Positions 1 through 39,078 of a stretch of 39,078 bases of DNA are shown here, one piece after another. The translations under genes and the position numbers were made by a program. Positions within the stretch are counted from its first letter, which is position 1. Each line of letters begins with the position of its first letter. The stretch comes from a virus. The stretch lies in UHGV virus genome UHGV-1859364; one strand, written 5' to 3'. The notes beneath the pieces were generated by a model. The model did no database searches, had not been told where the DNA came from, and saw only the letters and a program-made list of their open reading frames with translations.

Positions 1-242
1 ACTTTGTCGTACAGTTCAAACATTTCCGGGTAAGAAGCATTCAGAGTGTCTTTCAATGCATTTTCAATGTCCTCCGAAGAATACCCTAGTATTTTTAACC
101 GGTTAATCTGCCAGTCTGCTGTGCTGGTGATTTCGCCCGTCTTCTTAATTCTCCGAACAATATCCTGCATGATCCTGACTTCAAGATCTGCGTATCTTGC
201 CGCAATCTTGCTGGCGATCTTTTCCTTGTATTCATTTCTCAT
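1..242 (-). CDS. Minor head protein, SPP1 gp7 / Mu F-like: N-terminal 80 codons. The gene continues in frame across the window junction into 39078..37422.
   Basis: The ATG at 240-242 (minus) sits 1 nt after the portal stop (244-246). Reading leftward to position 1 and continuing at 39078 keeps the frame: ...ELYDK-V-IDWEYVRNKDLYEQ... The Mu F motif (RPTHTIW...GANCYHTYFP) lies in the downstream part. Confidence 0.7.
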   Translation of the reverse strand, partial: MRNEYKEKIASKIAARYADLEVRIMQDIVRRIKKTGEITSTADWQINRLKILGYSSEDIENALKDTLNASYPEMFELYDK

Positions 243-243
243 A

Positions 244-1659
244 TCACTCCATCACCTGATTTTGCTCGGGAAGATTCTGACGAGCCTGCTCAACCGTTTC
301 TCCATACCACTTCGCCCGATATTCTTCCAACCTCATCACGCCCATGCTCACATCCTGCCGATCCTGCTGACGTTCCGAATCCTTATCCTCAATGATGGAA
401 TCATCAAAATCTATCGTGATTTCTGTATCAGGATCCAGTACATTCCCCGTGACCTGACCGAGCCGGATAATAATTCTGATTAATCTCTTTAGCACGTCTT
501 CCAGAATGATCTCATGCTTTTTCAGCATCCGGTACATGTCTGAATTTTCAGAAATAATTTCCGTAGCTGTTTTGGCTCCAATCCCGTTAAATTGATACCG
601 GTTCGTGCCAAATCCACACTTTAAGGAAAGATAATTCAGATCGTCATTGATCGCCTTGCTGTGTGCTTCTACCCGAAGCTGCATATCAACTTCTTTGATA
701 AGCCCTTCACCTTTTTCGTTATAATCATCCGGCAGCTTGTAAAATACCGCATCCTCCGGGTCAAATGCCGGTGTCCCGTCATCATTGGTCAGCAATTCAG
801 GTGCAACAAAAATCCGCTTTCGCCCAAGATCAAACTCATTACAATACGAATCATATTCAGTATCCAATTTTCTCAACGTATCAATAGCATTCGCAAAAAT
901 AGCAATTCCCATCGGGTTGCTCGTATCTGCATTATTGGTTATGTTTAAACGGTCAAGCACAAACTGCGGCTCTGTCGATCCGGTTTGAACAGTAGCTGTC
1001 AAATTCTTAAATGGTCGCAATTCTTTCCATTCTTTCTCATCAACTTCTGTTCCTGAAGACTCACCGGATCCACATCTGAGAACTTTATTTTCTATAATGT
1101 AATTTCCATCTTCTGCTTTTCGATGATGCTGCAAATGCACATATTTCTTTCGATTGGCTGTATGCGGAAAAGCAAAAATACACTCCGAAACTTCTCCATT
1201 CTTCCAGCTCACTGGAAAAATATTGGGTGCATCCACATATTCAATTCCAATCTTTCCTGATAGTACGGAGCCATCCTCGCTCACTTCCGTATCATACAAA
1301 TACGGAATGTATGCAACTGTTCCAGTGTATGCCTTACGCTCCTGGAAGTCATTTCCGATCACCAGAAAATGGTTTTCATCTAATATTTCCTGCACAAATT
1401 TTTGTGTAGCATCATCTTCCAATGTGATCATAACCTTTTCGTTTAGCAGCAGGTCTGCAATATCCTCAGAAAGCTTTTTCGCCATCCCCATGCTCTTTCG
1501 CCTGCATCGGTTATACGTTCCACGCCCAGTATACGCCTTGTAAAAAGAAAACCCTCTTACATTGGAGTTGTACCAGCTGATCCATTCGTTTATCTTTTGA
1601 TAAAATGACGTATCCACAGTGTCTATTCCTGCTTTCCTGAAATAACTAAAAATGTTCAC
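244..1659 (-). CDS. Phage portal protein (SPP1 Gp6-like)
   Basis: 471 aa. It overlaps the terL stop (ATGA-type coupling, GTG start) and lies between the terminase large subunit and the MuF head protein, the canonical SPP1 order. Confidence 0.85.
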   Translation of the reverse strand: MNIFSYFRKAGIDTVDTSFYQKINEWISWYNSNVRGFSFYKAYTGRGTYNRCRRKSMGMAKKLSEDIADLLLNEKVMITLEDDATQKFVQEILDENHFLVIGNDFQERKAYTGTVAYIPYLYDTEVSEDGSVLSGKIGIEYVDAPNIFPVSWKNGEVSECIFAFPHTANRKKYVHLQHHRKAEDGNYIIENKVLRCGSGESSGTEVDEKEWKELRPFKNLTATVQTGSTEPQFVLDRLNITNNADTSNPMGIAIFANAIDTLRKLDTEYDSYCNEFDLGRKRIFVAPELLTNDDGTPAFDPEDAVFYKLPDDYNEKGEGLIKEVDMQLRVEAHSKAINDDLNYLSLKCGFGTNRYQFNGIGAKTATEIISENSDMYRMLKKHEIILEDVLKRLIRIIIRLGQVTGNVLDPDTEITIDFDDSIIEDKDSERQQDRQDVSMGVMRLEEYRAKWYGETVEQARQNLPEQNQVME

Positions 1660-3014
1660 CCCTCATCACCTCCTTCATCTATTGGCAGCCAATGCCTTAT
1701 CCTGCTCCACGCTCCCATCACCGCGTACCGGATCGCATCCATGCAGTGATCATCCATTTTTACTGGCACTTCCTTACCTCTTTCAATAGATTTTTTATCA
1801 TATTCATAAGTTCCAAATTCCCGGTCTGCATTCTCCTGACTGGGATCAATCGACATCACCTCGAACGAAAGTGCTTTTTGCACTCTGCTAATGCCAAGAG
1901 CAACACTGTTATCTGCATCACGCAACTTCACAGAATATTCTAGGTTTCTCGTTGCTCTCCTGACCTCTTCCGCAAGCCCTTTTGCTGATGGATCCAGGAA
2001 CAGATAAAAAACTGATGTCCCATATTTATCCCTAATGTTTTTTGTAAAATCCACAAAGTCCCGAGCATATTCTGACGGACTTTTCTGCCGCCCGGAATCA
2101 CGCCCACTGTGGTAGTATTCTCCAAGTCCGGGGAATTTCTTGCGGTACAGATCTAGTCCGAACGCTTCGAAAGTCGTAGCATTCTGCTGTCCATAGTCTC
2201 CACCGATATAGACTCTTTCGTAAATCCGCTGTGAATCTGCTTTCTGTCTGTGCCGGCTTCCGTACATATAGTAGATCAATTCATCTACACCGATTGCTTC
2301 ACCCAGCCAAACCCATCTATACATTTTCGGATCAGATGCCTTCATAGCTTCGGCAGATGCAATCAGATCAGGTCCCAGCCATTCAACCGGAACATCCCGG
2401 TAATCCGTATGAATATGAATGCAGTCCTCTCGCTTTTCCATCTTCTTGCACCACAAATTGATGGGTGCATTCGGATTTTTGGGAGGATTATAGAGATAGA
2501 TCATCTGAAATCCCCCTTTATTTCCACGAACGAACGTCGCTTCAATATTGGTCAGTTCATCTTCTCCCTCTCCATCGTCAAAAAACTCTGTCAGCTCATC
2601 CAGCACAACCAACTTGATCGGCTTATCCTCGTCAATGATACCTTTTGTGTCGTCAATACCATCTGAACCGGCAAAGTACATCGTTGTACCATGCTTTTTA
2701 TATGTTATTTCCATCGGGGATTTTGTAATCAGGAATTTACTTTTGGGAATTTCCAACCGATTAATCCCCCTGAGCATTTCTTTGTAGACTGTTTTTCTCA
2801 GCTTATTATGGTGTTTTCTTAAAACAACAACCGATCCATTCGCATCTGATACAAGCTGATAATCCGATCTTACCGCTGCGTAGCTCGACTTCGTTCCGGC
2901 TCTTCCGGAAGTCAGTATAATGTGCTTAATATGCCGATTATTAAATATCGGCAGGTATTTCGGGATTATTATCTCCGATATCTTCACTTGCTTCTTTCGG
3001 TGCGTCATTGACAA
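1656..3014 (-). CDS. terL: Terminase large subunit (PBSX/SPP1 family). The start is TTG at 3014 or ATG at 3008.
   Basis: 452 aa with an N-terminal ATPase region and a C-terminal nuclease region (DDHCMDAIRYA). It lies downstream of terS and upstream of the portal. Confidence 0.9.
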   Translation of the reverse strand: MSMTHRKKQVKISEIIIPKYLPIFNNRHIKHIILTSGRAGTKSSYAAVRSDYQLVSDANGSVVVLRKHHNKLRKTVYKEMLRGINRLEIPKSKFLITKSPMEITYKKHGTTMYFAGSDGIDDTKGIIDEDKPIKLVVLDELTEFFDDGEGEDELTNIEATFVRGNKGGFQMIYLYNPPKNPNAPINLWCKKMEKREDCIHIHTDYRDVPVEWLGPDLIASAEAMKASDPKMYRWVWLGEAIGVDELIYYMYGSRHRQKADSQRIYERVYIGGDYGQQNATTFEAFGLDLYRKKFPGLGEYYHSGRDSGRQKSPSEYARDFVDFTKNIRDKYGTSVFYLFLDPSAKGLAEEVRRATRNLEYSVKLRDADNSVALGISRVQKALSFEVMSIDPSQENADREFGTYEYDKKSIERGKEVPVKMDDHCMDAIRYAVMGAWSRIRHWLPIDEGGDEG

Positions 3015-3495
3015 TCTCTACTCCCCCATCTTCATCTCCATCGCCGCCGCTCATCCTTGCTGTATTCGCACGGATCTGTTCAATTCTTGCCTGCTGCTCC
3101 TCTTCATCCAGTTCTGTCTTTTCCGTCCAACCCTTGAAGTTGTTTCTCAGGCTGAACTGAGCCCCGCTCGACCCGTCCCGGTCAAAGAGCCGTTCTTCTG
3201 CATACGCTTCCACCCTTGCCTTCGCACGTGTTATCGTGTTCATAAACTCCTTTTTCCCTTGATAGTTCAATAGTGACAGCCTCGTAGAAAATCCAAGGGC
3301 TAAAGCTAGTCCTGTGACTGTCGGAGGACGTTGATTGATCACTACCGGACTTCCGAATTTATTAAATATCGGCTTTCCTTCATCATCTTTCAGAATTTCT
3401 CCTTCACATTCTTTAAAATACTCTTCAATCTTTTCTTCAATTTCTTCTTTACTCTTATACTTTGGCGGTCTTCCAACCACCTTTTTTGTAGCCAT
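2941..3495 (-). CDS. terS: Terminase small subunit
   Basis: 184 aa with the N-terminal HTH-like MATKKVVGRPPKYKSKEEIEEKIEEYF typical of terS. It has an acidic C-terminus and sits immediately upstream of terL. Confidence 0.75.
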   Translation of the reverse strand: MATKKVVGRPPKYKSKEEIEEKIEEYFKECEGEILKDDEGKPIFNKFGSPVVINQRPPTVTGLALALGFSTRLSLLNYQGKKEFMNTITRAKARVEAYAEERLFDRDGSSGAQFSLRNNFKGWTEKTELDEEEQQARIEQIRANTARMSGGDGDEDGGVEIVNDAPKEASEDIGDNNPEIPADI

Positions 3496-3513
3496 TTGAC
3501 CACCTCCATGCTA

Positions 3514-3891
3514 TTAAATGCCTCTACGTCCTCCACGGCGACCTTTCGTAGCTCTCCTCTGATCTCCACGGTTGCCGCCCATCGATGCGTCTGCCTGGTT
3601 AAGAAAATCGTTCGTCGCTTTCCTGTCTGCCTCATATGCCTTCTGTTCTGCTGCTTTCGACGCTGCAGTTACCGGCTTTACAGTTGCCCCATTTGCCTGG
3701 ACTCTTTTTGTAAAATCCCTTACTGTCATATTCAGCGGAGTAGGCTGTGGCGTTCCTCCCACTCCCCGCTGATAATAATTCATTCCGTTTTTCTCGGAAA
3801 AATAATACCTTGTAGTCTCTCCGTTGTGCGTTACATCAACACCACTTCCACCTCCGCCGCCACCAGATTTACTTCCTCTACCACCCATCAC
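3514..3891 (-). CDS. Hypothetical Gly-rich / RGG-box protein
   Basis: 125 aa with an N-terminal GGGGGGSG run and a C-terminal GRRGGRRG RGG-like tail. RBS GGAGG precedes it. It lies between DUF4417 and terS in the late operon. Confidence 0.45.
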   Translation of the reverse strand: MMGGRGSKSGGGGGGSGVDVTHNGETTRYYFSEKNGMNYYQRGVGGTPQPTPLNMTVRDFTKRVQANGATVKPVTAASKAAEQKAYEADRKATNDFLNQADASMGGNRGDQRRATKGRRGGRRGI

Positions 3892-4510
3892 ACGATGCCT
3901 CCTTAAATTTTTCCTGAAATGCCTTTATTCGTACAATGTTCCCCGTACACTCTTCCGGGATCTGCCCGTAAAATATAATCTTAGTCGGATGCAACTTCTT
4001 AACCATTTCTTTGTATCCGGCAAGAAATAGTTCCCGGCTCTTTTTATTTTGCATGCACCCCACACTGGATACTGCCACCGTGCCTCCTGTGGGCTCTCCA
4101 TCAAAGCACCAGGAATATGAATCCTCTGTACTCCATGCGATCGTTGGGATCACTTTTACCCCGTACATCTGCATATAAGCACCAATCCAATGCTTTCGGT
4201 AATGATTAAAGATCTGAACAGCTTTCGGAAAATCTGTATAAAGACTAAAATCCGGAGTAAATACGTACTGAAACTGCTGAAGCATCGGTATATATCTATC
4301 CGGATCATTCCATAATCTTATAAATTGATAGTCGTCAATAAAGAAATGAATGCTTTTCTTTTCTCTATCCTTACTTGTTGCTGCAAAATTGAATGGAATA
4401 AACTCTGTATCTCCATCAAAATCTACTGGCTTAAGTGTAGGTATCCCATACTCGCCCACACCATCAAATACCATACGTTCTAAATTTTCATATCTTTTCG
4501 GATCTCGCAA
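3878..4510 (-). CDS. DUF4417-like phage protein
   Basis: 210 aa. HFFIDDYQF...TPDFSLYTD...WCFDG...VAVSSVG resembles DUF4417 proteins. It occupies the slot between the late activator and terS, where cos phages often carry an HNH endonuclease. Confidence 0.5.
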   Translation of the reverse strand: MRDPKRYENLERMVFDGVGEYGIPTLKPVDFDGDTEFIPFNFAATSKDREKKSIHFFIDDYQFIRLWNDPDRYIPMLQQFQYVFTPDFSLYTDFPKAVQIFNHYRKHWIGAYMQMYGVKVIPTIAWSTEDSYSWCFDGEPTGGTVAVSSVGCMQNKKSRELFLAGYKEMVKKLHPTKIIFYGQIPEECTGNIVRIKAFQEKFKEASCDGW

Positions 4511-4599
4511 TCATTTCACCACCTCATATCTCCCTGCATACAGAAAAACACCCACACATTATTGTGCAGGTGCCTTTGTACGGGGAGGATTCGTCGAAA

Positions 4600-4668
4600 G
4601 TATCCCAAGAAGCTTTTCACTTCTTGCATTCTAACTATAACATATTCAAAATGTTAATAATGTTAATC
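4600..4668 (-). promoter_or_regulatory. Candidate late promoter with TAACAT direct/inverted repeats (putative activator-binding site)
   Basis: The minus strand reads GATTAACATTATTAACATTTTGAATATGTTATAGTTAGAAT. There are two direct TTAACATT repeats plus an inverted ATGTTA. The element has -35 TTAACA, an 18-nt spacer and -10 TAGAAT. It lies just downstream of the RinA/ArpU-like gene and upstream of the late genes. Confidence 0.35.
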
Positions 4669-5076
4669 TTTTATAAGACTTCCAACTATCTGTGCAATTC
4701 TGCTCCTGCTATATCCCGTCATCCTCGCCACCTCTTCTTGCGTCATGTCGTCGAGATATATGGATTCCAGTATTGTTCTTTCCAGTCCTTCCGGAAGTCC
4801 GGCTATGTAAGATTCTACGGTATCCAGTTCTGCCAGTACGGCTGTCTTCTGCCGTTCTTTTTCGCTGATCCGCAGCTTGATCCGTGTCGCTTCTGCTGGC
4901 TCCGGCACTTCCACACTGATATGCTCCCGGATGTATGGAAAGTCATCCCCGGATTTTTCCACCTTCCCCGATACGGTCGGAACGCTCTCAAGACGGTCAT
5001 ACAGCCGTTCCAGTGACTGCTCAAGAGTCAGCAGTTCTTTCTTTCGCTTTTTGTATCGCCTTAGTAAGCCTTTCAT
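4663..5076 (-). CDS. Late-gene transcriptional activator, sigma-70 region-4-like (RinA/ArpU-type)
   Basis: 137 aa. The C-terminal HTH LPEGLERTILESIYLDDMTQEEVARMTGYSRSRIAQI is sigma region-4-like. It lies just upstream of the packaging module, as RinA/ArpU family genes do. Confidence 0.6.
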   Translation of the reverse strand: MKGLLRRYKKRKKELLTLEQSLERLYDRLESVPTVSGKVEKSGDDFPYIREHISVEVPEPAEATRIKLRISEKERQKTAVLAELDTVESYIAGLPEGLERTILESIYLDDMTQEEVARMTGYSRSRIAQIVGSLIKD

Positions 5077-5308
5077 TCTTGTCCACCTCCCTTTGTATCC
5101 TGTCTATGATGTAATCACCGTCAGCGTCCATATATGCTCCGGCATCCCTCCGAAAGAATCTTTCAATGTTCATCTTTTCCCACTGTGCCTGACTGTCTTC
5201 TGGATTCCTCTTCAGCCTTTTCAGGACTGCCCGGTAGTCTTTCCCAGCTTTTTCCACGATCGCATGGGCAAGCCTGACATAGCCATCAATGTTCCGCTCC
5301 ACCTGCAT
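5021..5308 (-). CDS. Hypothetical protein
   Basis: 95-aa ORF in the compact minus-strand array. It overlaps the start of the activator gene. Confidence 0.45.
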   Translation of the reverse strand: MQVERNIDGYVRLAHAIVEKAGKDYRAVLKRLKRNPEDSQAQWEKMNIERFFRRDAGAYMDADGDYIIDRIQREVDKNERLTKAIQKAKERTADS

Positions 5309-5498
5309 CCACTCCCTTCTTCGTATCTACTCCCCACTTTTTCAGTGCATCCTCCACTGTATAATTCGGGTATGCCGGACGGTGGAAGTCTGTACTGGCT
5401 TTCCGATCCGGTGGATGCTCTGCCATCCCGGCATAGTGTTCTTTCTGATTCTGCCGGATCTCTGCTGGACTCCAGCGTCTGTCTGTGCTTCGTTTCAA
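5286..5498 (-). CDS. Hypothetical protein
   Basis: 70-aa ORF, tightly packed with its neighbours. Confidence 0.4.
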   Translation of the reverse strand: MKRSTDRRWSPAEIRQNQKEHYAGMAEHPPDRKASTDFHRPAYPNYTVEDALKKWGVDTKKGVDAGGAEH

Positions 5499-5529
5499 GG
5501 GGCATCACTCCTTTTCTTCAACCATATCT

Positions 5530-5991
5530 CTATTCATAATCTTCCACCACCTCTAACTTCTTCAAATCCTCGATAAGCCACGGTTCGGAATCGCTCCATT
5601 TGACCATTGGGAAGTCGATGTTGAACATACTCACACAATTATATGTCCCATTCATCCACATCTTAAAGGGCTCAGATTTATTTGGTTTATCATCCCATAC
5701 CGAAATTGTTCCGTCACCATCTCTTGTCATCCATTTTGCACATTCTCTAAAACACTCTAAAAACGCTCTATCTCTCCTGCTTATTACTGGCTTTTCAATG
5801 TACTCTGATTCCGCCCATTCTTTAAGCGTTACCCTATACATGTTACGACAACTAAGTGTGCATTCATCACATTCGATATCAGCACATCTTACTGGCTTTC
5901 CAGTTTTTTTACTAACTGCCACACTATGTCTATCGCACGTAATTTCAACAATCTCTTTCGCAAATTTTTCTTTATTCTTCATCTCTATCAT
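5530..5991 (-). CDS. Hypothetical Cys-rich protein
   Basis: 153 aa with a CADIECDECTLSC cluster. Its start overlaps the upstream gene stop (ATGA). Confidence 0.55.
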   Translation of the reverse strand: MIEMKNKEKFAKEIVEITCDRHSVAVSKKTGKPVRCADIECDECTLSCRNMYRVTLKEWAESEYIEKPVISRRDRAFLECFRECAKWMTRDGDGTISVWDDKPNKSEPFKMWMNGTYNCVSMFNIDFPMVKWSDSEPWLIEDLKKLEVVEDYE

Positions 5992-6458
5992 TCTCCCTTA
6001 TATGGCTCTGGTAGTGGCATCCAAGCAATAACACAATCTCCGTTCAATGGGGCATCTTCGATGCTTATCAATGCATTCACTTGTTCGTCACTATCTAAAT
6101 GCCATATTTTTTGTACCGCATCATAATTTGCATACATTACATATTCTTCATCGTACGGAGCATCGCATATATCATACGTTGATGTCGGACAATGGCTTCT
6201 CATTACACTGACAATGCATCTTGCCCAATATGAATCTCCTTTCGGTCTAGGTAATCTATCACTGCATGAAATCCACTCACCATGAAGATTGTTCGCTCTT
6301 ACCTTTTTCGATAATGTTTCGATTGTGTTAATGGCATCTCTAATATCTTTCGCCCATAAATCTTGCAAATTGCCGATATCCATATCAAGCTCTGGGTCTG
6401 TCTCAAGGCGTTCCGCTATGTTTGCAAGTAATTTCATCTGTTCACTTATCATGCTCAT
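5988..6458 (-). CDS. DUF551-like phage protein
   Basis: 156 aa. GEWISCSDRLP...WMPLPEPYKGE matches the W-I-S-x-x-D-R-L-P signature of DUF551. Confidence 0.55.
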   Translation of the reverse strand: MSMISEQMKLLANIAERLETDPELDMDIGNLQDLWAKDIRDAINTIETLSKKVRANNLHGEWISCSDRLPRPKGDSYWARCIVSVMRSHCPTSTYDICDAPYDEEYVMYANYDAVQKIWHLDSDEQVNALISIEDAPLNGDCVIAWMPLPEPYKGE

Positions 6459-6493
6459 GATTCCACCTCTTTCTTAAATACATTTCGCACATA

Positions 6494-8104
6494 TTATGCA
6501 AATCTCATCTGTCCTGTCTGTTCCTCTGCAATCCGCAAATTTCCAACTCGCTCAGCCACGCATAGCTCTGGCAGGTTCGCCCTTACCATCGCTGCAGGTA
6601 TCGGCGGACAAACCGCATTACCGCATCTTTTAACCTGTTCACTTCTCGGATATGTCTTGCCGGTATAGTCATGGTCGATTATGTAATCATCCGGAAATCC
6701 TTGGCAACCATACAGTTCCTTCGGTTCCAGCATCCGAAGTCCGATATCTACAATCTGGTAGTCAACACCTTCAATTGTCACAAGTCCGAATCTATCCTTT
6801 GTCGTTACTGTGTCAAGTGGCTTTTCAATATCTTGTCCTGTAGCATCTCCATAATATTTAATCAAAAAGGCTCTTACTTCTCCAAAATGTCCGGGCGATG
6901 TTGTAATCGTGTGCAAAGGTTCTCTGATATCCTGTCCGGTTCCGCTCTTGTAAAACTTGCTTAGGAACGATGTGACCAGTCCATATCTATTCGAACCATC
7001 CACTGTCATAATCGGGTCTTTAATTGTCTGTCCTCTGACTTCATCCTTGGAAGTCTCCGAATGGTACTGAATCAGAGTCGGCGCAAGTTTTGGTTCAATT
7101 AGACAATGCTCATTCTTGCTGACTATCGTAGTAAGAGGTTCCCGAACATCCTTGCTTCTGTCCTTTGCGAACCCTGTCTGTCCAATCTGCACCAAATACG
7201 GCTCTACAACTCCAAATCCATGTTTTCCGGTTATGGTCGGCATCGGTTCACGTATATCCTGCGGTCTACGCTCTCCACCGTGATTGCACTGAACGATGAA
7301 CGGTTCCGGATTATCCAGAACGAATTTCTTCAATCCTCTTGCAATCCTATCCATTGTCTTCGGTGCCAGCGGGCGTACCGCTCTGATTCCATATTTCTCT
7401 TTTATTTCTTCCGAAGTATCAAAAATGGATGGACACGGCCGGCTGAAATCAATCTGTGTATATGCTCCAACATAAGGTCTCAAACGTCCTAACTTTACTT
7501 CATCGCTATCTGCCGGTGCATGAGTCGGTTCTGGCCAGACGATCGGATTGCCATCACATCTCGCAATCATGAAGAATCTCTTTCGCATGGTCGGTGCGCC
7601 ATAATCAGCTGCCACCAGTTCGTTAAATTCAACTTCATATCCTAGCCGCCGGAGCTGCTCTACGAATTTATCGAATGTTACACCCTGTTTCTGCTTAATT
7701 GGTCTATGGGACCTGTTCAACGGACCCCATGTTTTAAATTCTTCCACGTTCTCTAACATGATCACTCTCGGTCTGACAAGTCCTGCCCATCTAAGAGCAA
7801 CCCATGCAAGACCACGAATGTTCTTATCTTTCGGTTTTCCGCCTTTTGCTTTGCTGAAGTGTTTGCAGTCCGGCGAAAACCAGGCAAGTCCGACTGGATG
7901 TCCGTTGCACGCCTTTACCGGATCCACGTCCCACACGCTTTCACAATAGTGCTTCGTGTTCGGATGATTCGCCTTGTGCATTCGGATGGCTTCTGGATCG
8001 TGATTGATTGCGATGTCCACGCTATATCCAGTTGCCATCTCCATTCCAGTGCTTGCCCCGCCGCCGCCTGCAAAGTTGTCTACTATCAATTCTCCGTTAA
8101 TCAT
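6494..8104 (-). CDS. DNA (cytosine-5)-methyltransferase with five tandem TRD-like repeats (possibly multispecific). An alternative GTG start at 8131 is possible.
   Basis: Motif I DNFAGGGG, PC motif FSPDCKHFS and ENV motif VIMLENVEEF are present. The C-terminal half carries five ~35-aa repeats with consensus D(I/V)REP(L/M)xT(I/V)T......FG(L/V)V. The last merges into the QGFPDDY motif. Confidence 0.85.
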   Translation of the reverse strand: MINGELIVDNFAGGGGASTGMEMATGYSVDIAINHDPEAIRMHKANHPNTKHYCESVWDVDPVKACNGHPVGLAWFSPDCKHFSKAKGGKPKDKNIRGLAWVALRWAGLVRPRVIMLENVEEFKTWGPLNRSHRPIKQKQGVTFDKFVEQLRRLGYEVEFNELVAADYGAPTMRKRFFMIARCDGNPIVWPEPTHAPADSDEVKLGRLRPYVGAYTQIDFSRPCPSIFDTSEEIKEKYGIRAVRPLAPKTMDRIARGLKKFVLDNPEPFIVQCNHGGERRPQDIREPMPTITGKHGFGVVEPYLVQIGQTGFAKDRSKDVREPLTTIVSKNEHCLIEPKLAPTLIQYHSETSKDEVRGQTIKDPIMTVDGSNRYGLVTSFLSKFYKSGTGQDIREPLHTITTSPGHFGEVRAFLIKYYGDATGQDIEKPLDTVTTKDRFGLVTIEGVDYQIVDIGLRMLEPKELYGCQGFPDDYIIDHDYTGKTYPRSEQVKRCGNAVCPPIPAAMVRANLPELCVAERVGNLRIAEEQTGQMRFA

Positions 8105-8108
8105 CCAA

Positions 8109-8366
8109 TCACCACCAATCCTGACTTGCACTTGAATTACCCATGATTCCGTTACTCATTGCTGTTGTCTTGCCATTTGCTCCGTAAGCATATCTAAGTC
8201 CTTTATCTGCATTGATTCCTTGCCAGTGCATGTTGCCCTCATGCAAGACAATCAGGTCATTCATACTGTAGTCCTCTTTCGGATTCAGCTCTACATACTT
8301 TTCAGCACCTTTTTTCGTACCGTATCCGCATTTCTGCACGGTCTTTATAAATTCTTCTGCTGTCAT
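8109..8366 (-). CDS. Hypothetical protein
   Basis: 85-aa ORF with an ATG start. It lies immediately upstream of the methyltransferase. Confidence 0.45.
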   Translation of the reverse strand: MTAEEFIKTVQKCGYGTKKGAEKYVELNPKEDYSMNDLIVLHEGNMHWQGINADKGLRYAYGANGKTTAMSNGIMGNSSASQDWW

Positions 8367-8670
8367 TTTCTCACTCGGAGCAAAGATATCTTTTCTGTGC
8401 GCACAAATCTCCTGCTCCTTTCTGTTTTACTGTCTAGTTGCTGTAATTCTTTTTTTCGCTATCTCGTAAAAATGAGAATCTAGTTCAAAACCGATAAAAT
8501 TTCTTCCGGTATTCACATATGCTACACCTCTTTCGCTTTACAGGTCAGACCTTTGTGGAAATACATTTCTGTCCTTCTTCTGGTTTTCACGTAGTCGTAA
8601 TCCCCAATGATCTGTTCGCCACATCTTGCACAGATCAGCACATCTTCTTCCTTTGCCCGCTCTTTTTTTC

Positions 8671-8910
8671 TCAATTCTTTTCTTCTTCACTGTATCCATC
8701 CTCCACGATTGCATTGATGATCGGTGACCACGAAAGCGTCAGCCAGCTGATAAAGTTATACATCGTCATGCTGATTTTACTGTATTTACTTTCCAGTGCC
8801 TTTACAGTGTCATTGAATCCTCTTGCACTCTTTGTTTCCTGTGTTTCCTTGTATGCTTTCCATATGGCATTCTGTATGTCTGCCACGTATTCATGCTTAA
8901 TCTCACTCAT
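8671..8910 (-). CDS. Hypothetical protein
   Basis: 79-aa ORF. Downstream in another frame is a possible small zinc-ribbon ORF (CARCGEQ, ~8523-8660) that lacks a clear ATG start. Confidence 0.4.
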   Translation of the reverse strand: MSEIKHEYVADIQNAIWKAYKETQETKSARGFNDTVKALESKYSKISMTMYNFISWLTLSWSPIINAIVEDGYSEEEKN

Positions 8911-9122
8911 AGTTACACTTTTCTCCTGTTCGTTACAGTCGGTTACAAACTGGCTTGTAACGCTAAACCCCTTGTATTTACTGGCTTAAATGGCATTTTT
9001 AAATATCGGTTACACGGTTACAACGCTTTTTCCTATATAGGGAGCGGTCTGTGTATATACACACAACACCATATATATATTAAATTCCGTGTGTAACCTT
9101 TGTAACTTTGTAACCGCCCCGC
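8911..9122. other. Putative phage origin of replication: GGTTACA/TGTAACC iterons flanking an AT-rich segment
   Basis: At least 7 copies of GGTTACA or its complement lie at about 8941, 8958, 9011, 9018, 9088, 9098 and 9107. An AT-rich stretch (catatatatattaaatt) and the perfect palindrome GTGTATATACAC (9051-9062) are also present. The region is immediately 3' of the helicase gene. Confidence 0.4.
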
Positions 9123-10970
9123 CTATTTAAACGGCAATTCTTCTTGATCCGCTGGACTGAATCCATCAGAATCCATCGCACTGTCCAGCTTCAGCCACAC
9201 GCACCGCACCGCTTTTTTACCCATTTTTTTATTTTTGGTCTGATTCTTCCCGTCCGTCTGAAGCAGTCCGTTCTTATCCGCCCAGTTCATGAAAGCTTTA
9301 TAAGAATAGCTGCCACTTTCGCAGAGATCCTTTACTGCCTGAACGTACATGATTGCATATCCCTGGTCGATAATTCCCCACTGCTCTACATTTACAGCCG
9401 CATCAAACCGCTGGCTATTCATACTGATCTTGTCAAGCAGATACCGGTAGCATCGTTCATGCTCTGACACTTCTGACTGGCTCGCGAGAACCTTTTTTGC
9501 ACTTTCTATGTCAATATATTCGCCATCACAAAAGATCCGGTCTGTAGCGATCCGATCGGCTGTCAGGATCACGGACAGGGCTATGCTCTGCTTCTGCATG
9601 GCATCGTCCCTGTAAATTTCCTTTTGGATCTCTGCCTGCATTTCTCTGATCTGATCCACACCGATCTCTTTTATTGCTTTTACAAATTCCTTCCCGGCAA
9701 AACCGTAATTCTTTTTTAAGAAATTGGCGGTATACTGTGGATCGGCAAAAACCTTTTCTCCGCATTCTACTTCGATGATACGGTTAATTGCACCGCCTTG
9801 GGTGACGTAGGAACTTAAGGGACGCTCTCCATTGGTCAGGATGGCATTTTTCCACCGGTTCTCCTTTCGGATTCCCAGTTCTCTGTTCGACCGGCTCTTT
9901 CCCTTTCCGGAACAGAGATCATATACAACCCCCTCGAAGTTATCTTTAATCCTGGCATTGACCTTGCTTGAATCATCCAGCATCAGCGGGAGATTGTTGA
10001 GCAGATCAGACCGCACCTCCAGCTGCACGTCCGTGGTCTTAAAATCACCGATATACATACTGTCTGCTGGATTCGCCCAAACAGACGCTGCCAGCATCAT
10101 AGCAACCGTCTTTCCGCCTTCTGTCTCGCCCCACAGGTCCACGATAAACGGAAGTGCTCCCAGTAATCCGACCAGGACACTGGCAAAGGATGCTGCGAGG
10201 AAAAACTTGATTTCCATCCGGTCACGTTTCCGAAGTTCGCAGACATGATTCAACCATTCCATATAGCTTCCTTGCTGCCGGATACTTTCATACAACTGCT
10301 TGAACTGCAGATCTCCATCAAAGAGGATGTCCGTATCGTATGGTATAAAATCCCCACCAATCCATCCCAGCTTTGACGTAGATTTCTGCAATGGGATATC
10401 ATTATCATTCAAATTTTCTACATCCGACAGGTATTTAACCAACAGCTTCGCATTCTCCGAAGTTACGGAAACACCAAGCTTTGACAGACTCACAATTTTG
10501 CTGGCAGAAGATATGATATCTTTCGGTACCGTAATCTCTGTCCAACGATGATTCCGTTTGTATGCCAGTTTAATCTGTTCTTCTCCTGTTTCAAGATTCT
10601 TCAAGCGTCCAATCGGGAGGACTGGATGATAGCAGACAATGACCTCACTATCATAATCCTTATTGAATGTCCTTATGCCGTCATCTGCCGCCAGCCATGA
10701 CCCACATTTCATTGCCTCGTATTTTCCGGTAAAATCCGTCCAGTTGCTCAAAGCATTACTACTCCGTCTCTTCTTGTTCATTTCCTGCTCGACTTTTTTG
10801 TAAGCTTTTAACATCGTGTCGAATCCCTGTTTTACGCCCAGTTCCTTCGCTCTGTCCTGAAAAGAAAGCAGCATCTGTGCCTTTTTTATTTCGTCCTCCT
10901 GTTCAAAGATTTCCGTAAAAACCTCTTCTGCAAGGATACTTTTTTTATCGTATTCACTTAACTTTTTCAT
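9123..10970 (-). CDS. Replicative helicase/primase-associated ATPase (DUF927 / VirE-like)
   Basis: 615 aa with Walker A WGETEGGKT. It is translationally coupled to the upstream CHC2 zinc-finger gene, in a replication-module context. Confidence 0.7.
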   Translation of the reverse strand: MKKLSEYDKKSILAEEVFTEIFEQEDEIKKAQMLLSFQDRAKELGVKQGFDTMLKAYKKVEQEMNKKRRSSNALSNWTDFTGKYEAMKCGSWLAADDGIRTFNKDYDSEVIVCYHPVLPIGRLKNLETGEEQIKLAYKRNHRWTEITVPKDIISSASKIVSLSKLGVSVTSENAKLLVKYLSDVENLNDNDIPLQKSTSKLGWIGGDFIPYDTDILFDGDLQFKQLYESIRQQGSYMEWLNHVCELRKRDRMEIKFFLAASFASVLVGLLGALPFIVDLWGETEGGKTVAMMLAASVWANPADSMYIGDFKTTDVQLEVRSDLLNNLPLMLDDSSKVNARIKDNFEGVVYDLCSGKGKSRSNRELGIRKENRWKNAILTNGERPLSSYVTQGGAINRIIEVECGEKVFADPQYTANFLKKNYGFAGKEFVKAIKEIGVDQIREMQAEIQKEIYRDDAMQKQSIALSVILTADRIATDRIFCDGEYIDIESAKKVLASQSEVSEHERCYRYLLDKISMNSQRFDAAVNVEQWGIIDQGYAIMYVQAVKDLCESGSYSYKAFMNWADKNGLLQTDGKNQTKNKKMGKKAVRCVWLKLDSAMDSDGFSPADQEELPFK

Positions 10971-11463
10971 CTAATGGCCTGCCCGCCTCCTTTTCATATT
11001 CGTCATGCAGATACAGCTGATACTGTAGTTTGTTGTAACAATCCGTCCAGACATCAGAAAAAGGCTCTGACCTTTTCCACCAGTCCCGGTAAACATCAAT
11101 CAGGAGATTGTTCAACGACCTCCTGTCCTTTTCCCTCCGTTGCTGTTTGTCCCTCATTTTTTTTTGCTGATCCGAACGATATCGGACCAACTTTGACTGA
11201 AATGTAGGCTTCTCATATTCACCGCCAAGCAGATAGAATGCGTCTTTAAAGCTGCAACACTCCATTTTCATGACAAACGAAAAGATATCTCCGTGGGCTC
11301 CGCAGGCGAAGCAGTGAAAGTCTCGATCATAAACCTTCATGGATGCGTCCCGATCTCCCTGATGGAATGGACAGTGGATGAACCCTTTCCCGCTTGGCTG
11401 CAATCCGTAGCGGATCAATATATCTCGCATACTATATATTTCTTTGATTTCATCACTCGTCAT
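10954..11463 (-). CDS. DNA primase zinc-binding domain protein (CHC2 zinc finger), stand-alone
   Basis: CPFHQGDRDASMKVY...FHCFACGAHGD is the classic DnaG-type CHC2 zinc finger. A basic tail follows it and there is no TOPRIM domain. Confidence 0.8.
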   Translation of the reverse strand: MTSDEIKEIYSMRDILIRYGLQPSGKGFIHCPFHQGDRDASMKVYDRDFHCFACGAHGDIFSFVMKMECCSFKDAFYLLGGEYEKPTFQSKLVRYRSDQQKKMRDKQQRREKDRRSLNNLLIDVYRDWWKRSEPFSDVWTDCYNKLQYQLYLHDEYEKEAGRPLDEKVK

Positions 11464-11966
11464 AAGTCATCACTCAATATCTCTATGATTCTTTTCCCGG
11501 TATCCTTTTTGTTGCAAAATTCAAATCGGACGTTGTAGCGATCCCGGATGGTACAGAGCGATTTATATAGCTGCTCTCCGTCCACAGCTTTGGCTGACAC
11601 CACATACCGCTCCTTTTTTCCATTCACCATTCTCCATCTGACTTCATGCTTTCTCGGATTCTTCCAAAACCACACGTCTTCCAGCGATTGGATATCCGAG
11701 CCATGCTCCACAAGGATCACAAGCCGGATCCCTGCATCAATCGCCCGGATCAGTTCTTTTTTAAACCTCTCATGCTGCTGGCAGACGTTCCCACACAGCT
11801 CCTGCAGGTTCTGCTTTCGGTCGATGATGAGCCGGGGATTATCCAGGCTCATGTAATCCCCGACCAGCAGCTTGCTGGAAAAATGCCTGATGCCGTTCTC
11901 GTCAAATGTCTTGACGATCTTCTTGATCGCCCTCGCCTTTTCCCTGCTGTCTATCTGTATATCCAT
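11460..11966 (-). CDS. ERCC4-type nuclease. ATG at 11966 is preferred; the longer ORF extends to 12011.
   Basis: IQIDSREK...LLVGDYMSLDNPRLIIDRKQNLQEL fits the ERCC4/XPF pattern D-x-RE...GDY...(E/D)RK...(D/E)L. Confidence 0.6.
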   Translation of the reverse strand: MDIQIDSREKARAIKKIVKTFDENGIRHFSSKLLVGDYMSLDNPRLIIDRKQNLQELCGNVCQQHERFKKELIRAIDAGIRLVILVEHGSDIQSLEDVWFWKNPRKHEVRWRMVNGKKERYVVSAKAVDGEQLYKSLCTIRDRYNVRFEFCNKKDTGKRIIEILSDDL

Positions 11967-11979
11967 TACGATCACGCTC

Positions 11980-12591
11980 CTAATTGAATGGCAGCATCTC
12001 ATCCAGTCCATCCGGCACGTTCATGAATCCATCTCCTGCTGGAACTGCATTGACCGGATAGTTGTTGATATGATTTTTATATGCCTGTGTTTCCGTAATA
12101 TCCGGGATCGCTGCATCTGCCACCTTGTCAATCGACGTGAACCATCTCAGGACACGTTTCTCCAATTCTCTGCCGTTGTAGTAGTCCATCTGGGGCCCGT
12201 ACACTCCTCCAACTAGCTTGTTCTTGATTCCTGTAAAATCAAACGTATCATTCGCTTTCCAGCAGCTGAATCCCTTATTGGAATGCTCGATACAGGTCAC
12301 AAACGTCTTGAATGATCTGCTGCAGTTCCCGTTATCATCCTCTGTCAGAATGTACTGTGTGGCCTGATTTGGCCATTTCTTCTCCGGTCGGATATCATTC
12401 TTGAAAGCTTCCGTGAAATATCCTGCCTGCTTGTCTCCCTGAGCGAAATCAAAGAATACGACAAGCATCGGTTTGTTAGTCTTCGACATTCGCTCCTCTA
12501 CGCTCTTAATAACTATCCTGTGCCCTCCAAACTCTACAGGGGTAAATTCCCCCTGAGCCTGTGTATTTTCATAATTCTTAGGTTTCTGCAT
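11980..12591 (-). CDS. DUF669-family phage protein (SSB-like partner of Sak4)
   Basis: 203 aa lying directly downstream of the AAA_24/Sak4 ATPase. The Gp157-Sak4-DUF669 arrangement is a conserved recombination cassette in Firmicutes phages. Confidence 0.6.
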   Translation of the reverse strand: MQKPKNYENTQAQGEFTPVEFGGHRIVIKSVEERMSKTNKPMLVVFFDFAQGDKQAGYFTEAFKNDIRPEKKWPNQATQYILTEDDNGNCSRSFKTFVTCIEHSNKGFSCWKANDTFDFTGIKNKLVGGVYGPQMDYYNGRELEKRVLRWFTSIDKVADAAIPDITETQAYKNHINNYPVNAVPAGDGFMNVPDGLDEMLPFN

Positions 12592-12592
12592 G

Positions 12593-13234
12593 TTAAAAAT
12601 CCTCCAATGCTTTAAGTACTTCTACAATATCGTTATCAATTTCCGTCTGATCGAATGCCCCCATCGGTGACTTGGCTGTACTGTTATTTGCCTGAGTCTC
12701 AAATTTGTAGTGACCATCTACGCATTTACTCAGGAGCACCGTGGTGAATTTGCTTTCCAGCACAATCTTGTCCAGCTTTTTCCCGGACGTCTTGATCCGT
12801 GTGAACATATATCCATTCTCATCATGATCCGTCTGAGTGTGGGCTGTGAAGATGATCGTCAGATCATCCCTGTATGTATAGCACTCGCACACGAGATCCC
12901 ACACACACGCTGCAAGATCTACCCACTTGTCATATCCTTTTTCTTTGCTCCGACGCATCTCATCCGCAACCATAAGACCGTTGATCGTATCAACCACAAT
13001 CACCTTTACACTCGGGCAGGCTTCTGCAATACGCTTGATGTACTGGCGAACGATGGCTGCATCATCGCACGCAAAATAATTCTTATTTTCCTGGCTGTAC
13101 TGCTTTCGCCATCCTTTCCATGAAAGTCCTTTTCCGTCAGCATCGATATAATATGTAGTCTTTGGATCCAGATTTCTCATGGATGTTGTTTTTCCAGATC
13201 CAGATTCTCCTGCAATACAAATAACTTTTGACAT
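12593..13234 (-). CDS. Sak4-like AAA_24 ATPase (RecA-like recombination ATPase)
   Basis: Walker A CIAGESGSGKTT and Walker B VIVVDTI. The ATG at 13234 with RBS AGGAG is preferred over TTG at 13258. Confidence 0.8.
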   Translation of the reverse strand: MSKVICIAGESGSGKTTSMRNLDPKTTYYIDADGKGLSWKGWRKQYSQENKNYFACDDAAIVRQYIKRIAEACPSVKVIVVDTINGLMVADEMRRSKEKGYDKWVDLAACVWDLVCECYTYRDDLTIIFTAHTQTDHDENGYMFTRIKTSGKKLDKIVLESKFTTVLLSKCVDGHYKFETQANNSTAKSPMGAFDQTEIDNDIVEVLKALEDF

Positions 13235-13247
13235 ATTTTTCTTCTCC

Positions 13248-13442
13248 TTATCTATCAAATGTAATCAGATCCCTGCGAATAGACTGGACGATAATCTCGC
13301 TTACAATCCGCTTAAACGACCAGTCACTCTCGTTCGCAATATCTGCCAGTATCTCCGTTGCTTCCTGCGAGAGCCGGACTACGCCCTGCTCATTTGGTGC
13401 AATCTTTTTACCCGAAATATGTATCTTTCCATCGTCTTTCAT
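13248..13442 (-). CDS. Hypothetical small protein
   Basis: 64-aa ORF between Gp157 and Sak4. Confidence 0.4.
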   Translation of the reverse strand: MKDDGKIHISGKKIAPNEQGVVRLSQEATEILADIANESDWSFKRIVSEIIVQSIRRDLITFDR

Positions 13443-13453
13443 TGCTTATCCTC

Positions 13454-13951
13454 CTATCGAATCCTTAAGCTCTCGCTCTGTTCCAGGTGGGCAAAATCTG
13501 CCTTGTTATCCTTGAGCCATTTCTTGAGTGCTGTCTTGTCCAGCTTCGGCTGCTGTGCGATCCAGTACTCCTCCGGAATACCTTCCTCCCGGTCAATCAC
13601 TACACTTGGTGGGTTTTTCTGAATGTTAAATCCGAACAGGTCTGTCTTGAATTTCTTCTTTCCGGTTGCAATCATTGCAGACTCGATGTACTTTTTAAGG
13701 TTCTGTGCATTACTTACAAGTGCATCCCTCCTCTTCTTCAGGCGGTCAATTTCTGCATCGAGGGTGTTGGCTGATCCGTTCAGCTCCTGAATAAGCTTTG
13801 CACAATTATCTGCTTTTACTTCAATTTCGCCACCGACACCCTCCAAGGTGTCGTTTACAACTTCCTGATCCACAGAATCATCCTCAAGCAGATCTAAAAG
13901 TTCCAAATATTCCTCTGTTAATTTATACAATGTTGCCATTTCTTTCTCCAT
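13454..13951 (-). CDS. Siphovirus Gp157-family protein
   Basis: 165 aa. The coiled-coil N-terminus and the position immediately upstream of Sak4 are typical of Sipho_Gp157. A more likely start is M5 (13939), which has a GGAG RBS. Confidence 0.65.
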   Translation of the reverse strand: MEKEMATLYKLTEEYLELLDLLEDDSVDQEVVNDTLEGVGGEIEVKADNCAKLIQELNGSANTLDAEIDRLKKRRDALVSNAQNLKKYIESAMIATGKKKFKTDLFGFNIQKNPPSVVIDREEGIPEEYWIAQQPKLDKTALKKWLKDNKADFAHLEQSESLRIR

Positions 13952-13958
13952 CCTTTCC

Positions 13959-14132
13959 TTATTCGTCGTACATCCCGATGATTACTTTTATAACCTCCCG
14001 GTCTGAATACGTTGATGTGCAATTTTTATCTTCCTGCCTCATAAAAGCGATCAGTGAATCCATTTTCCCATCCTGCCGGCACAGACGGGCGTATTCTTCT
14101 GCATCAATGCAGACTTTTTCCTTTTCTGCCAT
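13959..14132 (-). CDS. Hypothetical small protein (57 aa)
   Basis: Hand-translated as MAEKEKVCIDAEEYARLCRQDGKMDSLIAFMRQEDKNCTSTYSDREVIKVIIGMYDE. RBS AGGAAG lies 4 nt upstream. It is not in the ORF track because it is under 60 aa. Confidence 0.45.
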   Translation of the reverse strand: MAEKEKVCIDAEEYARLCRQDGKMDSLIAFMRQEDKNCTSTYSDREVIKVIIGMYDE

Positions 14133-14219
14133 TGCACTTCCTTCCTTTCTTCTTTATAATGTAATTGGTTATTTTTTCTAAGTGCCTGAGAGGTTGCCGC
14201 CTCGCTACGGCACTTTTTT

Positions 14220-14381
14220 TCATGTCTGCCCGAAAGCAACACAGCAGACCATTAATGCGATGCTGAACCCGATCACGAACCAAAAGGCTCGTTCAACAAT
14301 CTTGTCGTATGTATCCGGCTGTCTTACCGGTTCTTTTGTCTGCTTTCTCTTCCTGATCTGAATTACCTTTAACTGCTCCAC
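14220..14381 (-). CDS. Hypothetical small membrane protein (53 aa, GTG start)
   Basis: Hand-translated as VEQLKVIQIRKRKQTKEPVRQPDTYDKIVERAFWFVIGFSIALMVCCVAFGQT. AGGAGG lies 8 nt upstream of the GTG. The C-terminus is a hydrophobic helix. Confidence 0.35.
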   Translation of the reverse strand: MEQLKVIQIRKRKQTKEPVRQPDTYDKIVERAFWFVIGFSIALMVCCVAFGQT

Positions 14382-14462
14382 GTTTCTCACCTCCTTTAAA
14401 TGATGTGCAGATACCTCTGTGTCGTTCCATGCAGTATCTGATTTTTCTGCAGTCTTTGCAGG

Positions 14463-14711
14463 TCATATGACCTCCCTCCCTATTCGTTCCTTTTCCTCTT
14501 CCGGGATCTTAAGAACTTTCAGAATCTCTCTCAGCTCGCCCAGTCTGATGTCTTCCGGCACACTAAATCTTTGGTACAGTGTGCTTTTCGGGATTCCTGT
14601 CAGCTTGGAAAGCTTTTCTACGCTGACACCCTCCATCACTTTTCCTGACTGGATGATGGCGATCAGCGTCCTGTTCTGACGCTCCCGGTCTGAGAGCTTT
14701 AATTTAGGCAT
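14463..14711 (-). CDS. HTH DNA-binding protein (early regulator)
   Basis: 82 aa. VSVEKLSKLTGIPKSTLYQRF is a helix-turn-helix. RBS GAGGTGA precedes it. Confidence 0.55.
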   Translation of the reverse strand: MPKLKLSDRERQNRTLIAIIQSGKVMEGVSVEKLSKLTGIPKSTLYQRFSVPEDIRLGELREILKVLKIPEEEKERIGREVI

Positions 14712-14827
14712 TCTATCACCTCGCTTCTCTTGCTTTCAGCACTTCTGCACTCCCCTTTACTAAATACACGAAAAAGCTCACTTCCATAACTTCTTCTCTC
14801 AATGAAGAACTCGCATCAACCAAGCCA

Positions 14828-14977
14828 GTCATACAACGCGAACCCAGTGAAAGCTAATGCTACGAACAGAACCCACACAGGATATATCTTGTTGTCGGGT
14901 TCTATTTTTTTCATGACCCGTACACAAAGCCCACCAAGTACCCATACTCCCAGTGTAATTAAAAGTTTGTAGTACAT
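14828..14977 (-). CDS. Hypothetical small ORF (49 aa), possibly frame-disrupted at a G4 run
   Basis: RBS GAGGTGAGGAAG is followed by ATG. The hydrophobic N-terminus MYYKLLITLGVW continues, after a GGGG run, in another frame as a second hydrophobic segment (..VLFVALAFTGFALYDWLG). Confidence 0.3.
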
Positions 14978-14982
14978 CTTCC

Positions 14983-15141
14983 TCACCTCGCTTCATCTTT
15001 CTTATCCATCGCTTCTTCTTTTTTTCTGCTCATTGCCGCAGCAGTAGCAATCGTCCCCTCGAGATATCCTCTCTCCCTCTCGCTCATTACTGGCAGCTTG
15101 TCTGCCAGCTCTTCAATTATTTTCTTTTCTTTTTCCGACAT
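14983..15141 (-). CDS. First gene of the leftward early operon (52 aa, hypothetical)
   Basis: Translated base by base as MSEKEKKIIEELADKLPVMSERERGYLEGTIATAAAMSRKKEEAMDKKDEAR. RBS GAGGTG lies 5 nt upstream. It sits directly downstream of the consensus early promoter. Confidence 0.45.
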   Translation of the reverse strand: MSEKEKKIIEELADKLPVMSERERGYLEGTIATAAAMSRKKEEAMDKKDEAR

Positions 15142-15311
15142 CTGATCACCTCGCTTTCTCGTTGCTATGAGTACATTATATGTTGCAATATGGAATTTGT
15201 CAATATTATTTTGCTATTTTGCAACATTTTGTGATTTTGCAACATTTTCTATTGCTTTTTAATTGAGAGTATAGTATAATGAAGCTCAGGAAGTGAGGTG
15301 GATACAAAATA
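15142..15311. promoter_or_regulatory. Genetic-switch region: divergent promoters with repeated TTGCAA-core operator motifs
   Basis: The minus strand has a consensus promoter, TTGACA (15198-15203), 17 nt, TATAAT (15175-15180). The plus strand has TTGCTT, 17 nt, TATAAT just upstream of the repressor RBS. The direct repeats TTTTGCAACATTTT (x2) and further TTGCAA/TTGCTA copies overlap both promoters. Confidence 0.65.
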
Positions 15312-15680
15312 ATGAATGAACGCCTGAAAAAGTTAAGAAAAGAATTAGATTTGACTCAACAAGAATTTGCTGACAGTATAGGAATAAAGAGAAGCACGAT
15401 GGCTACTTATGAAGCGGGAAGGAATATTCCTATAGACGCTGTAGTCTCTCTAATATGTAGAGAATTTAATGTTAATGAAAAATGGCTTCGGACTGGGGAA
15501 GGAGATATGTTTATTGAACTATCTCGTTCTGACGAAATTGCCCAGTTTGTTGGACAGCTCATGACTGAGGAAGATGATTCTTTTAAGAAAAGGCTTGTAT
15601 CAGGACTTGCGGCACTGGATGATAATGGATGGAAAGTATTGGAAAACTTCCTTGATTCCATCCAAATAAAAAAGGACTGA
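15312..15680 (+). CDS. CI-like repressor (XRE-family HTH), lacking a peptidase S24 domain
   Basis: 122 aa. The N-terminal HTH LTQQEFADSIGIKRSTMATYEAGRNIP is XRE-type. It is the only plus-strand gene, divergent from the early operon. Confidence 0.8.
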   Translation: MNERLKKLRKELDLTQQEFADSIGIKRSTMATYEAGRNIPIDAVVSLICREFNVNEKWLRTGEGDMFIELSRSDEIAQFVGQLMTEEDDSFKKRLVSGLAALDDNGWKVLENFLDSIQIKKD

Positions 15681-15691
15681 TTATCTCAGTC
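15664..15691 (-). terminator. Hairpin plus U-tract (minus strand) at the 3' end of the repressor gene
   Basis: GGACTGA-ttatc-TCAGTCC is flanked by A7 on plus, giving U7 on minus. The repressor TGA stop lies inside the stem. Confidence 0.45.
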
Positions 15692-15969
15692 CCATGATTC
15701 CACGAATAAAAAAATATACATTTTTCAATCGTGATTCGTCCAATTTGTCAAGCATTTCAATGATTAAAGATTTTAATTCCATATGTATGACCTCCGTTCT
15801 CATGTAGAACGCTTGTTCGAAATTCCTTAATCAGATAATACTACATTTCCTGTAGTAAATCAATAGGAAAATCGAACACACGTTCCATTTATTTGTTCCT
15901 ACATTAACAGAACAATCGAGAACGGAAATACATACGGCATTTTAATCAATCGTCCGGTATACCGGACAC

Positions 15970-16167
15970 TTATTCAGAATCAGGATCAAAAAGGTCTGTA
16001 ATATTACATTTCAGACCAACAGCAAGCTTTCCGAGCGTCCTGATTCGTGGATTAGAGTCTTCACGCATACATTCCTGTATGGTAGAACGTGGAACTCCTG
16101 ACATTAAGGAAAGCTGACGTACAGATAGATTTTTTTCATACATGATTTTTGCTAATAATATTTTCAT
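15970..16167 (-). CDS. Small XRE-family HTH regulator
   Basis: 65 aa. LSVRQLSLMSGVPRSTIQECMRE is an HTH. It is followed by the 16-bp perfect palindrome GTCCGGTATACCGGAC (15952-15967). Confidence 0.6.
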   Translation of the reverse strand: MKILLAKIMYEKNLSVRQLSLMSGVPRSTIQECMREDSNPRIRTLGKLAVGLKCNITDLFDPDSE

Positions 16168-16294
16168 GCTATTAGTATTGGTAAATATTTTAAAAATATA
16201 TCTGTAAAATTATGGTATATTCGGCTTTGCCGTTTATATACGAAATCTTGTGGTGTAACTAAGAGGAACGGGACAAAAGAGGAGGAAAAGTTTT

Positions 16295-17167
16295 ATGAAA
16301 AAGATTTTGACATTCCTTTTAATTGGAATGCTTATGCTGTCCTGCACAGCTCTAACGGGATGTGGCAAAAAAGAAAGTTCAAAGACAGAATATACTATGG
16401 ATGAGTTCGCTGATATGTATAACGAAACTCAATCGCTTTTTAAAAAAGAAGCTGAAAAAGCATACCTTACTGATGAGGAGCGTTATTCAGAAAAAGGACA
16501 ACAGCTTTATAAAAAATGTTCCGAAAAGACTGGCTTGCCTTTTGACAAAGAACTTACTCTTCGTGGTGTAAAATATCAGGGATACGACTGTGTAAATCTG
16601 AAATCCAATGATGAAAAGACTTCCGTTGAATGTTTCTTTGCCCAGTCTGTTGATAATTTTTGGATATTGATACCTGATGGAACTACGATTTCAATCAAGG
16701 GAACTTTTTCACCGGAATCAGCCCCTGGGGCTTATGGGACGCTGTGTGATGTAAGACTTGTGTCTCCTGATATTGACATCAAATATGAACCTACGGACAT
16801 TAAAGACGCATTAAAAGTAATCACTAATGAGCAAGGTTATGAGAGCGACATTATTATTGAAGGCGAAATTTCTGAAATCATGACCCGTGATGAAGTGGAA
16901 GAAATAGTGGGCGGGTATGTTGATATCTCTTCTGCATTGCATGACGATGCTGCACTGATAAAGGGCGAGGATGGGAGTATTATTATCTTTTATGACAAAA
17001 CCTTTACTGGTGAACTGACTGCCGGGGATAAAATAGCTGTTCAGGGAGCGTTGCAAAATGGATTCGGATATGAAAATCCTGCTACAAAAAAATATTCCTG
17101 CCTAATAGGTGTGATGCCTGATGTTGATAATTGCTACAACTTTACAGCACATCAAGACGATGAATAA
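16295..17167 (+). CDS. Lipoprotein moron (candidate lysogenic-conversion or superinfection-exclusion protein)
   Basis: The signal peptide MKKILTFLLIGMLMLSCTALTGC carries the lipobox LTGC. RBS AAGAGGAGG and an extended -10 (TGgTATATT) lie upstream. It sits between integrase and repressor, the slot used by Ltp-type exclusion lipoproteins. Confidence 0.75.
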   Translation: MKKILTFLLIGMLMLSCTALTGCGKKESSKTEYTMDEFADMYNETQSLFKKEAEKAYLTDEERYSEKGQQLYKKCSEKTGLPFDKELTLRGVKYQGYDCVNLKSNDEKTSVECFFAQSVDNFWILIPDGTTISIKGTFSPESAPGAYGTLCDVRLVSPDIDIKYEPTDIKDALKVITNEQGYESDIIIEGEISEIMTRDEVEEIVGGYVDISSALHDDAALIKGEDGSIIIFYDKTFTGELTAGDKIAVQGALQNGFGYENPATKKYSCLIGVMPDVDNCYNFTAHQDDE

Positions 17168-17169
17168 TT

Positions 17170-17200
17170 AAAAAACCGCCCCTTCGCCAAAAGGAGCGGC
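17170..17200. terminator. Hairpin after the lipoprotein gene (U-tract only on the minus strand)
   Basis: CCGCCCCTT-cgccaaa-AAGGAGCGG, with A6 upstream on the plus strand. Confidence 0.3.
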
Positions 17201-17347
17201 ACTGGAAGCACACGCCAATGTGCTTATCGAATACCTCCGAAGAGATACACTTCAAATCCAATGAATATTGTATCATCTTCGGACAGCCACTGCAAGTGGA
17301 ACACACGTTCCTCGCTGGCTGTTATTTTTATACTAGGAGATGATAAT

Positions 17348-18463
17348 ATGGCTACAGCTAAAAAGTTACCTTCAGGATCTTGGAGGTGCTTAGTTTTTTC
17401 GCACTATGAAAACCTGTTCAATGAGGACGGAAGTCCTATGATTGACGAGAAGACCGGAAAGCAGAAGCGGAAAAGGATTTATGAATCGTTTACCAGTGAC
17501 TTACAGGGAAGACGTGGAAAGCGGGATGCAGAAGCTCAGGCGGCTCAGTTCCTTGCAGAGAAAGACCGGAAAAAACGCCCTGAGAACTGGACAGTGAAGG
17601 AAGCTTTTGAAAATTACATAAAGTTAAAGGATCATGTGCTGTCCGAGACTACTCTCCGTGGTTATGAGACGATCACCCGGAATCAGATCGGACAGATAGC
17701 AGATATCAGCCTCCGCAAGCTCTCGCAGGAAGACGTACAGAGCTGGATCAACATTCTGTCGGTAAAGTTATCGCCTAAGACCGTAAAGAACGCTTACGGG
17801 CTGTTTACAGCGGTCATGCGGATGTATCTGCCGGATATGCACTTCCATACCACTCTACCATCTGCAAAGACCTATGAGGGGTATGTGCCATCCGATCAGG
17901 ACATCACGGATCTGATCTGCTATATCCGGGGAACTGAACTGGAAAAAGCAGTGCTTCTCGCAGCGTTTGGAAGTCTCAGGCGTGGAGAAGTCTTCGGGCT
18001 GACGAAAGAGGATATCAAGGGGAACTCCATACGGATCAGAGAGACGAAAGTCCGGGGACGTAGTGGGATCATCAAAAAAGGTCCTAAGACACAGAGCAGC
18101 TACCGATACATTATCATGCCGGAATTTGTGATCCGAAAATTTGACGATATCGAAAGCGGTCCGCTTGTCAGGATGCACCCGGAAGATCTCTCTAAAAACT
18201 TTAAAAAAGTGCTTCGTTCTGCTGGGATTCCTGAATTTCGATACCATGATCTCAGACATTATACTGCATCCATTATGCACGCCCTGAACATTCCGGATCA
18301 GTACATCATGAAGCGTGGTGGATGGAAGTCTGACAGAGTCCTGAAAAGGGTATACCGTGGCACGATTGCACCGGAAGAAGAGAGATTTACAGACCGAATC
18401 AACGAGCATTTTACGGAAATGATGCAACACGCCATGCAACACGATAAGCGAAAAGCCTTATAA
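17348..18463 (+). CDS. int: Tyrosine integrase (phage integrase family)
   Basis: The C-terminal catalytic region HDLRHYTASIM...RGGWKSDRVLKRVYRG contains the R/H-x-x-R/Y tetrad. The start at 17348 (MATAKKL) is chosen for its AGGAGA RBS; the longer ORF from 17261 has none. Confidence 0.9.
   Translation: MATAKKLPSGSWRCLVFSHYENLFNEDGSPMIDEKTGKQKRKRIYESFTSDLQGRRGKRDAEAQAAQFLAEKDRKKRPENWTVKEAFENYIKLKDHVLSETTLRGYETITRNQIGQIADISLRKLSQEDVQSWINILSVKLSPKTVKNAYGLFTAVMRMYLPDMHFHTTLPSAKTYEGYVPSDQDITDLICYIRGTELEKAVLLAAFGSLRRGEVFGLTKEDIKGNSIRIRETKVRGRSGIIKKGPKTQSSYRYIIMPEFVIRKFDDIESGPLVRMHPEDLSKNFKKVLRSAGIPEFRYHDLRHYTASIMHALNIPDQYIMKRGGWKSDRVLKRVYRGTIAPEEERFTDRINEHFTEMMQHAMQHDKRKAL
18422..18443 (+). repeat. 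Arm-type direct repeats ATGCAACACG x2 (putative integrase P-arm sites)
   Basis: ATGCAACACGcc and ATGCAACACGat lie 12 bp apart within the int 3' end. Confidence 0.4.
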
Positions 18464-18480
18464 ATACAGCATTTTCCTGT

Positions 18481-18520
18481 AGGTTTTCTGGGTTCGATTC
18501 CCGCCAGGTCCACTTTTTCA
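18481..18520 (+). other. attP core: 3' fragment of a tRNA gene (T-arm plus acceptor 3' strand)
   Basis: GGGTTCGATTCCC is a tRNA T-loop/stem consensus, followed by a 7-nt acceptor strand CAGGTCC and a discriminator A. No D-arm or anticodon arm lies upstream. This is typical of phages that integrate into tRNA 3' ends. Confidence 0.55.
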
Positions 18521-18542
18521 AAAAGTGCGTAATTTCAAGGAT

Positions 18543-18587
18543 AGCGGAGAAAGCCTTTAAAATAAGGGTTCTCCGCTTTTTCTTTTA
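18543..18587 (+). terminator. Intrinsic terminator downstream of int/attP
   Basis: A 9-bp stem AGCGGAGAA/TTCTCCGCT is followed by TTTTTCTTTT. Confidence 0.55.
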
Positions 18588-18636
18588 CTGAAATGATTCT
18601 ATTATTTCGGACTTTTTAAGCGTATTTTACAATCTT

Positions 18637-18672
18637 ATGCAACACGAAATACGCAAAAATGCAACACGAAAA
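18637..18672 (+). repeat. Arm-type direct repeats ATGCAACACGAAA x2 (putative P'-arm sites)
   Basis: ATGCAACACGAAATACGCAAAAATGCAACACGAAAACAG. This is the same 10-mer as at 18422-18443, so the motif flanks the tRNA-like core on both sides. Confidence 0.4.
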
Positions 18673-18718
18673 CAGATGATACAATATTCAGCCCCGGAGT
18701 TACTGCTCCGGGGTGGTC

Positions 18719-19030
18719 TTATTCTCTTGTGGCATTTGCTTTGTTCTTTCCGATTTCGAGATACAATATCATCTCTTGTGGCATTTGCTTTTTTATCATC
18801 TCCCCCATTTCTTCTATTGTGATCAGATCCATGAGTTCCATCATCTTCTTGTTTAATTTTTCCGGTATTCCTAACGCTACCGCTCTCGGATAGATCATCA
18901 CAAGGCACTTCATCGGATATCTGTCTGACATCCAGTTATACGGATCATGAACACCTCCATTTAATACTTGTAGTGTTCGCTGATATATTTCTCCGATCAA
19001 TTCCACTTTTTCCCTTGTATACATAGCCAT
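18719..19030 (-). CDS. Hypothetical protein (third gene of the att-proximal accessory cassette)
   Basis: 103 aa. It is coupled to the upstream gene with a 5-nt gap and is followed by the hairpin CCCCGGAG-ttactg-CTCCGGGG. Confidence 0.5.
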   Translation of the reverse strand: MAMYTREKVELIGEIYQRTLQVLNGGVHDPYNWMSDRYPMKCLVMIYPRAVALGIPEKLNKKMMELMDLITIEEMGEMIKKQMPQEMILYLEIGKNKANATRE

Positions 19031-19035
19031 TCACC

Positions 19036-19539
19036 TCACTTTGTCCAGTTTTCTTTCATTTCAATCACATCTTTCATTACCGTTTCCGGTACGTCTTTCA
19101 TTTTTTTTAATTCTTCCTCTGTGTATCCCATTTTGCTAAGTTCTCTTGCTATCATTACCGGTGTTACTTCTTCTGGCTTTGTATTTTCGTTTTCTTTCTT
19201 CAGTTCCTCCAGTGCTGCATTCAGAGCCTTTCCGAAAACTTCTCTTGAATCTTCTTTCATTTCTTCCTGTTTAGGAACATATACAACTATAGTTTTTGTT
19301 TCTTTATCATAGCTTCCTGACTTTGTCTTACAGTCTGCATAGTTCTCTTTGTATTCACTGTATTTCATTTCTACTTCTTCACAGTTTTCTGCTTTTTCTT
19401 CGTTCATTTTCTTTTTATAGCATTCTGGGCAGAGTCCGCTTTTTCCGAAATATTTAATCTTTCTTTCACGTTCTTCTGCTTTTCCGTAAATCTGTATCTC
19501 TTCTGTATGTCCACAGCTAAACGTTACATCGTACTTCAT
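19036..19539 (-). CDS. Hypothetical zinc-ribbon protein with a K/E-rich tail
   Basis: 167 aa. The N-terminus CGH...(20)...CPEC is a putative zinc ribbon. The remainder is Lys/Glu-rich and of low complexity. It is driven by copy 1 of the duplicated promoter. Confidence 0.55.
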   Translation of the reverse strand: MKYDVTFSCGHTEEIQIYGKAEERERKIKYFGKSGLCPECYKKKMNEEKAENCEEVEMKYSEYKENYADCKTKSGSYDKETKTIVVYVPKQEEMKEDSREVFGKALNAALEELKKENENTKPEEVTPVMIARELSKMGYTEEELKKMKDVPETVMKDVIEMKENWTK

Positions 19540-19554
19540 TTCTTGCTCTCCTTT

Positions 19555-19625
19555 CTGTCCTCTCTGTAATTATAATATACACCAATTCAGTGTATATGTC
19601 AATAGTTTTTCACCATTTTAGTGTA
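19555..19625 (-). promoter_or_regulatory. Duplicated strong promoter plus operator palindrome, copy 1
   Basis: The minus strand has TTGACA (19597-19602), 17 nt, and TG-n-TATATT (19574-19579). The inverted repeat ATATACAC(19575-82)/GTGTATAT(19590-97) lies within the spacer. About 85% identical to the copy at 20100-20170. Confidence 0.6.
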
Positions 19626-19663
19626 TTTTTAAAAAAGTGAATGTGGAATCACAACCTTTCAGA

Positions 19664-20083
19664 TTACAAGCAGTACATAATATAATACGTGTTGCCATTA
19701 TCTTCGACAATTCCCCAGTCTGGAATTGCTATCTTTTCCTCTAGCATTTTTCTATACTTTTCTTGCTCTTCTTCGTCAACTCCCCATTCTTCCATGTAAT
19801 CATCGAAGTGTCTTTCAAAGTCTTCTCCTTCGAATACTACAGTGCCTCTTTTAAGTTCTTCTTCCGCTTTTCTTTTTGAATATCCATTTTTCATTAATAC
19901 TTCGATATCAGTCATCTTTTTTCCTCCTCTCAGAATCTCGGCTACAACTAGCCGTTCTACATAGTCGGGGCATTTGCTAAGCCCCTTCTCCCAATTTTCG
20001 AGACTCCTGTACGGAATCCCGAGTTTCCGGGACACGTCCTTTCTGGACATCCCCCGTGCCTTGCGAGCTTCTTCAATATTCAT
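19664..20083 (-). CDS. HTH-domain protein (candidate regulator of the cassette) with an acidic C-terminal domain
   Basis: 139 aa. The N-terminal HTH is MSRKDVSRKLGIPYRSLENWEKG. It is driven by copy 2 of the duplicated promoter. Confidence 0.6.
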   Translation of the reverse strand: MNIEEARKARGMSRKDVSRKLGIPYRSLENWEKGLSKCPDYVERLVVAEILRGGKKMTDIEVLMKNGYSKRKAEEELKRGTVVFEGEDFERHFDDYMEEWGVDEEEQEKYRKMLEEKIAIPDWGIVEDNGNTYYIMYCL

Positions 20084-20099
20084 CGCTTCGCTCTCCTTT

Positions 20100-20170
20100 C
20101 TTTCCTCTCTGCAATTATAATATACACTAAATTGGTGTATATGTCAATTGTTTTTCACTAATTTAGTGTG
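20100..20170 (-). promoter_or_regulatory. Duplicated strong promoter plus operator palindrome, copy 2
   Basis: TTGACA (20142-20147), 17 nt, and TG-n-TATATT (20119-20124). The inverted repeat ATATACAC(20120-27)/GTGTATAT(20135-42) is present, and the 5'UTR/RBS resembles copy 1. Confidence 0.6.
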
Positions 20171-20179
20171 TTTTAGAGC

Positions 20180-20211
20180 AAAAAAATAAGGCCGGAGAAA
20201 CCTCCGACCTT
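20180..20211 (-). terminator. Intrinsic terminator ending the late/lysis operon
   Basis: The minus strand has the hairpin AAGGTCGGAG-gttt-CTCCGGCCTT followed by U7 (A7 on plus at 20180-20186). It lies 10 nt after the endolysin stop. Confidence 0.55.
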
Positions 20212-20221
20212 GTTAATCATT

Positions 20222-21133
20222 TCAGAACAACTGGAATCTGTCAACTTTCTTCCCAAAGCTTCCGGCATATCCATCCTGTCCACCGCCTGTCTCATTATTG
20301 TACTGCCAGTCATAGTAGTTGCCGTTCACGGGACTGACTCTGTACTGTGCTTTCTGACTGCTGCCATCCGGGGCAATATAGATCACCTCGATAGCATCAA
20401 TCGGCTTACCGTTTCCGGCATATCCATTTACCGGATCAGCCCAGTTGAACCCGCTCACGTATGGCAGCCACTTTCCACCCAGAACATGAACACGGTATTC
20501 GACTTTTCCCACGTTACACATGATTGCAACGTCTGTGATCGCCTTTCCCCTGACTCCTGCATAATCGGCAAGATTCTTCACGGATGGATACGTTTTTCCC
20601 CCGGCTTTCACGCAGTAGGTAAATACTACTGCCGCATTATAGTGTCCTCCTGATGGTTTGGCAGTCTCTTTCGGACCAGAAGCTGTTCCCTGTCCGTAAT
20701 CAATATCACAGAGCTTCAGAAGATGCGTGAATCCATTCTGTGACAGATTGGCGATCCGCACACCGTAAGCTGATCCATCAGCAGCAATGTACTGATCATT
20801 TCCGAGATAGATTCCAATATGCCCATTCATCCATACTGCCCAGCCGATATGCGCATCAGATCTTTTGCTGATCTGGATCACCTCAACCGCTGTACTCTTA
20901 TACTGTCCTGATCCCCGGACAATGCCGGTATACCAGCTAATCAGACCGGAACAGTCTACGCATACCCTTCCAGCTTTCTTATCATCTGATTTCCATACAC
21001 AATTAGATCCATACATTTTCCGGAGTGCCTGGATCTTTGCCAGACTCATCACTGTACCCTTTGCCCCATATACATAGGGTGTTCCGATCTTACTTTTTGC
21101 AAATGCGATTAATCCTGCTGCTGTCTTACTCAT
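20222..21133 (-). CDS. Endolysin, NlpC/P60-family peptidase with C-terminal repeat (wall-binding) region
   Basis: Catalytic Cys in VDCSGLISW and His in NGHIGIY. The C-terminus has repeated YRV...G modules. It is last in the lysis cassette. Confidence 0.8.
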   Translation of the reverse strand: MSKTAAGLIAFAKSKIGTPYVYGAKGTVMSLAKIQALRKMYGSNCVWKSDDKKAGRVCVDCSGLISWYTGIVRGSGQYKSTAVEVIQISKRSDAHIGWAVWMNGHIGIYLGNDQYIAADGSAYGVRIANLSQNGFTHLLKLCDIDYGQGTASGPKETAKPSGGHYNAAVVFTYCVKAGGKTYPSVKNLADYAGVRGKAITDVAIMCNVGKVEYRVHVLGGKWLPYVSGFNWADPVNGYAGNGKPIDAIEVIYIAPDGSSQKAQYRVSPVNGNYYDWQYNNETGGGQDGYAGSFGKKVDRFQLF

Positions 21134-21163
21134 ATTTTTCTCCCTTCCTGCACCGGTGCAAAC

Positions 21164-21487
21164 TTAGTTCTTCTTATATTTATTGCGATTCCACATTTCT
21201 GTCACGCGTTCCCAGCCACCTGTACTGACCAGGTAAACTATAAAAGCGGCAACGAATGATGCAAAAATGTAATACCACTCAATTACTATCTGATAATAGG
21301 TACACAAGACGATTACTGCTACTGGTGTCAGGATCAGTGATGTGATCAGTGCCACAACATTCGTCTGCACTTTTTTCAGTGCCGGCATCTCCTTGATTGC
21401 CTGTACGATCACGCTGACCAAGAAAGCCAGCACTCCAATTCCTGTCAATATGTAACTCATATACTGCATTAATATTTCAATGTTCAT
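21164..21487 (-). CDS. Holin
   Basis: 107 aa with three predicted TM helices and a charged C-terminus (NRNKYKKN). It lies between XhlA and the endolysin. Confidence 0.7.
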   Translation of the reverse strand: MNIEILMQYMSYILTGIGVLAFLVSVIVQAIKEMPALKKVQTNVVALITSLILTPVAVIVLCTYYQIVIEWYYIFASFVAAFIVYLVSTGGWERVTEMWNRNKYKKN

Positions 21488-21499
21488 AGTTAGTCTCCT

Positions 21500-21811
21500 T
21501 TATTTCAATCCAAATTTCATTGCCACTGCACCAAGAACAAGACCGAGGACAGTTGTAAGGACGTATTTTACAGCTGTTCTCCACATATCTCCATCTCGAC
21601 TTTCTAATGTTTCCAAGCGTTTCCCCTGCTGCTTCTGCTCGCCTACCATAAGCTCAATGCTCTGTGCCAGCTTCTCGACCGACACAGTAAGCGAATTGAT
21701 CTGCTGTGTAATCTTCTCCAACACTTCAATCCTCTTGTTCTGACGATGGTTCTCGTCTTCGATCCGCTTCTTGAACTCTTCGTGTTCCGCCCTTGTAATT
21801 ACGTCATCCAT
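21500..21811 (-). CDS. XhlA-family lysis-associated protein
   Basis: The start MDDVITRAEHEEFKKRIEDENH has an AGGAGGTG RBS 6 nt upstream. A coiled coil is followed by a C-terminal TM helix (VLTTVLGLVLGAVAM). It lies immediately before the holin, as in PBSX xhlA-xhlB-xlyA. Confidence 0.6.
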   Translation of the reverse strand: MDDVITRAEHEEFKKRIEDENHRQNKRIEVLEKITQQINSLTVSVEKLAQSIELMVGEQKQQGKRLETLESRDGDMWRTAVKYVLTTVLGLVLGAVAMKFGLK

Positions 21812-21843
21812 CTTTCTCACCTCCTTTGCATTTAAAGCCAAAA

Positions 21844-22968
21844 TCATCCGATTGCGAACACCGGGCGGATCCCGTAAGTGCTTGTAGCTGCATCTGTACT
21901 GGCATCTCCGTATTGCGACATCAGGGTGTATGTCTGCGATCCTGCCACATTTCTTAACCAATAATTCTGTCCGATACTTTTTAATTCCGGACATAATCGG
22001 AACAATGATAATTGCTGTGTATCAGATGTCTGCCTATTATTGCCATCGGCATAAATATAAGTCCCATGCACCATTACTTCGTTCATGAGATCTACAGATG
22101 TACTGACCCATGATCCGTCAGAAAACATCTTATGGGTTAGCAATAAACTTTTAAATGCGTCCGGCAGCGAGTTAGCTACTTGATTTAACCGCACAGTTTT
22201 CATTATCGAACTTTTGTAGCCACCTGATGTACTGTTGCTTGTATGCATCTGTCCGCTCCCTAATATAGTATCCGGGACTATTAATATATGGGGTTTTTGT
22301 ACTTTTTCTGATTCTGGATAACTTACATTTTTCCAGTAATTGATGTCTGCTATCCGATATTTCACCCCATCCTTTTCCCAGTAATCACCAACATACAAAT
22401 CCTTGAAGCTTCCATCTCGAATTGTAGCCAGCTGTTCTGCTGTGATCGACTTGCCCAAGGATTTTCCCCGGAAGATGTTGCGGTGCATTTCCGTTGACGG
22501 TGCCGTCTGCATATATACGCTGACTGCCTGACCTACCATCTCAGCGGTAGCAGCAAACTTTCCAGCCTCTGCATCCTCCCGGACTGACTGGGCGATCTGT
22601 TTAGTCTCATCCATCTTGTTAAGGATCTGCTGCCATACAGTCGGCTCAGGATCGGATGGAGTGCCACCGCTTAAGGTTGCCAGAATCGTAAAGCTCTTGA
22701 TATCCGTCGTGATGACAGTATCACCGAGCACGCCGGATACAGATACACCGACTCGACCAGGTGCGGCAAGAGCCTCTGTTGGCACGGTACAAGCATCATC
22801 TTTCAACAGCTGTGAATAGGTATTACCTGCTCCCCGGAAGAAAGCCGTCTTCGTCATTCCATCCCATTCCTCTGAGAAGCTGAACTCTGCTTTCAGATAC
22901 TCCCTTGTTCCCTCTGCTGTCTCAGGCGGCTCAAGATAGAGCCGCTGATTTACTACTTTGATTTTCAT
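21844..22968 (-). CDS. Tail-tip / cell-surface binding protein in the XepA position (putative receptor-binding or lysis-accessory protein)
   Basis: 374 aa lying between XkdX-like and XhlA-like genes, mirroring PBSX xkdX-xepA-xhlA. No catalytic motif was recognised. Confidence 0.4.
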   Translation of the reverse strand: MKIKVVNQRLYLEPPETAEGTREYLKAEFSFSEEWDGMTKTAFFRGAGNTYSQLLKDDACTVPTEALAAPGRVGVSVSGVLGDTVITTDIKSFTILATLSGGTPSDPEPTVWQQILNKMDETKQIAQSVREDAEAGKFAATAEMVGQAVSVYMQTAPSTEMHRNIFRGKSLGKSITAEQLATIRDGSFKDLYVGDYWEKDGVKYRIADINYWKNVSYPESEKVQKPHILIVPDTILGSGQMHTSNSTSGGYKSSIMKTVRLNQVANSLPDAFKSLLLTHKMFSDGSWVSTSVDLMNEVMVHGTYIYADGNNRQTSDTQQLSLFRLCPELKSIGQNYWLRNVAGSQTYTLMSQYGDASTDAATSTYGIRPVFAIG

Positions 22969-23168
22969 GCTTTTTCCTCATCCTCTTTTACAAGCTCCGT
23001 CATACCGGAATCCTCCAGGATCTCTTTTACCTTGTCCTTTAACAGCCGTGGAACCTGTCCATACGTCTTCTTTCCTAAGATAATCTGCTGTGCCCATAAC
23101 ATTGCCATCATTTCTTTTCCTTCCTTTCCTATGATATATGTAAGTATATTGGTTATTAGAGTTACCAT
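22965..23168 (-). CDS. XkdX-like small phage protein
   Basis: 67 aa; core MMAMLWAQQIILGKKTYGQVPRLLKDKVKEIL. Its size and position after the XkdW-like gene fit the XkdX family. Confidence 0.4.
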   Translation of the reverse strand: MVTLITNILTYIIGKEGKEMMAMLWAQQIILGKKTYGQVPRLLKDKVKEILEDSGMTELVKEDEEKA

Positions 23169-23169
23169 T

Positions 23170-23568
23170 TTACTGATACACCTGTTCGGACATTTCCAAG
23201 ATGCATCCTTTCAACATTTCCATCTGTTCTTTCAGATCAAAATTTTCTTTAATCAGTGCCTCCATCTTTTCTGCCACTGTCTCTCCCGGCTTTGACAGGA
23301 TGATGCCCGTGATACCGGCTGTATATTTAGTGATTCCCTCAAGAGTGGTATACCCCTCATATTCTCCAACCGTCTGACTACGCTCGGAAATGACCATTTT
23401 CCGGGTCTTCAGCTCATCCCCGAACATTCCCCGGAGATCCTCTTCCGTGGCTGATACGGTCTTGATCAGCAGTGTGCCGTCACATTGGATGGACGCTGAC
23501 TGGATCTGCAGGTCTGTTCCGTCATTGTATGTAAGTATCATGTCGCCACCTCCTAATCTACCAGCCAT
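23170..23568 (-). CDS. Hypothetical tail protein (XkdW-like position)
   Basis: 132 aa, in the tail-tip gene cluster. Confidence 0.4.
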   Translation of the reverse strand: MAGRLGGGDMILTYNDGTDLQIQSASIQCDGTLLIKTVSATEEDLRGMFGDELKTRKMVISERSQTVGEYEGYTTLEGITKYTAGITGIILSKPGETVAEKMEALIKENFDLKEQMEMLKGCILEMSEQVYQ

Positions 23569-24368
23569 GCAATCTGCGAACAGATATAACCGTTATACTG
23601 CATCTGCACGTTGGCTCCACGGAAAAGTCCTACCTTTCCTGTTCCCATGCTTGCCGGTGTTACGGAAATAAAAAAGTCCGGATAGGTCTGCCCTCGTACT
23701 ACTGCCGGTGCGAATACATAATTCGCCGGACGGTCACCCGCCGCAAGATTAACGATTGTTCCGTCTGCTGCGGAACTGGTGTCCACAAGATTCAGGATCC
23801 TTAACTTTCCCATCCGCTGCAGCCGCACTCCTGATTTCAGTGTCTCCGTAGATGGGGTCATGTCTTCCTGCATCGTAGCCATTGACGGCAGCACTTCTAA
23901 TAGCTTTTTCACTTCCGTCACATTGATTCCATCCAATGTAATCTCAAATACCGGGCAATCATCCACAAGATCACCCTCCTGCAGATTTCCTTTTGTATAT
24001 ACAGGAACTGTAGGTGTTCCGCTTGTTGGCGTTCCCATAATATACAGCCATTCACCTGTCTCGATACCGGTCTCTTTATTCCGGGTATACCGGTTTACGA
24101 CCAGGTCTTTTCTCTTCATTCCCTGTGTTCCGTTCGTGATCGTGACCTCATCATAAGTACCAATCTTCACAGCTGATACATTCCCGTGATGTGCCATGAT
24201 TCCGCTTCGGATCTTAAGCAGATTATTCGATGTTAATTCCGGTTCAAGATTTTCCCCGGAAGTCAGAATGCAGCTCCCCTGCCCGATCGTTCCCTCAAGG
24301 ATCTGCCGGAACTGCTGACTGGTAACGTGAGGACTGCCGGTCTTTCCTGATACTATCTCCATGTTCAA
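23553..24368 (-). CDS. Tail/baseplate protein (putative fibre or upper baseplate component)
   Basis: 271 aa, downstream of the Tal-like gene. Confidence 0.45.
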   Translation of the reverse strand: MNMEIVSGKTGSPHVTSQQFRQILEGTIGQGSCILTSGENLEPELTSNNLLKIRSGIMAHHGNVSAVKIGTYDEVTITNGTQGMKRKDLVVNRYTRNKETGIETGEWLYIMGTPTSGTPTVPVYTKGNLQEGDLVDDCPVFEITLDGINVTEVKKLLEVLPSMATMQEDMTPSTETLKSGVRLQRMGKLRILNLVDTSSAADGTIVNLAAGDRPANYVFAPAVVRGQTYPDFFISVTPASMGTGKVGLFRGANVQMQYNGYICSQIAWLVD

Positions 24369-25342
24369 TCTCCTTCCAATTTATATTCTTTTGATATGAT
24401 TCCATTTGTGACACTGTAAACGATATTTCCGACTGATTTTTTCATTGCCATCCCTGTAAGGTAATCTCTGCCACCGATGACATCACCGATCGCCACATCA
24501 ATTCCCAATTTTTCAATATCCATATCGAATGCCTTTTTATTGCAGATTTCTTTCAACTTTTCCACTGCTTTCGACTTAAGCTCCGCTGTCCCCGTTGACG
24601 TATTTTCGTAAACTTCCGCAATCTCATCCAGACCTATATAGTAAGGCTCTTCCCGAAAAGATCCGTCCGGCCAGACATACAGATGGTATACAGTACGATC
24701 AGCAAGCTCCCCTTTTCCAGCTACGATCAGATGATTGATTCCGTTCCGACTGTCTTTCATCGTATAGTTCAGGCTGCAGTCTTTTGATAATTCCACCTGA
24801 TCCGAATGATCTACAACCGGCACGGCACTGATCAGAACGTATCCGGGAATCCCTTCCTCTCGTTTGTGCCGGATCTCTAATCTGTACCCCTTACTTGCGA
24901 GCATTTCTACAATTCCATCGAGCAAGGTGCAATATCGGTCAAACTGGTAGTTGCTCACAGACACCCCGGTATTTTCCTGACTGACTACAAAAAGTCCATC
25001 AAATTCCGGGTCGATCAGCGTCTTCAACACTTCATTCAGTTCCCCGGATACTTTTTTATAATCACTTCCGGCTGGTGGCTGGATAATTTTATGCTCCAGC
25101 ATTCCACGCCACGTATAGCCTTTCAGCTCCACGTAGTCCAGAGTTGTATCTGTCAGTACACTTCCTATGATTCCGCCATATTCCGTATCCGGGACGTACA
25201 CCAACGCATCAAATGTCAGCGACTGTGTCCAGTAGCAGCGTGCAATCTGCACTGTAAACATCTTTTTGTTGTTGACATCAAATTCAACATTTGCGTTCTT
25301 CAGACTTCCGATTTCTCTTTGTGCATCTGCCAAAATCACCAT
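24365..25342 (-). CDS. Tail-associated protein (Tal-like, prophage tail N-terminal-domain type)
   Basis: 325 aa lying immediately after Dit, in the order TMP-Dit-Tal. Confidence 0.45.
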   Translation of the reverse strand: MVILADAQREIGSLKNANVEFDVNNKKMFTVQIARCYWTQSLTFDALVYVPDTEYGGIIGSVLTDTTLDYVELKGYTWRGMLEHKIIQPPAGSDYKKVSGELNEVLKTLIDPEFDGLFVVSQENTGVSVSNYQFDRYCTLLDGIVEMLASKGYRLEIRHKREEGIPGYVLISAVPVVDHSDQVELSKDCSLNYTMKDSRNGINHLIVAGKGELADRTVYHLYVWPDGSFREEPYYIGLDEIAEVYENTSTGTAELKSKAVEKLKEICNKKAFDMDIEKLGIDVAIGDVIGGRDYLTGMAMKKSVGNIVYSVTNGIISKEYKLEGD

Positions 25343-26124
25343 GCTGCTTCCCTCCGTTCCAGGAAGATATCCAAATCTATCCCATACGTTCCCGCCCAGT
25401 TCACCCGGATGAGACCGCTTGGGATCTTTTCAAAAATGGAATATTCATAACCTCGTTCATTAAACAGATTGGATACAGTTCCATTTGCCAGGTATTTATA
25501 TACTGTCTGCTCTGCGGATTCAATAATCATGTATTCATTCCGTTCCAGTGTGGTTCTGACTTCGTACGGGTATCCGTTGATTAATATCTTCGGATTCGTA
25601 CAAGGTCCATATACCGTCATCTTAAAATCTGATGCAGAGGGATGGTCAATTTTAAATTCGGCCGTCCCCGCCCGAACATCTGCGAAATCAAAAGGGAAAT
25701 CAAAGGGAAAATCCAATCCGCTTGCTGCTGTCAGCTGACTTTGCGGAAAAAGCTGCTGACTTACTACTGTCATCCATGACAAGGACGGAGCTGCAAAAGT
25801 AAGCTCCACTTCTGCCATATCGAACCCTTTCCAGTTCGACTTCTTTGATTTCTCTACATGGCAAGAGAGGAATGTACCGTTCACGCACAATCTTCCATGT
25901 ACTCCAAGATCTGCATCTACGGCAAGCACGCTGTACAGCTTTTCCATATTTTTCGCAAGACCTTCCCCGCTGTCGTATACGTCCACCTGCACCGTCTTCT
26001 GATATCCGCTTGCAGTCTCATCCCATTCGGAATCATACCAGTCTGCTTCTGCCGTATAATACGGATCAACAAGAAAATTCAGGATCACTCCTTTTGAATT
26101 TATGTAATACGCTTCTCTTATCAT
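25336..26124 (-). CDS. Distal tail protein (Dit-like)
   Basis: 262 aa lying directly downstream of the tape measure gene with an ATGA overlap. Confidence 0.5.
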   Translation of the reverse strand: MIREAYYINSKGVILNFLVDPYYTAEADWYDSEWDETASGYQKTVQVDVYDSGEGLAKNMEKLYSVLAVDADLGVHGRLCVNGTFLSCHVEKSKKSNWKGFDMAEVELTFAAPSLSWMTVVSQQLFPQSQLTAASGLDFPFDFPFDFADVRAGTAEFKIDHPSASDFKMTVYGPCTNPKILINGYPYEVRTTLERNEYMIIESAEQTVYKYLANGTVSNLFNERGYEYSIFEKIPSGLIRVNWAGTYGIDLDIFLERREAAW

Positions 26125-29100
26125 ATTTTCGGCACCGCTCCTTTCGGCAGTTCCCGGTCTAACCGGGTCGTACCCAGGTATACCGGCCTGCTCTGCATCT
26201 TCTTAACACCGGCAGCCGTTGCATTCCCGACTTTCGCTGCCAGTTTCGTCAAATCCTCGTCTGAAATCCTCATAGTACTCTGTACGCTCTGCTGATTTAT
26301 GATCTTTTCTGTACTCTGCAAGGCAAATGAGCTGGTGATCCTGTTTGTATTCACCGCCATCGCCTCCCGTACCCGGGTGGACAGATCTGCCATGTCCAGC
26401 GAGTTCAGTGCCGAACGTGCCATTCGTTCTGAAGCCTTTTTTACAGCCGGTATCTGATCGTCAATTCCAAGTGCGAATCCCCCACCAGAAAAACGCCCCG
26501 CTCCTCGCATTACTTTTGAGGGTGAATGAATCCCCAGTACGCTCTTGACTTTTTCATAAGCCGTACTTGCCATCTCTGCCGCTTTTGATGCAGCTTTTCC
26601 AACCCAGTCACCAATTCCACGGACAAATCCTGATCCGAAATTAGATCCTGTATCATACGAATTAATACTTCCTGCTCCGCTTTTTGCACTGGTAGCAAGG
26701 GATGTTCCTTTCGCCCTTGCATCCCCTGCCTTACTTCCAACAGCAGAAGAATACGCTGTTCCGAACGATTTTCCAGTACTTCCCGGATTCACCGATCCAG
26801 CTCCACGCTTCGCACTGTCTGCCAGTCCTTTTCCTCTTGTCAACAGCTTCCCGACAAAACTGCCGATCGCTGTATCGAAAAATCTTCCAAATGCACTACC
26901 GGTCGAGGTCGGGTCAACAGCCCCTGCTCCTCTTTTTGCAGCTTCTGCATTCGCTTTTCCCTGTTGTTCCGAAACTGACAGCTGTGATCCGATTCCTTCA
27001 TTAAAAGAAGTCATCAACCCTGATCCGATTTCTTTCGTATCTCCTACTGATCCCCGCATAGCATCAAGCAGCCGGGAGATCACGCCAGTACCGGAAGAAG
27101 TAAGTTCCTCCTGACCTTCGTTCAATCCTTCAACCGCTCCCGGCCAGACATACGAAAAGATTTCTTTCACCGCACGGGACGGACTGTGGACATCAAGAGT
27201 CGTGATCAGGCTTTGCAGGAATGCATCCGCACCTTGCTCTGCCGGATCAACCAGCGTTTCAAACCCTTCCAGTCCTTCCAAAGCTCCATACCACGCCTGT
27301 GACCACGTCTCTTTAGTTTTTTCGTCCAGTCCTGAAAATCCTTTCAGAAAGCTTTCCATTCCTGCCTGCGCCTCAGTGCTCAGCGTACCGGATATCTTTG
27401 CCTGTGCCATAGCCGCTACAAGTTTTGCAGAGCCATCCTTACCGGCATTTTTTAATATTTCCTTGATCTGATCTGCACCAGTTCCGACCTGATTCAGGGC
27501 AATCCCCATTGCCTCCGTCAAGCCATCTTTGGTCTGCTGGGTTAATTGCATTGCTCCATCTTTTTCAGCGGAAAAAATACTGGTAAGCTTATCTGTCATT
27601 GCACTGGCCTGCTCGATGGCTGCTTCTGATCCAATCTCCAAAGTAGTGTCAATTCCGCTCTGAATTTCTGCCAGTGCAGAGTTGATCGTATCAGTATTTC
27701 CACTCATTGCTGCCTCTGTCAGGCTACTGTAATCGGAGATGACTTTCTGATTATCCTGCATCGCCGCATTGGCAGCGTCAAAGTTTGCCTGCAATTCTTC
27801 CAGTCCACTACCTGCTTTTTCAAGCTTTTCTTTCAGTTCTCCGTACTTTTCAGTATTCCGCACAATAGCTTCGCCCTGGGCATCATACCCCATTACTACA
27901 GCATTTGCCGATTCTGCTTCAAGTTCCTTCTCAAGTTCTGCGATCTTGCTTTTTTTGCTACTAAGCTTTTCGTAAGCATCTGCCAGTTCAGCCGCCTTGT
28001 CTGCCTGCTCTTTCATTGCATCCGCATAGTCCGACTTCATGGAGTCAAGAACGGCTTCTGCTTTTTTTGCCGCAATCAGATCGTAGACAGATTTCTTCAA
28101 GTCGCTGTAGTTCTGAATCAGTCCATCGTTCAGGCTGATTTCTACACCTAACGCACTGGACAGCTCACCTGTGATATACGCTGCCATTGCCTCCTGTCCT
28201 GCCTGCACTTTTCCATTCGCATCAACAATCTTTTGCAGTTCTCCCCACAATGCTTCTGCATTGTCGATCTCAGATGTGGCTGCCTGAATATTTTTCTGCC
28301 TTGCCGCTGCCTTTTCGTTAATACTGTCAATTTCATCCTGTGCTGCCTGGATATTTTCCTTTTGTGCCTCCGTCAGCCGATCTGTTGATGCTGCTTCATC
28401 ATCCGTCAGCAGGATTGCTGTTCCGATACAGGCTGCCAGTGCCGCCCCTGCGGTAACAAGCAGACCGATTGGATTTGATGCCATAGCAGCGTTCAGGGCT
28501 GTCTGTGCTTTCGTCCACAGTCCGGTCAGGGCAGTCGTGACTCCGATCTGACCGCTATAGACTCCCCTCAGCGTTTCCCGGATCGTCAGACCGCCGTTAG
28601 ATGCTACAAGCTGTAAAGCATTTGCTTTTTCCATCGCAGTCAGCCTTGCCAGGGCTGCCGCATTCAGATTCGTCTGATTCTTGCTGACCTTGGTGGCTGT
28701 GCTATACAGCTTCAATGCTGTCGTAGCTCCAGCCACCAATGGAGCAATCACACCTAGATTCCCACTCAGCAGGTCGATGGCTTTTGTGACCGGTGGGAGT
28801 GCCGCTTTCGCAAGCGTTCCTGCCGCTTTGGTCAGATTCTTGAATACGGATACTGCTTTTTTTCCGGCTGATTTCAATCCACCTGAATTGAGTGACTCTG
28901 ACAAGGCCTCTACTGCATCCTGTGCCGGTTTCTTTAATTCTGCCGGCAGAAGGCTTGCAAGTCCTCCCGCTATTGATTCTGCCACTTCTGCTGCGGCTGT
29001 CAGAAGTCTTCCTTTATTTCCTGACACGCCGGAAATGAAAGATTCGATGAAATCAACCGCTGTATCCACCATTTCCGGTGCGTGGGATGCTGCATCCACG

Positions 29101-30263
29101 GCAAAATCTGCAAAGATGTTTCCGGCCTCTTTTACAGCCGCTTTCAGACCACCATTTTTAAAGGCGTCCGTCATATCGCTTACAGCCTGCGTGGCTTGCA
29201 CGGCTGTATTTTTCAGTGGCGTATCAAGAGATTCATAAATTTCAATGCCGAGACCCTCAAGACTGGATTTCAAAATCGTAACCGCACCTTCAAGGTTGTC
29301 CTGCATTGTCTCTGACATATTCGCAGCCGTTCCGTCAGCGTTCTTTATGGCAGATGCAAGCTTGTCAAAATCACCCTGCGATGCATTTACGATAGCCAGC
29401 AATCCTGACATTGCCTCCTGTCCACCTAAAGCGGCAGCCATTTGAGCTTTCTGATCTTGTGTGAGTCCGGAGAAGCCTTTTCTCAGATCAACCATGATCT
29501 CATTCAGAGACTTCATGGATCCGTCACTCTTTGTCAGAGATATTCCCAGGGCATCCATAGCCCCCTGGACTTCGTTGGTTGGCTTCGCCATTCGGGTAAA
29601 GATACTTCGCAAAGCAGTACCTGCCTGGCTTGCCTTAATTCCGGAGTTCGCCATCAGACCGATTGCAACTGCACAATCTTCTACACTATACCCTAACGCA
29701 CCGGCTACTGGTGCAACGTACTTAAACGTCTCTCCCATCATGCCTACGTTAGTGTTGGCGTTACTGGACGCTGCCGCAAGGACATTCGCAAAATGCGTAG
29801 AATCCGATGCAGACAGTCCAAACGCTGTCAGGGCGTCTGTAACGATGTCAGAAGTCGTTGCAAGATCTTCACCGGATGCTGCTGCGAGATCCATGATGCC
29901 TTCAATACCAGAAAGCATATCCTGTGTCTTCCATCCTGCCATAGCCATGTATTCCATAGCCTGGGCAGATTCGGAAGCACTGAACTTCGTCTTTGCCCCC
30001 ATTTCCTTTGCCTTGTCAGTCAGTTTCTGCAGTTCGTCTCCTGTAGCTCCTGATATGGCTGATACTTTTGACATCTCGGACTCAAAACTGACACCGACCT
30101 TTACAGCTGCCGCCGCTGCACCTCCAAGAGCAGTGGACACTGCACTCACTGTTGTTGCTACAGTTTTCAAGCCAGTTTTCGCAAGCTTTCCCATTTTGCT
30201 TAAATCTTTTTCAATACCGGATGTGTCCAGTCCAGTATCAATAATTACTTTTCCGTCTGCCAA
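26121..30263 (-). CDS. Tail tape measure protein
   Basis: 1380 aa, Ala/Gly/Ser-rich with long coiled-coil regions and a GxxxG-rich hydrophobic stretch. It lies downstream of the tail chaperones. Confidence 0.9.
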   Translation of the reverse strand: MADGKVIIDTGLDTSGIEKDLSKMGKLAKTGLKTVATTVSAVSTALGGAAAAAVKVGVSFESEMSKVSAISGATGDELQKLTDKAKEMGAKTKFSASESAQAMEYMAMAGWKTQDMLSGIEGIMDLAAASGEDLATTSDIVTDALTAFGLSASDSTHFANVLAAASSNANTNVGMMGETFKYVAPVAGALGYSVEDCAVAIGLMANSGIKASQAGTALRSIFTRMAKPTNEVQGAMDALGISLTKSDGSMKSLNEIMVDLRKGFSGLTQDQKAQMAAALGGQEAMSGLLAIVNASQGDFDKLASAIKNADGTAANMSETMQDNLEGAVTILKSSLEGLGIEIYESLDTPLKNTAVQATQAVSDMTDAFKNGGLKAAVKEAGNIFADFAVDAASHAPEMVDTAVDFIESFISGVSGNKGRLLTAAAEVAESIAGGLASLLPAELKKPAQDAVEALSESLNSGGLKSAGKKAVSVFKNLTKAAGTLAKAALPPVTKAIDLLSGNLGVIAPLVAGATTALKLYSTATKVSKNQTNLNAAALARLTAMEKANALQLVASNGGLTIRETLRGVYSGQIGVTTALTGLWTKAQTALNAAMASNPIGLLVTAGAALAACIGTAILLTDDEAASTDRLTEAQKENIQAAQDEIDSINEKAAARQKNIQAATSEIDNAEALWGELQKIVDANGKVQAGQEAMAAYITGELSSALGVEISLNDGLIQNYSDLKKSVYDLIAAKKAEAVLDSMKSDYADAMKEQADKAAELADAYEKLSSKKSKIAELEKELEAESANAVVMGYDAQGEAIVRNTEKYGELKEKLEKAGSGLEELQANFDAANAAMQDNQKVISDYSSLTEAAMSGNTDTINSALAEIQSGIDTTLEIGSEAAIEQASAMTDKLTSIFSAEKDGAMQLTQQTKDGLTEAMGIALNQVGTGADQIKEILKNAGKDGSAKLVAAMAQAKISGTLSTEAQAGMESFLKGFSGLDEKTKETWSQAWYGALEGLEGFETLVDPAEQGADAFLQSLITTLDVHSPSRAVKEIFSYVWPGAVEGLNEGQEELTSSGTGVISRLLDAMRGSVGDTKEIGSGLMTSFNEGIGSQLSVSEQQGKANAEAAKRGAGAVDPTSTGSAFGRFFDTAIGSFVGKLLTRGKGLADSAKRGAGSVNPGSTGKSFGTAYSSAVGSKAGDARAKGTSLATSAKSGAGSINSYDTGSNFGSGFVRGIGDWVGKAASKAAEMASTAYEKVKSVLGIHSPSKVMRGAGRFSGGGFALGIDDQIPAVKKASERMARSALNSLDMADLSTRVREAMAVNTNRITSSFALQSTEKIINQQSVQSTMRISDEDLTKLAAKVGNATAAGVKKMQSRPVYLGTTRLDRELPKGAVPKI

Positions 30264-30268
30264 TCATC

Positions 30269-30886
30269 TCACCATCCTTTTAGCAGCTCGCTTACATCTT
30301 CGCCCCGTTCCAGTGCCTCCTCCAAAGCTTTCAATTTCGCCTTATCCGGTGCTTTTTCTGTATCCAGTCCGTAATATTCCTGCATCGCCTGGTAGAATTT
30401 CTTTTGCTCCTTCGATAAACCTTTTGCCGACAGATCCAGTGTCCGGTACTCCATGATCTTCTGAAATCTTGTATCTCCTCCGAGATTTTCAAGTAAGATC
30501 ATAAATTTCCACCAGTGCATCTCCTCTGTCTGCAGGTCGATTCCGTACTGCTGGATAAATCCCGCATAGATCAGATCGGCATCTGCCTCAAAATCAAATG
30601 CCTGCTTGCTGTTGATCCCGGCGATCTTCCGCGGAAAATGTTTCCGTTCCGGCTCTCTCCCGCAAGAGAAAAACCACAGCATCTTGTCAAAATGTTCTTC
30701 TGTATACCAGGTGTACTGACCGTAAAAAATCCTGAGCATTCTCGCCATCTCGTCCTCAGTCAGCTCTCTGCCTGCATCCTGGAGGATTTTCTGACAACAC
30801 AAAACGGTGCGAAAATCCCAATGGATCGGACATTCCACACCGCTAATTGTCAGACTTACCGGAAAAGGCTCTGTAAGGGAACTCAT
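30269..30886 (-). CDS. Tail assembly chaperone (Gp15-like)
   Basis: 205 aa lying between the major tail protein/chaperone and the TMP. It has its own ATG and overlaps the upstream gene by 4 nt. Confidence 0.5.
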   Translation of the reverse strand: MSSLTEPFPVSLTISGVECPIHWDFRTVLCCQKILQDAGRELTEDEMARMLRIFYGQYTWYTEEHFDKMLWFFSCGREPERKHFPRKIAGINSKQAFDFEADADLIYAGFIQQYGIDLQTEEMHWWKFMILLENLGGDTRFQKIMEYRTLDLSAKGLSKEQKKFYQAMQEYYGLDTEKAPDKAKLKALEEALERGEDVSELLKGW

Positions 30887-31233
30887 TCAGCCCCTTTCAT
30901 TCCCAGTCGCTCTTTTACTGCTCTATACCTCTCACACTGTCGGATCTGTTCGTTAAGCAGTGCTTCATAAGCTTCCAGGCATAAGAGGTGATCGTGACCC
31001 GTTCCGCATACTTTTTCCCCTGTGCCTTCTCCGAAGGTTACATCAAAAAGGTGCTTGACCGTATCACACTGCTGTCTGATCGCATCCGGTTCCGTTCCTG
31101 TATCTCCAATCTTTGAAATTTCTTCCAGTTCTTTCAGATATGCCTGTTTACCTTCCTCAAAATCCGGGTCGAAAAATGAAAAATTTAATCTAACTCCGTT
31201 AATCTGCATTGTCTTTTTCCTCCATCTGTTCAT
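30883..31233 (-). CDS. Tail assembly chaperone (G-like)
   Basis: 116-aa acidic protein lying between the major tail protein and the Gp15-like gene. Confidence 0.45.
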   Translation of the reverse strand: MNRWRKKTMQINGVRLNFSFFDPDFEEGKQAYLKELEEISKIGDTGTEPDAIRQQCDTVKHLFDVTFGEGTGEKVCGTGHDHLLCLEAYEALLNEQIRQCERYRAVKERLGMKGAE

Positions 31234-31296
31234 ATAAATCTTTTTCCGCTTCGTCCGCTACAGCCTCACCAACTGAAGCATTATCAGTGAGGGAGA

Positions 31297-31827
31297 TTAT
31301 TCCCCCTCTGTAAATGCCTTGGTTGCTGTGTTGAACGTACCCTTTACCCAGTCAGTCTTGCCAAGCAGGTTGCCGGACCCCTGGATCTCACCGTCATTGT
31401 CCTTGAATTCTGAAATTTCAACCGCAACTTTTCTCCGCTTTGCCTCATAAGTTCCAGCTGATTCGCTTACCGGTTTGTCCAGGTATACCTTCACGTAAAA
31501 TGTATCAGCCTCCACCCCGGTCTTTTCGTTCTCGCCGATCTCCGAAATGTAAGCGATTGCCGGTTCACTCTGGATCAGATCAAACTCAAGTGGTGCTGTC
31601 CATTCATAACCGCCAATGCTCTGTGTTGCACTTTTCTGATTGACGTATCTCTTTGACGTAGTCTGTGCGGACGGTGAATCATCCAGCTGAGTCACGCCAA
31701 TTCCGAGGAGCTCATATTTCGGGGAATCAGATCCCCCTGTAACGTCAATGTAATCTGCACGCTGGTAACGCTGCGTTACACCGGTGTCTTTTGCTGCTTC
31801 AAAAATCTGTAAATTCATTCTTTTCAT
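31297..31827 (-). CDS. Major tail protein. The start is trimmed to MKRMNLQIFEAAKD.
   Basis: RBS GGAGGT lies 6 nt upstream of the ATG at 31827, and the longer ORF has no RBS. It shares the L27-like leader (NLQIFE) with the capsid and scaffold proteins. Confidence 0.6.
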   Translation of the reverse strand: MKRMNLQIFEAAKDTGVTQRYQRADYIDVTGGSDSPKYELLGIGVTQLDDSPSAQTTSKRYVNQKSATQSIGGYEWTAPLEFDLIQSEPAIAYISEIGENEKTGVEADTFYVKVYLDKPVSESAGTYEAKRRKVAVEISEFKDNDGEIQGSGNLLGKTDWVKGTFNTATKAFTEGE

Positions 31828-31831
31828 TGCC

Positions 31832-32260
31832 TTACCTCCGTTTGTAATATAAAAAGCGGCACTGAATGCGGTACTGGCATTTCGTGCCTTCGTTATCGTA
31901 TAAATAGCCGCCTGTCGTTGCCCGGACAGACTTGCTCGTGAGATTTCCCGACAGTGCCGGAAGTCTTCCCCGCTCCGTACATTCATCCAGCCAGTCAGAG
32001 AATTTTTCGTAAAATTCCGCTGTGTCCTTGTTGCTCTCTTCTCCGTACCATTCCCGGGAACAAAGAGAAAATACCATCTGTCGGATTGTATCTCCGTTCG
32101 TATACCGTTTGACAATCGGGTCTGCCGGAGTAAGTTCCAGGCTATACGCTGTTGCATCCTCTCCCAGCAGATCCACGTTCACGATCGGGAACATCTGTTC
32201 AAACTCTTCCAGGAACGGACAGCCTGCTATAAATTCAGCGACTTTGGTTGCTACACTCAT
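31832..32260 (-). CDS. Tail terminator / neck protein
   Basis: Start MSVATKV with RBS GGAGGG 8 nt upstream, and ATGA overlap with the upstream gene. It lies immediately before the major tail protein. Confidence 0.45.
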   Translation of the reverse strand: MSVATKVAEFIAGCPFLEEFEQMFPIVNVDLLGEDATAYSLELTPADPIVKRYTNGDTIRQMVFSLCSREWYGEESNKDTAEFYEKFSDWLDECTERGRLPALSGNLTSKSVRATTGGYLYDNEGTKCQYRIQCRFLYYKRR

Positions 32261-32586
32261 CCTGCTTTCCCTCCACAAAAACTGGCTACTGCCTTTACAA
32301 TCTCCGGCCCTCTGTCTGCCCACATCCGTTCTGCCCAGTGCGGACCCCGAAGACCGTCTCCTTTGTGTTCATAATACTGCCGCCTTGCATAAGGTGCATT
32401 GTATGTGATCGTGGAAATTGCTTCTGTGGCATCCGTCTTCAATCGTCCAGTCAGCCGTGGAACATAAGGATCGGACAGCCGTCTGACCTCACTTGTAAAA
32501 AATCTCTGTCCTTTTCCATTCTTGTTCAGGCTTCTCCTGAGCAGGATCTGATCTTTCGGATCCAACTGCATTCTGATTACCATCAC
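32257..32586 (-). CDS. Neck / tail-completion protein
   Basis: 109 aa in the head-tail joining cluster. Confidence 0.4.
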   Translation of the reverse strand: MMVIRMQLDPKDQILLRRSLNKNGKGQRFFTSEVRRLSDPYVPRLTGRLKTDATEAISTITYNAPYARRQYYEHKGDGLRGPHWAERMWADRGPEIVKAVASFCGGKAG

Positions 32587-32987
32587 GCACCTCCACTGAT
32601 TCTGATATGCGGGGATGATCCGACGAAGTTCTCGGAATGGCTCTTCACCACCCCGACTACTCCGCTATACTGCTTTTTCAGGTCATCAATCCCTGTGACT
32701 TCTCCACCGCACCATTCTCCCTGGATAAAGAGATCCCCATTCTGAACAGTCCAGCAGGTCCCTTTCTGCCCTGTCGCAAATTGATCCACAGTTTTCCAGT
32801 CTGCACACTGATCAAATGGGATGCGGATCATATGCTCGTCCGAGCTGATCAGGCCACCCTGTGATGGCGTAGTCTTCCTGCTGACGTGATACCATGCCCA
32901 GTCAATCCGGTGCGGCAGATACACTATCTTTTTCTGCTCCTTATCCGGGTAACGGTTAAAGAGCGTGATCACTGCATTTGTAAGCAT
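32583..32987 (-). CDS. Head closure / head-tail joining protein
   Basis: The start at 32987 (MLTNAVITLFNRYPDKEQ) has RBS GGAAGGTGGG. The longer ORF extends to 33044. Confidence 0.4.
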   Translation of the reverse strand: MLTNAVITLFNRYPDKEQKKIVYLPHRIDWAWYHVSRKTTPSQGGLISSDEHMIRIPFDQCADWKTVDQFATGQKGTCWTVQNGDLFIQGEWCGGEVTGIDDLKKQYSGVVGVVKSHSENFVGSSPHIRISGGA

Positions 32988-33369
32988 CACAATATCCCAC
33001 CTTCCTGGACAGCCATCCCAGCGGAAGCAGATAGGTCCGTGCAACTTCGTAAGCTTTGCGGGATGCGACCGCTTCTGCTGTCTCTCCGTCCACCTGCTCG
33101 TTTACATAAGTCACACTGTATCCGTCCGTATTTTCCGACTTTACAGATCCATTTCCCTGCTGATTTTTCAGGTCGCAAGAATAATAAATCTCTGCAACTG
33201 CACATACAGCATCTTTTACGGTATCGTTTTCACAAGCAAAAATATCTCCGTGCATATAAGTCAGATGCCTTATATAGGCTTCTGCTTTTTTTTCTGCTTT
33301 TGCAAATTTTTCAAGTGGAATCAGCTCACCACCGTATTCAGACAAATAATAGAAATGATCCGCATACAT
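32956..33369 (-). CDS. Head-tail connector (gp6-like adaptor)
   Basis: The start at 33369 (MYADHFYYLSEYGGELIPLEKFAKAEKKAEAYIRHL) has RBS AGGAAGGAG. It lies immediately after the major capsid gene. Confidence 0.5.
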   Translation of the reverse strand: MYADHFYYLSEYGGELIPLEKFAKAEKKAEAYIRHLTYMHGDIFACENDTVKDAVCAVAEIYYSCDLKNQQGNGSVKSENTDGYSVTYVNEQVDGETAEAVASRKAYEVARTYLLPLGWLSRKVGYCDAYKCSDHAL

Positions 33370-33386
33370 ATTGTCTTGCTCCTTCC

Positions 33387-34367
33387 TTATTCTCCCGCTT
33401 TCAGGATCGCAAACGGGCATCTCTTGGTCTTATCTTTTGCAAGAGCATTGATTGGATTCGGGATTTCCCATCCAAGACGCATCACCGCACGAAGAGCAAT
33501 CATATCATTCTGCATCAGGTTGTATGCGATAGTTCCATCGGTGTTCTGAATCACGCCTTCCGTGAATAACTTGAATGTAATATCCTGTCTGATGGAATAT
33601 ACAAGCTGAGAGAAGTCTCCTGAAATCATCAGTGCCTTTGATTTGTCAAACGCTCCGTTGTTTGGGAAATTCATCGGAGAGCCATCTAAAGCATACTGCG
33701 TTGTTCCCTGCAGATCCTGTTTGAACAGCGGATCACCATTCGCATTCTTCAATCCCCTGAGCTTTGCCCTCATGGAGATATCTGCCATGTGACCATTCAC
33801 AAAGTAGCCGGATCCCTCGACTTTTGCGATGACACCATCTTCTGCCATAATCTTGTCATAAAGGCTGTCAGATGCTCCGAGTGTTACGACTGCACTCGCC
33901 TTTGTTGCAGTTGCAACAACATCTTCTCTCCATGTTGACGGCTTATTTTCTCCAAAAAGCACCGCTCCATCAATGACTTTTCCAAATGCTTCTGTTACTC
34001 TTGGCTTTACTTCTGACCAAATATCATATTCTGAATCATCCAATACGGCTTCTGGAATCGGAACAATTACCGCAATTTCTTCTGCGGTGATAAATTTCTT
34101 GTCCCACTCCTGCTTTGCTGTCTTTTTCTGACCGTTATCTCCGTTTACGAAATACGCAATCGGTAACATATCCAGAACTGGCATTTTATACTGTTTACTT
34201 GTCATATTCGCCAGCTTACGTCCTCTTGACAGAACTGCTGACTGTGCGATCGTTCCCTGGATGATCTCGTTGGATTCCTGAATCGGAATTAAAGCCTCTG
34301 CCCCGCTACGATCAATGATATTTACGTCTGTTTCAAATAATTTTAAATTCATTCTGGTTCTGTTCAT
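33387..34367 (-). CDS. Major capsid protein (HK97-fold, SPP1/80alpha-like)
   Basis: 326 aa following the scaffold gene. The N-terminus MNRTRMNLKLFETD carries the L27-like leader. Confidence 0.85.
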   Translation of the reverse strand: MNRTRMNLKLFETDVNIIDRSGAEALIPIQESNEIIQGTIAQSAVLSRGRKLANMTSKQYKMPVLDMLPIAYFVNGDNGQKKTAKQEWDKKFITAEEIAVIVPIPEAVLDDSEYDIWSEVKPRVTEAFGKVIDGAVLFGENKPSTWREDVVATATKASAVVTLGASDSLYDKIMAEDGVIAKVEGSGYFVNGHMADISMRAKLRGLKNANGDPLFKQDLQGTTQYALDGSPMNFPNNGAFDKSKALMISGDFSQLVYSIRQDITFKLFTEGVIQNTDGTIAYNLMQNDMIALRAVMRLGWEIPNPINALAKDKTKRCPFAILKAGE

Positions 34368-34379
34368 CTTCTACCTCCA

Positions 34380-34985
34380 TCACTTTCTTGCTGCAGCACG
34401 GATACGTTCATTGATAGAAGCATTCATGCTTCCACCAGCTCCCTCCGAAGAGCTTCCTGAAGACGTAGACACCCGATACGTGCCACTGCCTGTATATTTC
34501 GGGTTTTCTTTCAAATACTGTTCTGCAGCTTTTTCAAATGTTGTCTTGTCGTTTACAAGTTTCGATACCTTGAACATGACATAATCAAGATCCTCTGTCT
34601 TCACACCTTTACCTGACAGAAATTTCTCATTTTTCATCTGCTGAACTTCCTTCAAAGCGTCATCACGTTCTTTCTGCAGCTTTGCCGTGTCCGGCTGATT
34701 TGCTGCACGTTCTGCCTTGAATCTTGTGATTGCTTCTGTGACTTCTCCCTCTGTCATTCCCTGACCACGGAAAAAGCTTGCAAGAGCTGCACGTTCCGAC
34801 TTGCTTGCCCTGGCACTTGCAATTTCTTCCAGCTGTTCATAGGTATAAGTTCCGGAATTGGAAGCTCCGGATGTGCTTCCAGCGGATCCATTACCGCTGT
34901 TCCCAGTCCCGGCATTTCCACTCTGTCCACCAGAGCCAGCTCCGCTGCCGTCCTCGAAAAGCTGTAACATCATTCTTTTTCTCAT
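34380..34985 (-). CDS. Scaffolding protein
   Basis: 201 aa with an N-terminal leader MRKRMMLQLFEDG. A Gly/Ser-rich linker is followed by a charged coiled-coil region. It lies immediately upstream of the capsid gene. Confidence 0.7.
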   Translation of the reverse strand: MRKRMMLQLFEDGSGAGSGGQSGNAGTGNSGNGSAGSTSGASNSGTYTYEQLEEIASARASKSERAALASFFRGQGMTEGEVTEAITRFKAERAANQPDTAKLQKERDDALKEVQQMKNEKFLSGKGVKTEDLDYVMFKVSKLVNDKTTFEKAAEQYLKENPKYTGSGTYRVSTSSGSSSEGAGGSMNASINERIRAAARK

Positions 34986-35042
34986 TTCTACCTCCGTTTA
35001 TGCTTCGTTGAGCTCCCGAGCTTTTAATGCCTTCACGTTTTG

Positions 35043-35070
35043 GGCAAAAGAAAAACACCCCTCAGGGTGT
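35043..35070 (-). terminator. Hairpin plus U-tract after the Prp gene (partial terminator or attenuator within the late operon)
   Basis: ACACCC-tga-GGGTGT (35055-35070) is followed on the minus strand by U-rich TTTTTCTTTTGCCC. Confidence 0.45.
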
Positions 35071-35073
35071 CTC

Positions 35074-35361
35074 CTACAAAAATGTTATACAATTATATTC
35101 CCGGTTGATATCTGTCAATCCGAGAAACCACGAATCTAGCAGCAACTTCCCTCTGTCAGAAAGCCGCTCCCATTCGATCACGGTTCTTCCGCTCCCGGTA
35201 TCTGCCCTGATCCGGTCACCTGTCAGATCATTCAGCGAATTGATCAGGTTGCAGGTGAGAGCGGATACCGCTGCACATGCCCGGTCAATACCATCTGACC
35301 CTTTTCGGCAGGCATGGCCTTTTAATGCAAGCATGTCCTCTCGGACTTTCACCTCAATCAA
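35074..35361 (-). CDS. prp: Prp-like cysteine protease (DUF464; ribosomal-protein L27 N-terminal processing peptidase homolog)
   Basis: MIEVKVRED...KGHACRKGSDGIDRACAAVSALTCNLINSL matches the Prp/YsxB signature GHA...G.DIVCAAVSAL, including the His-Cys dyad. Confidence 0.8.
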   Translation of the reverse strand: MIEVKVREDMLALKGHACRKGSDGIDRACAAVSALTCNLINSLNDLTGDRIRADTGSGRTVIEWERLSDRGKLLLDSWFLGLTDINREYNCITFL

Positions 35362-35424
35362 ACAATCACTCCTTTACATTTCCGGTCATTCCCCGCCGGT
35401 GGGAGATATCGGATCACCGCCTTT

Positions 35425-35874
35425 CTATGGATAGTCGTTTGCCATCATTTTCTCGAGATACCATTTTTTTAATTGTTTTTCATTGTCAATCTGTCGCTCT
35501 ATCATTTCGATTTCGTTATCGATCATTCTGATCTGTTCTACAATGTATCGCTGGTCTTTCTCGTTGTCATGCCAGTCTAAAATAAAATTTACGAGAGTAC
35601 TAAACTGCAGATTGATTGTAGTCCTATATCTTCTTAAAAAATCTGGAAATACTCTTTTGATAGCTATGTAAAGGTAATCACAATCCACTTCTTTTTTCGG
35701 TTCAAACACTGCAAATCGGCTGTCTATGTTCCCAGCTTCCTTGATCTGTCCGACGAACTCATCGACTGCACTCAATTTAATAAAGCATGTACCGGCTTTA
35801 TATTTCTTTCCTGATACAGCTCTCTCAACAATGCACACTTCACTGATATTTCTTTTTCTGCATCTTAATTTCAT
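35425..35874 (-). CDS. hsdS: Type I restriction-modification specificity subunit, half-size (single-TRD HsdS)
   Basis: 149 aa with one TRD (ISEVCIVERA..G..YKAG.., YLYIAI) and the conserved C-terminal helix TTINLQFSTL...IVEQIRMIDNEIEMIERQIDNEKQLKKWYLEKMMA. It overlaps the hsdM stop. Confidence 0.7.
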   Translation of the reverse strand: MKLRCRKRNISEVCIVERAVSGKKYKAGTCFIKLSAVDEFVGQIKEAGNIDSRFAVFEPKKEVDCDYLYIAIKRVFPDFLRRYRTTINLQFSTLVNFILDWHDNEKDQRYIVEQIRMIDNEIEMIERQIDNEKQLKKWYLEKMMANDYP

Positions 35875-37097
35875 GTCCAGCTCAACTCCAACTGATCATA
35901 TTGTTTCTTTTCTGTTTTCCTTCTTTGCTTTGGATTTAAAATGATCTTATGCATCTCAATGGCATTCATATCCTCAGCGTTTCCAGTTAAATCCTGCAGC
36001 ATTTTATATAGCTCGTCTTTAACTTTTTTCTCTTCTTCGTCAATTTCTCTAAGATTCGTCAAAATCTTTCGTACATCTGGCAAAGGTTCATGCACGAAGC
36101 TGTCTACATACCTTGGTATGTTCAAATTGAAATCATTCTTTTCAATTTCCGAATAACTCGTAATATGCGAGTATCTCTCCACTTCTTGTCTGTTTAAAAA
36201 AGTATCTACAACTTTACCGGTCTGCTGTTCTGTCATATCGTTTTGTGCAGATTTTTTTATGAAATCTTTGCTCGCATCTATAAAAAGTATGTCCGGAGAA
36301 TCATATTGCAAAATTAAAACGAAAACCGGAATACTTGTATTTAAGAACAACTTATCCGGAAGTCCTATTACCGCATTGATTAAGCGCTCTTGCACTAACC
36401 ATTTTCGGATATCTCCTTCACCTGCCCCACGGAATAAAACACCATGCGGAAGAATTGCGATCAGTCGCCCGCCTCTGTTTAGATGCTCTAATCCACGTAA
36501 TATGAATCCATAATCTGCTTTACTTTTCGGTATTTTATGTCCCATGATTCTCATCTCATCCGCCTCCGGAAATTTCATGGAATACGGTGGATTCATGATT
36601 ACATTATCAAAACATCCTGCTTCTTGTCGTTCCTGTAAGGATACGATACTGATACCGCCCCGCTCTTCAAGTAAGTAGGTTTCCTGTACTGTATTCCTCA
36701 GACAATCCGCCTTGCTTATCGTGCCTTGCATACCGTTCATACATGCGTCCAGAATGGCAAATGGAATCGTCCTTTCAGAAAATTCCTGTTCGTTAATTTC
36801 AATCCCACGTTTTAATGCAGCCATTTTACTCAGAGCTCCTGTTCCGGAACACATATCCAAACAAGTACCGTCAATCATTAGATCGGCTACAATAGAGCAG
36901 ATGCAATCGGGTGTAAAATCTTGCTTTAAACTTTTTCTATCTCCCTGCTCTTCCTGGAACATATCCCGAATATCGCAAGAAATTTGTTCTTTAATCTGCG
37001 TGATAGTCTTTTCTGCATCCGGTGATAATAACATCTCCATTATTTTGTCCGGAAGCCGGTAAGATTCTTTTACGTCAAAAAACTCCTGAAGTGTCAT
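35871..37097 (-). CDS. hsdM: N6-adenine DNA methyltransferase, Type I HsdM-like
   Basis: Motif I DMCSGTGAL, motif IV VIMNPPYS and the HsdM-like FTPDCICSIVADLM are present. The start at 37097 (MTLQEFF) has RBS GGAGAGG 7 nt upstream. No hsdR lies nearby. Confidence 0.8.
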   Translation of the reverse strand: MTLQEFFDVKESYRLPDKIMEMLLSPDAEKTITQIKEQISCDIRDMFQEEQGDRKSLKQDFTPDCICSIVADLMIDGTCLDMCSGTGALSKMAALKRGIEINEQEFSERTIPFAILDACMNGMQGTISKADCLRNTVQETYLLEERGGISIVSLQERQEAGCFDNVIMNPPYSMKFPEADEMRIMGHKIPKSKADYGFILRGLEHLNRGGRLIAILPHGVLFRGAGEGDIRKWLVQERLINAVIGLPDKLFLNTSIPVFVLILQYDSPDILFIDASKDFIKKSAQNDMTEQQTGKVVDTFLNRQEVERYSHITSYSEIEKNDFNLNIPRYVDSFVHEPLPDVRKILTNLREIDEEEKKVKDELYKMLQDLTGNAEDMNAIEMHKIILNPKQRRKTEKKQYDQLELSWT

Positions 37098-37164
37098 ACC
37101 ACAACCTCTCCTCGCCTTAAAAATGGGTACAAAAATACCACTCACTCTCTCGAATGGGTGGTAT

Positions 37165-37422
37165 CTATTCAATTTGTTTCATTTCATCTTCTATTTCTTC
37201 TCTTTTCCAACCTTCCTCTGAGAGAATATCTAAGATTTCTTCCGGCTCACACAATATCTCTTCCAATTTCCAAATTCTTTCACGCAAGTGTGTTCTTCTG
37301 ACGGCAAATTCTATTTCTTCATCAGAATCCCCTAGCCTTCTAAAAACATCTTTCATTTCCTCATCTTCAATTTCCTGAAGTTTTTTATCGATATCAGGTG
37401 TATCTGGGTCAAACATTGTCAT
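37165..37422 (-). CDS. Highly acidic small protein (candidate DNA-mimic / anti-restriction or packaged protein)
   Basis: 85 aa with more than 35% Asp+Glu (EIEDEEMKD...SDEEIEF...EEILCEPEEILDILSEEGWKREEIEDEMKQIE). Its ATG overlaps the MuF stop (TAATG), with RBS GGAGGG 6 nt upstream. Confidence 0.5.
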   Translation of the reverse strand: MTMFDPDTPDIDKKLQEIEDEEMKDVFRRLGDSDEEIEFAVRRTHLRERIWKLEEILCEPEEILDILSEEGWKREEIEDEMKQIE

Positions 37423-39078
37423 TATAATCCCTCCATGATTTCTTCGAGTATTTCACCAAAGATTCTTGCTGCTTCTCGTGGTTTTTTACTAGTCATATAT
37501 TCAGAAAAACATTCCGCAAAGAACTCTCGCTCATTTTTGTAAGCGTATTCTGAAATATGCTTTGTGATGAATTCCTTTTTAGAAAAATCTAACGCATCGT
37601 TCAGTTCTCGTCCTTTGTAGCCCATTCTAGTCCAGTCTGCACGCTCCGCACGTGTATAATCAAAATATCCTAATCTTTGTAAGACTTCTCTCCTAACTGC
37701 TACGCTCGTCCTTGTTACACCATATTTTTCTATCTTTCCTCCATATATACCTTTCCATGTAAGGTAACCATCTAACTGATGTCCCATTTCATGAACGATT
37801 ATACTGTCGGCGGTAGTTCCAAGTGGAGAAAATCCAATTTTTATATAATGCTCATATTTTTTCTTTAACTTTTCGTAATCCGAAAAATAGGAACTAAGTT
37901 TAATAACACCATGCATAGAACTGCTTGAGGCAATCGACTTCAAATCTGAATCATATATGATTTTATTTGTATATCCTTTGAGCTGCGGAAATTTGTCAAA
38001 TACTTTCTTAATTCCATTATATACCGATTTTCTTGATTTTTCATCAACTTTACTGAAATCAATTTTATCCTTACCGATACCCATTACTTTTGATAATTTT
38101 GACTTTTCAAACAAGTTATCTGTACTGGAGGCTTTTATAACCATTTTTCTGGATATTTTTCCAGGTGCAACCCTGCCTTTCATATCCAAATAAATTCTTT
38201 CACGTTCCTGTTTAAGTCCCATTTTCTTCGAGAACCTTGCATACTCATCTAACTGTCCTTGGTACTTACATCGAGCTAACATAACATCATCCGGATCAGC
38301 ACCGCATTTTTGCAATAGCTGCACCTTTTCACGCTGTGCCCGCATAGCAGTTTCCATTTGACGCTGCCGTTGTTTTGCTTCGTAAAGAGTGTATTCTTTA
38401 CCACGGAACTCGGTCGGCTCGCTTTCTTTCCGATTCTGTTCGTCTAGCCAGTCATCCGTATAAGCTCGTACCGATACACCGGGAACAAAAGGGAAGTAAG
38501 TATGGTAGCAGTTTGCTCCACATAGTCCGGTTACTGTACCGAGTCCACAGACATCATACAATTGCTGTTGACTCCACACTCTGCCCTGCCATATCGTATG
38601 CGTTGGTCTCGCCCCTGCGTGCCATTCCACTTCAAAATATTCCGTACCGAGCTTTTCAGCATTATATTCCGCAATCTTCCCAGAAAGCTGCGTCAGTCCG
38701 GTCATGACAGCCCGTCTTGCTGCGACCTCGATTCGATTTGCATACCCCGATGAATATTCTATCTGCCGAAGTCCGCTATTCGTGAGCTGAGTGACTACCC
38801 GCCGGAGAACTGTATTATAATCAAATGCTCCTGTGACAATGTCCATGCAGGCATTATCGAGATACCCACTGTATACCTGTGACAATGGAGTTAATACCTT
38901 TCTGCCACCGTAATCCAAATAAAAGCCTAGAGATCTTGTAATATTTTCCAAGTCCTCAAGGCTTTGCTTTTTGATAGCTGATGTCACCTGTATCAGATGT
39001 TCATTTTCTTCAAAAGGTATGTATTCCGCATTGATCTGTTCATAGAGGTCCTTGTTCCTGACGTATTCCCAGTCGATC
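37422..39078 (-). CDS. Minor head protein, SPP1 gp7 / Mu F-like with a C-terminal HExxH metallopeptidase-like domain. This is the 3' part of the gene that starts at 242 and wraps across the junction.
   Basis: The reading frame is open to the window edge and is in frame with 242..1; the joined gene is 1899 nt (632 aa). The Mu F core is ARPTHTIWQGRVW...GANCYHTYFP. The C-terminal ~300 aa contain IIVHEMGHQL and the downstream EREFFAECFSEYM, an HExxH...E zinc-peptidase signature. Confidence 0.8.
   Translation of the reverse strand, partial: IDWEYVRNKDLYEQINAEYIPFEENEHLIQVTSAIKKQSLEDLENITRSLGFYLDYGGRKVLTPLSQVYSGYLDNACMDIVTGAFDYNTVLRRVVTQLTNSGLRQIEYSSGYANRIEVAARRAVMTGLTQLSGKIAEYNAEKLGTEYFEVEWHAGARPTHTIWQGRVWSQQQLYDVCGLGTVTGLCGANCYHTYFPFVPGVSVRAYTDDWLDEQNRKESEPTEFRGKEYTLYEAKQRQRQMETAMRAQREKVQLLQKCGADPDDVMLARCKYQGQLDEYARFSKKMGLKQERERIYLDMKGRVAPGKISRKMVIKASSTDNLFEKSKLSKVMGIGKDKIDFSKVDEKSRKSVYNGIKKVFDKFPQLKGYTNKIIYDSDLKSIASSSSMHGVIKLSSYFSDYEKLKKKYEHYIKIGFSPLGTTADSIIVHEMGHQLDGYLTWKGIYGGKIEKYGVTRTSVAVRREVLQRLGYFDYTRAERADWTRMGYKGRELNDALDFSKKEFITKHISEYAYKNEREFFAECFSEYMTSKKPREAARIFGEILEEIMEGL

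Follow-up and report, generated by a model that had tools for sequence, protein, structure and literature searches.

The window analysed here, a 39,078-nucleotide stretch of viral DNA (UHGV virus genome UHGV-1859364), is best explained as a temperate siphophage with a gut Lachnospiraceae-type host. Four ORFs of interest lie on the minus strand, at coordinates in line with the original prediction: a Prp-family cysteine protease of 95 aa with a TTG start (35074..35361), a head scaffolding protein of 201 aa (34380..34985), a major capsid protein of 326 aa with the HK97 fold (33387..34367) and a tail tube (major tail) protein of 176 aa (31297..31827). The neighbouring genes are on the same strand. 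An SPP1 gp7/MuF-like minor head protein is encoded upstream of the protease (37422..38987; PF06152, E = 7e-76), and the tail module is anchored by the tape measure gene (26121..30263; PF10145, E = 1.8e-61), which lies downstream of that for the tail tube. Between these genes lie a tail completion gene (31832-32323; phrog_3266) and, directly preceding the tape measure gene, a pair of chaperone-like genes (30883-31233 and 30269-30886; PF20378 and PF06854, DUF6673 and Phage_Gp15). In relatives, the head genes run in the order portal, minor head, small ORF, Prp, scaffold and capsid. A GGAGG ribosome-binding site precedes the scaffold and capsid starts, and AAGGAG precedes the TTG of the protease gene.

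The Prp signature GHACRKGSDGIDRACAAVSAL had been noticed in the ORF at 35074-35361, and Pfam agrees: PF04327 (Peptidase_Prp) matches residues 1-90 of the 95-aa product (E = 9.3e-13; 48.7 bits against a cut-off of 27), as does phrog_4478 ('peptidase', E = 5e-24). When aligned by phmmer to S. aureus Prp (4PEO/7KLD), His16, Asp26, Cys29 and Ser33 fall on His22, Asp31, Cys34 and Ser38, and Gly15 on Gly21. His16 (codon 35314-35316) and Cys29 (codon 35275-35277) are the predicted catalytic pair. Gly15, Asp26 and Ser33 are likewise conserved; the G15-H16, D26, C29 and S33 columns are invariant in 37 phage homologues, and the motif GHA...D..CA is present in 113 of the 120 closest homologues. An AF2 model of the protein (pLDDT 91.2, pTM 0.82) was compared with the PDB using Foldseek, and all 14 matches with E <= 0.001 were Prp structures (7KLD, 7JVS, 2G0J, 2IDL, 4PEO, 1S12), with 7KLD_B as the top match (TM 0.83) and TM values of up to 0.84 in the set. 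At the equivalog level of NCBIfam the protein missed the Prp models, the best score being 33.6 bits against a cut-off of 166 (NF011122). Because it falls so far under these cut-offs, the phage protein is not an orthologue of ribosomal Prp; judged by its sequence, it is a member of a diverged phage subfamily rather than the housekeeping enzyme. The position of the gene within the head module, outside any rplU-prp-rpmA operon, bears out the earlier claim that the protease is phage-encoded and not the ribosomal copy. A chromosomal Prp from a Lachnospiraceae MAG (L093) is 40% identical to the phage protein and is followed directly by the gene for L27, the N-terminus of which reads MMNLNLQFF↓AHKKG (arrow, cut site).

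The scaffold gene was assigned from its match to phrog_2303 ('head scaffolding protein', E = 4e-41) and from its position between the Prp and capsid genes. The capsid protein matches PF05065 (E = 4.6e-28) and TIGR01554 (E = 1.3e-24), and tblastn with its sequence finds 704 phage records, 112 of which are staphylococcal. For the tail tube protein, phmmer aligns residues 16-175 to residues 2-155 of PDB chain 11ok_A ('Phage tail tube protein', E = 1.2e-36), profile A4 finds the same chain with E = 1.8e-42, and phrog_3099 matches from residue 13. Synteny agrees with these matches: the genes for tail completion, tail tube, DUF6673, Gp15 and tape measure are consecutive, making the tail tube gene the third upstream of the tape measure gene. 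A mechanically called ORF places the start of the tail gene at an upstream ATG (32157). We rejected this start in favour of the ATG at 31827, which is preceded by ACGGAGGTAAGGCA; the 176-aa product from that codon has been recorded by independent gene callers in 664 blocks of a public assembly collection. An AF2 model of the tail protein, made from a shallow alignment, had a pLDDT of only 39.4 and was set aside.

The scaffold, capsid and tail tube proteins begin with MRKRMMLQLFEDG, MNRTRMNLKLFETD and MKRMNLQIFEAA, respectively, so the L27-like leader ascribed to all three is indeed shared. It comprises 10 codons in the scaffold gene (MRKRMMLQLF, 34956..34985), 11 in the capsid gene (MNRTRMNLKLF, 34335..34367) and 9 in the tail tube gene (MKRMNLQIF, 31801..31827), all on the minus strand, and is followed by Glu in each case. 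All three proteins fit the 80alpha-type leader pattern, with Leu at P4, Gln, Lys or Arg at P3 and Phe at P1, within about 15 residues of the start, and the core MNLQxF is identical to that of Lachnospiraceae L27 (L093; see also Table 2 of PMC9405229). We searched the six-frame translation of the 39 kb with a strict motif, [MNL]L[QK][LIFHMV]F[EAS], and found exactly three matches, each no more than 11 residues from one of the three start codons; 200 mononucleotide shuffles gave a mean of 0.195 and a maximum of 2. The pattern is conserved in the proteins of relatives. There, the P4 Leu is encoded by TTA, TTG, CTT, CTC or CTG and the P1 Phe by TTT or TTC, and this retention through synonymous codons argues for selection on the peptide rather than the DNA. 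In all three genes, the leader is encoded by A/T-rich sequence shortly behind a strong ribosome-binding site.

Characterised Prp enzymes cut directly after Phe, the site being F↓A in L27 as well as in the 80alpha scaffold and capsid proteins (PMC5744158, PMC9405229). By analogy, the window proteins would be cut at F↓E, that is, at F10↓E11 in the scaffold (LQLF↓EDG), F11↓E12 in the capsid (LKLF↓ETD) and F9↓E10 in the tail tube (LQIF↓EAA), with a loss of 10, 11 and 9 residues, respectively. The capsid protein would shrink from 35,943 to 34,537 Da and the tail tube protein from 19,404 to 18,242 Da. The original prediction set the cut after Glu, with about 11-13 residues lost, and was thus off by one residue. 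In all Prp substrates characterised so far, L27 and the 80alpha proteins included, P1' is Ala (or Ser). It is Glu in all three window proteins, and many relatives have D, E, Q or T there. This weakens the case for a specificity identical to that of known Prp enzymes, but not the case for a similar mode of action. The tagged proteins of a given phage vary in concert at this position: the window has E/E/E, Fontainebleau D/D/D, L094 A/A/A and L156 T/T. In 25 of 29 Prp clusters, the scaffold and capsid proteins had the same P1' residue (p < 1e-4 by permutation, kinship ignored).

Beyond the cut, a Gly/Ser-rich stretch follows the leader in the scaffold protein, and a short variable linker, EAAKDT, separates leader from conserved body in the tail protein. 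The solved homologue 11ok_A begins just past this leader-plus-linker region. In alignments A2 and A4 the tail leader behaves as a module that is either present or absent, and the predicted mature EAAKDTG-V is in register with SETTNTG-V, the N-terminus of a leaderless homologue (P0094) after removal of Met. Many close Prp-encoding relatives have a tail tube protein without the leader, which is therefore dispensable for the fold. FP_Lugh and Hain-Saunders-2022a, two phages without Prp, have capsid proteins that share 52-54% identity with that of the window and begin approximately at its predicted mature N-terminus. A leader on the major tail protein had been thought unusual; it is in fact recurrent, occurring in three tail tube families of Prp-encoding gut phages and in a published remark on phage phi13. 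Besides the family found in the window, leaders occur on tail tube proteins of the TP901-1 (TIGR02126) and lmo2291 (NF047353) families in other Prp-encoding phages, where the leader-bearing protein is always encoded by the third gene before the tape measure gene.

Relatives of the protease are encoded by at least 325 IMG/VR stretches. A leader-bearing scaffold homologue was present in every Prp-encoding relative examined. Scaffold and capsid both carry leaders in 51 of 53 non-redundant Prp-anchored IMG/VR loci, a set that is biased by construction and in which, as in all our co-occurrence counts, kinship is ignored; the other two we read as failures to pick the capsid start. A second set, anchored on capsids of FP_Lugh-like loci, is independent of Prp. 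Here, 34 loci lack both Prp and leader, three have both (one of them, L217, with the leader MNLQKF↓A, was missed by the regular expression and scored by eye), one has a leader without Prp (L238, LKLNLQHF↓ASN) and none has Prp without a leader. In the tail tube family of the window, all leader-bearing lineages with readable context encode Prp (window, Fontainebleau, L094, L251, L253/L254), and members without a leader are from phages that lack Prp (L257, phiCD38-2, BG3P, Hain-Saunders). L251, L253 and L254 lack leaders on their head proteins; only the tail tube protein is tagged, and it is accompanied by a short-loop Prp of 90 aa. Taken together, these genomic patterns are strong evidence that protease and tags are evolutionarily coupled.

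We consider it probable that the phage Prp acts on scaffold, capsid and tail tube proteins made as leader-tagged precursors, trimming each after Phe. Of the original prediction, the phage Prp and its three tagged candidate substrates stood up to every computational check, namely of protease family and fold, of tail tube identity and of co-occurrence in related phages; the cut position and the tail tag as a one-off do not stand. The protease would be a captured and diverged bacterial Prp, occupying the slot between the minor head and scaffold genes. In many phages that slot holds the prohead protease. The precursors would carry an N-terminal propeptide of 9-11 residues mimicking that of host L27, with basic residues followed by M-(N/M)-L-(Q/K)-x-F. 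The phage Prp, a predicted Cys-His protease and probably a dimer like the cellular enzyme, would bind this leader and cut after Phe, and we infer that it is the phage rather than the host enzyme that does so. The mature proteins would then begin with Glu (EDGSG..., ETDVN... and EAAKD...) and match in length the natural N-termini of leaderless homologues in Prp-less phages. The most likely purpose of such processing, by analogy, would be to prevent premature assembly or misfolding of these self-assembling proteins; a similar timing role has been argued for the 80alpha scaffold leader. Cleavage of the 80alpha capsid and scaffold proteins is dispensable for viability (PMC5744158), so the main function of the leader may lie elsewhere than in its removal.

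A Prp is present in the host as well, so that in principle a phage copy need not be invoked, and the host chromosomal enzyme could process the virion proteins as it does in 80alpha. The phage copy would then be redundant, a dosage supplement that keeps the hundreds of virion precursors in each particle from drawing the essential host enzyme off L27, or aimed at another target such as host L27 itself. Prp accompanies L27 in all Firmicutes-type hosts (PMC9405229; L093), leaders occur without a phage Prp in 80alpha (PMC5744158) and in L238, and the leader has its MNLQxF core in common with Lachnospiraceae L27 (PMC9405229). Yet in phages of Clostridia-type hosts, gain and loss of the leader closely track the phage Prp gene although every host has Prp, non-Ala residues at P1' (D, E, T, Q) were seen only in phages with their own Prp and are concerted by lineage, and the short-loop Prp with a tail-only leader in L251 and L253 is difficult to account for unless the phage enzyme matters. 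We therefore regard processing by the host as rather unlikely. Less likely still is that the tail tube leader, and possibly the others, is an uncleaved tag for assembly or chaperone recruitment, or a recombination remnant, with only the head proteins or none being trimmed. The 80alpha scaffold leader is essential for assembly whereas its cleavage is not (PMC5744158), and tail tube homologues function without a leader. Against this, the P6-P1 pattern, including the P1 Phe, is kept across three unrelated tail tube families, the solved homologue starts directly after leader and linker, and the Prp gene is retained in L251 and L253, where only the tail tube is tagged. That the similarity reflects chance or a nucleotide-level element, such as an RNA signal for regulation or translation initiation of late genes, we find scarcely credible: the A/T-richness and location of the leader-coding stretches would fit such a signal, but there are three strict matches versus 0.2 expected, all at N-termini, and the motif equals the L27 propeptide. 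The synonymous codons at P4 and P1 and the co-occurrence with the protease gene effectively refute it.

Trimming by the phage Prp could be taken further, to private protease-tag pairs, although we hold this extension to be doubtful. The window Prp would prefer an acidic P1', poorly served by the host F↓A enzyme, so that virion maturation would be uncoupled from L27 processing rather than competing with it, and removal of the tail tag would be a new checkpoint licensing tube polymerisation. If this is true, the best illustration would come from L251 and L253, in which a minimal short-loop Prp would be kept for the tail tube alone. As a corollary, a prophage Prp could back up L27 processing in lysogens and undermine Prp-inhibitor antibiotics; an unrelated mobile-element protease, Rrp of S. 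pneumoniae TIGR4, provides a precedent (bioRxiv 10.64898/2026.08.10.744006).

Work on Prp has treated it as an essential protease of ribosome maturation and as a target for narrow-spectrum antibiotics, and its link to phages has so far consisted of a few staphylococcal phages relying on the enzyme of the host. Our analysis indicates that phage-encoded Prp with matching tags is carried by very common human-gut prophages, and that tail tube proteins have repeatedly acquired the tag, in some cases as the only tagged protein. If cleavage occurs, propeptide removal from the tube protein would be a new step in tail assembly, the differing P1' residues would make these natural short protease-tag pairs possible orthogonal cleavage tools, and the phages may be a source of mobile Prp activity that bears on Prp-inhibitor strategies. 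If it does not, the tags are an annotation curiosity only.

Among the closest known systems is 80alpha, in which host Prp cleaves the scaffold (gp46) and capsid (gp47) proteins at F↓A (Wall et al. 2015; Kizziah et al. 2017, PMC5744158) and the P1 Phe is required for Prp binding (PMC5744158; bioRxiv 10.1101/2025.08.01.668195). The two systems share the protease family, a short L27-like propeptide ending in ...NLQxF and, as known or predicted substrates, scaffold and capsid; the capsid family of the window also includes matches to staphylococcal phages. Unlike 80alpha, the window phage encodes the protease, has Glu after the cut and tags the tail tube as a third protein; cleavage has been demonstrated experimentally in 80alpha and is predicted from the genes in the window. 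For staphylococcal phage phi13, a single published sentence mentions a Prp motif on the major tail protein (Kizziah et al. 2017, PMC5744158). By that account, the protein resembles the window tail tube in its L27-like N-terminal motif. To our knowledge, phi13 has no Prp of its own. Compared with bacterial Prp (YsxB/DUF464, MEROPS C108) acting on bL27, the phage enzyme has the same fold, Cys-His dyad, long flexible loop (Gly15-Asp26) and predicted recognition motif, with about 40% identity to the Lachnospiraceae chromosomal protein. It is less acidic (pI 5.7 versus 4.3) and differs in its sub-threshold equivalog scores and its predicted substrates, which are virion proteins.

Classical prohead proteases (HK97 gp4 or herpesvirus-assemblin fold, ClpP-like) are encoded between the portal and capsid genes and packaged in the procapsid, where they remove long delta or scaffold domains, and are not known to act on tail proteins. 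The phage Prp shares their genomic slot and, by prediction, their general role in trimming head precursors during assembly, but is of unrelated fold and chemistry and is predicted to remove only 9-11 residues. Because a tail protein is a predicted substrate, Prp would have to work outside the capsid. The capsid protease of Streptococcus phage Cp-1, the other member of MEROPS clan CR (PMC9405229), belongs to a different family and takes off about 40 residues, with no L27-like motif reported; like the phage Prp, it is a phage-encoded cysteine protease of this clan, and it removes an N-terminal extension of the capsid protein, as predicted for the phage Prp.

The window is the circularly permuted genome of a temperate siphophage, encoding an SPP1-type portal (244-1659) and a tyrosine integrase (17261-18463, plus strand). 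Every gene in the region of interest lies on the minus strand. In transcription order, these are an SPP1 gp7/MuF-like minor head protein (37422-38987; PF06152 over residues 2-252), an 85-aa ORF (37165-37422), an N6-adenine DNA methylase (35871-37172; PF02384, E 1e-49), a 149-aa ORF (35425-35874), the 95-aa Prp-like ORF (35074-35361), the scaffold (34380-34985), the major capsid protein (33387-34367), four head-tail joining genes (31832-33420), a 176-aa tail tube protein (31297-31827), two chaperone-like genes (30883-31233 and 30269-30886) and the tape measure protein (26121-30263). The minus strand also encodes a C5 cytosine DNA methylase (6494-8131), giving the phage two DNA methylases, and a DUF927/Cch-HTH primase-helicase-like replication protein (9123-10970). 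No GenBank phage matched 31000-36000 in a search for near-identical DNA, indicating that the phage has not been deposited. At the protein level, its relatives are Acutalibacter phage Fontainebleau and Dorea phage DO134P1.

Three of these proteins begin with near-identical leaders, as had been proposed from the sequence: MRKRMMLQLF-EDG (scaffold), MNRTRMNLKLF-ETD (capsid) and MKRMNLQIF-EAA (tail tube). Coordinates and sequences predicted for these genes and for the protease were correct on checking, except at the start of the tail gene. Its end at 31297 stands, but the mechanical ORF start (32157) is too far upstream, and the true ATG, which follows a GGAGG site, is at 31827. The exact 176-aa product was independently called in 664 blocks of a public assembly collection, on contigs of up to 129 kb, which makes it a frequent prophage gene in metagenomes of the human gut. 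A strict leader regex applied to the six-frame translation of the window gave three matches, every one at these N-termini; 200 shuffles of the window gave a mean of 0.195 matches and a maximum of 2. Across relatives, the Leu four residues before the predicted cut (P4) is specified by five codons and the Phe directly before it (P1) by both of its codons, which places the constraint on the peptide rather than on DNA or RNA.

The original prediction of a Prp protease is borne out by Pfam, where the ORF passes the Peptidase_Prp threshold (E 9.3e-13). In an alignment to Staphylococcus aureus Prp, Gly15-His16, Asp26, Cys29 and Ser33 fall on catalytic Gly21-His22, Asp31, Cys34 and Ser38. An AlphaFold model built with 37 homologues has a pLDDT of 91.2, with confidence lowest in the loop that crystal structures show to be flexible, and a Foldseek search of the PDB with this model gave 14 matches at E ≤ 0.001, every one a Prp structure (TM up to 0.84). 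As a host-side reference for the motif, we used a genuine chromosomal locus from a sheep-gut Lachnospiraceae MAG (L093, 5941-6300), in which a Prp gene (110 aa, pI 4.3) is directly followed by L27, starting MMNLNLQFFAHKKG, with the N-terminus MMNLNLQFF|AHKKG. The phage protein is only ~40% identical to this chromosomal Prp and scores far under the NCBIfam equivalog cut-offs; together with its location in the head module, these data show that it is not the housekeeping orthologue. We likewise rejected the idea that the gene is the host ribosomal Prp on a chromosomal window, based on gene context and the contrast with the Lachnospiraceae locus. Relatives carry public labels such as 'YsxB-like protein [Caudoviricetes sp.]' and 'peptidase', so the gene family is already catalogued.

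The case rests most strongly on comparisons of the head proteins. We examined 53 non-redundant loci from IMG/VR encoding a Prp relative (39-100% identical). Scaffold and capsid are both tagged at 51 of these, and we read the remaining two as start-picking failures at the capsid gene. In the sequenced phages Fontainebleau and DO134P1, which encode Prp, the scaffold, the capsid and the tail tube all bear leaders. Faecalibacterium phage FP_Lugh and Clostridioides difficile phage Hain-Saunders-2022a, with capsids 52-54% identical, have neither a Prp gene nor leaders. A further survey, of non-redundant loci with FP_Lugh-like capsids and sufficient upstream sequence, was anchored on the capsid and hence independent of Prp. 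Prp and capsid leader were both absent from 34 loci and both present at three (one of these leaders, MNLQKF|A, was missed by the regex and found by eye). No locus had Prp without a capsid leader, and a single locus, L238 (IMGVR_UViG_3300011706_000002), had the leader without Prp. Its capsid, starting near 5001, begins MSNMILKLNLQHF|ASN, sharing with the capsid leader of staphylococcal phage 80alpha the core LKLNLQHF|ASN, and this phage probably depends on host Prp.

The tail protein had no match in direct Pfam and NCBIfam scans, and its PHROGs family is of unknown function. It does, however, match PDB 11ok, 'Phage tail tube protein' (12 chains; E 1.2e-36), with residue 16 onward aligned to chain residue 2 onward; the solved protein thus begins exactly at the window protein's conserved body, and the additional residues 1-15 comprise a 9-residue leader and a 6-residue linker. 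This match and the canonical gene position settle, at the sequence level, that the 176-aa protein is the major tail (tube) protein. Its distant relatives match an lmo2291 tube model only weakly, and hhalign of the tail tube alignment against an lmo2291-type pair gave a probability of 78%, which is suggestive only. An AF2 model based on 19 sequences, whose members are 70-78% identical to the window protein, had a pLDDT of 39 and was discarded.

Sequence comparison indicates that the tail leader is a movable module. It is present in nearly all of the 120 closest homologues, where the commonest form, MKMNLQFF|AE, is exactly the host L27 motif. In many phages whose Prp, scaffold and capsid closely resemble those of the window, the tail tube is a more distant member of its family, leaderless and with no room upstream for a leader. 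Every leader-bearing tail tube lineage with readable context encodes Prp, and the leaderless members P0094 (from locus L257), phiCD38-2, BG3P and Hain-Saunders belong to phages lacking it. Leaders are also found on TP901-1-family and lmo2291-family tail tubes of other Prp-encoding phages, always on the third gene before the tape measure gene. Most telling are L251, L253 and L254, three loci with a different head module, in which neither scaffold nor capsid bears a leader, leaving the tail tube (MKQKMYLRLF|EE, MKKMNLHLF|ET) as the sole tagged protein. These loci nonetheless keep a 90-aa short-loop Prp (1134-1406, 1154-1426 and 1153-1425, respectively; GHAGDPVVCHGISAIS) with only ~5 residues from His to Cys, a loop length like that of the 'non-L27-cleaving' Thermotoga maritima type (PMC9405229).

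The original prediction set the cut after the Glu, one residue beyond the expected position. Characterised Prp enzymes cut directly after Phe, in L27 as well as in the 80alpha scaffold and capsid (PMC5744158; PMC9405229), and Prp binding itself requires the P1 Phe (bioRxiv 10.1101/2025.08.01.668195). The first residue of the product would then be expected to be Glu11 for the scaffold, Glu12 for the capsid and Glu10 for the tail tube, with predicted masses of 20,069, 34,537 and 18,242 Da, respectively. The mature tail tube, predicted as EAAKDTG-V..., is equal in length to leaderless P0094 without its Met, SETTNTG-V..., and capsid proteins of Prp-less phages start a few residues or less from the predicted mature capsid N-terminus, both of which support this register.

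We propose that three assembly proteins of the phage are made as precursors with short propeptides, which the phage's own Prp would remove in the cytoplasm; as the predicted substrates include a tail protein, the enzyme could not be confined to the procapsid. By analogy with 80alpha (PMC5744158), productive assembly would need the scaffold leader, cut or not. The leader probably keeps self-assembling proteins chaperoned or non-polymerising, and on the tube protein it would obstruct the N-terminal region until tail assembly. We consider it likely that all three proteins are cleaved at F|E, mainly by the phage enzyme. The foremost rival, in which host Prp is responsible and the phage copy supplements it, has its precedent in 80alpha; we regard it as unlikely. 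The residue after the cut (P1') bears on this point. It varies among phages and is concerted within one (E/E/E in the window, D/D/D in Fontainebleau, A/A/A in L094, T/T in L156 and L163), and its class agrees between scaffold and capsid in 25 of 29 Prp clusters (permutation p < 1e-4, uncorrected for shared ancestry). P1' is Ala in host L27 and in both Prp-less leader cases, 80alpha and L238, and residues other than Ala are seen only in phages with their own Prp. These patterns fit, but do not prove, a phage enzyme with its own P1' preference. A by-eye comparison turned up no individual Prp residue that separates acidic from Ala P1'; Arg27 of DRAC fails as a simple determinant, since L150, L151 and Fontainebleau have acidic P1' with D/N-I-V-C.

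A second rival holds that the tail leader stays uncleaved. The 80alpha scaffold leader is required for productive assembly, cut or uncut (PMC5744158), which speaks for this rival, whereas retention of Prp where the tail tube is the sole tagged protein speaks against it; we give the uncleaved tail leader very little credence and favour cleavage of all three proteins.

Processing of phage scaffold and capsid by Prp is already known, as are Prp-like genes annotated in phage databases, and a one-line published remark notes the motif in the phi13 major tail protein (PMC5744158). Our literature search found no paper on phage-encoded Prp or on Prp cleavage of a tail protein beyond that remark, with an earlier mention in Wall et al. 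2015 possible. Apparently undescribed in the literature searched are a phage-encoded Prp closely coupled to tagged substrates, the spread of the tag across three tail-tube families, the tail-only lineages, and acidic or Thr P1' residues. The finding, purely computational so far, extends a known system, is widespread and can be cleanly tested.

Some phages process their tape measure proteins proteolytically. A loose motif matched the window tape measure (ALKLY|S, residue ~517, 28715 region), and PQLKVF|T occurs in that of L022 and some relatives; the positions are not homologous, so we treated the former as chance, and the latter, unrelated to it, is probably chance as well. The KYLQIF|NN match in large terminase genes is no leader, being a conserved motif inside the protein.

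MuF-type proteins are known to bear polymorphic toxin cargo. The C-terminal extension of the minor head protein (37422-38987) has a HEMGH zinc-metallopeptidase motif and falls just short of the threshold for the anthrax lethal factor domain (PF07737; E 6.7e-6; 26.4 versus 27.4 bits), and the L253 protein has an Ntox50 toxin domain in place of this lethal-factor-like extension. Both look like such cargo. The gap between minor head and Prp genes (35425-37422 in the window) is a variable insertion spot across relatives, holding the N6-adenine methylase and the 149-aa and 85-aa ORFs in the window, a Tad2-like gene (anti-Thoeris family) in L251 (182-1137), a YjcQ-like gene in L253 (458-1071) and only a 77-aa ORF in L094. 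In L094 and L095 (1-1691 in each), a 460-aa group II intron reverse transcriptase (RVT_1 + GIIM) lies directly upstream of a 116-aa Terminase_3C fragment, suggesting that the large terminase gene of this related phage is split by a group II intron.

What the first reader, a model, noticed from the sequence alone, without database searches (positions are those of the whole stretch)
35425..37097. Type-I-like HsdM methyltransferase plus half-size HsdS embedded in the head-morphogenesis operon, with no HsdR
An NPPY/FxGxG N6-adenine MTase with the HsdM-like FTPD motif sits with a 149-aa single-TRD HsdS. Half-S subunits dimerise to recognise symmetric bipartite targets. The pair lies between the MuF/acidic genes and the Prp protease, inside the late structural operon rather than in the early or moron regions where phage MTases usually sit. 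Late co-expression with packaged head proteins suggests either methylation of progeny DNA just before packaging or a Dar-like encapsidated methyltransferase that protects incoming DNA. Together with the early multispecific C5-MTase, the phage carries two orthogonal self-methylation systems.
Basis: partly seen in the sequence, partly recalled or inferred. Interest (0 to 1): 0.7.

Follow-up and report, generated by a model that had tools for sequence, protein, structure and literature searches.

The report
Phage methylase with half-size specificity subunit
A common gut prophage carries a two-gene adenine DNA methyltransferase (a cut-down Type I M subunit plus a one-domain S subunit) as a swappable cassette inside its head-gene operon, most likely to methylate its own DNA against host restriction; it is a trimmed, phage-borne member of the known 'Type 1½' methylases, not a new kind of system.

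Summary
On the minus strand, 35871-37097 encodes a 408-aa HsdM-like gamma-class N6-adenine methyltransferase. 35425-35874 encodes a 149-aa protein that Pfam misses, but profile, structure-model and fold searches identify it as a single-TRD, single-helix HsdS. The two genes overlap (ATGA). They lie between MuF/acidic ORF and Prp. The window is a complete circular phage genome with no HsdR or recognisable cognate nuclease.

The pair is a low-GC 1.7-kb cassette. Near-identical sister phages have an empty slot or a different small ORF there. Relatives of the cassette (about 1,000 clusters of mini-S, always after a ~405-aa M, sometimes fused M~S) lie mostly in early regions or just before terS. They also lie between TerL and portal, and between portal and ClpP.

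The best reading is an orphan 'Type 1½' (M.AhdI-like) methylase, assembling as 2M+2S on a symmetric interrupted palindrome, made with late genes to protect progeny DNA. Activity, stoichiometry and target are inferred, not shown.

Nothing supports a Dar-like packaged enzyme. Orphan methylases in packaging modules already have precedent in lactococcal 936 phages.

Verdict: new member of a known kind, with modest interest.

The parts
35871..37097 (-). M subunit: 408-aa short-form HsdM-like gamma-class N6-adenine DNA methyltransferase. It has an N-terminal helical bundle at aa 1-50, a Rossmann catalytic domain at about aa 60-335, C-terminal helices at aa 342-369 and 374-387, and a disordered basic tail.
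   Evidence: Pfam N6_Mtase 1.3e-49. TIGR00497 hsdM scores 125 bits, below its 242.75 cut-off, and aligns only to profile positions 197-513. PDB 3lkd 1.3e-50. PADLOC MTase_I 4.6e-65. AF2 pLDDT 86. Top Foldseek hits are HsdM chains. FTPD, motif I and NPPY are invariant in the family. No homologue carries HsdM_N.
35425..35874 (-). Mini-S subunit: 149 aa, with one target-recognition domain (about aa 1-101) and one long coiled-coil-type helix (aa 105-146). Its ATG overlaps the M stop codon (ATGA).
   Evidence: No Pfam hit. Profile against PDB hits HsdS 1yf2 at 1e-7. PADLOC Specificity_I 8e-7. AF2 pLDDT 90.4. Top seven Foldseek hits are HsdS, followed by the half-S homodimer Esub1. Related M~S fusions and two-TRD S proteins pass Pfam Methylase_S.
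37098..37164 (-). Upstream intergenic region. It holds the backbone hairpin plus T-run (37157-37138) and then the cassette's own ribosome-binding site, GAGGAGAGG (37113-37105), 7 nt before the M ATG. The left cassette junction lies at about 37116.
   Evidence: Sequence. Terminator-like site. The hairpin and T-run are conserved in the cassette-less L016 and in L017, and similarity ends at the RBS. No promoter-like site lies in this gap, and promoter hits in the region do not exceed shuffles.
35362..35424 (-). Downstream intergenic region and right cassette junction. The sequence from the S stop codon to the Prp start is shared with L017, which carries a different cargo ORF in the slot.
   Evidence: Alignment A2. 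ORFs of L017.
37165..37422 (-). Left flank of the slot: an 85-aa acidic ORF (30 D/E, 13 K/R) directly after MuF.
   Evidence: Conserved at 99-100% in sister phages with and without the cassette.
37422..39078 (-). MuF-like minor head protein. The 632-aa gene continues across the window end to position 242. Its C-terminal part is an ATLF-like metalloprotease domain (HEMGH).
35074..35361 (-). Right flank of the slot: Prp-type cysteine protease, followed by scaffold (34380-34985) and major capsid (33387-34367).
6494..8131 (-). Second methylation system of the phage: a 545-aa C5-cytosine MTase in the early region, with 4-5 tandem TRD-like repeats. Context only; it is not part of the cassette.
   Evidence: Pfam DNA_methylase 4.6e-26. 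Repeats at aa 292, 328, 401 and 434.

Best explanation
The two genes encode an orphan, phage-borne adenine methyltransferase of the 'Type 1½' (M.AhdI-like) architecture in a minimal form.

Shown:
- M is a short HsdM that lacks the HsdM N-terminal domain but keeps the catalytic domain and C-terminal helices.
- S is a single TRD plus one conserved-region helix.
- The genes are translationally coupled.
- They form a 1.7-kb low-GC cassette in a cargo slot of the late head operon.
- The phage has no HsdR and no recognisable cognate nuclease.

Inferred:
- Two S chains pair their helices antiparallel, and each recruits one M through its C-terminal helix, giving 2M+2S.
- The complex methylates one adenine in each half of a symmetric interrupted palindrome.
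- The genes are transcribed with the late packaging and head genes. They are therefore silent in the lysogen, and the enzyme modifies replicated phage DNA before packaging.
- Progeny then resist host restriction systems that share that target.
For: Identity of M.

Identity of S as a half HsdS.

Functional link between M and S:
- S always directly follows a ~400-415-aa M, with overlapping or near-overlapping stop and start, in every context examined.
- About 12 of the 150 listed relatives are 553-606 aa with mini-S at the C-terminus. Five of these were scanned, and all are N6_Mtase~mini-S fusions.
- Two S proteins (P0116, P0236) combine a mini-S TRD with a canonical Methylase_S TRD.

Half-S dimerisation and 2M+2S on symmetric targets have precedent:
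- M.AhdI (PMC2878638).
- M.BsaBI and M.PshAI, and the homodimeric M~S gamma-MTases (PMC3874165 sections 34-35).
- The Esub1 half-S crystal and SEC-MALS homodimer (PMC11754733), which is among the fold hits.

Orphan status:
- The whole circular genome was scanned without finding HsdR or a nuclease.
- The only sizeable unknown ORF (290 aa, 16295-17167) is also present in a cassette-less sister phage.

Cassette nature:
- L015 and L016 have MuF 99%, the acidic ORF 99% and capsid 100% identical, but no M/S.
- L017 carries a 68-aa ORF between the same flanks.
- GC is 38% in the cassette against 44% for the genome and 49% for Prp.
- Cassette DNA is 100% identical in nine contigs whose scaffold and capsid differ by 2-4%.

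Late expression:
- Same strand as the head genes, with gaps of about 65 nt.
- M has its own RBS.
- No promoter-like site lies upstream.
- In L008 the M start overlaps the portal stop. In L103 M starts 10 nt after TerL.

Anti-restriction by orphan MTases in packaging modules has been shown experimentally in 936 phages (PMC4190342).
Against: No activity, target motif, stoichiometry or expression data exist for this protein pair. All of these are inferred from homology.

M lacks about 115 residues of the canonical HsdM N-terminus, and the TRD is only about 100 aa, against about 150 or more in solved HsdS. Assembly or recognition could therefore differ from M.AhdI.

In the close family the TRD is more conserved than the helix (0.645 against 0.435 pairwise identity). 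This is the reverse of classical HsdS, so specificity diversification does not follow the usual pattern.

A weak hairpin plus T-run just upstream (37157-37138) could attenuate read-through from the MuF transcript.

The restriction system being evaded is unknown.
Confidence: 0.72

Rival explanations
1. Specificity add-on for a host Type I system. The phage M and/or mini-S would combine with a chromosomal HsdR (or HsdM) and give the lysogen a new restriction specificity, so the pair would act in defence rather than in anti-restriction.
For: Orphan plasmid-borne HsdS subunits are known to do this in Lactococcus. The idea has also been raised for prophage-borne S and M genes of Clostridium clostridioforme (PMC11318856, read). 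Two S proteins (P0116, P0236) join a mini-S TRD to a canonical TRD, which shows that the TRD also occurs in full-size S subunits.
Against: M lacks the HsdM N-terminal domain in all ~120 listed homologues. No HsdR was seen beside the pair in any locus examined. The genes sit in the late operon with no promoter of their own, so they are not expected to be expressed in a lysogen. A cassette that brings its own M does not need a host M.
Confidence: 0.07
2. Dar-like packaged enzyme. M/S would be incorporated into the capsid and ejected with the DNA, to protect or modify the incoming genome.
For: The pair sits next to portal, MuF or prohead-protease genes in three unrelated head modules (window; L008-L010; L103-L106). 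MuF-type proteins are themselves packaged (general knowledge of SPP1 gp7).
Against: Most family members are in early regions, in MTase islands or upstream of terS. Sister phages assemble with the same head genes without the cassette. No targeting extension is evident. The N-terminal 'MTLQEFF' resembles the Prp-type motifs of scaffold and capsid. However, it is conserved in family members from ClpP-type phages and is modelled as part of a helix bundle. De novo methylation after injection would be slow compared with restriction.
Confidence: 0.04
3. Regulatory or epigenetic role. Methylation would control packaging initiation, late gene expression or the lysis-lysogeny decision, as Dam does at the P1 pac site, rather than protect against restriction.
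For: The pair is repeatedly placed inside or immediately before the terminase-portal-protease block. The TRD is unusually conserved across the close family, which would fit a fixed phage-internal target.
Against: The cassette is dispensable: sister phages at 99% identity lack it. It moves between unrelated phages with different packaging enzymes (Terminase_3/SPP1 portal against TerL_ATPase/HK97 portal). It often lies beside other MTases, as expected of anti-restriction islands.
Confidence: 0.08
4. Inactive remnant of a host R-M system carried passively by the prophage.
For: Some relatives have a frameshift-split M (L006, L010/L095). The N-terminal domain of M is missing.
Against: The catalytic motifs are invariant in 28 homologues at 54-72% identity. 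Sizes are uniform, about 405 and 145 aa, across hundreds of clusters. The exact protein is listed in 4,798 blocks of the public assembly collection. The truncation is a property of the whole family, not a lesion.
Confidence: 0.05

Closest known systems
'Type 1½' methyltransferases (M.AhdI, M.BsaBI, M.PshAI)
   Same: Separate M (HsdM-like gamma-class) and S subunits, where S is a single TRD plus a helix, that is, half a classical HsdS. The known enzymes are 2M+2S and act on symmetric interrupted palindromes such as GACN5GTC (PMC2878638; PMC3874165 section 35). The adjacent M then S gene order is the same.
   Different: Those enzymes belong to R-M systems with a Type IIP endonuclease (plus a C protein in AhdI). 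This pair is an orphan on a phage. M.AhdI subunits are 60 and 25 kDa, whereas here they are 408 aa (about 47 kDa by calculation) and 149 aa (about 18 kDa). M lacks the HsdM N-terminal domain and the TRD is about 100 aa. No biochemical data exist for this pair.
Classical Type I R-M methyltransferase (HsdM2-HsdS1, e.g. EcoKI, EcoR124I)
   Same: Homologous catalytic domain and C-terminal assembly helices in M. A homologous TRD fold and conserved-region helix in S. Overlapping, translationally coupled hsdM-hsdS genes (PMC3510504; PMC6158711).
   Different: No HsdR, no HsdM_N domain, and one TRD instead of two. TIGR00497 scores far below its cut-off. The TRD is more conserved than the helix.
Homodimeric gamma-MTases with a fused C-terminal TRD (M.XmnI, M.DrdI, M.XcmI)
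   Same: Relatives of this pair exist as single M~mini-S chains of 553-606 aa, which matches the composite architecture described in PMC3874165 section 34.
   Different: In the window the two parts are separate polypeptides. The named enzymes are the modification halves of Type II systems.
Orphan MTases in the packaging module of lactococcal 936-type phages (M.Phi145I/M.Phi93I, M.Phi93DAM)
   Same: Phage orphan MTases inserted in a hotspot within the packaging genes and shown to protect against restriction (PMC4190342). This is a precedent for late-module placement.
   Different: Those are single-chain Type II alpha/beta-class enzymes located between terS and terL. Here the enzyme is a two-subunit Type I-like gamma-class MTase located between MuF and Prp.
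Esub1 of Streptococcus pyogenes (PDB 8VSQ/8VSR)
   Same: A half-size HsdS-like protein with one globular head plus one helix. It is experimentally a homodimer through that helix (PMC11754733). It is a fold match to the mini-S model.
   Different: Esub1 is about 190 aa, has an extra insertion helix, is encoded away from any M gene, and did not clearly bind HsdM. Mini-S is always coupled to an M gene.
Phage P1 Dar (DarB) encapsidated anti-restriction system
   Same: Phage anti-restriction linked to head morphogenesis.
   Different: From general knowledge, DarB is a very large methyltransferase/helicase-type protein packaged with the help of other Dar proteins. No similarity, partner genes or targeting signal were found here.

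Membership tests
Type I R-M methyltransferase (HsdM/HsdS/HsdR) | Gamma-class N6-adenine MTase catalytic domain with motif I and NPPY | tested here: met
   Pfam N6_Mtase 1.3e-49. The motifs are invariant in alignment A4. Fold hits are HsdM chains.
Type I R-M methyltransferase (HsdM/HsdS/HsdR) | HsdM N-terminal domain (PF12161) and a full-length match to the hsdM equivalog | tested here: not met
   No HsdM_N hit. TIGR00497 scores 125.5 bits against a cut-off of 242.75 and aligns only to profile positions 197-513.
Type I R-M methyltransferase (HsdM/HsdS/HsdR) | S subunit with two TRDs and two conserved regions | tested here: not met
   149 aa. The model shows one globular domain and one helix. 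PDB alignments cover one TRD and one CR only.
Type I R-M methyltransferase (HsdM/HsdS/HsdR) | HsdR motor/nuclease subunit encoded with M and S | tested here: not met
   Scans of the larger ORFs of the complete circular genome gave no ResIII/helicase-nuclease hit. None was seen next to the pair in related loci.
'Type 1½' MTase (M.AhdI-like) | Separate M and S genes, with S a single TRD plus a dimerisation helix | tested here: met
   Family-wide sizes are about 405 and 145 aa.
'Type 1½' MTase (M.AhdI-like) | 2M+2S stoichiometry | not testable with these tools
   Only single-chain prediction is available. The stoichiometry is inferred from M.AhdI (PMC2878638) and the Esub1 homodimer (PMC11754733).
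'Type 1½' MTase (M.AhdI-like) | Methylation of a symmetric interrupted palindrome | not testable with these tools
   This needs a methylome or in vitro assay. No TRD of known specificity was found among the relatives.
'Type 1½' MTase (M.AhdI-like) | Partner Type IIP endonuclease (R-M system) | tested here: not met
   No nuclease was detected in the phage. The unassigned 290-aa ORF does not co-vary with the cassette. The pair is therefore an orphan version.
Phage orphan (self-protective) DNA methyltransferase | MTase encoded in a phage genome without a cognate endonuclease | tested here: met
   The phage genome is complete. Cassette presence or absence varies among sister phages. No nuclease was found.
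Phage orphan (self-protective) DNA methyltransferase | Methylation of phage DNA that confers resistance to a host restriction enzyme | not testable with these tools
   This requires a methylome and plating assays.
Dar-like encapsidated anti-restriction proteins | Protein present in virions, delivered with the DNA and dependent on head-assembly partners | not testable with these tools
   No proteomics are available. Indirect evidence argues against it: genomic positions vary and no targeting extension is seen.

The most novel reading that the evidence does not exclude
This short-M/mini-S family may be a phage-specialised minimal methylase that is repeatedly selected for insertion inside the terminase-portal-protease block. 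Three independent junctions were seen: TerL|portal, portal|ClpP and MuF|Prp. Its action would be coupled to packaging in one of two ways. Either it methylates DNA as it is being encapsidated or is carried into the capsid, or it marks a conserved phage-internal site that gates packaging. The unusually conserved TRD would then reflect a fixed target rather than an arms-race specificity.
Probability: 0.08. Interest if true: 0.6.

Novelty: new member of a known kind. Interest (0 to 1): 0.3.

Why it matters
1. Annotation. The mini-S partner is invisible to Pfam. It is labelled 'hypothetical protein' in NCBI (WP_302179291.1) and in cultured Streptococcus phages (IPP23, IPP16, phiZJ20091101-4). Many phage 'orphan HsdM' genes therefore probably have an unrecognised specificity subunit, and about 1,000 clusters of such proteins exist.

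2. A testable prediction. This very common human-gut prophage should carry a phage-specific, symmetric bipartite m6A motif. The motif should be absent from its 99%-identical cassette-less sisters, which form a natural isogenic pair for measuring the cost and benefit of self-methylation. The motif could also be used to link phage and host in metagenomic methylomes.

3. Enzymology. The pair is a natural minimal version of the Type I methylase core: 47 kDa M without the N-domain and an 18 kDa S. That is of interest for the proposed Type I to Type II evolutionary series (PMC6158711).

4. Phage genome architecture. The MuF-to-Prp interval of this phage group behaves as a cargo slot. It carries the MuF toxin domain, the acidic ORF, then either the methylase, another ORF or nothing.

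Tried and rejected
- Pfam and NCBIfam on the 149-aa ORF gave nothing, even at E=10. Homology appeared only with a family profile, PADLOC models and structure.
- Megablast of the region against 50,697 phage records found no match.
- The genome-contig scan gave only 3 loci, which name Lachnospiraceae, a 'Bacteroidaceae' bin and Bilifractor porci. The host species of this exact phage remains 'Bacillota'.
- Contexts of distant mini-S relatives (P0093, P0116) were on contigs too short to show whether any sit in full R-M systems. The restriction system being evaded could therefore not be identified.
- I considered the 290-aa unknown ORF by the integrase as a hidden cognate nuclease. This was rejected because it is present at 96% identity in the cassette-less sister contig.
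- I considered M's N-terminus (MTLQEFF) as a Prp cleavage or targeting signal like MMLQLFE and MNLKLFE of scaffold and capsid. This was rejected as probably coincidental because it is conserved in family members from ClpP-type and early-region contexts and is modelled as a helix.
- I looked for a cassette-specific promoter. No site lies in the upstream gap, and counts equal those in shuffles.
- dN/dS on close copies was uninformative: at most one synonymous difference in 1,673 nt.
- The review by Murphy et al. 2013 on phage orphan MTases is not held in the library.
- I made no attempt to predict the recognition sequence, because no TRD of known specificity was found among the relatives.
Full report
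**1. What is at the coordinates**

All genes in this part of the window are on the minus strand. In transcription order they are:
- MuF-like minor head protein, 37422 to the window end;
- an 85-aa acidic ORF, 37165-37422;
- a methyltransferase, 35871-37097 (408 aa from the ATG used by gene callers; the longest ORF starts at a TTG at 37172);
- a 149-aa ORF, 35425-35874;
- Prp protease, 35074-35361;
- scaffold, 34380-34985;
- major capsid, 33387-34367.

Joining the end of the window to its start restores an intact 632-aa MuF that begins at wrapped position 242, next to the portal stop. It is 627/632 identical to a metagenomic copy. The window is therefore a complete, circularly permuted 39,078-bp temperate phage genome. 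It holds TerS, TerL and an SPP1-type portal at 244-3495, an early region at about 4.6-14 kb, and a lysogeny module with CI-like repressor and integrase on the plus strand at 15.3-18.5 kb.

**2. The methyltransferase**

The 408-aa protein matches several resources:
- Pfam N6_Mtase at 1.3e-49;
- PADLOC Type I MTase models, up to 4.6e-65;
- the solved HsdM of S. thermophilus (3lkd) at 1.3e-50, plus EcoR124I and PacII M subunits.

The FTPD motif, motif I (LDMCSGTG) and NPPY are invariant in 28 homologues of 54-72% identity.

It is not a full HsdM. The hsdM equivalog TIGR00497 scores 125 bits against a cut-off of 243 and aligns only to profile positions 197-513. None of the ~120 listed homologues, all about 390-440 aa, carries the HsdM_N domain.

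The AlphaFold model (pLDDT 86) shows:
- a small four-helix N-terminal bundle (aa 1-50);
- the Rossmann domain;
- C-terminal helices at aa 342-369 and 374-387;
- a disordered basic tail.

Its best fold matches are HsdM chains.

**3. The 149-aa ORF is a half-size HsdS**

Pfam and NCBIfam find nothing, even at E=10. Single-sequence phmmer against the PDB gives only a marginal hit to the M. jannaschii HsdS (1yf2, E=0.01).

Evidence from the family is much stronger:
- A search found 92 homologues of 143-150 aa, one of which JGI names 'restriction endonuclease S subunit'.
- A profile of 34 of them hits 1yf2 at 1e-7, followed by three other HsdS structures.
- Ten PADLOC Specificity_I models match, the best at 8e-7.
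- The AlphaFold model (pLDDT 90.4) is one beta-rich globular domain (aa 1-101) followed by a single 42-residue helix (aa 105-146).
- Its top seven Foldseek PDB hits are all HsdS subunits (TM-score normalised to the query up to 0.73). They are followed by Esub1, a half-size S-like protein solved as a homodimer (PMC11754733).

An exhaustive profile search finds 1,073 clusters (256 at E<=1e-10), almost all 135-165 aa. About a dozen are 553-606 aa. The five of these that I scanned are all N6_Mtase~mini-S fusions, and in two of them Pfam Methylase_S passes its threshold over the mini-S part. Two proteins of about 345 aa combine a mini-S TRD with a canonical Methylase_S TRD.

The gene fusions tie S functionally to M.

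**4. Gene organisation**

The S start codon overlaps the M stop (ATGA), as in classical hsdM-hsdS pairs, which are translationally coupled (PMC3510504; PMC6158711). M has a strong ribosome-binding site (GAGGAGAGG) 7 nt upstream of its ATG.

No sigma-70-like site lies in the 67-nt gap upstream of M, and promoter-like hits in the region are no more frequent than in shuffled sequence.

A weak hairpin with a T-run (37157-37138) lies between the acidic ORF and M. The same hairpin is present in sister phages that lack M/S, so it belongs to the backbone.

**5. No HsdR and no cognate nuclease**

Pfam, PADLOC and PHROG scans of the larger ORFs of the whole genome found the following, but no ResIII/helicase-nuclease and no recognisable restriction enzyme:
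- a C5-cytosine MTase;
- a DUF927 primase-helicase;
- an ERCC4-type nuclease in the replication block;
- an integrase and repressors;
- lysis genes.

The one sizeable unassigned ORF (290 aa, 16295-17167) is also present at 96% identity in a sister phage that lacks the M/S cassette. It therefore cannot be a nuclease that depends on this methylase.

**6. The pair is a mobile cassette in a cargo slot**

I retrieved eighty viral contigs that share the scaffold gene.
- Four of them (L018-L021) and four metagenome or genome contigs from a separate look-up (L011-L014) carry M/S at 100% protein identity.
- Two (L015, L016) have MuF at 99%, the acidic ORF at 99% and capsid at 100% identity but no M/S. 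There the acidic ORF is followed after 62 nt by Prp.
- L017 has a different 68-aa ORF in the same place.

Junction alignments show that the left flank, including the hairpin and T-run, is shared by all three types up to the ribosome-binding site. The right flank, from the cargo stop codon to the Prp start, is shared between the window and L017.

The cassette has 38.2% GC, against 44.3% for the genome and 47-49% for Prp and scaffold. The adjacent MuF C-terminal domain and acidic ORF are also low at 35%.

Cassette DNA is 100% identical in nine contigs, and differs by one synonymous base in three others. The scaffold and capsid genes of these contigs differ by 2-4%, which indicates recent spread.

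The exact S protein is listed in 4,798 blocks of the public assembly collection, including a 2.9-Mb NCBI contig. NCBI lists it as WP_302179291.1, 'hypothetical protein [Bacillota]', next to WP_302179292.1, 'N-6 DNA methylase'.

**7. Where relatives of the cassette sit**

In every locus inspected, mini-S directly follows a ~400-415-aa M. Positions of the pair differ:
- At the end of the early region, or just before DUF1492/HNH/TerS: L004-L007, L097 and many IMG/VR loci.
- In early-region 'methylase islands', directly followed by a 484-aa C5 MTase or a second N6-MTase-like ORF.
- In the early region of cultured Streptococcus prophages IPP23, IPP16 and phiZJ20091101-4. There M is annotated as a Type I M subunit and S as hypothetical.
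- In a ParB/Rep element.
- Twice more inside packaging/head blocks of unrelated HK97-type phages:
  - Between portal and ClpP protease in L008-L010 and L095. The M start overlaps the portal stop, and the relative L102 has portal followed directly by ClpP.
  - Between TerL and portal in L103-L106 and L131, with gaps of 10-17 nt.

The late-operon position in the window is therefore real and recurs. It is a minority placement for a cassette that moves around.

**8. Mechanism**

Shown:
- a short HsdM;
- a single-TRD S with one helix;
- coupled genes;
- orphan status;
- the cassette nature;
- a late-operon position without a promoter of its own.

Inferred from named precedents:
- Half-S subunits dimerise through their helices. 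Examples are the engineered EcoR124I and EcoDXXI deletions, natural M.AhdI/M.BsaBI/M.PshAI, and Esub1.
- The resulting 2M+2S enzymes methylate symmetric interrupted palindromes, for example GACN5GTC (PMC2878638; PMC3874165 sections 34-35; PMC11754733).
- The C-terminal region of HsdM mediates assembly with S (cited within PMC2878638), and that region is retained here.

The most likely function is self-methylation of replicated phage DNA during the late phase, before packaging, to evade host restriction. This has been demonstrated for orphan MTases inserted in the packaging module of lactococcal 936 phages (PMC4190342).

Late operons of Gram-positive phages are driven from a promoter upstream of terS by small activators of the RinA, ArpU and DUF1492 families (PMC3753634). 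The window encodes a Sigma70_r4-type 137-aa protein at 4663-5076, upstream of terS. That fits this scheme, but it is an inference.

From my own knowledge, mutations in the missing HsdM N-terminal domain of EcoKI relax that enzyme's preference for hemimethylated DNA. Its absence would suit a de novo methylase that needs no HsdR, but I could not test this.

**9. Unusual details**

In the close family (at least 43% identity to the window protein) the TRD core is more conserved than the helix: mean pairwise identity 0.645 against 0.435. There is a near-invariant RTTINLQ motif. This is the opposite of classical HsdS, where TRDs are hypervariable, and it suggests one shared specificity within this clade. 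Across the wider family (26-43% identity) only a structural core is kept.

The subunits are clearly smaller than those of M.AhdI, which are 60 and 25 kDa (PMC2878638).

**10.

'Two orthogonal self-methylation systems' is supported. The 545-aa C5 MTase at 6494-8131 is real. It has four strict and one degenerate tandem ~36-aa repeats of the type D[IV]xEP[LM]xT[IV] between the ENV and GNAV motifs. From my own knowledge, this resembles the multiple TRDs of SPbeta-type multispecific enzymes.

The Dar-like encapsidation idea has no support. Genomic positions are variable, sister phages use the same head genes without the cassette, and no targeting extension is seen. The N-terminus MTLQEFF superficially resembles the Prp-type motifs of scaffold (MMLQLFED) and capsid (MNLKLFET). 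However, it is conserved in family members from ClpP-type phages and is modelled as a helix.

**11. Verdict**

This is an orphan, phage-borne, minimal version of a known enzyme class, the Type 1½ M+half-S methylases, sitting in a late-operon cargo slot. Both components of the idea have precedent: half-S methylases, and orphan MTases inside phage packaging modules.

What is new is modest:
- an unannotated, Pfam-invisible mini-S family, about 1,000 clusters in size, paired with N-terminally truncated HsdM;
- its recurrent insertion at three different junctions of packaging/head operons;
- a natural isogenic pair of a very common gut prophage with and without the cassette.

Activity, target motif, stoichiometry and expression timing remain untested.

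Noticed in passing
window 1-39078 (junction 39078|1): The window is a complete, circularly permuted phage genome. The MuF gene runs across the end and start (start wraps to 242, next to the portal stop at 244) and gives an intact 632-aa protein.
   Followed up: yes
window 37422-38330 and 37165-37422 (-): The C-terminal third of MuF is an ATLF-like zinc-metalloprotease domain (HEMGH at aa 510). It is followed by an 85-aa acidic ORF (30 D/E). Both have 35% GC, and most related phages share only the MuF core. This looks like a MuF polymorphic-toxin domain with a possible immunity or inhibitor partner.
   Followed up: partly
window 6494-8131 (-): The 545-aa C5-cytosine MTase has four strict and one degenerate tandem ~36-aa repeats (D[IV]xEP[LM]xT[IV] at aa 292, 328, about 366, 401 and 434) between the ENV and GNAV motifs. 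This suggests several target-recognition domains, that is, a multispecific enzyme.
   Followed up: partly
L017 6302-6621 (ORF 6362-6568); L015/L016 (L016 6563-6624): The slot between the acidic ORF and Prp holds a different 68-aa ORF of unknown function in one sister phage and is empty in two others, with shared flanks. It behaves as a cargo-exchange site in the late operon.
   Followed up: partly
window 35425-37097, compared with L011-L014, L018-L021 and L107-L110: The M/S DNA is 100% identical in nine contigs (one synonymous change in three others), while the neighbouring scaffold and capsid genes differ by 2-4%. This implies recent horizontal spread or a sweep of the cassette.
   Followed up: partly
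window 34985, 34367 and 31827 (N-termini, - strand): Scaffold (MMLQLFED), major capsid (MNLKLFET) and a third structural protein (MNLQIFEA, probable true start at 31827) share an N-terminal motif. It resembles the L27/Prp cleavage signal known from Staphylococcus phage 80alpha, so these are likely Prp substrates.
   Followed up: no
window about 35045-35071 (-): A GC-rich hairpin (ACACCC-TGAG-GGGTGT) followed by TTTTTCTTTT lies directly after the Prp stop and before the scaffold gene. It looks like a terminator or attenuator inside the head operon. The automatic scan did not list it.
   Followed up: no
L121-L125, L132, L135, L136, L139, L142, L143, L148-L150, L158 (about 6596-8050); L159-L168: In many IMG/VR phages the M/mini-S pair is immediately followed by a 484-aa C5 MTase or by a second N6-MTase-like ORF (DNPPF motif). 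These form multi-methylase islands in the early region.
   Followed up: partly
L103-L106, L131 (M-S at about 5799-7441); L008-L010, L095 (6781-8438): The same cassette family is inserted between TerL and portal, and between portal and ClpP protease, in unrelated HK97-type phages. Gaps are 10-17 nt at the TerL|portal site. At the portal|ClpP site the M start overlaps the portal stop. The relative L102 lacks the portal|ClpP insertion.
   Followed up: partly
window 16295-17167 (+): A 290-aa ORF beside the integrase has no informative family hit in Pfam or PADLOC, and only weak N-terminal matches to PHROGs of unknown function. It is present in sister phages with and without the M/S cassette. It is a possible lysogeny-module moron of unknown function.
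   Followed up: partly
L006 3150-4381; L010/L095 6782-8010: In some relatives the M gene is split into two ORFs by a frameshift while mini-S stays intact. This is either occasional decay of the cassette or sequencing error.
   Followed up: no
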